Below are positions 1 through 64,000 of a DNA stretch of 64,000 bases, piece by piece; within the stretch, counting starts at the first letter, position 1; each line of letters begins with the position of its first letter. Where the stretch lies: positions 1,488,001 to 1,552,000 of the forward strand of contig NW_027140453.1 of the NCBI RefSeq assembly GCF_036365525.1. Direction: 5' to 3'. The notes below the pieces were generated by a model. It was given only the letters and a program-made list of their open reading frames with translations. It did no database searches and was not told where the DNA came from. The stretch comes from Heterodontus francisci. Taxonomy: Eukaryota. Both the position numbers and the translations under genes were made by a program.

Positions 1-995
1 GTCTGGGGTTAGTATGATACAGTCATTGAGGGGATGTGATGCAGCGACTGAGGGTAGTGTGATACAGAGTCTGAGGGGGATGTGATACAGTGACTGAGGG
101 TAGTGTGATACAATGACAGAGGAAGTGTGATACAGTGACAGAGGGGAGTGTGATGCAGGGAGTGAGGGGAGTGTGATGCAGTGACTGAGGGGAGCATGAT
201 ACAGTGACTGAGGGGTGTGTGATACAGTCACTCAGGGAGTGTGATACAGTGACTGAGGGGAGTGTGATACAGTTACGGAGGGGAGTGTGATACACTGACT
301 GAGGGGAGTGGGATACAGTGACTGAAGGGAGTGTGATACAGTGACTGAGGGGTGTGGGATGCAGTGACTGAGGGGAGTAGGATACAGTCAGTGAGGGGAG
401 TGGGATGCAGCGACTGAGGGTAGTGTGATATAGTGAGTGAGGGGAGTGCGATACAGTGTCTGAGGGGAGTGTGATACACTGACTGAGGGGAGTGGGATAC
501 AGTGACTGAAGGGAGTGTGATACAGTGACTGAGGGGACTGCGATACAGTGTCTGAGGGGAGTGTGAGACACTGTCTGAGGGGAGTGGGATACAGTGACTG
601 AGGGGAGTGTGATGCACTGTCTGAGGGGAGTGTGAGACACTGTCTGAGGGGAGTGGGATACGGTGAACTGAAGGGTGTGTGATACAGTGACTGGGGGAGT
701 GTGATACAGTGACTGAGTAGAGTGTGATACACTGTCTGAGGGGAGTGGAATGCAGTGACTGAAGGGAATATAATGCAGTGACTGAGGGGATTGTGATACA
801 GTGAGCTGAAGGGAGTGCGATGCAGCGACTGAGGAGAGTGTGATACAGCGACTGACGGGAGTGGGATACAGCGACTGAGGGGAGTGTGATACAGTGACTG
901 AGGGGAATGTGATAAAGTGACTGAGGGGAATGTGATAAAGTGACTGAGGTGAGTGTAATGCAGTGACTGAGGTGACTGTGATAGAGACTGAGGGC
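1..995. repeat. 23-bp minisatellite (consensus ~CAGTGACTGAGGGGAGTGTGATA)
   Basis: About 40 imperfect copies visible directly; the long minus-strand ORFs here are translations of the repeat. Confidence 0.95.
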
Positions 996-1119
996 AGCAT
1001 GATGCTCAAACTCAGGAATCCGAGGAACAATCGACTAGAGAATCTACTGAGGTTTCATCCACTACCCACCGGGCTCTCGAAGCTGAGGTATCTGCTTTGT
1101 GGGGTTATCATCGCAGAAT

Positions 1120-1990
1120 CATGGAATCAAAGACTGGTTACGGCACAGAAAGTTTCTGTTCAGCCCATCTACACCGTGCCAGCTCTCTGGCAGTGCAACT
1201 CACCTACTCCCACTCCTGCCATTTTCCTGTCGCCCTGCAGATTGTTTCTGCCATGACAATTATCCAATTCCCTTTTGAAAGCCTCAATTAAACCTGCCTC
1301 CAGCACACTCTCATGCAGTGCATTTCAGATCCTAACCACTCACTGTGTGAAAAGGTTTCCCTGTCTCTGTTGTGACTTTTACCACTCACCTAAACCCGTT
1401 GCTCTCTAGTTCTGGATCCTCCCACCAAGAGGAACAGTTTTTCCCTGACTACTCTGTCCAGTTCCCTCTTGATTATGAACATCTTGCTCAAATCTCCTCT
1501 TAATCTTCTCTTCTCCACGGAGAACAGCCCCAGCTTCTCCGATCTATTCATGTCACTGACGTCCCTCATCCCGGGAACCATTCTGGTAAATCTTCTCTGC
1601 ACCCTCTCAAATACCTTAACATCCTTCCTAAGTATTGACCGCTCTCTCGACCTGTCTTGCCACCTTCAATGATTTGTGCACATGTCCCCCCAGGTCCCAC
1701 TGCCCCTGCACCTCCTTTAGAATTGTATCCTTTATTTTATATTGCCTCTCGTTCGTCCGACCAAAATGAATCACTTCACAATTCTCTGTGATAAATTTCA
1801 TTTGCCAGTGTCTGCCCATCCCACCAGCCTGTCTATAACCTCCTGACGTCTATTACTATCCTCCTCACAGTTCACAATACAACCAGGTTTTGTGTCATCT
1901 GCAGAATTTGAAAGTGTGCCCTGTCCGCCCCAGTCTATGTCGTTAATATACATCAGGAAAAACAGTGGTCTGAGCATTATTAGAGAGCAG
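1120..1990 (-). mobile_element. CR1-clade LINE 3' fragment (RT C-terminus and tail)
   Basis: Broken ORFs contain CR1 RT motifs (ADDTK, QRRFTRMVPG, KRRLRGDL). Confidence 0.85.
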
Positions 1991-2089
1991 AACACAGATG
2001 CACAGAGAATTAGGAGGGACAGATAACACTGGAGTCGATAAGAGTATCGTATTAGACGGGGGCAGTGGAAGAGGAAAGGAGATAAGCTG

Positions 2090-2330
2090 TCAATTCAGTT
2101 TAATGTGTGTGTATATGGATGCACGGAGAGTGGTAAATAAGGTTGTTGAGCTTCAGGCACAGATAGCCACGTGGAAATATGATGTTGTGGCAATTACAGG
2201 GTCCTGGCTCGAAGATGGCCAGGACTGGGTAGTGAATATTCCTGACGACAAGGTGTTCAGGAAAGAGAGGGGAGGAAGGAAAGGAGAAGGGGTATCAGTA
2301 TTGATTAAGGGGAACATTACAGTGCTGTTT
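2090..2330 (+). mobile_element. CR1 LINE APE-endonuclease N-terminal fragment
   Basis: DARRVVNKVVEL..YDVVAITGSWL..VFRKER..GEGV resembles the CR1 NARS..NK..EL..DIIAITETWL endonuclease motif. Confidence 0.75.
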
Positions 2331-2709
2331 TCTTTTCTCTCTCTTGTTCTCACTCATTCCAGATCTCCCTCACTCTTTTCTGTCTCACTCCTGTCGCCTA
2401 CCCTCCTTTTCTCTCATTCCTGCTCTCTGTTGTTCTCTGACTCCACTTTCCCCCTGTCGTTTCGCTGATCACTTTGATAATCTCCTGAGTTTTCTCCGTT
2501 AGTTTTCTTTCCTTGTCGGAGTAGTAACTGATTCTGCAGCCGATGATGTCTGGTGTCTCCCCTCGGTAAAGGCTGGTATACATTGATTCAGTGTGTAGAG
2601 GGAGTTAGATTACATACGAGAGGAGGTTCTGTGTTAAAACACTTCTGTCCACTCATCCAGCGTTCTGAATCCCAGTGAAATTCCTCTTGTCTTTATTTGA
2701 TCCTCTCAG

Positions 2710-4552
2710 ACTCGGGGATTCCGTCGACTCCCGAGGAACCTCCCGACTCCCAGCCTGTTTCTGATGACGGTGGGAATATTTCAGATTCTCCACATTTCAG
2801 GAATATTAAATCCCTCCTCCTGTCTCAGTCTGGCACAAATATATCAGGACCGAGGGCCTCCAAACAGCTGTGTGATCGTTCTGTGTAGGGAAACCCATCG
2901 TTCTCACTCTCTCTCTCTCTCTGCCTAGTCTGTGCTGTCAGACAAGAGTTGCAGTCACTTGTGTTCAGTATGAGTGGATACATTGGGAAACACAGAAACG
3001 TAAACGTCCAGAAATTCCTTCAGAAATATCTTTGAGCTTCTATCTCACATCCCTCTCTCTGTAACTCTCAGTTTTATCTCTGTCTCTCTGTTTCTCCTTT
3101 ATCTGCCTTTCACACGCATATATAAATATATTTCATTTCTGTAACCGCCTCTCTCCTATGTGGCTCTCAGATTCTCCAGCTCCCTCTTTCACCTCACTCT
3201 GTCTCCCACTCTCTCTGATGTTCTTTCTCCCTGTCTGTCTCTCTGACTCTCACTTTCTCTCTCTCTGTCTCTCTCACAGATGCTCTTTGTCTGTCTCTCT
3301 GTCTTTGTCTTTGTTAGAGGGACAGAGAGCATCAGAGAGAGAGAGAGAGTGAGAGTGATCGACAGAGACAGAGAAAAGGGCAGTGAGACCGGAGTAAACA
3401 CGGAATGCAAATGATCTCGGGAGATGGAACAAGAGGCAACAGAGAAGAGAGTGCAGGATAGAGGATGATAACACAGGGAGGTCAGATTAGAGACAAGACG
3501 AGTTGAGATAGAGAGAATAACAGAGACAGATGAACAAACGAGTGGATGACAAACTGGAGGAAAGAGAGTTTAAATTAGAGAGGAGAGATCATTCGAAATA
3601 CGTCCCGTGCCCTGTGCTAAACTCTGGGTGTGTTCAACCTGTTGATGTTGTGACTGTTGTGTTTAGATACCAAATACAAGAGGATTAATGTGAAGATCAC
3701 TTCAATGACTGATCTGGATGAAGAATCTGCAAAGAGAATCGTTGTGGAGAGGGTGAGAGACTGCACTGTACTGAGGAGAAACACGGGAGGCAACAGATCC
3801 TCCCTCTCACTGTCTGTATTCACTGAATGGGAACTCCAGGTCATTATTTAAACAGCTCTAATTCCCCCTCTGCTTATCTTCTGGTCCCCCAGATCAGGCT
3901 TGTGAGGGGTTGAATGGGCTTCCTCCTGATCCTGTGTGAAAGGCTCGAGAGGGGGTGAGGGGGCTGAATGGTCTTCTCCTGTTCCCGTGTAAGAACTCGA
4001 ACGAGGGGCTGAATGGCCTCCTCCTGTTCCTGTATAACAGACTCGAGGGGATGAATGGCCTCCTCGTTGGATGGTAACCTCTCTCTGATCTTCCCTCTCA
4101 ATCTCCCCATTCTCTCTTTATGTCCTTTCTACCTCTGTCTCTTTCTCTGCCTCGCTCACCCACTCTGTATTTCTCTTTCTTTGTCTTTCTTTCTGTCTGT
4201 GTCTGTCTCTCCCTCACTGCATCTCTGACGACCTCTCGCTCTCACGCCCTCTGTTTCTCTACCTCTGTCACAATCCATGTAGCTCTCCCACCCTCTCTCT
4301 CCTTCTCTCCCTCTATCTGAGTATCTTTGCCTCACCCTTTCTCTCACTGTCTTGCCCCCACCCTCTCTCCCGATCTCTGTCTGTATGCTCTCTGTCTATT
4401 TCTATTCACTCCTCCCCTTGCAGTGATACTCATCGTTTCTCCTCTCTGCGATGCAGATGAAGCACATGTTCCAGGATCAGTGTCCACACACGAAGCTCGA
4501 ATTGGATCCAGAAGACGTTCAGTGCTCGGCTAGTGAGCCTGTGGAAGTGTGA
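2710..4552 (+). CDS. Last three putative exons of an unidentified gene (2710-2769, 3667-3752, 4457-4552); possibly a fish C-type-lectin/MRC1-like C-terminal domain
   Basis: Each exon has an AG acceptor, the first two have GT donors, and phases are compatible (1-1, 1-0, 0-stop). Joined peptide: DSGIPSTPEEPPDSQPVSDD-DTKYKRINVKITSMTDLDEESAKRIVVER-MKHMFQDQCPHTKLELDPEDVQCSASEPVEV*. Confidence 0.5.
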
Positions 4553-5199
4553 AGGTGTTTGGACATGTCAACAAGCACCCGACACGTGTGATCCAGTCTC
4601 TGTGTGTTTTACATCCTCACTCAATCACTGTACCATCTTATCTTCACCTTGTTTAACTCAAGGAAATTGTCAGCAAAGGGTTAATCTCCGACTAGAAGTA
4701 TGCTAATGTTATACTGTAATTGGTGTGTCTTTATACCGCAGGTGTGTGGGAGCTTTAAGCTATTGCTTTGTTAAATAGAGAAGTACGATCCCATTTGTAT
4801 ACAGTGACCACTGGTCAGCTGAACCCAGACTAACCTGACAGCTCTGGCCACTTTCAGGATGAAGTGATCTCAGGTTTAATGAGGGAGTTTCTTTAAAGAT
4901 CTACCATTGAGTAGAGGTCCCGAAGTTTCATGGAGCTGTCAGCACTGAGAATTGGGGCAAGGAAAACAGTTGGTCCTTGTCCAAGGAGAACCTCAGGGTA
5001 GATAACATCTTTTAAATTGAGGGTTCATGCAGAATGGGGGATTGGTTGATGCTGAACTTTGCAGAATCAAAATATATTGAAAAGGAAAGCTTTCATTGAG
5101 TACAAAGCATTTATGTGTGGCATATGTCAAATGTTTAATAACAAAGGAAGGGAGTTGTACTGAGCTCAGGAACCTAATGCTGACAACACTCCATCTCAA

Positions 5200-5730
5200 T
5201 AACACCTCTGTGAATGCTTCCATTGTCTCTGCTCTGCCACACTGCTTGTCTAACATCCAATACTGGATGAGCAGCTATTTTCTCCTACTAAATATTGGGA
5301 AGACTGAAGCCAATGTCTGTGGTCCCCGACACAAATGTCATTCTTGGACCACCGACACCATCTCTGGTACCTGTCTGAAACTGATCAAGACAGCTTTCAG
5401 CCTTTGTTGTTGTGTTTGACCCCGAGATGAGTTTTCGACCACATATCCACACCATCACCAAGACTGTCCATTTTGCACCTCCATACCATCTCTCGACTCC
5501 GCCCCTGCTTCAGCTCATCTGCTGCTGAAACCCTCATCCGTGCCTCTGTTACCTCCAGACTGGACTATTCCAATACTCTCCTGGCCAACCGCACATCTTT
5601 CACACTTCCTGATCATTTACTCATACAAACATTTGCTGCCTGTGCCTTCACTCACTCCGAACCCTGTTCACCCATAACCCCTGGAACTATTGCCATTCAC
5701 TGACTCCCTGCTCCTCTCCAATTTCCCAAT
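5200..5730 (+). mobile_element. L2-clade LINE RT fragment
   Basis: LLLNIGKTEA and ISRLRPCFSSSAAETLIRASVTSRLDYSN motifs typical of L2 RT C-terminus. Confidence 0.8.
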
Positions 5731-6267
5731 ATTAACATCCTGATCAGTCTGTTGAACTGTTGTGAAATGACTCATTGGTCACAACTCTCTAGTGCAACAA
5801 TGTAAAACGTCTGCAATAAGTGAACATGGCTGTGTATCTTCCATTGATGGACATTCAAACAAGGAGAGCTGCAGCATGGAAAGGCCTTTTAACGTGTTTG
5901 ACTCCCTGACCACCCAGTGTGATTGCAAATCTGATTGTAAACTGTGTGTTTAAAGTTTTATTGCATTCTCTGTCTGCTCAATATATCTATGAATATTGAA
6001 CCTGACCGTCTCAAGATGCTGATTGATTTTGCTGGAATGGCTTTCCCATCTGATCATGGAAATCCAGTGTTTTTTTGTTCTGGGAGGGAACACGCACTGT
6101 TAAATGATTGCTGAGGGCTGAGATCAGAAGGGATGTGACTGTACGTGGTGGGACTGCCCAGCATTCCCCAAACCTTGTGCTACTCCATTCTATTCTGGTC
6201 TGTGCTTCCACCCTGGATAATCCAGCTCATTCAAGGCCTGACAGAGGAAAATGAGAAATCCTGACCT

Positions 6268-7445
6268 TTCAAAAGGCATTTGATACAGTTCCACACATCA
6301 GACTTGTGAGCAAACATGTAGCTCTTGGAATGCATAGGACGGTAGCAACATGGATTACGAAATTGGCTGAGTGACAGGAAACAGAGAATATTGGTTAATG
6401 GATGTTTTCTGGCTGGAGGAATGTTTGTTGTGGACTTCCCCAGGGATCAGTGTTGGGACCCTTGCTTTTCCTGATATATATTAATGTCCTAGACCTCGGA
6501 GTACAGGGCACAATTTCAAAATTTGCAGATGAGACGAAACTTGGAAGCATTGTGAACTGTGAGGAGGATAGTGTAGAACTTCAAAAGGACATAGACAAGT
6601 TGGTGGAATGGGCGGACAAGTGACAGATGAGGTTCAATGTGGAGAAATGTGAAGTGATTAATTTTGTTAGGAAGAACATGGAGAGAAAATATAGAATCGA
6701 GGTTACAATTCTAAAGGGGGTGAAGGAGCAGAGAGACCTGTGTGTTTCTGTGCATAAGTCATTGAAGATGGCAGGACAGGTTGAGAGAGTGGTTGATAAA
6801 GCATACAGTATCCTGGGCTATATTAATAGGGGCATAGATTACAAGAGCAAGGAAGTTATGTTGAAATCGTATAAGACACTAGTTTGTCCTCAGCTGGAGT
6901 ATTGCCTCCAATTCTGGGTGTTGCACTTGAGAAAAGATGTGAGGGCATTTGAGAGAGTACAGACGAGATTCACAAGAATGGTTCCAGGGTTGAGGAATTT
7001 CAGTTATGAAGATAGATTGGAGAAGTTCGGACTGTTTTCCTTGGAGAAGAGAAGGCTGGGAGGTGATTTGAGAGAGATATTCAAAATCATGAGGGGCCTG
7101 GACATAGTAGCCAATGTTCCCACTCGTGAAATTATCGAGAACGAGAGGGCACAGATTTAAAGTATTTGGTAAGAGAAGCAAAAGTGACATGGGGAAACAA
7201 GTTTTCATGCAGCGAGTGGTTAAGGTCTGGGATGCGCTGCCTGGGAACATGGTGGAGGCAGATTCAACTGAAACATTTAAAATAAAATTAGACAGTTACA
7301 TGAAATGGAAGAATTTGCAGGGTTACAGGAAGAGGCCGGGGGAGTGGAACTGAGGGAGTTGCACTTTCAGAGAGCCGGTGCAGACACGATGGGCCGAATG
7401 GCCTCCTTCTGCGTGGTCACAATTCTGTGATTCTTTGATTATTAT
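6268..7445 (+). mobile_element. CR1 LINE 3' portion (RT), degenerate
   Basis: GLPQGSVLGPLLFLIYIN, FADETKL, QLEYCLQFW, KRRLGGDL; ends in CR1-type tail (GGGCCGAATGGCCT..TCTGTGATTCT). A second CR1 tail follows to ~7870. Confidence 0.9.
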
Positions 7446-8554
7446 GAGGAATGTTTGAAGAGGTTGGGCAGATACTCATTGGAGTTTAGAAAAATGAGCC
7501 ACGTAAGATTCTGAGGGGGCTTGACTGGGTAGATGCTGAGTGGATGTTCCTTCTCGTTTGGGAATCTAGAACGAGGCGTAACAATTTCAGAATAAGGGGG
7601 TCTCCCATTTAAGACGGAGATGCGGAGGATATTTTTCTCTCAGAGGATTTGTGAGTCTGTGGAACTCCATTCTCTGGAGAGCAACGGAGGCTGGGTCATT
7701 GAATATATTCAAGCCTGAGTTTGACAGATTTTGATTCTACAAGGGTGTCATGGTTATAGAGGGCAGAAAGGAAAGTGGAGTTAAAGCTGCAATCAGATCA
7801 GTCATGAACTTATAGAATGGCTGAGCAGGCTCGAGGGGCCGAAAGGCCTACTCCTTGCTCCCATTTCTTATAACCTTACTGACTGCCCAATTCAATATCG
7901 GGGTAGTTAAAGTCTCAAATCATCACATAATTTTTTTCACCCCTCAGTTATTTCTTTACAGCTCTGCTCCTCCATGTCCTTCCTGCTCTATGGCAGCTGA
8001 TAAAATACCTGCAAAGTAAAAATGTTTTTCAGAAGATGCTCACAGTCGGAGAACAGTGGACTGTTCATATCAGAGGCACAGACAAGATCTCCCACAGGCC
8101 ACAGGTACACATTCAGCAACATATGCAAACAACAATGAGCAAAGCCAGAGAGCTGGGAGAAGGCTTTTGTAGGCAGGACACGCGACATTGTGAGGCCCCT
8201 GAGCAGATATCAATGTCCCTGCTGCTGTGCCCCTGACATTGGGACTGCAATGAATTTGCATTTACAGTCAAGCATTGCCCAGATTACATTGCAGAAAGAT
8301 GAATGAATTCTGCCCACTTGAGGGAGTTATTGAGAGAACCCTCGCCCACGACTGACACATTGCACCAATGGGAAAATACTGCAGATGCTGGAACTCTGAA
8401 ACACAAACAGAATATTGAGTAGGTCTGGCAGCATTTGTGGAGAGAGAAACAGAGTTAACGTTTCAGCTTGGTCAGCCTTCTTCAGAACGGCAATGGTGAG
8501 AGATGGTACAGATGTTAATAAAGTACAGAGGCAGGGAAAGGGACAAAACAGCAA

Positions 8555-10310
8555 TTTATAATACTCTCGCACCTTTAACGTAATAAAACCTGCCAAGGCT
8601 CTTCACAGGAGCATTATAAACACAGTATGAAACTGAGTGACATAAGGAAAGATTCGGTCAGACAATCAAAATCTCAGTCAAAGAGGTAAGTTTTAAGGAG
8701 AATTTTAAATTGAAAAGTGAGGTGGAGAGGCGGAGAGGTGTAGTGAAGCAATTCCAGAGCTTAGGCCGCAGGCAACTGAAGGTGTGACCACCAATGGTTG
8801 AACAATTAAGGTCGGGGATGCTTAAAGGGCCAGAATTAGAGGAGTGCAGAGATTCCGGAAGGTTGTAGAGGCTGGAGGACGTTACAGCGATAGGGAGGGC
8901 TGTAGGTGCTGGTGAAGGTTACAGAGAGAGGGATGGCTGTCGGAGTTGGTGGATGTTACAGAGATAGGGAGGGTTGTAGGAGCTGGTGGAGGTTAAAGAG
9001 ATAGGGAGTGCTGTTGGAGCTGGTGGAGGTTACAGAGATAGGGAGTGCTGTAGGAGCTGTTGGATATTACAGAGATAGGGAGGGTTGTAGAGACTGGTGG
9101 AGATTACAGAGATAGGGAGGGTTGTTGGAGATGGTGGAGGTTACAGAGATAGGGAGGGTTGTGGAGACTGGTGGAGGTTACAGAGATAGGGAGGGTTGTA
9201 GGAGCTGGAGGAGGTTAACGCGATAGGGAGTGTTGTAGAGACTGGTGGAGGTTACAGAGATAGGGAGAGCTGTACGAGCTGGTGGATGTTACAGAGATAG
9301 GGTGGGTTGTTGGAGCTGGAGGAGGTTAACGCGATAGGGAGGGTTGTAGAGACTGGTGGAGGTTACAGAGATAGGGAGAGCTGTACGAGCTGGTGGAGGT
9401 TACAGAGATAGGGAGGGTTGTAGAGACTGGTGGAGGTTACAGAGATAGGGAGAGTTGTAGAGACTGGTGGTGATTACAGAGATAAGGAGGATTGTTGGAG
9501 CTGGTGGAGGTTACAGAGATAGGGAGGGCTGTAGGAGCTGGAGGAGGTTAACGCGATTGGAAGGGTTGGAGAGACTGGTGGAGGCTACAGAGATAGGGAG
9601 GATTGTTGGAGCTGGTGGAGGTTACAGAGATTGGGAGGGCTGTAGGAGCTGGAGGAGGTTAACGCGATAGGGAGGGTTGTAGAGACTGGTGCAGGTTACA
9701 GAGATAGGGAGGGCTGTAGGAGCTGGTGGATGTTACAGAGATAGGGAGGGCTGTAGGAGCTGAGGAGGTTAACGCAATAGGGAGGGTTGTAGAGACTGGT
9801 GCAGGTTACAGAGATAGGGAGGGCTGTAGAAGGTCAACGCGATAGGGAGGGGAAGGGCCATGGGGGATTTGAGGACAAGGACGAGAAACTTAAAATGTGG
9901 ATGTTGCTTGACTGGGAGACAATGTAGGGCAGTGAGAGCAGGAGTGACAGGGGATCAGGACTTGGAGCAACTTAAGACACAGGCAGAAGAGTTTTAGATG
10001 ACCTCAGGTTTACAGAAATTGGGTGAGCATCAGGACTGCCTTGACATTGTCAAGTCCAGAGCTGACAATGTCTTGAATGAGGGTTTCAGCCACATTTCAG
10101 CTGAAATTGGGGCGCGTTCGGGTGATCTTACAGAGGTGGAAATGTGCAGCGTTAGTGATGGTGCCTACATGAGGTCAGAAGCGCATCACGGCGTCAAATG
10201 TGGCACCAGGATTTCGAACAGACTGGCTTAAACTCAGACCGCTGCCGGGGAGAGAGGTAGAGTCAGTAGTTAAGGAATGGAGTTTGGAGCGGAAACTGAA
10301 AACAGTAGCT
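8555..10310 (-). mobile_element. L2-like LINE fragment with an internal 33-bp tandem expansion (8870-9850)
   Basis: L2-like sequence on both sides of ~30 copies of GGAGGTTACAGAGATAGGGAGGGTTGTAGGAGCTG-type units. Confidence 0.7.
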
Positions 10311-10319
10311 TCAGTTATG

Positions 10320-11258
10320 AGGGCAGTACTGAGGGAGTGCTGCACTGTCGTAGGGTCAGTACTGAGAGAGTGCTGTACTGTCAGAGGGTCAATACTGAGG
10401 GAGTGCTGCACTGTCAGAGGGTCTGTACTGAGGGAGTGCTGCACTGTTGGAAGGTCAGTACTGAGGGAGCGCTTCACTCACAGAGGGTCAGTACTGAGGG
10501 AGTGCTGCACTGTTAGAGGGTCAGGACTGAGGGTGTGCGGCACTGTCGGAGGGTCAGTACTGAGTGAGTGCTGCACTGTGACAGGGCCAGTACTGAGGGA
10601 GTGCTGCACTGACAGAGGGTCAGTACTGAGTGAGTGCTGCACTGTCAGAGGGGAAAACTGAGGGAGTGCTGCACTGTCGGAGGGTCAGTACGGAGGGAGT
10701 GCTGCACTGTCCGAGGGTCAGTACTGAGTGAGTGCTGCACTGTCAGAGGGGCTAACTGAGGGAGTGCAGCACTCTGCGAGGGTCAGAACTGAGGGAGTGC
10801 TGCAATGTCAGAGGGACAAACTGAGGGAGTGCTGCACTGTTAGAGGGTCAGTACTGAGTGAGTGCTGTACTGTCAGAGGGTCAGTACTGAGGGAGTGCTG
10901 CACTGTCAGTGGATCAGTACTGAGGGAGTGCTGCACTGTGAGAGGAGCAGTACTGAGTGAGTGCTGCACTGTCAAGGGTCAGTACTGAGTGAGTGCTGTC
11001 CTGTCAGAGGGTCAGTACTGAGGGAGTGCTGCACTGTCAGAGGGTCAGTACTGAGGGAGTGCTGCACAGTTATTGGGGCAGTACTGAGTTAGTGCTGCAC
11101 TGTCAGAGGGTCAGTACTGAGTGAGTGCTGCACTGTGAGAGGAGCAGTACTGAGTGAGTGCTGCACTGTCAAGGGTCAGTACTGAGGGAGTGCTGCCCTG
11201 TCAGAGTAGCAGTACTGAGTGAGTGCTGCACTGTCAGAGGGTCAGTACTGAGGGAGTC
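10320..11258 (+). repeat. 33-bp minisatellite derived from the DeuSINE Deu-domain (GTCAGTACTGAGGGAGTGCTGCACTGTCAGAGG)
   Basis: ~28 copies; unit matches the recalled Deu-domain core CAGTACTGAGGGAGTGCTGCACTGTC. The same unit occurs at 15578-15722. Confidence 0.8.
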
Positions 11259-11431
11259 CATAAAGCCCCTCCGTCGACCCTGTTATGCAGGAACAGCAGG
11301 AGGCCCTTTCAGTCCCTCTGTCGGGACTGTTACGCAGGCACAGCAGGAGGCCCATTCAGCCCCTCTGTCGAGCCTGTTACACAGGAACAGGTGGAGGCCC
11401 ATTCATCCCCTCTGTCGAGCCTGTTCATGGT

Positions 11432-11783
11432 ACCAGTATCACTCAGATGTACTGGGACAGACAATATCTGGGGAAGGAGCCGCAGCTGATGTTTTACTCC
11501 CTAACTGCACAAAGGGTGAACTCAGAGGGGACAGTGGAGCAGTACCCTCTGCATGTACTGGTACAGACAAGAGCTGGGGAAGGAGCCGCTGTTGATGTTT
11601 TACTCCAATACTGCTAACTATGTGGATCCAGAGGGGACGGTGGACCATTTTACTGCCGAGAGACCGACTGACTCCGAGTACAACCTGGAGTCCTCCAGCC
11701 TGCGGGAGAATCACTCGGCCTTGTATTTCTGTGCCTGAAGACATCACAGTGACTCAGCGGGATGGAGCTGTTCAACAAAAACC
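11432..11783 (+). pseudogene. TRBV: Chimeric TRBV pseudogene (two fused TRBV30-like fragments) with intact 23-RSS
   Basis: TSITQMYWDRQ..EGTVE is fused to SSTLCMYWYRQ..SALYFCA*. No leader or FR1; W>stop after YFCA; RSS CACAGTG(11745)-23 bp-ACAAAAACC(11783). Confidence 0.9.
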
Positions 11784-12517
11784 CAAAAGGCTGCAGGAAA
11801 CACCTGTTTCAGATAAAATTGCTCTGTGCCCCTTATGCAGAGTGAAAGCGTTTATTACAAAAAAAAGAACTGAGTTATGATTGTAGTGACAAATTGAATT
11901 TACAGGTACTGGCAATGGTGCAAAGAACGATGAATAAGGATGTCACGAGATAGGGAGACAAAGATAGCGTCAAAGACAGCGAGACAGCAAGAGAGACATA
12001 ATGAGAGAGAGAGATCGACAGAGTGACAGCGGGAGAGAGGAGGAGAGAAAGAGAGACTGAGATTAAAAAAAACAAAGCCTGAGACACATAGGGCGATAGA
12101 GATAGAGACAAACACAGTGACAGGGAAAAAACTAAAGAGATAGCAAAACTAAGAAATTGGGAGAGAGAGAGAGAGAGTCAGAGAGAGACGGAGAGAGTGG
12201 AAGGTAAACTGAGAGGGAGAGTGCGGAAGGTAAACTGAGAGAGAGAGAGAGTCAGAGAGAGGGAGACAGCGAAAGGTAAACTGAGAGAGAGGGAGAGAGT
12301 GGAAGGTAAACTGAGAGAAAGAGAGAGAAGTAGATTGGCAAACAATTTGATTGTGATTTGTTCACCTGTGGGAATGGGCGTCTCCAACATTGTATCACTT
12401 CCTAATGCTCTTCATGTTCCTCCCAATGATTTGTAAAGAGTGGATTTGGACCCTCACAAGACTCTAAGCTCCTGATCTCACTCCTATGTCTATTAATAGA
12501 AGAAGTTGAAGTGAAAG

Positions 12518-13013
12518 ATGCATCAGTTACTGTGTCTGAGAATCCTGTTTCATTGTATGTGAGTGTGAAATGCAAAACATTATTGTTAATAACTTTCCTC
12601 TCCTCTCCCTGTCTCCCTTTCATTCCCAGAAGTTCCCTGTTTACTGATCTCCTCCTCTCTCCATCTCTCTCCCAGATGTGAACTCACAGACTATCCACCA
12701 GATTCCTGCCGCTGTCTCCAGATTTCCCGGGAAAGGAGTGGAACTGAGGTGCACTCTGGAGGGGAGCAGCAGTATCATCTCCATGTACTGGTACAGAAAA
12801 GAGCCGGGGAAGGAGCCGCTGCTGATGTTTTACTCCAGTATTGCTAACTATGTGGATCCAGAGGGGACGGTGGGCGGTTTCACTGTGGAGAGACCGACTG
12901 ACTCCCAGTTCAACCTGGAGACCTCCAGCCTGCAGGAGAATCACTCGGCCGTGTATCTCTGAGCCTGGAGTCTTCACACTGACTCAGAGAGATGGAGAAG
13001 TTCAAGAAAAACC
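12518..13013 (+). pseudogene. TRBV: TRBV pseudogene, TRBV30-like family (leader 12518-12554, V exon 12676-12974)
   Basis: Leader MHQLLCLRILFH; V exon VNSQTIHQIP..C..WYRK..VYL*AWSL with the second Cys codon TGT>TGA at 12960; RSS CACACTG-23-AGAAAAACC is degenerate. Confidence 0.93.
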
Positions 13014-13345
13014 CCAAAGGCAGCAGGAAACACCTGTTTCAGATAAAACCAGGCGGTGCTGCGTCCTGTTGGGTGTTTTCATCATTGGGAACATGTTTTT
13101 CACAAGACAGGGCGGATTTAAATAGATAGAGACTGGTTAGAAATAGAAGCACAGGGGAATTGTGAAATAGACTTTACAGGAATGATATCAGGAAACAGAG
13201 GTTAAAGTTATCAAGATAGTTTGAACATCGGGGGATCTTTGTTCCAGAAAGGAGAAGAATGAAGGGTAAACCTTCATCCGTCTTAGAGAGATAATTAAAG
13301 ACTTTAATATGTGAAGTGAAGATCAGATAAACACAGATAGATAGA

Positions 13346-13347
13346 GC

Positions 13348-13406
<59 letters not shown>

Positions 13407-13445
13407 GGATACATACATACAAACATTCATACATACATACATACG
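13346..13445. repeat. (GATA)n/(CATA)n microsatellite
   Basis: Direct observation. Confidence 0.95.
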
Positions 13446-15394
13446 GTGTGGTTTGATGTCACAGTGTTTTCTTTCTCCAAAGGGACAGCAGAGTGCGCTG
13501 TGGGACCATGATAAACATCAGAGTCTGGAACACACTTTAACAGTAACCTGGGAACATAAGGAGAACATTCATCACCTCGGAAACACTCCGTCCTTCAATG
13601 AGATCATGACTGATCAATAACTTCTTGTCGGTCCCTCTCTGCATTCCCTCCCTCTCTCTCTCTCTCTCCCTCCATCCCTCTCTCTCACTCCAGTTACCAA
13701 GCTGGTGTAAAATGAGAGAATGACAATTAACAACCCTGCCTTTTACAGGGGCAGTGACTGTCTCTCTCGCTCGCTATTTCTCTACCTCTCTGACTTTCCC
13801 TCTATCTCTCTATTTCTCTACCTTTCCATATATCTATCTGTCTACCTGACTGTCTCTCTATCTAGCTCGTTATTTCTCTACCTATATGACTTTTCCTCTA
13901 TCTCTCTATTTCTCGACCTCTCTCCATATCTATCTGTCTATCTGACTGTCGCTCTATCCAGCTCGCTATTTCTCTACCTATCTGACTTTCCCTCTATCTA
14001 CCTCTCTCTCTATATCTACCTGTCTACCTGACTGTCTCTCTATCCAGCTCGCTATTTCACAACCTATCTGACTTTCCCTCGATCTCTCTATTTCTCTACC
14101 TCTCTCTATATCTATCTGTCCACCTGACTGTCTCTCTATCTATCTATCTCTCTACCTGGTTATCTATCTCTCTGTCTCTCTATCTATCTAACTCTATCTT
14201 TAGGTGATTACAGTTTGTATGAACTAATTAAACATATTGCAGTAATGTAATGAATGCCCATCTTTTCATAGATTTTCTATATATTAACCAGTTGATGATC
14301 TGGTTTGTCATCAATTATCTATCAAAATCCTCTATGATCTTCAATATCTAGAATCACATCTTCCATTAACCTTCTCTGCTCTAAGGGGATAAACCCCCAG
14401 CTTCTACAGTCTCTCCACAGTAACTGAAGTCCCTCATCCCTGGTTCCAGTCTGGTTCATCTCCCTCTAACCTTCTTTACACAGAGGTGAACAACTCCCCA
14501 ATGTACAGGAACTAACCCAGCTCAGAACCCTTAGCCATCTGAGCACTGTTTCACACTGTAGAAAGGCGAGACCGCTCTCCAGATACCTTCATCTCTGGGA
14601 CACCTGCCTCCTGACAGCGAGTTCAGAAGCTGCTGAAAACTCTTTACCCACTTTCATCTCAGACTCGAGTCACATTTGATGTGTTCTTCAAAGAAACTAG
14701 CAGTTCAGACCAGTGAACTATTTCACACTTTAACTCCTATTCAGCAACGAGGTACGGGAGCAGAGCAGTTATGTTACTGGACTAGTAATCCAGACGCCTG
14801 GACTAATGATCCCCAGACATGAGTTCAGTTCTCAGCAGGGGCAGAAATGGAATTTAAATTCAATTAATTAAATAAAAATCTATCAGAGAAAGTATGAATA
14901 ATCCTGAACATGGAGTGTCGTAAAAACCCAACGTATTCATTGATAACCTTCAGGGAAGGAAATCTGCCGTCCTTACCCGGTCTGGCCTATATGTGACTGC
15001 AGACCCACAGCAATGTGGTTGACTGTTAACTGCCCTCTGATATGGCCCAGCAGGTATTCCCGAAGATGGTTCACCATCACCTTCTCAGGGGCAATAAGGG
15101 ATGGGCACACTCTCTGGGTATAGAGGGTAGTTTCCCTGAATTCTACTCTATCAAATCCCTTTCTGAAATGTGAACACCTCTATTCAATCTCCCCCTATCC
15201 TCCTGTGTTGTATCATTCTACAACATTGCTATACAATGTAATGGGGTGGAGCAGAGTGTGCAGTAAGTGACTGCCAATCACAATGACAACCGGATGCTGG
15301 GTATTTAATTGGATACAATATAGAAACCGCCTGCAAGTGTGTTGTTGAAAACTCCACACGTTCACACATCGAGTTAGTATCGAATGAAGAAATC

Positions 15395-16154
15395 ATGTTG
15401 CATGAAGTTCTCTGGCTAACCTTGATGACTGCACTCTTCCCACGTAAGTCAAAGTCAGAAACTGTGTAGAATGATGTATTGTAATGTCAGCGGTGATTCT
15501 GTCCAAAACACTGCTGTGTCAGAGTCTAACTCCAGAACACTTGAGCTCAAAGTCAAGGCTGACAAACCACATGTCAGGACTGAGGGAGTGCTGCACTGTC
15601 GCAGAGGCAGTACAGAGGGAATGCTGCACTATCGCAGAGGCTGTACTGAGAGAGTGCTGCACTGTCGCAGAGTCAGCACAGAGGGAGTGCTGCACTGTCG
15701 CAGAGGCAGTACTGAGGGAGTAACTACATTGGTTGCAAAGCCCTTTCTGAGGTCCTGAACGGCTCTTTATTAATGTAAGCCCTCTCTTTCTTGTAATGCA
15801 GCCTCTGTTCCAATCCATTATTGACTGAAATAATAATCTAATCGATGTTCCATTCCACAGGAATACTCTCCTCCTATGTGGAACAGTCGCCCTCTATCCT
15901 ATCGATTGCTGTAGGAGAGTCGACAACACTCAGATGCACGCTAAAGAATACTGGCTATCCAAGAATGTACTGGTACAGACAACAACCAGACAGGGCACTG
16001 GAAGTTCTGTTCAATTCTGCTGGAACAGGGTCTGTTACGAATTACACGTCCGAGTCATTTAAGGCAGTCAGAGCCAGCGATACACTGTTTACTTTGGCAC
16101 TGAGAGACGCCACTCCATCTCACACCGCTGTCTATTTCTGCGCTTGCAGTATCG
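15395..16154 (+). CDS. TRBV: Functional TRBV gene segment (leader 15395-15443, V exon 15861-16154)
   Basis: Leader MLHEVLWLTLMTALFP + GTAAGT donor; acceptor CCACAG; open V domain with C, WYRQ, YFCACSI. Confidence 0.93.
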
Positions 16155-16193
16155 CACAGTGTTTGAGAAAGCGGATCCGCAGCTGCAAAAACC
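16155..16193 (+). other. 23-RSS of TRBV 15395-16154
   Basis: CACAGTG + 23 bp + GCAAAAACC. Confidence 0.95.
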
Positions 16194-16211
16194 TGCAGCG
16201 GATGAACGGGA

Positions 16212-16570
16212 GTTCAGTGCTCATCTTCCCCCGGCAGGGGGCAGCAGTCGACTGAATTCGCAGTGCCCATCTTCCCCCGGCAGGGGGCAGCAGTCGACTG
16301 AATTCGCAGTGCTCATCTTCCCCCGGCAGGGAGCAGCAGTCGACTGAATTCGCAGTGCCCATCTTTCCCCGGCAGGGGGCAGCAGTAGATTGAATCTCTG
16401 TGCCCATCTTCCCCCGGCAGGGGGCAGCAGTCGACTGAATTCGCAGTGCTCATCTTCCCCCGGCAGGGAGCAGCAGAGAATGAATCTCAGTGCTCATTTG
16501 TCGCCAGCAGGTGGCAGCAGTAGATTGAATCTCAGTGCTCATTTGCCGCCAGCAGGTGGCAGCAGTAGAT
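16212..16570 (+). promoter_or_regulatory. Tandem array of 8 CTCF-like motifs (~45-46 bp period)
   Basis: Cores CCGGCAGGGGGCAGC / CCAGCAGGTGGCAGC at ~16231, 16277, 16323, 16369, 16414, 16460, 16504, 16549; most are preceded by a (G)CAGTGC element ~18 bp upstream. Confidence 0.7.
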
Positions 16571-17819
16571 TTGATCCTCCCTGATGGTTATGGGCCCAGT
16601 AATGAGCACAGACCAAACTGTAGAATAGATCAGCAGCCCAGTGTGAACCAGATATTGTTGCGCCTACTTCCCTCGGGCCAATGTTGCAGAAAATGTTTGC
16701 CAGGGCTCCCAGCTGACTATTTGTGAATCTGTTTTTCTTAATACGTTCATGGGATGTTGGCCTCGCTGGCTAGGCCAGCATTTATTGCCCATCCCTCATA
16801 GCCCTTGAACTGACTGACTTGCTAGGCCATTGCAGAGGGCTTTTAAGAGTCAACCACAATGTGTGGATCTGGAGTCACAAGTAGGCCAGACCAGGTGAAG
16901 GCGGCAGATTACCTTGCCTAATGGAAATCAGTGAACTCAATGGATTGTTGCAACAATGGTCACCATTAGACGAGCTTGTTTTTAAATTCCAGATTTATTA
17001 ATGACATTGAAACTTCATGGGGTCCTTGGACCTGGGCCAATAAGGAGAAGATACGAACGAGGTGAGCAGGCCTAAACCAACAGGAAAGAGACAGCACAGT
17101 TTTGAAGAGATAAGAAAGAGAATAAGTATGGAGAATCTCAGGCATAGAGCCAGCGAGAAACTCCAGAGACCAACCATCGTGGAAGTGGAAGACCCTGCGT
17201 GAGCAACGCGGTGACAACGTAAAAGAGAGAGAGATCGGAACGTCTGGCCAGCATCAGCTCTCCCCTTTCCGGGAATTATCGTTTGTTTTCTGTGACGAGG
17301 TCAGGGAAAGGTCAGAGGAACCTAGTGGGTGTGCTTATCAATTCTAGCTAACTTTGTTATTAACTGGATAACCCAGTTTGAGTTGCATGCTTTTGGCTAA
17401 CCAAGTGTATAAGCCTTATTCTTACATTGTACAACAATGTGAATAAAGTAAATTGACAGTTAAAGAAAGGACTGAGTTTACTCCTCTTTGTACTAAGCCA
17501 TTAAGTGTAGCCGGTGGCTCTCCTGTAACCCCAATATCCCAAACACCCAGCCTGAGTCTGAATTAAGAGGACTTAGTCTCACGTAATGGCCAGGATTAAG
17601 TGGGTGAAGGGAATAAAGGGGCCAAGGGGGAGTTGACTCCGCGCCATGGTTTACAATCCTGTTCCCATCTCTCTGCATCTCAGCTCATCAGCACCTCCTT
17701 CTATTCCTTACTCCCTCATGTCCTGATCTAATCTCCCCCTTAAATGCATCTCCATTATTGACCTTAACTTACTCGCTGTGGGACTGAAATTGTGCCCCCT
17801 GGTTGTAGACTTCACAACC

Positions 17820-19550
17820 ACAGAATCACAGAATTGTTCCAGTGCAGAAGGAGCTCATTCAGCCCATCGTGCCCGCACTGGCTCTCTGGAAAAGAAATTC
17901 CCTCAGTTCCATTCCCCTGCCTTCTCCCCATAACCCTGCACATCCTTCCTTTCCATATAACTGTCTAATTCCCTTTTGAATGCTTCAATTGAACCTGCCT
18001 CCACCATGTTCTCAGGCAGCACATTCCAGACTTTTACCACTCACTGCGTGAAAAAGCTTTTCCTCATGTCACTTATGCTTTAAATCTGTGCCCCTTCATT
18101 CTTGATCCTTTCAGGAGCGGGAATAGTTTCTTTCTATCTACTCTTCCAGACCCCTCATGAATTTGAATACCAACACCAAATCACCTCTCAGCCTTCTCTT
18201 CTCCAAGGAAAACAGTCCCAACCTGTCCCGCCACTTTTAATGACTTATACAAATATACACCTAGGTCTCTCTGCTCCTGCACCCCCTTTCGAATTGTGCC
18301 CTTTATTCTATATTGTTCATCAAACCAAAATGAATCACTTCACATTTCTCTGCATTGAACCTCATCTGCCACCTGTCTGCCCATTCCACCAACTTGTTTC
18401 TGTCCTTTTCAAGTTTGACATTATCCTCCTCACAGTTCACAATGCTTCCAAGTTTCGTATCATCGGCAAACTTTGAAACTGTGCCCTGTACACCAAGGTC
18501 TAGGTCATTAATATATCTCATGAAAAACAAGGGTCCTAACAATGATCCCTGGGGAACTCCACTGCAAACCTTCCTCCAGCCCGAAAAAGCATCCATTAAT
18601 CACTGCTCTTTGTTTTCTGTCACTAAACCAATTTCGTCGCCATGTTGCTATCGTCCCTTTTATTCCACGAGTTACAAGTTTTCTCACAAGTTTGTTGTGT
18701 GGCATTGTATCAAACGCCTTTTGAAAGTCCATGTACACCACATCCACAGCATTGCCCTCATCAACCCTCTCTGTTTCCTTTCCAAATAAATTCTAGCAGG
18801 TTAGTTCAACATGATTTTCCCTTATGGAATCCATGCTGTCTTTCATTAATTAACTCGTCCATGTGACTATTGATTTTGTCCTGAATTATTTTTTCCAGAA
18901 GTTTCCCCACCACCAAAGTTAAACTGACTGGCCTGTAGTTGCTGGGCTTATCTTTACCCCTTTTTTGAATAAGGGTGTAACGTTTAAAATTCTCCAGTCC
19001 TCTTGCACCAGCCCTGAGTCTAAGAAAGGCTGAAAATTAAGGCCAACGCCTTTGCGATTTCCACCCTCACTTCCCTCAGTATCCTTGGATGCATCTCATC
19101 TGGTGCTGGTGCTTTATCCACTTTATGTTCAGAAAGCCAATCTAATCCTTTCTCTTTACCCATTTTAAACACTCTAGTGTCTGAATTATCTCCCTTTTCA
19201 ACCAGAGCAAACTACTTAACTGCATCTACCCTGTCTATACCTTTAAGGACTTTGTAGGTTTCAATGATATCACCTCTCATTCTTTGAAACTCTGGAGAAT
19301 ACAGGCCCAGTTTCCCCAATCTCTCTTCATCGGACAGTCCCGCTATCCCGGGAACAAATCTGGTGAACCTTCTTTGCACTCGCTCTATGTGAATAATATC
19401 CTTCCGAAGGTCAGGGGACCAAAACTGCACACAGCACTCCAGGTGCGGTCTAACCATGGTTCTATACAATTGAAGAAAGACTTCATTACTCCTGTACTCA
19501 AATCCTCTTGCGATAAAGGCTAACATAACATTAACCTTCCCAATTGCTTG
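17820..19550 (-). mobile_element. CR1 LINE fragments (two abutting copies)
   Basis: GVPQGSLLGP, FADDTKL, YMDFQKAFD, RPHLECCVQFWSP in minus-strand ORFs. Confidence 0.9.
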
Positions 19551-20249
19551 CTGATGCTATATGTGAAGTCTCTACCTTCTGAAGCTCCTGCCAGGGGATA
19601 TCATTTTTCCCTAACTAGTCTATCGAACGGCTGTACCTCCAGGGTTAAAACATCCCATTAGCTTGCTCTGATCCAGGAAAACTGTCCCAACTTCTCCAGT
19701 CTCTCCACATAACAACCGTCTCTCAACCATGGCACCATTCTGGTAAATGTTACTTGAACCGTCCCAGGTTCAAGGATAACGATGGCATAGTTGCAATGTC
19801 ACTGCGATAATAAGCCAGAGGCCTAGGCTCATGCCCTGGTTACACGGCTTCAGGCACCGGCACACCCAGTGCAATTTAAACATGCCAAGGGCCCAGTAAT
19901 GTGCATAGCCCTGCTGTAGAATAGGTAAGGAGCCCAGTACCACACAGATGGTGTTGCACCGACTTGCCTCAGGCCAGTGCTGCTCACAACGTTTGCCAGG
20001 AGACACACGGCATCGACATCTGGCTATTCGGGGATGAAGGTGTGGATAAACTGAAATCCAGATGTCTATAAATTGGAAATCTACATGTGGCTAATGTGGG
20101 AATGCCGATGAGGTTTGTTGGGAATCTGGATATGTTCAATTGGAGATTTCTAATCAGTAAATTAGAAACTGAACAACATACATCCTTGTTGGTGATATTA
20201 ACAACACTTAATCCAGTCACTCAACCATAACAAGCAACCACGTCCATTC

Positions 20250-20285
20250 TGATTGGTTGGGTGTTGGAAGGGGCGTGTCCAACAC
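20250..20285 (+). promoter_or_regulatory. Candidate V promoter (inverted CCAAT + GGGGCGTG GC-box)
   Basis: GATTGGTT..GGGGCGTG recurs ahead of paralogous leaders (22155-22185, partly 12332-12385, related elements 23986-24003). Confidence 0.45.
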
Positions 20286-20410
20286 TGCATCACTTACTCA
20301 TGCTCTTCATATTTTCCTCAATGATTTGTAAAGAGCAGTTTTGGACCCTCACAAGGCTTACACTCCGGTTCTCGCTGCTTTGCTTATTTCTAAACAGCTT
20401 CAAGGGGAAG

Positions 20411-20864
20411 ATGTATCAGTCATTGGCTCTGATAATCCTTTTTCACTGTGAGTGAGTGTGAAATACCAACGTTTTCTCTAATAACCTTCCTGCAATCATT
20501 CCCTCTTCCTTTCATTTCCTAGAAATCCCCTGTTTACTGACCTCTTCCTCTTCCCCACTCTCTCCCAGGTGTGAACTCGCAGACTATCCTCCAGACTCCT
20601 GCCGCTGTCTCCAGAGTTGTGGGGGAGGAAGTGGAACTGAAGTGCACTGTGGAGGGGAGCAGTACCCTTACCTTGTTCTGGTACAGACAATACCCGAGGA
20701 AGGAGCCTCAGGTTATGTTTTACTCCATGGGTGCTAATCACAAAAATCCAGAGAAGGCGGTGGACGGTTTCACCGCCGAGAGACCAACTAGCACCCAGTT
20801 CAACCTGGAGTCCTCCAGCCTGCGGGAGAATCACTCGGCCGTGTATTTCTGTGCCTGGAGTCTT
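20411..20864 (+). CDS. TRBV: Functional TRBV30-like V gene segment (leader 20411-20447, V exon 20569-20864)
   Basis: Leader MYQSLALIILFH|C + GTGAGT; V exon VNSQTILQTP..KCTVEGSS..WYRQ..MFYS..RPTSTQFNLESS..YFCAWSL is open. Confidence 0.93.
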
Positions 20865-20903
20865 CACAGTGACTCAGAGAAATGGAGCAGTTCAACAAAA
20901 ACC
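20865..20903 (+). other. Consensus 23-RSS
   Basis: CACAGTG + 23 bp + ACAAAAACC. Confidence 0.96.
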
Positions 20904-22261
20904 CCAAAGGCAGCAGGAAACACCTGTTGGACATACAATTGCGCGGTATTTCCACTTGAATTGATGCAGGGCGATCATATTTTTGACAATAAGAAGAGAT
21001 GGGTGAGAATAAAATTGAGAGCACAGGTGCAGAGGCGAAGAGTCTGGCCTCTTTCTGTGCTGATAATTTTTCTATCTTTCTAGGAAAGATTAAGAAGGGT
21101 GGCACCACACTGAGAGGTTTTAACTATCAGGAGAGAATATCAGAAAAGCGATTGGGGTTTTATCCACTAAAACGGTGTCTTCTTTCACTCCAAATGATCA
21201 AACACACAACTCTCTTTGTTAGGAACAAAGGAAGAGGAGTAGGCCATTCAGCCCCTTTGTCCCGTTGCATAGAAACAGGAGGAGATCATTCAGCAAATCT
21301 CGTAAATCTGCTCTGCACCCTAATAAGGAGCCTCACATTCTCCCTTAAGTGTGGTGGCCAGAACTGGACGCAATACTCCAGCTGGAGCCTAACCAGAGCT
21401 TTACAACGGTTCACTGCTTCTGGACTCAATACCTCCATTTATGAAGATCAGGATGCCATCTGCTTTACTAACCACTCTCTCAACATGCCCTGCCACCTTC
21501 AAAGATCGATGCACATGCAGCCTCAGGTCCACTGTTCCTTGCAAACTCTTTCGAAATCTGCCTTTTGGTCTATATTGCCTTTGCCTATCCCTTCAGCCAA
21601 AATGCATCACAGCGAATTTCTCCAAGAAGAGGACCCTATAGGACCAGTAACACACAACTGCCTGGAAAACTGTTTATGAAGAATTCAGGAGGAGGTCTCT
21701 CAGTCTTTTAGAGCCTCTTACAAAGGAACATGAGGAGGCCAATTACTCCCCTGCCTCATTGCGCACAAACAGGAGGAGGCTATTGAGCAATGTAGAGCTT
21801 GTTAGCAGGAATTGGAGAAGGGTACTTAGTCCCCCTTGAGCCTATTAGTATGAACAGGAGTAAGCCATTCAGCCCCATTGAGCCTGTTGCACAGGAGCAA
21901 GAGGAGGCCGATTCAGTTCCCCCCTCAGTCTGCACAGGTACAGGAGGAGGCCCATTCAGCCCCTCGAATCAGTTAAATAGGAAATGGGTGAGGCCATTCA
22001 GCCCCATCGAGCCTGTTACATCTGAAGAGCCATCCACATGTGACAGTTTCGCTCAGGCTCTTGTATCCAATTGGGAAATCCAGATGTGGAGATCCGCGTT
22101 TCTGATTGACAAATACAAAAAGAGCAATTGCGAATTGACAACCATGCTAATTCCGATTGGTTGAATGAGAGAAGGGGGCGTGACCAAACGTCCCTCACTA
22201 CCTTGCTTTCCTCAATGGTTTGTAAAGATGACTTGATGAATAGGGAAAGGTCCAGTTAAAG

Positions 22262-22493
22262 ATGTATCTGTTACTGGGTCTGATGACCATCTCCCACCAT
22301 AAGGAACTTTATGAAAAATAATGCTGCTTAATAATTTTCTTTACTTTATAATTTCCTTCTCTCCTTGACGCTTTCATTCCTCCCTTCCATCCTTCTTCCT
22401 CGATAATCCAGAGTGTCCTGGCATCATTTTCGACCCATCTCTTTCCCAGATGTGAACTCACAGACTGTCCTCCAGAGTCCCACCACTACCTGT
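22262..22493 (+). pseudogene. TRBV: Internally deleted TRBV30-like relic
   Basis: Leader MYLLLGLMTISH with donor GT>AT; V exon start VNSQTVLQSP (22450) then jumps into sequence homologous to the post-RSS flank of its paralogues. Confidence 0.8.
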
Positions 22494-22849
22494 GGGAGAT
22501 AAAGTTGCGCTGTACACAGACTTGATTTTTGTGCAGGGCGATGGTGTTTGTGACAATAAGAAGGGACCCATGAGAATAAAAGTGAGAGAATAAATATAGA
22601 GGCACTGGTAAAGATGTCACTAATAGCCTGCTTCTGTTCCCTAAAACCTTCTGTCTTTCTATGAATGACTAACGGTGATGAACCCCAAATTGAGAAGATG
22701 TAAATATCAGGAAGGAATGATCACTAAAAGCATTTAGGTTTCATCTCCTGACACTATCTTCATTCTCCACAGGGACAGCAGAGAGCGCTCTTGGACCGTC
22801 AAACACACAACAGCCTGCTCCCTGCTTATTCAGGACACAACATGGGAAC

Positions 22850-23505
22850 ATAGGGGATAGGAGAAGGAGTAGGCCATTTGGCTCATCGAACCGACTCATG
22901 GCTGATCACCTACCTCTGAGTCATTTCCCCCCACTATCCCCATCTCCCTTGATGTCATTAGTATCTAGAAATCAATCGCTTTCTGTCTCGAACATGCTCA
23001 ATGTAGTCAGCATCGAAAGCTCTCTTGGGTAGAGAATTCCAAAGATTCACAACTATCTCAGTTAAAGAAATTCCTCCTCATCTCAGTCTTCAATGGCCTG
23101 CACCTTATTCGGAGACAGTGTATCCTGATTCCAGACTGAATACGCTATCCACATCCATCGTGTCACGTCTTGTCAGAATTTTGTAAGTTTCAATGCGATC
23201 ACCTCTTATTCTTTGGAACTCCAGAGAATACAGACCCAGTTTCTGTAATCGCTCTTCCTAAAACAAATCCACCCTGCCAGGGATTATTTTGGTGAATCTC
23301 TGCTGCATTCTCTCTTTGGCAAGTATATCCATCCTTCGATAAGGAGAGCAAAACTGTACACAATACGAGAGGTGCAGTCGCATCAAGGTTCTATACAATT
23401 GCAACAAGACATTTTTACACCTGTACTTAAATCCCATTGCAATGAAGGCCAGCATACCATTCGCCTTCGGAATTGCTTGCTGCACCTGCATATTAGCTGT
23501 TAGTG
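22850..23505 (-). mobile_element. CR1 LINE 3' fragment
   Basis: KANGMLAFIA..LQLYRTLMRLHLSYCVQF..QRFTKIIPG. Confidence 0.8.
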
Positions 23506-24122
23506 TTGTGAGTTCATAATGTTGTGTGTGATGCAACATAAATGAGAAGCGTGGAGTCCAGTTGGTTGAAGATCACAAACAAGTCTATTTACAGCTGAAC
23601 TATCATACACTGTACTGAGCTAACTATTTACAGGACCCGACTGTAGGTGTTCCAGTTACAGAGTGACACTGGCTACGAATCACGTGACTACGTGCTGGAA
23701 TTTATCTTATTAGCATCCTAAGATCTTAAAGGGACATGAGAGAGAGATGGAGAGACGGACAGAGCAAGACAGAGGGAGAGAGAAAGAGTAACACCAACGA
23801 ATACAGTAACAACTTGAGGAAAAAACACCAACAAATGCAGCAGCAACTTCAGCAGGCGACTAGCACCAAAAAATGCAACAACTTCAGCTGGAGACTACCA
23901 GCAACAAATGCAGCAACATCTTCAGCAGGAGACTAAGAGCAACAAACGCAACAACAACTTATACTTGCAGCCAAACAGAGAGACAGGGGTGTGGCTTCCA
24001 ATCAGGGAGGTAGGAGTTGTGAAAACCAAATCACTTACTTCAGTCTTCATGTAGTTCCTCACAGGACTCAAAGCTCTTGTTTCCACTGATTTACAGATTA
24101 CAACCACAGCTTCCAGTAGAAG

Positions 24123-24159
24123 ATGTATCTGTTACTGAATCTGATAGTATTATTTCAAT
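24123..24159 (+). pseudogene. TRBV: Orphan TRBV leader exon (no V exon follows)
   Basis: MYLLLNLIVLFQ + GTGAGG donor; same 37-nt length and phase as the leaders at 12518, 20411 and 22262. Confidence 0.7.
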
Positions 24160-24215
24160 GTGAGGGATCTTTTTCCCACGGAACTGTTTGTGTTGACAAT
24201 CAACATTTATCTTTT

Positions 24216-24525
24216 CGCAGTACCCGTTTCCCACAATTAGGGGGAGCAGTTGCTGGAGGTGCAGCTGTCATTGCCCACCAACAGGAGGCAGCAGTAGATG
24301 GAGGTTCAGCTCGCATTGCCCACCAACAGTGGGCAGTAGTAGATGGAGGTTCAGCTCGCATTGCCCACCAAAAGTGGGCAGCAGTCGCTGGAGGTGCAGC
24401 TCTCTTTGTCTACCAACAGAGGGCAGCAGTGGACGGAGGTGCAGCTCTCTGCCCACCAACAGGGAGCAGCAGTGGATGGAGGTGCAGCTGTCATTGCCCA
24501 CCAACAGGGGGCAGCAGTAGATGGG
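24216..24525 (+). promoter_or_regulatory. Second tandem array of 7 CTCF-like motifs (45-bp period)
   Basis: Cores CCAACAG(G/A/T)GGGCAGC preceded by TGCAGC/TTCAGC ~18 bp upstream; linker sequence differs from the first array. Confidence 0.65.
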
Positions 24526-24679
24526 TTTTCAGCAACAAGAACATGAAATGTTAGAAATCCTCAGTGCATCAGGCAGGATCTGCAGAGAGTAAAACAGAGC
24601 TATCGCTTCACATCAGAACCGGCAAACATGAGAAGCGTTTTGAGCAACTTAAATGGATGCTTGAGCGTGAAGAAATGCA

Positions 24680-27600
24680 AAAGAGACAGTCTGTGATAGG
24701 GTGGGGAGGGGAGGGACAGATAAAGAGATAGAGGGAGACAGGGAGAGATAGAGAGACAGAGAGAGAGAAAGGCGGAGAAAGAGATACATAGAGAGAGGAA
24801 CATAGAGACAAAGACCCACAGAGACAGAGAGAGAGACAGATAGATGGAGATTGAGTAATATAGCGTTTGAAAAACAGAGACAGAGTGAGGCAGAGAGACA
24901 GAGATGGAGTGACTGCGAGAGACTGAGAGAGAGAGATAGAGACAAAGAGAGAGAGACTGAGAGAGAGAAAGGCAGAGAAAGAGACATATATAGAGAGAAA
25001 CACAGAGACAGAGACCCACAGCGACAGAGAGAGAGACAGATAGACGGAGTTCGAGTAATATAGCGTTTGAAAAAGAGAGACAGAGTGAGGCAGAGAGACA
25101 GAGATGGANNNNNNNNNNNNNNNNNNNNNNNNNNNNNNNNNNNNNNNNNNNNNNNNNNNNNNNNNNNNNNNNNNNNNNNNNNNNNNNNNNNNNNNNNNNN
25201 NNNNNNNNNNNNNNNNNNNNNNNNNNNNNNNNNNNNNNNNNNNNNNNNNNNNNNNNNNNNNNNNNNNNNNNNNNAGACAGAGAGAGAAAGTAGACAGAGA
25301 TAGAGTGAGATAGTATTAGGCACAGAAAGAGAGACAGAGTGAGGTCATGAGACAGATGGAGAGACAGAGAGAAAGAGAGAGACAGAGACAGTGAGAGGCT
25401 GATAGCCAGAGTGAGAAAAAAGAAGAACGTCAGAGACAGGCAAAGAAAGAGGAGGAAAAGGAGGGAAAGAGTAAAAGGCGGAAGGAAAACATAGAACAAG
25501 ACAAAGAGGCAGAGAGAGAGAGGGACAGAGCGAGAGTGAAAGGAAGAGAGAGAGAGAGACAAACAGAGAGACAGAGGGAGGGAGAGACAGAGAAAGACAG
25601 TAGACAGAGACCGAGTGAAATAGTGTTAGGCACAGAAAGAGAGACAGATGAGGCAGTGAGACAGATGGAGAGATAGAGACAAAGAGAGAAACAGAGAGAG
25701 AGGCAGACAGAGACAGTGAGAGAGTGAGAGGCAGAGAGAAGTTAGAATGTCAGAGACAGGCAAAGATAGAGAGAGAGAAAGGAGAGAAAGTGTAAAGGAA
25801 GGAAGGGAAACCAAGAACAAGACAAAGAGACAGAGAAAGACAGGGGCGAAGAGAGAGAAAAGAAAGAGAGAGAGGGGGCAGACAGAGAGACAGAGAGAGA
25901 CAGAGAGACAGAAAGAGAGGTAGAGAGAGAGAGATAGAGAGAGATACAGATAGACAGAGAGAGACAGTAGACAGAGATACAGTGAGATTGTGTCAGGCAC
26001 AGAAAGAGAAACAGTTGAGGTAGTGCGACAGATGGAGAGACAGAGAGAAAGAAAGAAACAGAGAGAGAGGCAGACAGAGACAGTGAGAGAGTGAGAGGCA
26101 GAGAGAAGTTAGAATGTCAGAGACAGGCAAAGATAGAGAGAGAGAAAGGAGAGAAAGAATAAAGGAAGGAAGGGAAACCGAGAACATGACAAAGAGACAG
26201 AGAGAGACAGGGGCGAAGAGAGAGAAAAGAAAGAGAGAGAGGGGGCAGACAGAGAGACAGAGGGAGAGAGAGACAGAGAGAGAGGTAGAGAGAGAGAGAG
26301 AGAGAGAGATGCAGATAGACAGAGCGAGACAGTAGACAGAGATAGAGTGAGATTGTGTCAGGCACAGAAAGAGAAACAGTTGAGGTAGTGCGACAGATGG
26401 AGAGACAGAGAGAAAGAAAGAAACAGAGAGCGAGGCAGACAGAGACAGTGAGAGAGTGAGAGGCAGAGAGGAGAAGGAAGAACGTCAGAGACAGGCAGAG
26501 ATAGAGAGAGAGAAAGGGAGAGAAAGAGTAAAGGGAAGGAGGAATACAACAAGACAGAGAGTCAGAAAGAGAGATGGGGCAGAGAGAGAGAGAGTGGCAA
26601 AGAGTGAGAGGCAGACAGAGAGCGAGCGAGAGAGAGAGACGGAGAGAAAGAGATAGAGAGAGGCAGAGAGAGAGTGANNNNNNNNNNNNNNNNNNNNNNN
26701 NNNNNNNNNNNNNNNNNNNNNNNNNNNNNNNNNNNNNNNNNNNNNNNNNNNNNNNNNNNNNNNNNNNNNNNNNNNNNNNNNNNNNNNNNNNNNNNNNNNN
26801 NNNNNNAGGCGGAGAGAGGGGCAGACAGAGACAGTGAGAGTCTAAGATGTAGAGAGGAGAAAAAAGAACGTCAGAGACAGGCAAAGATAGAGAGAGAGAA
26901 AGGGAGAGAAAGAGTAAAGGGAGGAAGGATACAGAGAACAAGACAAAGAGGCAGAGAGAGTCAGAGAGAGAGAGACAGGGAGAGACAGAGAGAGAGACCG
27001 AGCGAGACAGGAGACAGAGATCGAGTGAAACAGCGTGAGGCCGAAAAAGAGAGACGGAGTGAGGTAGTGAGACAGATGGAGAGACAGAGCGAAAGAGAGA
27101 GACAGAGAGAGAGGCAGACAGAGACAGTGAGAGAGTGAGAGGCAGAGAGAAGAAAGAAGAACGTCAGAGACAGGCAAAGATAGAGAGAGAGAGAGAGGGA
27201 GAGAAAGAGTAAAGGTAAACAGAGAACAAGACAAAGAAGCAGAGGGAGAGACAGGGACAGAGGGAGAGAGAGAGACAGGCAAACAGAGAGACAGAGGGAG
27301 AGACAGACAGACAGCCAGACAGAGACAGACAGACAGACAGACAGTCAGAGACAGATAGACAGAGATATAGTGTGATAGTTTTAGACACAGAAAGAGAGAC
27401 AGAGTGAAATAGCGAGACAGAGATGGAGAGACTGGGAGAGACAGAAAGAGACAAAGAGAGGCAGAGAACGAGAGACAGAGAGATGTGATGCTGAGAGAGA
27501 AAAGGAAGAACATCAGAGACAGGCAAAGATAGAGAGAGAGAAAGGGAGAAAATGAATAAATGGAAGAAGCAAAACAGAGATCAAGACAAAGAGATTGAGA

Positions 27601-27880
27601 GACACAGAGAGAGAGGGAGACNNNNNNNNNNNNNNNNNNNNNNNNNNNNNNNNNNNNNNNNNNNNNNNNNNNNNNNNNNNNNNNNNNNNNNNNNNNNNNN
27701 NNNNNNNNNNNNNNNNNNNNNNNNNNNNNNNNNNNNNNNNNNNNNNNNNNNNNNNNNNNNNNNNNNNNNNNNNNNNNNNNNNNNNNNNNNNNNNNNNNNC
27801 AGAGGGACGGGGAGAGATAGAGAGAGAGAGAAAGACAGACAGAGACAGGAATGGAGTCACAGAGAGAGAAAGACTTGTCA
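24680..27880. repeat. GA-rich compound microsatellite with local duplications and N runs
   Basis: Direct observation; ORFs are low-complexity artefacts. Confidence 0.9.
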
Positions 27881-28061
27881 AGAGACTTATCCAGGGAGAA
27901 GAAGATTAAAATATGGAGGAGAGAAAGTGTTTATGGAAACAGGAGACCTCCAATGGGATAATAACTCTGAAAAGGGAAGGACACGTGATTAAAAGGGAAA
28001 TTTGAAGTGAGAGATAAAGGGACAGAAAAATGAGAGAGAGAGAGAGGGGGGGGGGGAGAAG

Positions 28062-28142
28062 TTTTATTGAACTGCTTTGAAACATCGTGGGAGGTCAGTA
28101 TAGCACCGTGTTACATTCCTGTGCTCACCCCGTGCAAGAACT
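28062..28142 (+). other. TRBD: Putative TRBD segment GGAGGTCAGTATAG (28090-28103) with 5' 12-RSS and 3' 23-RSS
   Basis: TTTTATTGA-12 bp-CATCGTG | D | CACCGTG-23 bp-GCAAGAACT; ~270 bp upstream of a J; 12/23 layout is that of TRBD. Confidence 0.7.
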
Positions 28143-28370
28143 CCACCGTGGCTTGCCCTTCTCACAGGCTACCCGACTGCCTGCCCCAGTGCCCAGGATA
28201 TCCCCACCCCTGCAGCAAGGCGCCTCCACTGTCAGGACAGGCAGGAGCAGACTGAATCCTGAGTTGACCATTTCATGGGGCACATGCCCCCTGAAGAGAT
28301 AGCAAACTGCCCAGGCAAGGCGAGAGGCTTGCTGGGGTAGGAGTTTTCAATGGTGGGTTCACTCTCTGTG

Positions 28371-28419
28371 GTGAACGATCCAGCTACCTTCGGAGGTAGG
28401 ACCCGACTCACCGTTCTGG
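28371..28419 (+). CDS. TRBJ: TRBJ of the inverted cassette (non-canonical FGGR; ORF/pseudo)
   Basis: VNDPATFGGRTRLTVL + GTAAGT donor; heptamer CTCTGTG at 28364-28370 with a weak nonamer. Confidence 0.85.
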
Positions 28420-30069
28420 GTAAGTAATGCTCGAGTCCCGGTGCTGGAGGTTGAGTGGGGGGCAAAAGGAGCTGGTACACACAATAATATCTCTGAGTTT
28501 ACCGTGTCTGACCAGATGGAATCTTATTATTGTGTTGGAAGAGGCCATTTGATCATTGTGCCTCTTTGGTGCAGAGAGGGGGAAAGAAACAGAAAGGGAA
28601 AGCAACAGAAACAGGGAAATAAGCAGAGAAAAATGTGAGATAGAAAAAATGGCGAGAAAAAATGGAAGCAGAGAGAGAAAGATGCAGAAAGAGAGGGAAA
28701 GAAACAGAGAGAGAGGGAAAGAAACACCGAGCGAGTGATGATAGAGATAGATGGAAAGAAACAGAGAGAAAGAGAGAGGGAAGAGAGAGAGAGAAAGAAA
28801 CGGAGAGAAAAAATAAACAGAAACAGAGAGAGAGACAGAGAGATAGACTGCAGGCAGTAGAGAGGCAGACAGAAAGCCAGTGAGAGAAACACAGAGAGAG
28901 AATCACAAATTGAGAGAGAAACACTCCGAGAGGGAATGAGTGGCAGAGAGAGAGATAGTTTCAGAGAGAGAGTGATTTAGAGAGAGGGGGAGAGATTCAG
29001 AGAGAGAGGCAGAGAGAGAGAGAGAGAGAGAGAGTGGGAGCGATTCAGAGGGAGGGGGTGTGTTTCAGAGAGAGAGAGAGATTTAGACAGAGAGAGAGAG
29101 AGCAATTCAGAGAGAGAGAGGCAGAGAGAGAGAGAGAGTGGGAGCGATTCAGAGTGGGGGGGGGGGGTGTTTCAGAGAGAGAGAGATTTAGAGAGAGAGA
29201 GAACAATTCAGAGAGAGAGGGAGAGATTCAGGGAGTGAGGGAGAGAACCCAAGAGAGAGAGGGGGAGAGATTCAGAGAGAGAGAGTGGGAGCGATTCAGA
29301 GAGAGAGGGAGAGATTCAGGGAGAGAGGGAGAGAATCAGAGAGGGAGAGATTTACTGAGATTGAGAGAGGAAAGGAGAGAGAGATTCAGGGAGAGGGAGA
29401 GAGAGAGAGAGATTCGGGCAGAGAGAGCAGTACAGTTCTGGACCATTGACCATGGTGCCATGGTTGGCTCCTTTCTACAGCTGTCTGATTGATCCCAGTT
29501 CCTTCCCACCCTATCGCTATAGACCTGCAATTCCTTCCCTTCAGCTGTTGACCCAATTCTCTTTGTAATACTATGAGTGAATCCCACCGCCCTTTCAGGC
29601 AATGCATTCCACATCACAACAGCTCACTGCTTTGTGTCACGGGAAACAGTTTCGCCTCATTTATTCTGTCAAAACCATGACCGATTGCAAACGTCTCTGC
29701 TAAGTCTCCCCTGAACTTTCTCTTCAGGAGAACAATCCCAGCTCCTCCAGTCTCTCCACATTAACTGAAGTCTCTCATCCTTGGTGTCATCTTGTGTGAA
29801 CTCACTTTATTTCTCTTTCGTTAAAGCTTTCTGCCACTAAGTTCCTCATCCTCTTTATTTCTTATCCTTATCTCTCTCTCTACTTGCCCTCTTCCTTTTC
29901 CCTGTTGTTTGTCTCTGCTTGCCCCCTCTCTACTTGTCACCTTGTTTCTGTTCTATCATCTACCTCTCCCTCGCTTTCCTACATGCTCCGGTTCTAAGTC
30001 CGCTTTTCTCTCAGTCCTGGAGGTAGTGTTGCCCTGGATGATAGACTTGCAGCTCTGGACTGGGACTCG

Positions 30070-33000
30070 GGCAACCTCCTCCAGCCCCTACCACCCTCCC
30101 TATCTCTGTAACATCCTCCAGCCCCTACAGCCCTCCCTAACACTGTGACCTCCTACAGCCCATATACCCCTCCTTATCTCTGTTACCTCCTCCAGCCCCT
30201 ACAACCCTTCCTATCTCTGTTACCTCCTCCAGCCCCGACACCCCTCCCTGTCTCTGTAACATCCTCCAGCCCCCTACACCCTCCCTATCTCTGTAACATC
30301 CTTCAACCCCTACACCACTCCCTATCTCTGTAACCTCCTTCAGCTCCTATACCCCTCCCCATCTCTGTAACCTCCTCCAGTCCCTACAGCCCTCCCTATC
30401 TCTGTAACATCCTCCAGACCCTATAGCCCTCCCTATCTCTGTTACCTCCTCCAGCTCCTACACCCCTCTCTATCTCTGTAACATCCTCCAGCCCCTACAG
30501 CCCTCCCTATCTCTGTAACATCCTCCAGACCCTATAGCCCTCCCTATCTCTGTTACCTCCTCCAGCTCCTACACCCCTCTCTATCTCTGTAACATCCTCC
30601 AGCCCCTACAGCCCTCCCCATCTCTGTAACATACTCCAGACCCTATAGCCCTCCCTATCTCTGTTGCCTCCTCCAGCTCCTACACCCCTCTCTATCTCTG
30701 TAACATCCTCCAGCCCCTACAGCCCTCCCCATCTCTGTAACATACTCCAGACCCTATAGCCCTCCCTATCTCTGTTACCTCCTCCAGCTCCTACACCCCT
30801 CTCTATCTCTGTAACATCCTCCAGCCCCTACAGCCCTCCCCATCTCTGCAACATACTCCAGACCCTATAGCCCTCCCTATCTCTGTTACCTCCTCCAGCT
30901 CCTACACCACTCCATATCTCTGTAACCTCTTTCAGCACACACAACCATCCCTATCTCTGTAACATCCTCCAGACCCTATAGCCCTCCCTAGCTCTGTTAC
31001 CTCCTCCAGCTCCTACACCCCTCTCGATCTCTGTAACATCCTCCAGCCCCTACAGCCATCCCCATCTCTGTAACATGCTCCAGACCCTATAGCCCTCCCT
31101 ATTTCTGTCACCTCCTCCAGCCCCTACACCCCTTCCTCCCTCTGTAGCCTCCTCCAGCCCCCTAAACTCTTCCCTATCTCTGTAACCTCCTTCAGCCCCT
31201 ACACCCCTCCCATCTCTGTAACCTCCTCCAGCCCAAAAAACCCTCCCTATCTCTGTAACAGCCTCCAGCCCCGACAGCACTCCCTACCTCTGTTACTTCC
31301 TCCAGCCCCTATAACCCTCCCTATCTCTGTTACATCCTCCAGCCCCTACAGCCATCCCTATCTCTGTAACATCCTCCAGCCCCTACAGCCCTCCCTATCT
31401 CTGTAACATCCTCCAGACCCTATAGCCCTCCCTATCTCTGTTACCTCCTCCAGCTCCTACACCCCTCTCTATCTCTGTAACATCCTCCAGCCCCTACAGC
31501 CCTCCCCATCTCTGTAACATACTCCAGACCCTATAGCCCTCCCTATCTCTGTTGCCTCCTCCAGCTCCTACACCCCTCTCTATCTCTGTAACATCCTCCA
31601 GCCCCTACAGCCCTCCCCATCTCTGTAACATACTCCAGACCCTATAGCCCTCCCTATCTCTGTTACCTCCTCCAGCTCCTACACCCCTCTCTATCTCTGT
31701 AACATCCTCCAGCCCCTACAGCCCTCCCCATCTCTGCAACATACTCCAGACCCTATAGCCCTCCCTATCTCTGTTACCTCCTCCAGCTCCTACACCACTC
31801 CATATCTCTGTAACCTCTTTCAGCACACACAACCATCCCTATCTCTGTAACATCCTCCAGACCCTATAGCCCTCCCTAGCTCTGTTACCTCCTCCAGCTC
31901 CTACACCCCTCTCGATCTCTGTAACATCCTCCAGCCCCTACAGCCATCCCCATCTCTGTAACATGCTCCAGACCCTATAGCCCTCCCTATTTCTGTCACC
32001 TCCTCCAGCCCCTACACCCCTTCCTCCCTCTGTAGCCTCCTCCAGCCCCCTAAACTCTTCCCTATCTCTGTAACCTCCTTCAGCCCCTACACCCCTCCCA
32101 TCTCTGTAACCTCCTCCAGCCCAAAAAACCCTCCCTATCTCTGTAACAGCCTCCAGCCCCGACAGCACTCCCTACCTCTGTTACTTCCTCCAGCCCCTAT
32201 AACCCTCCCTATCTCTGTTACATCCTCCAGCCCCTACAGCCATCCCTATCTCTGTTACCTCCTCCAGCCCCTACACCCCTCCCTATCTCTGTAACCTCCT
32301 CCAGCCCCTTACAACCCTGCCGAACTCTGTAACCTCCTTCAGTACACACAACCGTCCCCATCTCTGTAACATACTCCAGACCCTATAGCCCTCCCTATCT
32401 CTGTCACCTCCTCCAGCCCCTACACACCTCCCTCCCTCTGTAGCCTCCTCCAGTCCCCTACATCCCTCCCTGTTTCTGTAACATCCTCCAGCCCCCTACA
32501 ATCTTCCCTATCTCTGTAACCTCCTCCAGCCCCTACAACCCTCCCTGTCTCTGTAACATCCTCCAGTCGCCACAGTTCTCCCTATCTCTGTTACCTCCTC
32601 CAGCTCCTCCAAACCTCCCTATCTCTGTAACATCCTCCAGCCCCTACAACCCTCCCTATCTCTGTAACCTCCTTCAGCCCCTACACCCCTCCCATCTCTG
32701 TAACCTCCTCCAGCCCAAAAAACCCTCCCTATCTCTGTAACAGCCTCCAGCCCCGACAGCACTCCCTACCTCTGTTACTTCCTCCAGCCCCTATAAACCT
32801 CCCTATCTCTGTTACATCCTCCAGCCCCTACAACCATCCCTATCTCTGTTACCTCCTCCAGCCCCTACACCCCTCCCTATCTCTGTAACCTCCTCCAGCC
32901 CCCTACAACCCTGCTGAACTCTGTAACCTCCTCCAGCCCCTACCACCCTCTCTATCTCTGTAACCTTCTCCAGCCCCCTCCACCCCTCCCTATCTCTGTA

Positions 33001-33290
33001 ACCTCCATCAGCCTCTACAACCCTCCCTATCTCTGTAACCTCATGCAGCCCCCACACCCCTCTCTATCTCTGTAACCTCCTCCAGCCCCCTACACCCCTC
33101 CCTATCTCTGTGACCTCCTACAGCCGCCTACACGCCTCCCTATATCTGAAACCCCCTCCAGCCCCTCCAACCCTCTTTATCTCTGCAACCTCCTCCAGCC
33201 CCAACAACCCTCACTATCTCTGTAACCTCCTCCAGCCCCTACAACTCTCCCTATCTATGTAACGTCCTGCAGCCCCCTGCTCCCTATCTC
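30070..33290. repeat. 3.2-kb 33-bp minisatellite (L2-derived) with higher-order structure, in the J-C intron
   Basis: Unit ~CCTCCAGCCCCTACAACCCTCCCTATCTCTGTAA, the reverse complement of the 8870-9850 array. Confidence 0.95.
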
Positions 33291-34229
33291 TGTTCTGTTA
33301 TCACATCATTTATAATAGTCTCTAGCATTTTCCCCACTACTGATGTAAGGCTAACTGGTCTGTAATTCTCTGTTTTTCCCTCCCTCCTTTCTTTTATAGT
33401 CTACAACAAACTGTTGATGTTGTGGTGAAGGAGAATGAACGCTGGGGTAAACACACTCCCCCCCACCCTCGCCACCACCCCCTTCCATCCCCGTCGTTCC
33501 TAACACTCATGTTTCACTCTCCCACAGAGGCAGACCAAGAGGTTAAGCATCCCACCATGACCATTTTTGAGCCATCGGAAGAAGAAATCAGGGCCCGTAA
33601 GAAAGCCACCATTGTCTGCCTGGCCAGTGGCTTCTTCCCGGACTACGTGAAGTTCTCCTGGACATGGGGGCAACGAGGAGATCGAGACGAAGGATGTGCT
33701 GACTGACAGGCGGGTAAAGGATGATGCAGGCCGCGACAGCGTGGACCAGTCGGTTGAAGATTCCCATGGCCGAATGGGCCCGCAAGCAGTATTCCTGCAA
33801 AGTGACCCATTACAGTAAAGACGGCGCGGAGATTTCTCAAGATGCCAAGATCAGCAGGAAGGCAGGTGAGTGTCTGCAATGCCTGGAATCACCTCTGCTC
33901 CACCCGAGCCCAAAGCAAGGAAGCTATACTGAACCTTTATCAATGCAATGTTACAGCCTTGAGGGAGGATGTGAAGGTGTTAGAGAGGGTGCACAAAATA
34001 TTCACGACAAAGGTTCCAGGGATGAAGGAATTCAGTTAGGTGGATAGCTTGGGAAAGTCTACATCATAGCTGAGACTTAAGAACACTGGAAGAGGCCGAG
34101 GCTATTCAGCCGTTGAAGCTTGTTCCACCATTCTGTTACATAAAGATTAATCTCTACAATTACTCTATTTGACGCCTCGGCTCAGTAACCATCAATAACC
34201 TTATGTTCACCCAAATGGTTCACCACTCA

Positions 34230-34522
34230 GAGACAGAGNNNNNNNNNNNNNNNNNNNNNNNNNNNNNNNNNNNNNNNNNNNNNNNNNNNNNNNNNNNNNN
34301 NNNNNNNNNNNNNNNNNNNNNNNNNNNNNNNNNNNNNNNNNNNNNNNNNNNNNNNNNNNNNNNNNNNNNNNNNNNNNNNNNNNNNNNNNNNTAGAGACAG
34401 AGAGTGACACAGAGACAGACAGACAGTGAGAGAGACAGATAAAGAGATGGAGAGAGAGAGACAGAGAGAGTCAGAGAGACAGAGACAGAGAAAGGGAGAC
34501 AGATAAAAAGAGACAAACACAC

Positions 34523-34553
<31 letters not shown>

Positions 34554-36820
34554 AATAAAGAAAGAGGCAGACAGAANNNNNNNNNNNNNNNNNNNNNNNN
34601 NNNNNNNNNNNNNNNNNNNNNNNNNNNNNNNNNNNNNNNNNNNNNNNNNNNNNNNNNNNNNNNNNNNNNNNNNNNNNNNNNNNNNNNNNNNNNNNNNNNN
34701 NNNNNCAGAGAGACAAGGACAGAAGGAGAGCTAGAGTCAGAGAGAGAGACAGAGACAGGAAGAGAAAGAGAGACAGAGAGAAAGAGTGACAGATCGAGAG
34801 AGGCAGAGAGACAACGGGAAAGACAGAGGCAGTGAGTGAGAGAGAGAGGCAGAGAAAGACAGAAACAGAGAGACAGAAACAGAGACAGAGACAAAGACAG
34901 AGAGAAATGGAGCGAAAGAGAGTGACAGAGAGAGACACATGGTCAAAGAGAGAGAGACACAGAGAGAGACAGAGAGAGAGAGACAGGAAAGGAAAGAGAG
35001 AGACATAGAGAGAGAAAGGCNNNNNNNNNNNNNNNNNNNNNNNNNNNNNNNNNNNNNNNNNNNNNNNNNNNNNNNNNNNNNNNNNNNNNNNNNNNNNNNN
35101 NNNNNNNNNNNNNNNNNNNNNNNNNNNNNNNNNNNNNNNNNNNNNNNNNNNNNNNNNNNNNNNNNNNNNNNNNNNNNNNNNNNNNNNNNNNNNNNNNNNN
35201 NNNNNNNNNNNNNNNNNNNNNNNNNNNNNNNNNNNNNNNNNNNNNNNNNNNNNNNNNNNNNNNNNNNNNNNNNNNNNNNNNNNNNNNNNNNNNNNNNNNN
35301 NNNNNNNNNNNNNNNNNNNNNNNNNNNNNNAGAGCGACGGAGATAGAGCGTGACACACAGAGAGACATGGAAACAAATACAGAGAGAAAAGGAGAACGAG
35401 AGAGAAAGAGTCTGACAGACAGAGAAAGACAGACAGAGACAGNNNNNNNNNNNNNNNNNNNNNNNNNNNNNNNNNNNNNNNNNNNNNNNNNNNNNNNNNN
35501 NNNNNNNNNNNNNNNNNNNNNNNNNNNNNNNNNNNNNNNNNNNNNNNNNNNNNNNNNNNNNNNNNNNNNNNNNNNNNNNNNNNNNNNNNNNNNNNNACAG
35601 AGAGACAGAGATTGAGAGAGACAGACAGAGAGAGACAGGGACAGAGAGACAGAAACAGAGAGAAAGAGAGGCAGAGACAGGGAGAGCCAGAGACAGAAAG
35701 ACAGAGANNNNNNNNNNNNNNNNNNNNNNNNNNNNNNNNNNNNNNNNNNNNNNNNNNNNNNNNNNNNNNNNNNNNNNNNNNNNNNNNNNNNNNNNNNNNN
35801 NNNNNNNNNNNNNNNNNNNNNNNNNNNNNNNNNNNNNNNNNNNNNNNNNNNNNNNNNNNNNNNNNNNNNNNNNNNNNNNNNNNNNNNNNNNNNNNCAGAG
35901 AGACAAGGAGAGGAGGAGAGCCAGAGCCAGAGAGAGAGACAGAGACAGGAAGAGAAAGAGAGACAGAGAGAAAGAGTGACAGATCGAGAGAGGCAGAGAG
36001 NNNNNNNNNNNNNNNNNNNNNNNNNNNNNNNNNNNNNNNNNNNNNNNNNNNNNNNNNNNNNNNNNNNNNNNNNNNNNNNNNNNNNNNNNNNNNNNNNNNN
36101 NNNNNNNNNNNNNNNNNNNNNNNNNNNNNNNNNNNNNNNNNNNNNNNNNCACATGGTCAAAGAGAGAGAGACTGAGAGAGAGACAGAGAGAGAGAGAGAG
36201 AGACAGGAAAGGAAAGAGAGAGACATAGGGAGAGAAAGGCAGGGAGACAGTGGGAAAGACAGAGACAGTGAGAGATAGAGNNNNNNNNNNNNNNNNNNNN
36301 NNNNNNNNNNNNNNNNNNNNNNNNNNNNNNNNNNNNNNNNNNNNNNNNNNNNNNNNNNNNNNNNNNNNNNNNNNNNNNNNNNNNNNNNNNNNNNNNNNNN
36401 NNNNNNNNNNNNNNNNNNNNNNNNNNNNNNNNNNNNNNNNNNNNNNNNNNNNNNNNNNNNNNNNNNNNNNNNNNNNNNNNNNNNNNNNNNNNNNNNNNNN
36501 NNNNNNNNNNNNNNNNNNNNNNNNNNNNNNNNNNNNNNNNNNNNNNNNAGAGTGACGGAGATAGAGCGTGACATGCAGAGAGGCATGGAAACAAATACAG
36601 AGAGAAAAGGAGAACGAGAGAGAAAGAGTCAGAAAGACAGAGAAAGACAGACAGAGAAAGNNNNNNNNNNNNNNNNNNNNNNNNNNNNNNNNNNNNNNNN
36701 NNNNNNNNNNNNNNNNNNNNNNNNNNNNNNNNNNNNNNNNNNNNNNNNNNNNNNNNNNNNNNNNNNNNNNNNNNNNNNNNNNNNNNNNNNNNNNNNNNNN
36801 NNNNNNNNNNNNNNNNNNCC
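34230..36820. repeat. GA-rich microsatellite tract, largely N
   Basis: Direct observation. Confidence 0.9.
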
Positions 36821-37329
36821 AATCTCTGTGCAGAGAATTTTCCCCCGATTTATGTTCTTGCTGTGATATGAAAACTGCGATTTATGCACAACTAATTGAA
36901 GTTTTTTCCTCTTTTTGATTTCTTCCAGGCCTCTGAGAAGGGAATGGTGAGAACATTCAATATTTTATCAGTTTGCTATGATCTGTCTTTGTCTCTCTCT
37001 CTCTCACACTCTCGCTCTCTCACGCACATACACACACACTTACGGAATGTACAGAATGATTAAGTTGGATTTTAGGGCCAGTGACTATGGTCTTTCTTGT
37101 TTGTCTTTCAGTGGAGCGGATACAGAGGCAACAGATTGTGGCAAGAGCTACTTACACTTTACTCATCTCCAAGAGCTTCCTGTATATGGCAAAGATCACC
37201 ATCGTGCTGCTCAAGGGGAAGGTATGAGAATTACTAGGACATTTTGCTGACGTGTAAAACGGACCCCATTCTCTATTCTGTAAACTTCAATCCTCTCCAG
37301 GTTTTCAGGCATCAGTGATGCACATTCCC

Positions 37330-37592
37330 CGCACTGCCTGTGCGGAGTTTGCAAGTTTTCCCTGTGTCTGCGTGGGTTTTCGCCGGGTGCTCCGGTTTCC
37401 TCCCACATCCAAAGACTTGCAGGTGATAGGTAAAATGGCCGTTGTAAATTGCTCCTCATGTAGGGAGGTGATCGGGAATATGGGATTACTGGAGGGTTAT
37501 TATAAGTGGGTGGTTGTTGGTCGGCACAGACTCGGTGGGCCGAAGGGACTGTTTTGGTGCTGTATCTCTAAATAAATAAAAAAGTAAATAAA
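37330..37592 (+). mobile_element. 5'-truncated V-SINE (shark HE1-like) with CR1-type tail
   Basis: V-domain core GTGTCTGCGTGGGTTTT..CGGGTGCTCCGGTTTCCTCCCACATCCAAAGAC, GGGCCGAAGGG tail, (TAAA)n end. Confidence 0.8.
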
Positions 37593-38193
37593 TAGGGTGA
37601 ATCACTGAACCCAGTCCATGTCATTGTGCATGTGATTCGACAGTGAAACCAGACTGTCTATTAGCACCACAGTGTCGACTGAAATCCATCTAGATCCTGC
37701 ACCAAGGGGTCCTGAATCTCCCCCACCCTCTCACATGAGGACAGAGTGAGCGATAGAGAAGGAGAAAGAGAGAGACGTAACTAGAGAGTAATAGAGACAA
37801 TGTGAAGGGGGGGGGGGGGGAGGGACAGAGAGCGAGAAAGAAAAAGACAGAGAGAGAGAGATTGACAGAAAGAGAGACAAAGAGATAGAGTGACAGAACC
37901 AGTGAGGGAAATGCTGAGAGAGTTGGAGAGAGTAAGAGAAAGGGATAGCTAGAGATAAATTGTGTGTGTGTGTGTGTGTGTGTGAGAGAGTGAGAGATAG
38001 AGAGAGAGAGAAATAGATAAATATAGAGAGTGACAGATATAGAGAGAGTCTGGGGAGATAAAATGAGAGAGAAAGGCATATCGACAGAAACAAAGAGAAA
38101 TTGAGATACGAGGGATAAACAGAGAGTGAGAGAGTGTGTCTGTATTACATACATAAAGAGAGAAAGAGTTTGGGGTAATGAAAGAGAGACAGA

Positions 38194-38890
38194 GTGAGAA
38201 AGGAAGTGTCACTGAAAGTGGCAACGCAGGTGGAAAAGATAGTCAAGAAGGCATACGACATGCTTGCCTTCATCGGTCGGGGCATAGAGTATAAAAATTG
38301 GCAAGTCATGCTGCAGCTGTACAGAACCTTAGTTAGGCCACACTTAGATTATTGCTTGCAATTCTGGTCGCCACACTACCAGAAGGACGTGGAGGCTTTG
38401 GAGAGGGTACAGAGGAGGTTTACTAGGATGTTGCCTGATCTGGAGGGCATTAGCTATGAGGAGAGGTTGGATAAACTCGGATTGTTTTCACTGGAACGAC
38501 GGAGGTGGAGGGGCGACATGATAGAGGTTTACAAAGTTATAAGTGGCATGGACAGAGTGGATAGTCAGAAGCTTTTTCCCAGTGTGGAAGAGTCAGTTAC
38601 TAGGGGGACATAGGTTTAAGGTGAGAGGGGCAAAGTTTAGAGGGGATGTGCGAGGCAAGTTCTTTACGCAGAGGGTGGTGAGTGCCTGGAACTTGCTGTC
38701 AGGGGAGGTCGTGGAAGCAGGTACGATAGCGACGTTTAAGAGGCATCTTGACAAATATATGAATAGGAAGGGAATAGAGGGATATGGTCCCCGGAAGTGC
38801 AGAACGTTTTCATTTAGGCAGGCATCAAGATCGACGCAGGCTTGGAGGGCCGAATGGCCTGTTCCAGTGCTGTACTGTTCTTTGTTCTTT
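38194..38890 (+). mobile_element. Relatively intact CR1 LINE 3' end
   Basis: KAYDMLAFIGRG..RPHLDYCLQFWSP..RRWRGDMIEVYK..FFTQRVVSAWN, one frameshift. Confidence 0.9.
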
Positions 38891-41014
38891 GAAGATTGAG
38901 GCACATAGAGAGAGGAAGAGAGAGAGAGAGAGGAGCGTTTAAGGGAGAGACAGACAGACACAGAGACAGAGAGAGAGGGAGACAGGAAGAGACAGAGGGA
39001 GAACCTAAGAGAGAGAAATAGACAGAGAGAACATACGGGAGAGACAGTGAGAGTGGGAGGGACAGGAAGGGAGAGAGAGAGAGAGAGGAGAGGACAAGGG
39101 AGAGACAGAGTGACACAGAGACACAGACAGAGAGAGAAACACATAGACAAAAAGAGAGAAAGAGAGAGACAGAGAGAGAAAGAGAGAGAGAGAGAGAAGC
39201 GTTTAAGGGAGACAGAGAGAGAGCCCTACTCCCCTACTCTTTCCTCATCACCTTGCAAAATTTACCCTTTCATGTCTTAATCCAATTGTCCGCTTTTTCA
39301 GGCACTGATTTCCAGATGACAACAACGCTCTGAGTTTTAAAAAGAACTCATCCTTCCCTCTGGATCTTGTTAAATGCCATGAAATGTGTTTCCACTGACT
39401 CGAAATCCTTCCCAGGGCATTGTAGAAGAAATATTCCATGACTGACTCAATCTTTTTCCTTCCTTTTTTTCCCCTTCCAGATATCGGGAAAGTTGACGAA
39501 AAATTTCGATTAACTAAGCCGGGGCCAAAAACTCTGCAACACGGCACTCGTCACAACATATCCTGCAGAAATATGGGAAAGGAGGAGGAGGCTATTGGGT
39601 CATATCCCTATCATTGATATGTTGTCATTTTCTATTGGTTAGTAACAGTTTGGCAACTGGCAAAACCCATTAGATCTTTCAGAGGAATTGGATTACAACA
39701 TAATTAAAATTTATGTCTCAATTTCTATTCAATTCATTTAACCACTTGTCAGCTGGTTAGCTGAACTGGGTACGCTACTTTAACTAGTTGAGATGTCTCC
39801 TGTCCAGCTTTGACCCGTTTGCACACTGAGCTTTATTTCTTTAAGTTGAGCTTCTTCATGATGCACCCTTCTCTCTCTTGTGACATCAAGCAGGCTAATA
39901 AAAAGATCTGTGGAAATGATACGCTGTGGTTTTAACTCTGCTTTTCGCACCTTTACACAACATTTCACCAGGCATTGCAGTTCGCCAGCTCGCAGGAGAA
40001 AATACAAAACAGATACTGAGCTGAAAACAACATGAGAAACACACAGCAGGAACAGAGTCGAAAGGGGCTCCTGAGGATGGGAGGAAATAACACGGCGGGC
40101 ACATCAGCATTTTGCAGGAGTTTAGGATGGAGGGTTAATAGGGAGTGTTAATAAGTGATGCTGGGTGGGTGCCCAGCACAGCTTTTTGTATGACCGACTG
40201 GCTTGCCCAGTCATTTCAGAGTCAGCCACATTGTTGCAGGAATGGAGTCACCTTTTAGGCCAGGCCGGTTAAAGATGACAGATTTCCTTCTCTCAGTGAG
40301 AGATGGGTTTTTCAGGAAATCCAGTAGTTTTATGCTGACTATGACTGAGACCGGCTTTTTATCATTTTTTAAGTTCGTTCATAGGATGTGGGCGTCGCTG
40401 GCCAGGCAAGCATTTATTGCCCATCTCGAATTGCCCTTGAGAAGGTGGTGGTGAGCTGCCTTCTTGAACCACTGCAGTCCACGTGGGGTAGTTACATCCA
40501 CAGTGCTGTTAGGAAGGGAGTTCCAGGATTTTGACCCTGCGACAGTGAAGGAACGGCGATATAGTTCCAAGTCAGGATGGTGTGTGACTTGGAGGGGAGC
40601 TTGCAGGTGGTGGTGTTCCGATGCATCTGCTGCCCTTGTCATTCTAGTTGGTAGAGGTCGCGAGTTTGGAAGGTGCTGTCTGAGGAGTCTTTGTGCATTG
40701 CTACAGTGCATCTTCTAGATGGTACACACTGCTGCCACTGTGTGTCGGTGGTGGAGGGAGTGAATGTTTATCTAACTAAGTGAACTTACATTATCCACCT
40801 TGCTGGGATTCGAATTCACGTCACCAAGTTATTAGCCCAGGCCTTTAGATTACTAGCCCAGTAACGTAACACTTTGCTACCTTACACTTGAACCTTCTTT
40901 TGAGCCTCAGCCCTAGGAGTGGAAAATGCAAATGTGGGCGTGTTTCTACGTGTGATTCACTCACTGTTAAATCCACACACCAGCCTGTTTTTCTTTCTTA
41001 AGCTGTTTAAACGT

Positions 41015-41062
41015 TTGCAGCTGCACTCTGATAACCGCACATCCTGACTACGTGTTTCCTGT
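41015..41062. promoter_or_regulatory. Candidate T-cell enhancer core (E-box/GATA/RUNX/ETS cluster)
   Basis: CAGCTG 41018, TGATAA 41029, AACCGCA 41033, CATCCTG 41040, TTTCCT 41055. Confidence 0.45.
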
Positions 41063-42746
41063 CTCTGTGTCTCTCTGTATAATTCGATTCTGCTGCTGTG
41101 TTGTTCTGACAAAGTCTTTCCACAAAAACACATGGAAAGAAAGCAGTACAGTGGAATTTGCAGGTAGTTAGGGCGACGAATTGAATTAACAGGGGAGATA
41201 GGAGGAGTTGCACTAGCTGGGTTGATCTTGCAGAGAGCTGGAATTGATTCGATGGGTCAAATGGCCTCCTTCTGTACTGTAACCCATCTCTGATTCGTTG
41301 ATAGATTCCCTGTAGTCGGAGAATCTGAAAATATATTTGATCAGTCAATCAAGTGTGAAGGAAATGCAACACCCAACATGTTTACATTGCTGACTCTTTA
41401 TTCCCTCAGGTATAGAAGATTAAACGGTGATCTGACTGAGGTGTTTAAAATGATTGAATGTGTTGATAGGCTAGATAGAGATAAACTGCTTTCTCTTGTT
41501 GGGGGCGGGGCACGGGGGCAGAACAAGGTGGTCTAAACCCAAACATCGAGCCAGGCTATTCAGGAGTGATGTCAGGAAGCATTTCTTCACACAAAAGGGC
41601 GGGGGAATCTGTTTCCTGTGTGCAGATTAGTGTTTGTAAGGTCAATACAATTTTGCACGAACGGTGTGGTAGTGATTCCTTTGGAAGAACAACACTTTAT
41701 CTTTAAGACAAGCAGTTAAACTATAAATGCATGTGCCAGAGTAGCATTTACCCCCACATCACGGTATTGTTTTTCATTACACCTCTGTTCATTNNNNNNN
41801 NNNNNNNNNNNNNNNNNNNNNNNNNNNNNNNNNNNNNNNNNNNNNNNNNNNNNNNNNNNNNNNNNNNNNNNNNNNNNNNNNNNNNNNNNNNNNNNNNNNN
41901 NNNNNNNNNNNNNNNNNNNNNNNNNNNNNNNNNNNNNNNNNNNNNNNNNNNNNNNNNNNATCTGTCTGTCTTTGCCTATCTAATTATCTGTCTGTCGACC
42001 GATTTCACTCTCTATATAGAATCTCTATCCATCAATATTTATCTACAAATCTATCTGTTGTTCCCTCCGTCCATCTCTTTCTCAATGACATCTATAGAAC
42101 TCCCAATTCATTTCTTTCACACTCTCTATCTATTTATTTATCTATCTGCTGAGCCATCGCTCTATCGATCTATCTGTCTATCTCTCTATCAATCTGTCTA
42201 TCTATTTCTCTACCTATTGCTCTCTCCATCCATCACTTCCTTTCTTTATATCCAACTATCTCCCCATCCATTTATTCCAACAGTTCATCTATCTATTTGT
42301 TGATAACTTTATTTAACTAACTATATAACCATCACTCTGTCTAGCTATTGTTCTCCCTATCCATCTATTTCTTTATATCCATCTATCTCTTCATCTCCAT
42401 CTCTCTCCCTGTATCTCCCTCTCTATCTATTGATGCCTCTATCTATTGATCTCTCTATCCATACATATCTCTTATATGTCTATATGATCTGATATGATAC
42501 GCCTATATATGTCTATAGAGATCGATCATTCTATCCAACTCTCTATCTCTCTATTAGTATCTATCTATCTACCACTTTATCAATTGATGTCTCCATACAA
42601 CTCTCTTTATATCTATCAATAGCTTTCTATATTTATATCTATCTATCAATCCCTTTCTACCTTTCAGTCAATCCTTGTCTATCTATCCATCTATCTATCT
42701 ATTTTTCTGTCCACCAGATTGACATTGGACTCTCATTGACAGGACC

Positions 42747-42780
42747 TGCATATAAGATCACAGACAGCAGGTGGCAGCAG
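42747..42780 (+). promoter_or_regulatory. Single CTCF-like site
   Basis: ACAGCAGGTGGCAGC at 42764 with TGCA 17 bp upstream. Confidence 0.55.
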
Positions 42781-43334
42781 AGATCAACATTTCATCCAAT
42801 TCCATCATCCTGAGCTCCAGTGAGAAAGAATGGATGGATGAAGGACAGAGGGCTGGAAAAAAAAAGTTTGTTTGGGTGAAAAAGTGGGAAAAAAGAGATT
42901 GAAAGAACGTGACGAGAAGAGAGAGAAGAACTGCAAGAGAAATCCAAGGAAGGAGAAGAGTTTAGGAAAAAGGGGGTGGGAAGGAATGAGAAAGTAGAGA
43001 AAGAAAAAGAGAAAGGAAAGAAAATGGATCGAAGAAATCAGAAGAAGAAAGAAAAACAAAGAGGGAGAAAGAAAATAAACAATGAAGGAGAGGAGTGGAT
43101 TGAAAGAATGAAAAAAAGATAGAAAATTGGTCGACACAATGATAGAAAGTTTGATTGGATGAAATAAAAACAATTGATAGAAGGAAAGAATTAAAGAAAT
43201 GAAAAAAAATGATTGGAGAAAGAAAAATAATTCAAATTAGGAACTGAAGAATGAAAGCATAATTAAATGAATGAAATAAAAATGCTGAAGAAGGAAATTC
43301 AACTGCAGTAGGCATCACAGACTTTGCTGCACTG

Positions 43335-43625
43335 ACCCAGCAGCCACATTTCCTCTGCATGGAGGGGGCTGGTGCACGGGGTCCAGAGACAGCGTCTCAC
43401 CCAGGAGGAAATGAGACAAACATGGGCTCAATCTGCCAGCCTCTGAGCGGAGAGCACAGCAACAATAACAGGTGGCACTTTCCGTTAAACCACAGGGTGA
43501 AACTCGGGCGCAATGACCTACTTTACAAACCGTGCAGCGCGCCTGCATGCAGAAAGCTGAGCTGCACCATTTGAAAGTTCACATCCCACGGCCTCCGTTT
43601 GATATCTTTCCGTGCAGCTGCACAA
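43335..43625. promoter_or_regulatory. Candidate TCR-beta enhancer island
   Basis: Unique-sequence island between simple repeats with GCCACATTTCCT (RUNX-like/ETS), AGGAAAT, CAGGTG, AACCACA, CAGCTG. Confidence 0.45.
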
Positions 43626-46600
43626 TGTTATTTTCAAGCTCCAATCTTGTTTTGAGTTAATATTTTCTGGAGGAAATGACACTGCAACCGAATTTTAAAG
43701 TCAAAGCACATTATCGCTCCCATTCACTCAACAGACAATCGCTTTAACAAGCAAAATGTTTACCCCCATACAGTATGTAAGATTTCAGTGAACGTTTGGC
43801 CGACTCTGCTCTGTCTCATTGATATTTTCCAGTGTTACTGCTGACATTTTTGCATTTAGGGTTTTTTTTTTATATGGAGAATTGGAATGGGGAGTGAGCA
43901 AGTACTGGGAAAAAAGGGGAAGGGATGTGATTCGACACCAGATTGTGTGTGTGAGAGAAAGAGCTAGGGAGAGCTGGGGAGAGAGACAAAGAGAGAGAGA
44001 GGGTGAGGGGAAGAGGGGGCAAGGGAGCGAGAGAGAGAGATAAACAAACAGAGGGGGCAAGATATGGAGAGAGAGAAAGACAGAGGGAAAGAGAGGGGAA
44101 GGGATGGAGAGAGAGAAAGACAGAGGGAAAGAGAAGGGAAGCGATGGAGAGAGAGAAAGACAGAGGGAAAGAGAGAGGAAAGGATGGAGAGAGGCAAATA
44201 GACAGACAGGATAGAATATGGAGAGAAAGACAGGCAGTGAGAGAGAGTGAAAGAGTTACAGAGAGACAAAAAGGCAGACAATGAAAAATACTGAGGAGTC
44301 AGCAACTTGGAAAACGGTAAGCGAGGTGATAGAGAGAGAGGGGGAGGGGAGAGAGAGAGAGAAACATGGTGAGTGATGGGGAATTAAGCAGGCAGCGCAC
44401 AGAAAGAGGAAGGAATGAGATAGAAAGGAAAAGAGGTAGGGGAATGGCTGTATAAGAGATACAGAGAGAAAGAAGGGATAAATGAATGATGCAGGGAGAG
44501 AAAAATAGAAAGAGAGAGGGAGAATGATAGTGAGGAATAGAAAAGGAGAGAAAGAAGTAGGGCATAGAGAAAAGGCAGGGGACGTATCGAGACAGAGAAC
44601 TGGTGAGATAGAGAGACCAGAAGCTAGAATAGTGGGTAGATAGAGCTGACAAAAAAGAGTTTCCGATTACCAAAAATGCAACGCTTGTAGCCTTCTAAAG
44701 CTGGTTTAAAGATTGACTCGATATCTACGTACATCAATCAGCCTGATAATAAAGGTATCTTTCAATGTCTGTAGCCAGTGAGAAAGTGTTCATATTCCTG
44801 AGATGCAGGTCAGTGTGCAGTGTTAGACATCAGGAAAGAATGAACAGGCTGGGGATCTTTTCTGTAGAAAGGAGAAAGCTGAGGGGTGACCTGATAGACG
44901 TCTTTAGGCTTACGAAGGGGTTTGATAGGGGAAATGGGGCCATAAATATAAGACACATCACTATTGAATCCAATCAGGAGAGACTTCTTTACCCAGAGAG
45001 TGGTGGGAATGTGGAACTCGCTACCACTTTAAGAAGAATAGCATCGATCCCTTTAAGGGGAAGTTGGGAAAGCACTTGAAAGAGAAAGGAATGGAAGGAG
45101 ATGTTGCTGGGGTGAGATGAAGAGTGGGTGGGAGGAGGCTCATGTGGAGCTGAAACACTGGCATGGACCAGACGGGCTGAATGGCCTGTTTCTGTGCTGA
45201 AATCTCTATGGAGCTGGAGTGCAGTTCAGACAAGGTCTCACTGAATGGCAGAACAGATGCGAGGATCAAAATGGCCCCCCTCCTGTTCCTAGGTTTCTAT
45301 GTATACAGCCTGGGTCTGGTGCAGTTCAACACAGAGGTGACTGGCTCGATCCCTCCCCGACTGTATCGCTCAGTAACCCCATAGGGCAGAAGAGAGACAG
45401 CAGCCACCTGGCATTACCCATCTCCCACGTGGACAATCCCTTGGCGACTGTGAGCGCCATTGCCCGCTCAGAGCAAACCATTTACAAAGGAAGGGTGCAG
45501 CGCCCTGGGTTCCAAAGCCGGGGATGAAATTGCCCAAATCCAGAACAGTCTGGAAAAGCACTCATCGGTGAAATTGTTTGGAAGGACAGCATTGTGGTAG
45601 GAATGGGCTGGGCTCATAATCCCAAGATATGAGTTCAAATCCCATCATGGTAGCTGGGGAATTTCAATTCAGCTAATTAGCTCAAAATGTGCAATAAATA
45701 GCTAACATCAGCAATGGCGACCTTGAAACTGCGAGAGATTTGTTTCAAACTCCACCTGGTTAACTCATGTTCTTTAGGGACGGAAATCTGCAGCCGTTAC
45801 CCGGCCTGGCCTACATGCAACTCCAGACCCACAGCAATGTGGTTGACTCATAACCGCTCTCTGAAATGGCCTAGAAAGACATTCATTTGTGTTCAGGAAA
45901 GTAGTTCATCGCCACCTTCTCAGTGGCTGTCAGGGATGGGTTACACATAGCAACAGGGAAACAGGAGACTATTTAGCCCACTCGAAGCTGCCACGTAGAG
46001 CGAGGAAGCGATTCTGCCCTCTCACGCCTGTTGCATAGAATTGGGTGGAGGAGGTCATTCAAACCAGGAGAGCCTGTTGCATTGCAACAGGAGGAGTCCA
46101 ATTCAGCCCCTCGAGCCTATTACATAGGCATAGTGTGAGGAGTCCATTAAACCCCGGCACATGTTCCGCCATTCAATTAGATCATGGAAGATCTGCACAC
46201 CAACCCTATTTCCCCATCTTTGCTCAATATCCCTTGATCCCGTTACCCAATAAAATTCATCTAATGTCTACCTGCATATTTTAATGTTGTTTGGAAATGT
46301 TGTGCCAAGCGCGTGGGGTAAAACTGAAATAATAGTGGAGAGAAACGGTTTTCTTTGTCGAAATATTCTATTTATTTCTTAACCAGTGAACAAGAAAAGA
46401 AAAAAAATGTAGAAGATCACAAGCGAGCTGTCGATACTGGATCCACTGAGAACCCCACGACAAATAATGGACAATTATGAGCGCATTTTCCATCTGCAAT
46501 CGATGAGGTGTCTGATACAAATAGTAATAACATTTCTGCATTAACAGAAAAGGGAAAAAAGACATTAATAGTTGCACCAAACAGAACTTGAAGTTACAAT

Positions 46601-47150
46601 TTGTTTACTACTGCTTAATATTATACACAGCTTTACGAGAATTGCACGGAATGAGGGACTTAAGTTTCATGGAGAGATCAGCAAAGCTGGAATTGATCGC
46701 CTTGGCATTAACAACTGGCTTTTTCAAAGAGCTAGCACTTGCACGATGGGCCAAGTGGCCTCCTTTCGTCCTGTAAGGTTGTCTGTTTCTTTATAACGTT
46801 TCAAACAACACAGAATAATAATTAATAAACAGACAAAATAAACTGGAAAAAAAGTTTGCACGTTTCTCAAAGCTTCACCTCCTGAGACAACAGGAATTTA
46901 ATACATTGACGAGAATATGAAAGGACTTATTCTAGTGGAAAAGACAGACTGGGGCTTAAAATTTCCTCTGTTCGTTTCCCGCAGTGGTGATGGGTATTTA
47001 GGGTTGTCCGCCAAAGTTACGCGGGTACAGCGGGAGTGGTTTAGACGAAATTCACCCCCGAGATATTCACAATAATCGTATTTTCTCTCCCCTTGCTCCC
47101 TCGTGTGTTCTGCTGCTTATCCATCTTTTGAGTTCATTAATTTGCGACGA

Positions 47151-50100
47151 TCAGTCAAACCTTTTGCTGTAAGACGTCTGGTATATGATAAAAAAAAAGA
47201 GGGCGTTATTACCGTCATGGAATTATGGACTGATACAGAACAGAAGGAGGCCATTCGTCCCGCGTGCCTATACTGGCATTTTGAAAGAGCTGTCCAATTA
47301 GTCCCATTTCACAGTTCTTTCCCCTATAGCCCTGAGACTATTCCTTCCCCCACTACCTCCACCCCCTCAAACAAGTATTCATCCAATTCCCTCTTGAAAG
47401 TTGCTACTAAATCAGCTTCCACCGCCCTTTCAGCCAGTGCATTCTCAACCACAACAACTCGCTGGCTCAAAATATATTTCTCACCTGCCCCTCTGCTCCC
47501 TTGGCTAATCACCTTACAGCTGTGTCCTTGGTTGGGCAATCCTGCTGCCTCTTTGAAGCTGTTACCCCATTCGTTGTCCTATCCAAACCATTCATCATTG
47601 TGCACACCTCTATTAAATCTCTCCTTAACCTTCCCTGATCCAAGGAGAACAATCCCAACTTCCGTATTCTCCTCACATCACTGAGGTCCCTCAACACTGT
47701 TACCGTTCAAGTAAATCGCCCCTTCACCCTCTCCAATGACTCGACATCACTGTCCTGACCAGATCATCATGTGCATGAATAATCGAGACGAACCATGCAC
47801 ATGCTCTTTCCTGCTCATGCATTCCTAAGCTTGCATATAAAGTCTTGTAAAATCACAATAAGTTCAATTATTTTCCAAGGGAAATTCCAGAACATTGACA
47901 ATTGTGTTCAACTGGATTAAATTGGTTGGTTAGTGTTGTGGGCGCAGGAATGAATGGAAAGTGAATTGGTGTATTCCATCTGCGTGCAATAGGAATGCAA
48001 AACTAGGGCTCGTGAATATCGGATAGTCACTCGTAATTTCAGTCTGGAATTCAGGAGAAACTTCTTTACCCAGTTTCACCATGACAATACCTATGTTAAG
48101 AACTTCAGTAAGTTTAATCTTACCTTAGTTTTCCAAGCAATTGTTGAGATGAAAATTGTATAAAAGATGCTTTTGCAGATGAGGATCAGGTATGTCAGTT
48201 TTGCTGTTGCCATGCTTTGGATTTTCGCCTCTGTAAAATAAATGTAACAGAAAATGATGCAATCTCTGTTCTCACAAGGCAAGAAATGCTACTGCGTGAA
48301 AATGTAATGTGTGTCAGTAAAGGAGCCCAATGTAAGGGTCGAGCTGCGAAAGCAGAACTGATCTCCCTTTGACGCAAGGAGCCCTGGGGTATTCCTAACT
48401 ACAAATGGAGTTCAGCAATATGGCCGATCTGAATTGGGGCCGCTGTAACTTCTGTGTCAGCTATGGCTCACGTATGTATCAGCTCCAGCTGAGTGGGTAA
48501 CGCTCTCCTGTCTGAGTCGTACGATTGTGGGTTCATGCCCCAGTCCAAAGACATGAACCCCATAATCCAGACTGACTCTCCCAGTGCCAGTAGACAGCGT
48601 GTGTGCTGCACTGCAACTTTGGAGGAACCTTCTTTGAGATGATGTGTTAAACTAATTTAACCTCTGGGAAGTGGAACTGTCCCTCTTATCTCCACGCCAG
48701 ATTCACACTATCAACTCCCAAGGAATTGTAAGTTTTAAGACAGGTGTACACAGCTCCCTCCCCTCCCATCCCCAGGCGTCCCCTCTCCCTCATCACAGGG
48801 CAACATATTTCCCTGAGGTCGTGAACCCAAGAGGACCGTGAGGTTATATCATTCGACTAGGCTGGTCTCGAAATTCCAACGGCCTTTCCCTCCCAGAGGA
48901 GTTTTCTCATAAACACGTTGTGCATGATAGTATGTATAACTGTAAAACTACAGCTTGGAAATGTTGAAATGAGTATATACATGAAATGTCTGACACAGTA
49001 ATAATTCCAGAATTATTGGTGAATATTTTTTGAGTCATGGAGTCATTACAGCACAGAAAGAGGTCATTCGGCCCATCGAGTCCATGCAGGATCTCTACAG
49101 AGCAATCCAATCAGTCCAGCTCTCCCCTTCCATCTCCATTGCCCTGCAAGTTAATTACCCTCAACAGTCCGTCCAGTTTCCTTATGAAATCATTCATTAT
49201 CTCCATTTCCACCACCCTCGTAGACAGTGACTTCCAGGTCATTACCACTCGCTGCATAAAACACTTCTGCCTCACATCCCCCCCCCCAGTGCATCTTTTT
49301 CCCAAAGCCTGAAAACTGTGACCCCCCCCCCCCCAGTCCTTATGCCAGCAACTCATGGGGACAACTTTTCTTTGTCTACCTATTGTAAACCTGTCATAAT
49401 CTTGTACAACTCTGTCAAATAGCCCCTCAATCTCCTTTTCTCCAAGGAGAACAACCCAGGTTCTCCAATGTAACTTTGTAGCTAAAATTCCTCATCTCTG
49501 GAACCATTGTGGTAAATCTCCTCTGCACCCTCTCAAGGACCCTCACCTCCTTTACAAAGTGTGGAGACCAGATACAGATAGAAGCAGATAGATATTCACC
49601 TTTACTTATACCGCACATTTCTGGGAAAAGAAAGAGAAATCAATAAACATTCAGCATCAGAATATTTTATGAAATCACTGTGTAAATGTAGATTATCACA
49701 ATTGAGTCCCGCACTGTAGTCTAATATATTGAGAGTCATTTTAATCGAGTGTTTAACCATATCTTCCCCTTTACACTACAATATTGTTCTATTTCATGAA
49801 TTATTTAATTATTTATTGACTTACTGACACATCTACTTGCTTATTCGTACTTTCATAAGAGCACAGGTGCTATATAAATGCAACTTTCTGATTTCTTTGA
49901 ATCTGAAATAAAATGGTATTGGTCTCACTAGTGTGCCTACCTGCTTTGACAGCTAATGTTGAACTGCTTGTTGCAGGCACTGATTCGTTAGTGTAGAGAT
50001 CTACTCTGCACTCAACGTTCTTGGACCGAGCCCAATCTAGGGCGTCGAATCTCAGCCGGCTGCTGATGCTGTAAGATGTATTTTCTTTTGATAGGATGGC

Positions 50101-50291
50101 ATTGAGATCAGTATGAATGTTCGTGTCATTGGCATCTTTCTCCTTGCCATCGACAAGCCAGTGGATCTTGATGTTGTCGGGGTAGAAGTCGCTTACGAGG
50201 CAGACCACAGTGGCTTTTTTCTTTTCTCTAATCTCTTCGGGAGAGGGCTCAAAGACAGTAACTTTGGCAGGCCTAATCGTATCGTTTTCGC
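47151..50291 (-). CDS. TRBC: T-cell receptor beta constant region, functional: EX1 49941-50291, EX2 49600-49620, EX3 48124-48230, EX4 47151-47177
   Basis: EX1 GENDTIRPAKVTVFEPSPEEIREKKKATVVCLVSDFYPD..W..YSISSRLR..VECRV; EX2 EMCGISK (hinge Cys); EX3 EAKIQSMATAKLTYLILICKSIFYTIFISTIAWKTK (TM Lys); EX4 TSYSKRFD*. All splice sites are canonical and in phase. Confidence 0.96.
48455..48655 (+). mobile_element. Degenerate DeuSINE copy in a TRBC intron
   Basis: tRNA-like head (GGGTTCATGCCC) followed by ..CCAGTG..GTGCTGCACTG..GATGTGTTAAAC. Confidence 0.55.
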
Positions 50292-50689
50292 CTGCAGGAA
50301 AATTAAATGGAGAGAATATGGATGAGTATGAAACCCGTCTTGAGAATTTTAAACCACCAAACAATATCAACCTTTCAATTCTAGCCAGAGCAGTTAATTT
50401 TGTGCCAACTCCAGAATAAACCTCTCTGTTTCCCGAACACCGATCAGTCATAAAACGTAGAATCAGTTTGCAACCTCGACCTGCTTTTGTACATTTTAAC
50501 CCAAAGTGGCAGAAACTGATCATCTGAACCTCTTCGTCATTGAGTGAAGTACAAGTCTGTCTCATTATGAAAGAGGTTCTCCTGTCTATCTGAAAAGTGT
50601 TATCCTGAACTCTGGGCCAGCCTGTTCTCAATAACCAGGCTATCACTCACCTTGTCCCATTATCTAGAGCCCTTTCCTATCAGGGAGGT

Positions 50690-51270
50690 TATGGGGAACA
50701 TTTCTAAAGCTCTGGTTAGGCCACAACTAGAGTTTTGCAGCCAGTTCTGATCACCACATTTGAGGAAGGTAGTGAGTGTCCTTGAGAGGGTGCAGAGGAT
50801 ATTTAACAGAATGGTTCCAGGGATGAAGGATTTTAGCTACAAGGTTAGGTTGGAGAAGCTGGGATTGTTCTGCTTGGAGCAAAGGAGATTGAGGGGAGAT
50901 TTGATGGCAGCGTACAAGATTATGACGGATTTAGATAAGGTAGACAAAGAAAAGCTTCACCCATTAGTTGTTGGTACAAGGACCAGGAGAGACAGATTTC
51001 TGGTGCTGTGCAACAGATGCAGGGGGATGTGAGGAGGGACACTTTTATGCCACGTGTGGTAATGACCTGGAACTCGCTGCCCACAAGGGTGGTGGAAGCG
51101 GAGACAATGAATGATTTCAGAAGGAAATTGGATGGACACTTGAGGCAAATTAACTTGCAGTGCCACAGGGATAGAGCGGGGTAGTGGGACTGATTGGATT
51201 GCCAGACAGAGAGCTGGCATGGACTCGATGGGCGGAATGGCCCCCCTGTGTGCTGCATTATGATTCTAAT
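50690..51270 (+). mobile_element. CR1 LINE 3' fragment (further CR1 tails near 47.2-47.7, 49.0-49.6, 51.3-52.1, 56.1-56.6, 60.7-61.3 kb)
   Basis: LERVQRIFNRMVPG..EQRRLRGDL. Confidence 0.85.
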
Positions 51271-52648
51271 CCTACTCTTGTCTCTTCCCCCAAATGTAAT
51301 ATTTAATAATTAGTGCTACCGTAAACTCACACATGAAAGGAGGGGACCATTCGGCCATTTGTGTGAATTCCAGCTCTTTGGTAGAACTAGCCAATTAATC
51401 CTACTCCCCACCCTGTTCTTCTCACATAACCCAGTAAACTATGTACCTTCAAACTCTCTCTATTTCCCTTTTGAAAGCTACTTTTGAAGTGAAGCTACTA
51501 TTGAATCTGCTTTCAGCACCATGTCAGGCATTACATTCCAAATCACAACAACTCGCTGTTCAAACAAAATATTTCCTCATCCCCCTTTTTTTTTCCAACG
51601 ACCTTAAATCTGTGTCCTTCTGGTTACCGAACCTCCTACCACTGGAAAAAAAGGTTTCTCCCTTTTAACTCTATCGAAAGCCTTCCTGAGTTTCAGCACC
51701 TCAATTCAAATTTTCCCTGTACCTTCTCTGCTCCAAGGAGAACAATCCCAGCTTCTACAATCTCTTCACGATATCTGAAGTGCCTCAACTCTGGAACCAT
51801 TCCAGTCAATCTACTCTGCATTCTCTCTAGGGACTTATCGTGTTTTCCAAAGGGTGGCACCAGAGTGGAACACAATGCTGCTACTGAGGCCTAAACAGTA
51901 TTTTATAAATGTTCATGATAACAGCTTTGCTTTTTCCCTCTGTGCCTCTGTTTACAGAGCCAAAAGGATTCAGTGTGCCTTTTGATAGCCTTTTGAACCT
52001 GCCCTGCCACCTTCATAGATTTATGAACATACATCCCCCTGGTTTCTCTGTTCCTGCACCCAATTTAAAATTGTACCATTTGAGAAACAATGTATTGGCT
52101 CAAAGAAAATAAGGGGAGTGTGTCCGAGCCAATATTTATCCCTCATTCAACACTTCACATCCACCATTCCGGTTATCTGGTCATTTAGTGCAATGATGCT
52201 TGTGGGATCTTGCTGTGCGCATTTTGGCTGAAATCTTTCCCTACATTACAACAGTGACTACACTGCACAGTCAGTTCTTTAACTCTAAAGCTCTATGAGC
52301 GTAATATTGCGAAAGAAATACCTGAACAGGTTTGGGTTTACAGACAAGACTCTGTGAGAATGCCTTGAATATTAAAATGATAAAATCATTAACATAATGA
52401 CTGATGCCTAATTTTGTTATATTTCTGTTCTGAATATTGAACCAATGGAGATTTCAGGAGACGTCTCTTCACCCGGAGAATAGTGAGAATGTGGAATTCG
52501 CTTTTTTTTTTGACTCGGAGGTAAGAGTGTTACCACTCTGTAACTTCACTGAAATGCTTAAACCCAAGCAGCATTTTGAGAACTGGTCTCTTTCTCAACC
52601 AGTTGAGCTGCAGTTGACAGATGCAGTTTGACAATGGTGCGTCTTTAC

Positions 52649-52700
52649 CTAGAACTAGTTAGTTTGGTACCTTTGCTGCAATACAAGAAAATGCCTTGCG
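52649..52700 (-). pseudogene. TRBJ: TRBJ pseudogene (most C-proximal)
   Basis: LYCSKGTKLT then a +1 insertion before VL; GTAAAG donor; degenerate RSS. Confidence 0.6.
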
Positions 52701-53641
52701 CACGTTGCTGTCCAAAATCTGCCTGTTTCCAAAGGGGCTGAACACAAGTTTAATTTTGGTCTTAACAATTGTACTTTTATTGGGACTTCCTCCCTCCGGG
52801 ATTCACCACGCTGTTGTTTGTCTTCAATTAATTTTCCCTTTATATTTTGTCTGCTTTTCCTGGTTACTTGCGAATGTGTCTTTATTTTAAGAATAAGTTT
52901 AATAAAACAACACTGATCTCCCCTTCGCCTTCTCTGCTCCAAGGAGAACAATCCCAGCTTCTCCCATTTCTAAACACAAGTGAAACCTCCCCATGTCTGG
53001 TACCATTCTAGTAAACATCTTCTGCACCCTCTCTATGGCCTTGACATCCTTCCTAAAGTGTGTTCGCCACGAATTGGTCACAATACTCCAGGCGAGGCCT
53101 ACCTGGTGATTAATAACAACAAAAAAATTGCATTTAACTAGCACCGTTGATGCAGTGAAAAATCACACCATCAGAGCAACTCAGACAGCAACTTGATACC
53201 GAGTTATCGAAGTAGATATTAGGGACAGGTGACCTGTCAAAGAAGTAGGTTCTAAGATACTTCTCAAAGAAGGAGAGAGGGAGAGAAGCAGAGGTGTATA
53301 AGGAGGGAATTCCAGGGTTTAGGGCTCAGGCAGCTGAAGGCACAGCCGCCAATGGTGGGTTCGAGGGAGGGCAGGATGCACAAGAGGCCAGAATTGGAGG
53401 AGCACAGAGAAATCATCAGGGTTTCTTTTAGGTCCAGAGGAAGTTACAGAAATAAGGAGCCACCGCCTCACTGACAGAACAATGCACGAATCCCGCGTAA
53501 ATGTCCCCTACACGTGAAATGAATCCTCTTGTTCATCTGCTAAAATCCCTCCCCACAATTAGAGAACTGCATCCGTAGAACAACAGCAGACTTCTGTCCA
53601 TCCATCATTAACTGAGACCTCTTGTACTGTCAGCTACTCAC

Positions 53642-53692
53642 CCGAAACGCTTAGCTTCGTGCCCCCTCCAGAATACTGTTCATATCCTGAAG
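53642..53692 (-). CDS. TRBJ: TRBJ SGYEQYSGGGTKLSVS (F>S, ORF)
   Basis: GTGAGT donor; RSS read on + strand as CACCATG-12-ACTAAAACT. Confidence 0.85.
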
Positions 53693-54709
53693 CACCATGC
53701 TGCAACCCTACACTAAAACTAACAAGAGTGTCTCTCCCCTCTAGATGGATGGAGTTGGCGCTGGGGATTTTACATCGAAATTCATTGTAATTGCAACAAT
53801 CTAACCAAAGTTCTATATAAGTTTCATGTAACTTCTGTGCTTTGGAATGCTAGCTAATCCCCTGCAAAGGAAGCCCTGTGCTTTGTTTGCTGTTATTATT
53901 GGATATTAGTCAATATTAAAGATGCAGACAAGTACTATGTCGCACTGCATCAGAGGATACCAATTAGAATTAAGCCTTCAGGTTGCTCAATCTTCTGCGA
54001 ACACCCAGAGCTTCTTGCTGTTTCCACATAACCCTACATTTGTTAGCCTTCAAGTATGCATCAAATGCATTGTTTAAGCTATTTTCAGGCAGTGCACTCC
54101 ACATCACAACAACTGGCTGTGTAAAAGCAAATACTCATCTCCCTCTTTGTTTCTTTTGCCAATCACAAATCTGTTCTCTTTGCTTACCGACCCTTCTCCC
54201 AGCAGAAATGAGTTATTCTTATTTACTCTATTACAAAACATATGATTTTGGACATTTTGAATATGATATCAATTCCCACCTTAACCTTCTCTTCTCTGAG
54301 GAGAACAACCCCAGTTTCTCCAGTATCTCCACACAATTGAAGTCATTCATCCCTGGTACCACACTGGCAAATCTTCTTTAACCTTCTCTGCTCCAAGGAG
54401 AACAATATTCAGCTTTTCCAGTCTCTCTACAAAGCTGAAATCCTTTCTCCCTGGTATCAATCCTCCCACCACCACTTAATCTTCTCTGCTTTATCCTACT
54501 TGTTTTCAGAATACATCTTGCTGAAATATTGCGAAATAAATATAATAATTATTACGATAATTTGGTAATAAGTGGGGCAACGAGGGAAATCTGGGTAGCA
54601 GGGTCAGACATACAGCACTGTGCAGTTATGTACTGGAGTGCAATGCCATGGGTAAATATACAACTAATTTAATTGACGCACTCAAAACGTTACATTTTTT
54701 AAAACTTAC

Positions 54710-54761
54710 CCAACACTGTTAATTTGGAACCGGGGCCAAAATGAAAGTTAGTAGTTACATC
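54710..54761 (-). CDS. TRBJ: TRBJ DVTTNFHFGPGSKLTVL
   Basis: FGXG, GTAAG donor, CACAATG-12-CAGAAAACT. Confidence 0.93.
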
Positions 54762-55397
54762 CACAATGCTACATTCCTATCAGAAAACTAGGATTGCCTA
54801 ACAGTTCCCGTAGACTGCCAATGCAGTAGCTTGTTCCCTATATTTATTTAGTATGCCAAGAAAGCAAGTAGTGAAATTGTTAAACTGTTTGGACATTGCC
54901 ACGTACCTCTCACTTTGAATTCTGATTTGAAATAGTGTTTCATCATAAATGTAAGTCAATTCCTTATGCACTCAATTTAGTTATTTTCTTGAAGGAAGAC
55001 TAGGTGAGTTTGCCATTTAGTATCTAATCTTCTACAACCTTGACTAGATCTAGTCTTTGTTTATTACATTCAATCATTTTTGTTGGGTCAGTGTGTTAAA
55101 GGTTATGGGACCAAAGACGGTAGCTGGAGCTAAGATAAAACTCAGCCATGATTTAAGTGAATGGTGTAAGAGGCTCAAGGGATGAATGGTCCTTTGTGGC
55201 TTCTTGTGTTTGATTGGAGTCCTTTCAAAATCGTTGACTCGGGTTTGCATCTGTTATGAACTCGACAGTGGCCCTTCCTGAGTTCAGCCTTTAAGATAAT
55301 CACTACTAGTTGAGCCTTGCCTCTCTGCTTTTACATTGGTGAAGATTAATGCTTTTACATTGACCACTGGGGGGACACATCGCTCGGTTTTACATAC

Positions 55398-55453
55398 CCA
55401 GAACTGTTAATCTTGTCCCATCGCCAAAGCGGAGAGGTGTGCTGTTTCCAGAA
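55398..55453 (-). CDS. TRBJ: TRBJ SGNSTPLRFGDGTRLTVL
   Basis: FGXG, GTATG donor, CACAGTG-12-ATTAAAACT. Confidence 0.94.
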
Positions 55454-56010
55454 CACAGTGTTACAAAGCAGTATTAAAACTGCTGGGGACCAATGATTAC
55501 ACGATACTTCATCGAATGCTCTGACACCTTTGAACAATTATAATTCAACCAATAGCAATGTGTAGATTTGTCTGTCCTTTTCTCCACCATTCCATTTTAA
55601 AGCAGAGAAATTATGGTAAAATTTGCTTAGACGTTCTTGGAGCTCTGTGCACAGTTCTGGTCTCCATATCCCTCGGTTAGACCACACTTGGATCACTGTG
55701 CACAGTTCTCGTCTTCATACATATTTACCTATCAGGAAAGACTGAATAGCCATTATGATAGATAAGAGAAGGCTTAGAGGTGACCTGAAAGAGGCGTCTA
55801 AGATTATGAAAGGGTTGGGGGGTTCCAGAGGGTAGACACAGAGAAGTCTGGTAACGTTGTCTTTGCAAAATTGTGCATCTTGGGATACAAATTTACTCAA
55901 GTTTTCCAGTATGTGGCCAGGTTTGTGAGTTTTGGCAGAATTACGAAGCAATGAATGAACACTTAGAGCGAATAAAATTTGAATATTGAGATCTATTCTT
56001 GTTTACCTGC

Positions 56011-56059
56011 CTAGAACGTAATCCCAGAGCCAAAGTAAGAGATCGAGGTCCCAGCTGAA
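56011..56059 (-). pseudogene. TRBJ: TRBJ pseudogene SAGTSISYFGSGITF*
   Basis: RSS CACAATG-12-TGTAAAACT is retained, but a short deletion after FGSG gives a frameshift and stop; donor is altered (GC). Confidence 0.85.
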
Positions 56060-57242
56060 CACAATGTCACAGGCCAGTTGTAAAACTACCAGGGCCCTCA
56101 GTTAGGCCTGAGCTGGAGTCTCGTGCCCAATTCAGGGCACCACACTTTTGGAAGGATGTCAAGGTCTTGGAGAGCGTGCAGAGAGAGATTTACTGGAATG
56201 GTCCTAGAAATGAGGGACTCAGTTATGTGGACAGACTGGAGAAGGTGGGATTGTTCTCCCAGAGAAGGTGAAGGAGAGATTTAATAGTTGATTTCAAAGC
56301 CACGAAGGGCTTTGTTAGAGTCAGTAGGGGGAGACTGATTCCACTGGCCGGAGATTTCACAACCAGAGAACATAGATTTAAGGCAATTGGCAAAAGATCC
56401 AGATGTTTATTGAGGGGGCCATTTCTTTACACAACGACTTGTTGTGATATGGAATGCATTACCTGAAAGTGTGATAGATACTGATTGCATATTGAACTTC
56501 AAAAAAGAATTGGATCATAGTTCAAAAAGGCGAAAATTGCAGGGCTGTATAGAAAGAAAAGGGGTGAGGGAGGCGAATTGGAGAACATTTCCCAACAGCC
56601 GACTCTAGTAAGATGGGCAGAGTGGTATTCTTGTGTCCAACATGCATATTTGTCTAATTATTTCCATCAACTGTTTTTTTTAGAAGTCTGTCCCATTATC
56701 AACAGTGAGCATTCATTCCAGAAGATCACTGCTTCAGGACGTTAATCATAACAAGCTGAACAAACTCTGTTTAAGAATGGGATTGAATTTTATACGGATG
56801 AAGGCAAAGCACAATCTTCTAAAACAAAATCGAAGTGGTCATTTTTATTAATTAGTGTGAGGTTAACAATTTTATGCGGCAACAGATCAGAATTGTTGAC
56901 TTAATATTGGCTGCAAGCCCATAAAGTATGGATTGACAAAAGTATTAGGGTCATGTCTTTACAGCCATGTCTATCCTGGATTCTACTCCACCCAATAACC
57001 CTCCTGAGAAAAGAGCCTGAGGAATGTCTCCCAATTCCAAAACAATTCAGCCAATCACAAGAAGGCATTTCCACCATAACATTCTACGTCAGACAACTCA
57101 ATGCACTTCTCTGTCGGTTTAATGTCACACAGCATTTTCTATATTTTTGAAAGGATAATAAGATTGTCGATGTGCTGGTTGATAATTCGAAAACTGGACA
57201 GCATTGGGAAACTACAGAATATGATGATAGACTATTCCTTCT

Positions 57243-57760
57243 TCTTTCTTTTCTTTCTTTTGGGCCTACTTATCTCGAGAGACAATGGATACGCGCCTGG
57301 AGGTGGTCAGTGGTTTGTGAAGCAGCGCCTGGAGTGGCTATAAAGGCCAATTCTGGAGTGACAGGCTCTTCCACAGGTGCTGCAGAGAAATTTGTTTGTC
57401 GGGGCTGTTGCACAGTTGGCTCTCCCCTTGCGCCTCTGTCTTTTTTCCTGCCAACTACTGAGTCTCTTCGACTCGCCACAATTTAGCCCTGTCTTTATGG
57501 CTGCCCGCCAGCTCTGGTGAACGCTGGCAACTGACTCCCACGACTTGTGATCAATGTCACACGATTTCATGTCGCGTTTGCAGACGTCTTTATAGCGGAG
57601 ACATGGACAGCCAGTGGGTCTGATTCCAGTGGCGAGCTCGCTGTACAATGTGTCTTTGGGGATCCTGCCATCTTCCATGCGGCTCACATGGCCAAGCCAT
57701 CTCAAGCGCCGCTGACTCAGTAGTGTGTATCAGCTGGGAGTGTTGGCCGCTTCAAGGACT
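57243..57760 (-). mobile_element. RTE-clade LINE 3' fragment
   Basis: RWLGHVSRMEDGRIPK..LYSEL..G.R..RYKD..W...CSTCGRACHSRIGLYSH; A-rich simple tail. Confidence 0.9.
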
Positions 57761-57794
57761 AGTTCGACAAACAAAGCCTTTAACATTTACATAC

Positions 57795-57850
57795 CCAAAA
57801 CTGTGAGCTTGGTCCCTTGGCCAAAATATAATGGTTCGGTCTTTCCATAA
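57795..57850 (-). CDS. TRBJ: TRBJ YGKTEPLYFGQGTKLTVL
   Basis: FGXG, GTATG donor, CACAGTG-12-TACAAAACT. Confidence 0.94.
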
Positions 57851-58520
57851 CACAGTGTTACACTCCCATTACAAAACTATTACCTTCCAGACAACCTATT
57901 GCACCAGGAGGCGGCCATTCAGCCCCTCTATCCTGCTCCTCTATTCAAAGGCTGATCTGTACCTCACTTCATTTACCAATCTGATCTCGATATCCCTCGA
58001 TAACCTCCCCAAACAAAGTTATTTCCATCTCAATTTTGTCAGGTCTAATCGCCCTCCAGGATTCACAGCTTTTTGTTGAAGAGGGAGTTCCAGAGATCTT
58101 TTACAATCAATTATTATCATGTACTTTTACTACGGATTCCTCTGCGAGAGGTGAAATCAGAGGGTTTTCCATCAAAATATCTGATGTTAGACATCCCAGT
58201 ACGGCTTTAGTTTCACATAAAAAGCTACAATGAGATTCTTGATATTCCCATTGATAACTAGAATAATGGAGAGTTGTGGGCAATCACAGAATATAACAAT
58301 AGACCAACAAATGGCTTTATCAAGTTTGACTATCCCAGTGGATAGTGAATGGAACAATTTAACAATAGTGTTACTCTAAAAGTGAAGCAAATTAATCTCT
58401 TTTAAAGGCAGGCTGGAGATTGGGTCAAATCATTAACTAAACCCTCGCCACTCCCCATTGGAGGCAACCTAATAGCAATTAAACTGTAAAATGAATACAA
58501 TGGTGTAACCGTTCACCTAC

Positions 58521-58571
58521 CGAAAACTACTAACTTGGTCCCATCGCCAAAAGTATAATCGTAGTTATTTG
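58521..58571 (-). CDS. TRBJ: TRBJ NNYDYTFGDGTKLVVF (defective heptamer, ORF)
   Basis: Open frame and GTAGG donor, but heptamer AGCAGTG lacks CAC; 12 bp spacer + GTTAAAACT. Confidence 0.88.
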
Positions 58572-59071
58572 AGCAGTGATGCCTGTCAGTGTTAAAACTC
58601 CCATCTAGTTAGAAATGCTAAAATGCACCGTCTTCGAAATGATGTACTCAAATTGTAGATTTACATACTATTAATGTGTGATGTAAAGACAGCGGCAATG
58701 CACCCTAGATATTGGACAGGAGAACAAAAGGTTAGTTATAGGGCCTGGTGGAGGTTACAGAGACAGCGAGATTTGTCGGGATTGGAGGATGTTGCAGGGA
58801 TACGGAGAGTTATAGAGGCTGGAGGCGGTTACAGGGATAGGGAGGTTTGTCGGGGCCGGAGGACGTTACAGGGACAGGGAGGCCTTGGGTTGAGTTGAAA
58901 ACAAATGTGAAAGATATTTAAACCAAGATATTGCAGGTCCAGCTGCCAATATAAATCGGCGAGGTGATTCTGTGACCGAGAACATGATGTATTTTAGAGC
59001 ATCTAATTTCGTCTGAGAATCTCAAATATCCTCATTAACGAAAACAACAAAAGCTTCTGTTCTGTGCTCAC

Positions 59072-59124
59072 CTAAAACAATCAATTTTGTCCCGTCACTG
59101 AAGTAATACGGAGTATTTCCTGTA
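59072..59124 (-). CDS. TRBJ: TRBJ TGNTPYYFSDGTKLIVL (FSDG)
   Basis: GTGAG donor, CACAATG-12-AGTATAACT. Confidence 0.9.
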
Positions 59125-60180
59125 CACAATGTTACATGACAATAGTATAACTACAGGTCGAAGAGCAATGAAGCTGGTGCACTGATGCAAAACCTCACAC
59201 AGAATGCACTGGAGATTTGACTCTTTATGTTAAGGGCATTATAATGTTAATTAGAAAATCATTGTGAGGAATAGAAAGGGAAGTTCGTTACTCAGATAGT
59301 GGTAATAATGTGGAATGCACTACCACAGGGAATGGGTTGAGGTGAATTGTGGAGATGCTTTCAAGGAGTGAGTTGGAAAAAGACATGGGAGAGAAAGGAA
59401 TAGAAGATTGGATGAAGTAAGGGTGAGAGGAGGCTCGTGTGCAGTTTCACCACTGGTTTGCTTACACACTGTAAATTCTATATAATTAAATGTAATTATG
59501 ATGTTTTATTTCACTCATTCTGGGGGAAGAACGATGACAGCATTTTTTGGAAACAAATAATCTGCCCTCTGAGAAAACGGTTAATAAATCTGCTACTGCC
59601 TCCCTGACAGGACTGCGGAAAGACCTACACCCCATTGAGTGCAGGGGCGATGGTTGCAAAGTGATAATGTTACTGTGCTAGTAATGTTCTGGTTCAAATC
59701 CCGAGGGTAGCTAGAGGAATTAAACTTCAACTGATAAATGAAAGTCTGGTTTAACTGCATGAAACTATCGTCAATTGTCAGAAAATCCCGCCTGTTGTCA
59801 GAGAAGTGACTTCAGACTTCAGTTGACTCGCAACTGCCTTCTGAAACATCAAACCACCCAGTCCAAGAGCAATTAGGGTTGGCCAACAAATCTTGGCCTT
59901 GCCAGCGACGCCCATATCTGATGAAAAAAAATGAACTCGCAAACCACTCAGAGGGCAATTAGGGATGGGCAATAAATTCTGGTCCACATGCCACGAACGA
60001 ATTAAAAAAATGTCTTTCCCTGTGCATCTTAGTATTTTCCATGTATTCTGGCTTTTATGCACATTGGAAATGCTGCCTGAAATTTTTTTGTTACTTGTCA
60101 ATGCAACATTTCAGTTGCAAACTGAAACTCAGAAACAGCGTGAGCTGCAATCATTGTTTTTCAAAGAACGTCCAACTCAC

Positions 60181-60233
60181 CCAACACAGTCAGTTTTGTC
60201 CCGTCACCAAAGAAATAGTCGTAGCTTCCAGAA
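60181..60233 (-). CDS. TRBJ: TRBJ SGSYDYFFGDGTKLTVL
   Basis: FGXG, GTGAG donor, CACAGTG-12-TACTAAACT. Confidence 0.94.
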
Positions 60234-60535
60234 CACAGTGTTTCAGCCCTGTTACTAAACTAGACTGGTCCCTGAAAAGTTGCCGAATATTTGAGTGAAT
60301 AATACAGCTCTTGTTTGTTTGTCCATAGTAAGCTAAATGGGAGAAATTTTCCCTTCTTTAAACACATATCCAGTTCAAGAATCAGTCTTTCTCCTTCTCT
60401 CTCTCTCTGTCTCTGTTTGTATCTTAAATGCATTGGAAAAATGTCTTTCACCAATGAACCCGGAGCCTTAAACATCTTTCCGACCATTTCAGACAACATG
60501 CATTCTCAGAATTGGCCTAACATTCCTGGACTCAC

Positions 60536-60585
60536 CTGTCACAACTAACTTGGTACCGCTTCCGAAGTAATATTGATTGCCAGAA
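60536..60585 (-). CDS. TRBJ: TRBJ SGNQYYFGSGTKLVVT
   Basis: FGXG, GTGAG donor, CACAGTG-12-AACAAAACC. Confidence 0.95.
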
Positions 60586-61631
60586 CACAGTGAGAGACCC
60601 TTGTAACAAAACCTCACAAGGCGAGGTGCAGGTCTTGTCTATATCACACTTGGACCCTGTCCTCGAAAGCGTTTGTAGATCACATCTCCTTAGTTTATAT
60701 ATCTCCTAATTTACATTTGTGGCTCACGAGCAAGGTCATAGAATCAGAAATATCCATCACTGAAGGGGAGACCATTCGGCCCATAGGACCTCTGCTGGCT
60801 TTATGAAAGGTTTTACCATCGTCCTGTATATTTCCCTTCGAGTATCTATCAATTTCCATTTTGAAAGTTTCTACTGAACCAACTTCCACCACCAGTTCAG
60901 ATATGCCTTCCCGATCCAGTAACTACCTCTGTGGGAGAATGTCTCTTCATCCCGCCACTGGTCCTTTATGTCAATTGCCTCAAAACCTGTGTCCTCTGGT
61001 TACCGACCCATCTACCAATGGAGACTGTTTCTGATTATTAATTCTATCCAAAACCTTCACTAATTTGAACACCTCTATTCAATCTCCATTTAACCTTTTC
61101 TGTTCTCCAGTCTCTCCAACTATCTGAGGTCCCTCATCTCTGGTACAATTCTGGTGAATCATTTCTGCTCCCAATCTAAGGCCTCGACAACTGTCATAAA
61201 GTGTGGTACCCAGGACTGAACACAATACTCCAGCTGGGACCTTACCAGTGATTTGTAAATGTTAATCCTCACTTCCTCACTCAACACCTCGTGAATTCTT
61301 AACCAATAATGGTGCGTTCCAGCATCATCAACTGGTCACTTCAAACATCTTGACCCTTTTTTTGACCAAGCTCACTCTCTATCTCACTCCTCGCATTAAA
61401 CCAATAGAGTTACATTCGGGACAGGGGTAGGCCATTCAGAGTCTGATTTCCCAGACAGCTATCACTTGTTGATTTCCACACACACAATCGGTCATTGTTA
61501 AGAAACGGATGCAGCTGAATAGGGAATATGATTAGTGTTATCTTCATATATTAATCTTGTAAATTTCAATCAGACTATACCATATCAGACCGTGCGGAAT
61601 GATTCTCACTGACGCCACGTTAATCAGTTAC

Positions 61632-61683
61632 CTAAAACCACGAGGTTTGTGCCATCGCCAAATGTATAGTCATTGTTCCCTGA
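61632..61683 (-). CDS. TRBJ: TRBJ SGNNDYTFGDGTNLVVL
   Basis: FGXG, GTAAC donor, CACAATG-12-AACAAAGCT. Confidence 0.93.
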
Positions 61684-62116
61684 CACAATGTTACACAGTT
61701 GTAACAAAGCTAGGGAATCTTTAACTCTCTACACGCCGGTTAATTAAGCGCAGTTGCATCGTTTTGTATTGGGTTGCATTTGTTACCCCGCCCTTTCCCT
61801 CTTTACCTCTTTTTGTTATTTCTTTTGTCTTTGTCTCGACCTCTCCCATCTTTGTCTCTCTAATTTTCCGTCCCCTTTTCCCTGCATTTTGCTCCCAATC
61901 TGTCTCTCTGTAGATAAGGTTTGCCTCCCTAACCTTCCTCCATTTCCACCTCGCCATTGCCCTATGTTCAGTTGTTTTAACTGTTGCTTCGTTACTCTTT
62001 GTTTTTTTCTAAAGTTTATGGTCTCTCCCCTTTCTTCAAACTGATGGGGACAAACTGGCCGACAGTTTTAATAATTACTGAGACCACTGATATGTTTCAA
62101 CAAATATCTCACTCAC

Positions 62117-62174
62117 CCAGGAGTGTTAACTTAGTGCCGTCTCCAAAATATGATAGCTGGGTATTTCCTGCACC
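62117..62174 (-). CDS. TRBJ: TRBJ GAGNTQLSYFGDGTKLTLL
   Basis: FGXG, GTGAGT donor, weak heptamer CACATCA-12-ACGAAAACA. Confidence 0.9.
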
Positions 62175-62724
62175 CACATCATCATGTGACAACACGAAAA
62201 CATTCCTCAATAGCGCCCTGCCAGTTTTCAGTGTCCATCTCATTAATATTTGATATTGCCCTTTGACTAACATGAGCTGACCATACAACAAAGTACACGC
62301 ATAAAATAACCGGGTGGGGAGGTGGGGGAGAGGGGGCCTGACCATTAAAGCCAGCAACATTCACAGTACCGTCTATCCATCCATCTGTGAATATGTTAGA
62401 TGTCCACAGATACAGTGCTTATAATACTGGAAGATTTTACATGGAGTTGTTCATAATTATTAATTAACTTCTACACACAAGTTGGGGACCAGATAGCTCA
62501 GTTGGCTAACGTGCCAGTTAGAACAATGCTTACAGAACGGGTTCATTTCTCACCATGTCTGGGGAAGGCAAGGGGAAGCCTCCTCATAGACACTGCTCCA
62601 CATTCATGCTCCTCTCTCCTGCTGGAGAAAAGGAGCAGAGAGCCAGTACATCAGATGACCACCAGCCTGCACAGACAAGATGAACCCAGCATCCCTGGCT
62701 TCATTGAATGAAGGTCTAACTCAC

Positions 62725-62781
62725 CCAATACTGTTAGAGCCGAACGTTCTCCAAAATGTAAAGGCTGGTCGCTCCCGCCTG
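62725..62781 (-). CDS. TRBJ: TRBJ GGSDQPLHFGERSALTVL (FGER, non-canonical)
   Basis: GTGAGT donor, CACTATG-12-ACCAAAACA. Confidence 0.88.
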
Positions 62782-62936
62782 CACTATGCTGAACAACATT
62801 ACCAAAACACACCTTTGGATAGACCGATACACCGACAGAAAAGTAGCTACGTAGATCGATAAACATAAAGATGGATACACAGACCGATACATTGTGGATG
62901 ATGGAACAATAGATGTTTATATAGATGGTAACGTAC

Positions 62937-62986
62937 CTAAAACAGTTAACTTGGTACCAGCTCCGAAGTAGTAAATATCAGAAGAG
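62937..62986 (-). CDS. TRBJ: TRBJ SSDIYYFGAGTKLTVL
   Basis: FGXG, GTACG donor, CACAAAG-12-ATCAAAACC. Confidence 0.93.
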
Positions 62987-64000
62987 CACAAAGCTAAATC
63001 CCTGCATCAAAACCTCTCACCTCTCTCTGATTCTTGTCCTGAAGGAGCCTTTCACAACTAGAAAGAACCTACAGGAGTATTGGCACAAAGGAACATAGAA
63101 ATACTGTAGCTGGAGTAGGCCATTCAGCCCGTCGAGCTTGTTCTGACATTCAGTGAGGTCATGAATCATCTGTATTGTAACCCCATTAGCCTGTTTGTGT
63201 TCCAGACCCTTTTCCTAACAAGGCTCTATCATTCTCAGATTGGGAAGTGACAATTGACCCTGTGGCCTCAGCAGTTTCATAGGGGAGAGAGGCCCAGATT
63301 TCCACCACCGTTTGTTCAGTTATGTCCTTTCTGGCATCACCCCTGAACGGCCAAGCTTTGATGTTAAGCTAATGCTCCTCTCCACCCTCACCCTTGTTCT
63401 GGGCTCTGACACCCGTGTAAATTGCAGCTCTATCTACCCGATCGAATCCTCTCATTATCTTAAACACATCAGTTGGATCAATCCTTAATCTCCAATGCTC
63501 AACATCTCTAAGCAACCTGCCCCCACAATTTAATTCCGGCATGATTCTGGTAAATGAGGAAAGATCATTCGCAATCTGCCCTGGACTTTCAGCTCACGTT
63601 CCCCAGGCCGTTCAATGTGCATTCTCCACCCAGTCTCCATTCACAAATTTTAAAAATCCCTTTTGATATTTCTCATCCATTCAAACGCTTCAGGTTAATG
63701 GGGAATACATCAAATCATATCGACACTTCAGCACCGAACCAGGCCATTCGGCCCACTACATCCTAGCCGATTAAATGCTCCACATTATCCTTCTCACACC
63801 CTCTTCATCTCACCCCATCAATAGGTCCTTTTATTCCTTTCTCCCCCATATGTTTATCCAGCTTCCCTCTTAAAAACATCTCTGCTATTTGCCTCAGCCC
63901 ACTCCCTGTGGTAGTGAATTCCACATTCTTGCCACTCTCTGGTTGAAAAGGCTTCTCCTGAATTCCATATTGGATTTATTAGTGACTGTCTTATATTGAT

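Follow-up and report, generated by a model that had tools for sequence, protein, structure and literature searches.

A probable relic D segment of an inverted V-D-J-C cassette at the T-cell receptor beta locus of the horn shark

In amniotes inverted TRBV genes, human TRBV30 among them, carry 23-RSSs and are found beyond the 3′ side of C in the reverse orientation (PMC10464911, PMC11754216), and the single inverted V behind mammalian TRBC is described as rearranging by inversion (PMC10464911). This V has long stood without an explanation; whether it confers an advantage at all is not clear according to a paper of 2025, and the model outlined there invokes the translocation and inversion of a single V family, the outline containing no cassette (PMC11754216). 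Salmonids and pike carry a pair of oppositely oriented V-D-J-C units on a single chromosome, placed head-to-head with the V genes in the middle, the D segments being identical and the C genes highly similar (PMC10464911). Squamates possess a second beta-like V-D-J-C unit, TRE (TCR epsilon), which is regarded as a duplicate peculiar to squamates and located elsewhere, with V genes sister to the inverted TRBV clade (PMC11754216); our comparison with it is by published description. The canonical TRBD, GGGACAGGGGGC, is a short segment that starts with G and sits between a 12-RSS and a 23-RSS (PMC11754216, PMC6170632, PMC10464911). In the titles and opening lines of abstracts of the open-access papers listed, a shark TRB D segment, a second shark TRBC or an inverted cassette is nowhere described.

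The window analysed here is a stretch of 64,000 nucleotides from Heterodontus francisci (contig NW_027140453.1, positions 1,488,001 to 1,552,000) and is the 3′ end of a shark T-cell receptor beta locus. The minus strand holds the main J cluster and a functional C-beta (C1), with the main D presumed to lie beyond position 64000. The plus strand carries two pseudogene V genes, two open V genes, a V relic, a D segment (D2), a J segment (J2) and a second constant region (C2). Contigs from one further sample, termed organism A, were used for comparison; it is either another individual or a near relative and differs from the window by about 1%. The features are as follows.

11430–13013, plus strand, two CAWS-family pseudogene V genes, their RSSs starting at 11745 and 12975
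15395–16193, plus strand, V 15861, open: leader 15395–15443, exon 15861–16154 ending CACSI, 23-RSS from 16155
20411–20903, plus strand, V 20569, open and TRBV30-like: leader 20411–20447, exon 20569–20864 ending CAWSL, 23-RSS from 20865
28060–28089, plus strand, 5′ (V-facing) RSS of D2: nonamer 28060–28068, 14-nt spacer 28069–28082, heptamer 28083–28089 (CACGATG in the minus-strand reading)
28090–28103, plus strand, D2 segment, GGAGGTCAGTATAG, without listed change where organism A contigs span it
28104–28142, plus strand, 3′ 23-RSS of D2: CACCGTG, 23-nt spacer, GCAAGAACT
28343–28370, plus strand, 12-RSS of J2: CACAGAG, 12-nt spacer, ATTGAAAAC (minus-strand reading)
28371–28419, plus strand, J2, VNDPATFGGRTRLTVL, with a GT donor and FGGR for FGXG
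33528–33865, plus strand, Ig-domain exon of C2, matching the C1-set, with two +1 frameshifts near 33668–33671 and 33744–33747
36929–36946, plus strand, hinge exon of C2, G-L-stop-E-G-N, with TGA at 36934–36936 where catsharks have Cys (GLCEGN)
37112–37221, plus strand, transmembrane exon of C2, open frame
39481–39513, plus strand, cytoplasmic exon of C2, ISGKLTKNFD* (catshark SGKLAKHFD)
46355–50291, minus strand, functional C-beta (C1), exons 49941–50291, 49600–49620, 48124–48230 and 47177 to about 46355
50380–63014, minus strand, main J cluster, 14 J-like segments (50380–62990) with the 12-RSS to the right, 12 of the 14 with a GT donor

In common with the amniote inverted TRBV genes the plus-strand V genes of the shark lie downstream of C with 23-RSSs, but here they are followed by a D, a J and a four-exon C that belong to the same unit. 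The presence of two units in opposite orientation recalls the salmonids and pike; the shark units are tail-to-tail, however, D2 is unlike the canonical segment and the two C genes share about 34% identity. This arrangement depends on the scaffolding over the N gap at 41794–41959, one of several between C2 and C1, and three further gaps (25110–27799) lie between the V genes and D2.

Within the main cluster the Ig domain of C1 (49941–50291) is 100% identical to four H. francisci records and 99% identical to two more among 14 matches, and RNA-like runs of organism A show the C1 exons spliced together at CT..AC ends. Near-identical C1 models occur on H. francisci scaffolds of four different sizes, suggesting that the J-C cluster is multi-copy in horn sharks or that haplotypes are unmerged. 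Three J relics lie on the minus strand at 50380–50440, 52650–52700 and 56010–56060; one is without a GT donor, one reads CSKG with a shifted end and one, recognised by eye, has FGSG followed by a stop. The J at 58551 (minus strand) has the heptamer AGCAGTG (58572–58578) in the window, while in organism A the insertion of CA after 58573 gives CACAGTG, a polymorphic loss of this J signal. At 62725–62781 (minus strand) another J, J 62755, has FGER for FGXG, a fair signal and a GT donor.

Judged from its sequence and setting, D2 is a real D segment rather than a pair of cryptic RSSs. The 14-nt core, GGAGGTCAGTATAG, is flanked by GTG and CAC as the initial annotation described, and the frames it gave, GGQY / EVSI / RSV*, are those of the sequence, two of the three being open. 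The start of the unit needs correction from 28062 to 28060, because the 5′ nonamer fits at a 14-nt spacer. Heptamers starting with CAC are present on both sides and the 23-RSS is on the J side. D2 is located 267 nt upstream of J2, on the same strand as J2 and C2 and opposite the main J-C cluster, so that it precedes a 12-RSS J and a C-beta on its own strand, as a TRBD should. Like the canonical TRBD it is short, starts with G, precedes J and C with a 12-RSS on one side and a 23-RSS on the other, and encodes Gly in one frame. It differs in its core, in the stop in one frame and in the 14-nt best-fit 5′ spacer. The usual GGGACA is missing from the core, which is not GGGACAGGGGGC-like. The combination GTG plus GGGACA occurs nowhere in the 64-kb window, which holds no canonical D.

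The 5′ signal consists of CACGATG, TTTCAAAGCAGT, TC and AATAAAACT. On a heptamer/nonamer matrix built from 11 main-cluster J signals, with the 1934 CAC sites of the window as background, it scores 5.7 at a 12-nt spacer and 17.1 at 14 nt. The lower value is reached by 5.2% of the CAC sites and is comparable with the 5.1 of main J 62175; leave-out scores of the training signals are at least 12.9 in nine of 11, the others being 5.1 and −4.2. The first 12 spacer bases are identical at 11 of 12 positions to the spacer of main J 55454, or at 12 of 12 with the organism A variant at 28080, and we therefore regard this as a true signal of the TRB locus. The two additional spacer bases are common to organism A, since a DNA contig is gapless over 28066–28110. 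The exact spacers previously claimed for both signals are thus not found on the 5′ side, where the shark nonamers are matched only with 14 nt. On the 3′ side the heptamer CACCGTG and the 23-nt spacer are as annotated; the weakness is in the nonamer, which has G at position 5. This signal has four mismatches to the consensus, a level reached by nine of the 1934 CAC sites, and in one organism A contig 28137 A>G makes a second change in the nonamer, at position 4. Divergent nonamers are reported generally to reduce recombination (PMC9723617), although a consensus nonamer is described as not strictly needed when CAC is intact (PMC10536018). The V-side 12-nt spacer with a good nonamer that is expected of a TRBD is absent from D2, and because both the core sequence and this spacer depart from expectation we file D2 as likely a relic D. 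Between the window and organism A the unit shows one or two changes over 81 nt and the following pieces of 130–147 nt show two to six per contig, a divergence too shallow to show selection.

J2 is also present in the H. francisci protein XP_067881640.1. Its signal scores 11.0 at 12 nt, within the top 1.2% of CAC sites, and 16.5 at 13 nt. The FGXR form of its motif is not unique as it is shared by main J 62755. C2 has the parts of a receptor constant region, namely a C1-set domain whose exon start is set by the J2–C2 splice in run X8 of organism A, a hinge, a transmembrane exon with the pattern Y-x-L-L-x-x-K-S-x-x-Y and a cytoplasmic exon. It does not have an open frame with the hinge Cys, owing to the two frameshifts and the change of Cys to stop, and the assertion that the C belonging to this D is dead was accordingly right. 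The second frameshift is shared by XP_067881640.1 and the first is not, so that the decay is real and continuing. That C2 appears dead only by sequencing error is ruled out by three lesions, one of them shared with an independent record.

How old is this constant region? A search with the first 47 residues of C2 gave four proteins from four candidates, one from H. francisci and three Scyliorhinus models. The three models have an open J-C2-transmembrane-tail and keep the hinge Cys, and one starts with a CAWSL V like V 20569. A Rhincodon typus model taken from a representative library is open but without the hinge exon. With X placed at the breaks, the C2 of the window shares 64% identity with Scyliorhinus torazame, 62% with S. 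canicula and 54% with R. typus, compared to 34% with its own C1, 28–34% with eight shark C1 sequences and 28–36% with bony-vertebrate C-beta rows. The C2 models of S. canicula, S. torazame and R. typus include, in that order, XP_038657067.1, XP_072356531.1 and g47757. The C2 clade has support of 95/88 in one tree and 81/99 in another, the rows of the C-region tree being hand-picked from 150 representatives with multi-domain Ig heavy chains omitted. C1, C2, the bony-vertebrate C-beta and one gamma-like row branch in an open fork, and a single shark C1 plus C2 clade is not rejected (AU p = 0.08). The identification of C2 as beta rests on the D, the linkage and database names. On these sequence comparisons C2 is a lineage separate from C1, with open frames in the Scyliorhinus and Rhincodon models, and because its clade spans horn shark, catsharks and whale shark it should be at least as old as the split between horn shark, catshark and carpet shark. 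An older origin is possible. The initial annotation did not recognise D2, J2 and C2 as parts of one cassette with a C that is open in other shark lineages.

The two open V genes have intact leaders and splice sites and their RSSs are close to consensus, with no mismatch in V 20569 and one in V 15861. Of the pseudogenes, that at 11430–11744 has a middle part partly duplicated inside, yet a perfect 23-RSS at 11745. Directly behind the RSS of V 15861 is a tandem array of 7.7 copies of a 46-nt unit (16215–16566) with a CAG(G/C)GGGCAG core; a similar array, 6.4 copies of 45 nt, is at 24239–24524. The site of V 20569, past the 3′ side of C and on the other strand, and its 23-RSS are those of an inverted TRBV, subject to the N gaps. 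It ends in CAWS and, leaving multi-domain engineered constructs aside, its best PDB matches are four TCR beta chains at 63–68 bits. Three of the four are MEL5 or its high-affinity variants; the best other single V scores 52.8. MEL5 is reported to use TRBV30 (PMC5887915). When the C-terminal half of V 20569 is used alone the MEL5/TRBV30 chains are absent from the 27 matches. In a tree without mammalian TRBV30, the shark CAW-family V genes together with salamander CAW V genes fall outside other V families, with a support of only 80/83. Members of the V 20569 family are found also in bamboo sharks and a manta ray. V 15861 groups with V domains of Pristiophorus and Mustelus (100/99), and both of its database orthologues are joined to the main J and C1, with junctions NDTKLGG and KDTGLR; the junction residues of an H. 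francisci cDNA are GH. None of three junction-bearing proteins contains a D2 frame and all three fit a GGACAC-type D, soft evidence in that it is at the protein level and from three records without V orientation. The 23-RSSs of V 15861 and V 20569 share the orientation of the main-cluster signals, and for that reason these V genes could join the main D-J by inversion.

The RNA data of organism A consist of assembled contigs, the runs X5 to X8 being judged RNA-like by guess with the backing of splice joints. In X8 one contig crosses the unrearranged J2 signal (28260–28414) and two have a loose end after 28419 that is the start of the C2 exon, so unrearranged J2 is transcribed and its RNA is spliced to the dead C2. 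For the contigs of X8, X5, X1 and X3 over 27830–28575, neither a joint of D2 to J2 is listed nor a loose end at D2 or before J2. This is not evidence of absence because contigs drop rare variants, and in addition X8 gives no cover over about 28030–28104. On 46340–64000 four RNA-like runs contain spliced C1, with no J junction among the 24 loose-end rows shown of 24 plus 1497; the rows shown are repeats and therefore say nothing on D use. The contig depths, about 50,000 on C1 and 10–30 on J2 in X8, are not taken as expression levels. The DNA of organism A contains the D2–J2 region in no fewer than two or three versions. The D2 heptamers, like the core, are unchanged in the contigs covering them and the Arg codon of FGGR is unchanged in every contig over J2. 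In one contig the nonamer is ATTGAAACC, which is nearer to consensus. The upstream flank of D2 (27833–28020) also exists in a version about 10% diverged (17 changes over 167 nt), seen in DNA runs and in X8 and read as an older paralogue.

Could D2 still serve the functional J-C? The initial annotation proposed an inversion of 25–35 kb to that effect, and the geometry is largely as it stated. The 3′ signal of D2 and the 12-RSSs of the main J segments all point to the right of their coding ends, so that joining D2 to a main J would be an inversion; the span is 22.3–34.9 kb, or 25.6–34.9 kb when only the 12 J motifs that have a GT donor are counted out of the 14. A plus-strand V might then join by deletion to give functional beta chains. 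The 12/23 rule permits this, CAC is intact on both sides of an unchanged core with two open frames, and germline RNA occurs nearby. Since RAG is described as tolerating poor nonamers where CAC is intact (PMC10536018) and the region is transcribed, we retain a small probability for this route, but on balance find it quite unlikely. The V-to-D step would require a V-facing signal that is the weakest of the cassette and has either a 14-nt spacer or a near-background nonamer, the nonamer of the 23-RSS is off at position 5 and in one copy at position 4 also, none of the three junction-bearing proteins has a D2 frame, and the V genes have a simpler path, with known precedent, that bypasses D2 altogether. 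It is rather unlikely, too, that D2 rearranges at a low rate and mostly to J2, giving a non-productive D2-J2-C2, or that a paralogous copy keeps a usable cassette. The score of the J2 signal, the nonamer of organism A nearer to consensus, the two or three versions in that sample and the C1 models on four H. francisci scaffolds would suit such a view; the Arg of FGGR is nonetheless constant in the organism A contigs over J2, and the sole Heterodontus C2 record found is frameshifted as well.

We consider it very unlikely that the layout is in part an artefact of assembly, with the cassette mis-oriented or misplaced over the N gaps and hence no inversion geometry. The gaps from V to D and from C2 to C1 leave room for this, but no gap separates J2 from C2 and a splice connects them, and C1 and C2 models are found on contigs of equal size in two species, H. 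francisci (1,569,485) and S. canicula (225,974,235), which bears on their linkage and not on their relative orientation. That D2 is a chance pair of cryptic RSSs is extremely improbable. The core is without GGGACA, and the window does contain one other unit at the mismatch level of D2 (24163–24176, minus strand), which has no J beside it and is taken as chance. Against this, 60 block shuffles lead one to expect 0.033 GTG-(6–25 nt)-CAC units as good as D2 per 64 kb, D2 is placed just before a J, and its spacer matches that of a real J signal at 11–12 of 12 positions.

The reading we prefer, and think probably correct, is that D2 is a D left over from an ancient V-D-J-C cassette in inverted orientation, the V genes of which are likely to use the main D-J by inversion. 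The cassette, whose tail faces that of the main horn shark TRB cluster, would once have made a second beta chain. When C2 broke in Heterodontus, selection on the D signals would have relaxed, and the two extra 5′ spacer bases and the change in the 3′ nonamer may have followed. The open plus-strand V genes would join the main GGGACA-type D-J by inversion in the manner of TRBV30, which we take to be the 3′ inverted V of mammals. Within the one cassette the strong signals of V 20569 and V 15861 contrast with the weakened signals of D2, and the near-perfect V signals have likely been kept because these genes can reach the main D-J by inversion. Counted against a relic are the intact D2 core, both heptamers and CAC triplets, and the transcription of the J2 region, where chromatin may on that account be open. 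The contribution of D2 itself to the functional repertoire is likely small or nil. Were it nevertheless used by the inversion route, a D would be captured across strands by an inversion of 25–35 kb, and we know of no case of a D captured in this way at a TRB locus.

A wider proposal, doubtful and put forward tentatively, is that the TRB locus of the ancestral jawed vertebrate ended in a complete V-D-J-C cassette in inverted orientation, which had a D other than GGGACA and a C-beta lineage of its own. A second kind of beta chain would still be produced from this cassette in catsharks and the whale shark, the horn shark would be losing it, and TRBV30, perhaps with squamate TCR epsilon, would be a remnant. 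A competing view, in which an inverted V after C is common to the beta and delta loci and so predates both (PMC12227049), would weaken the idea of a cassette relic. TRBV30-like V genes at the head of a full inverted D-J-C cassette provide a concrete and testable origin for the inverted V, and such a V may outlive its cassette as it can reach the main D-J by inversion. Finally, the locus points to a second and deeply diverged beta constant region in several sharks, one that would be missed by repertoire studies primed on the main C.
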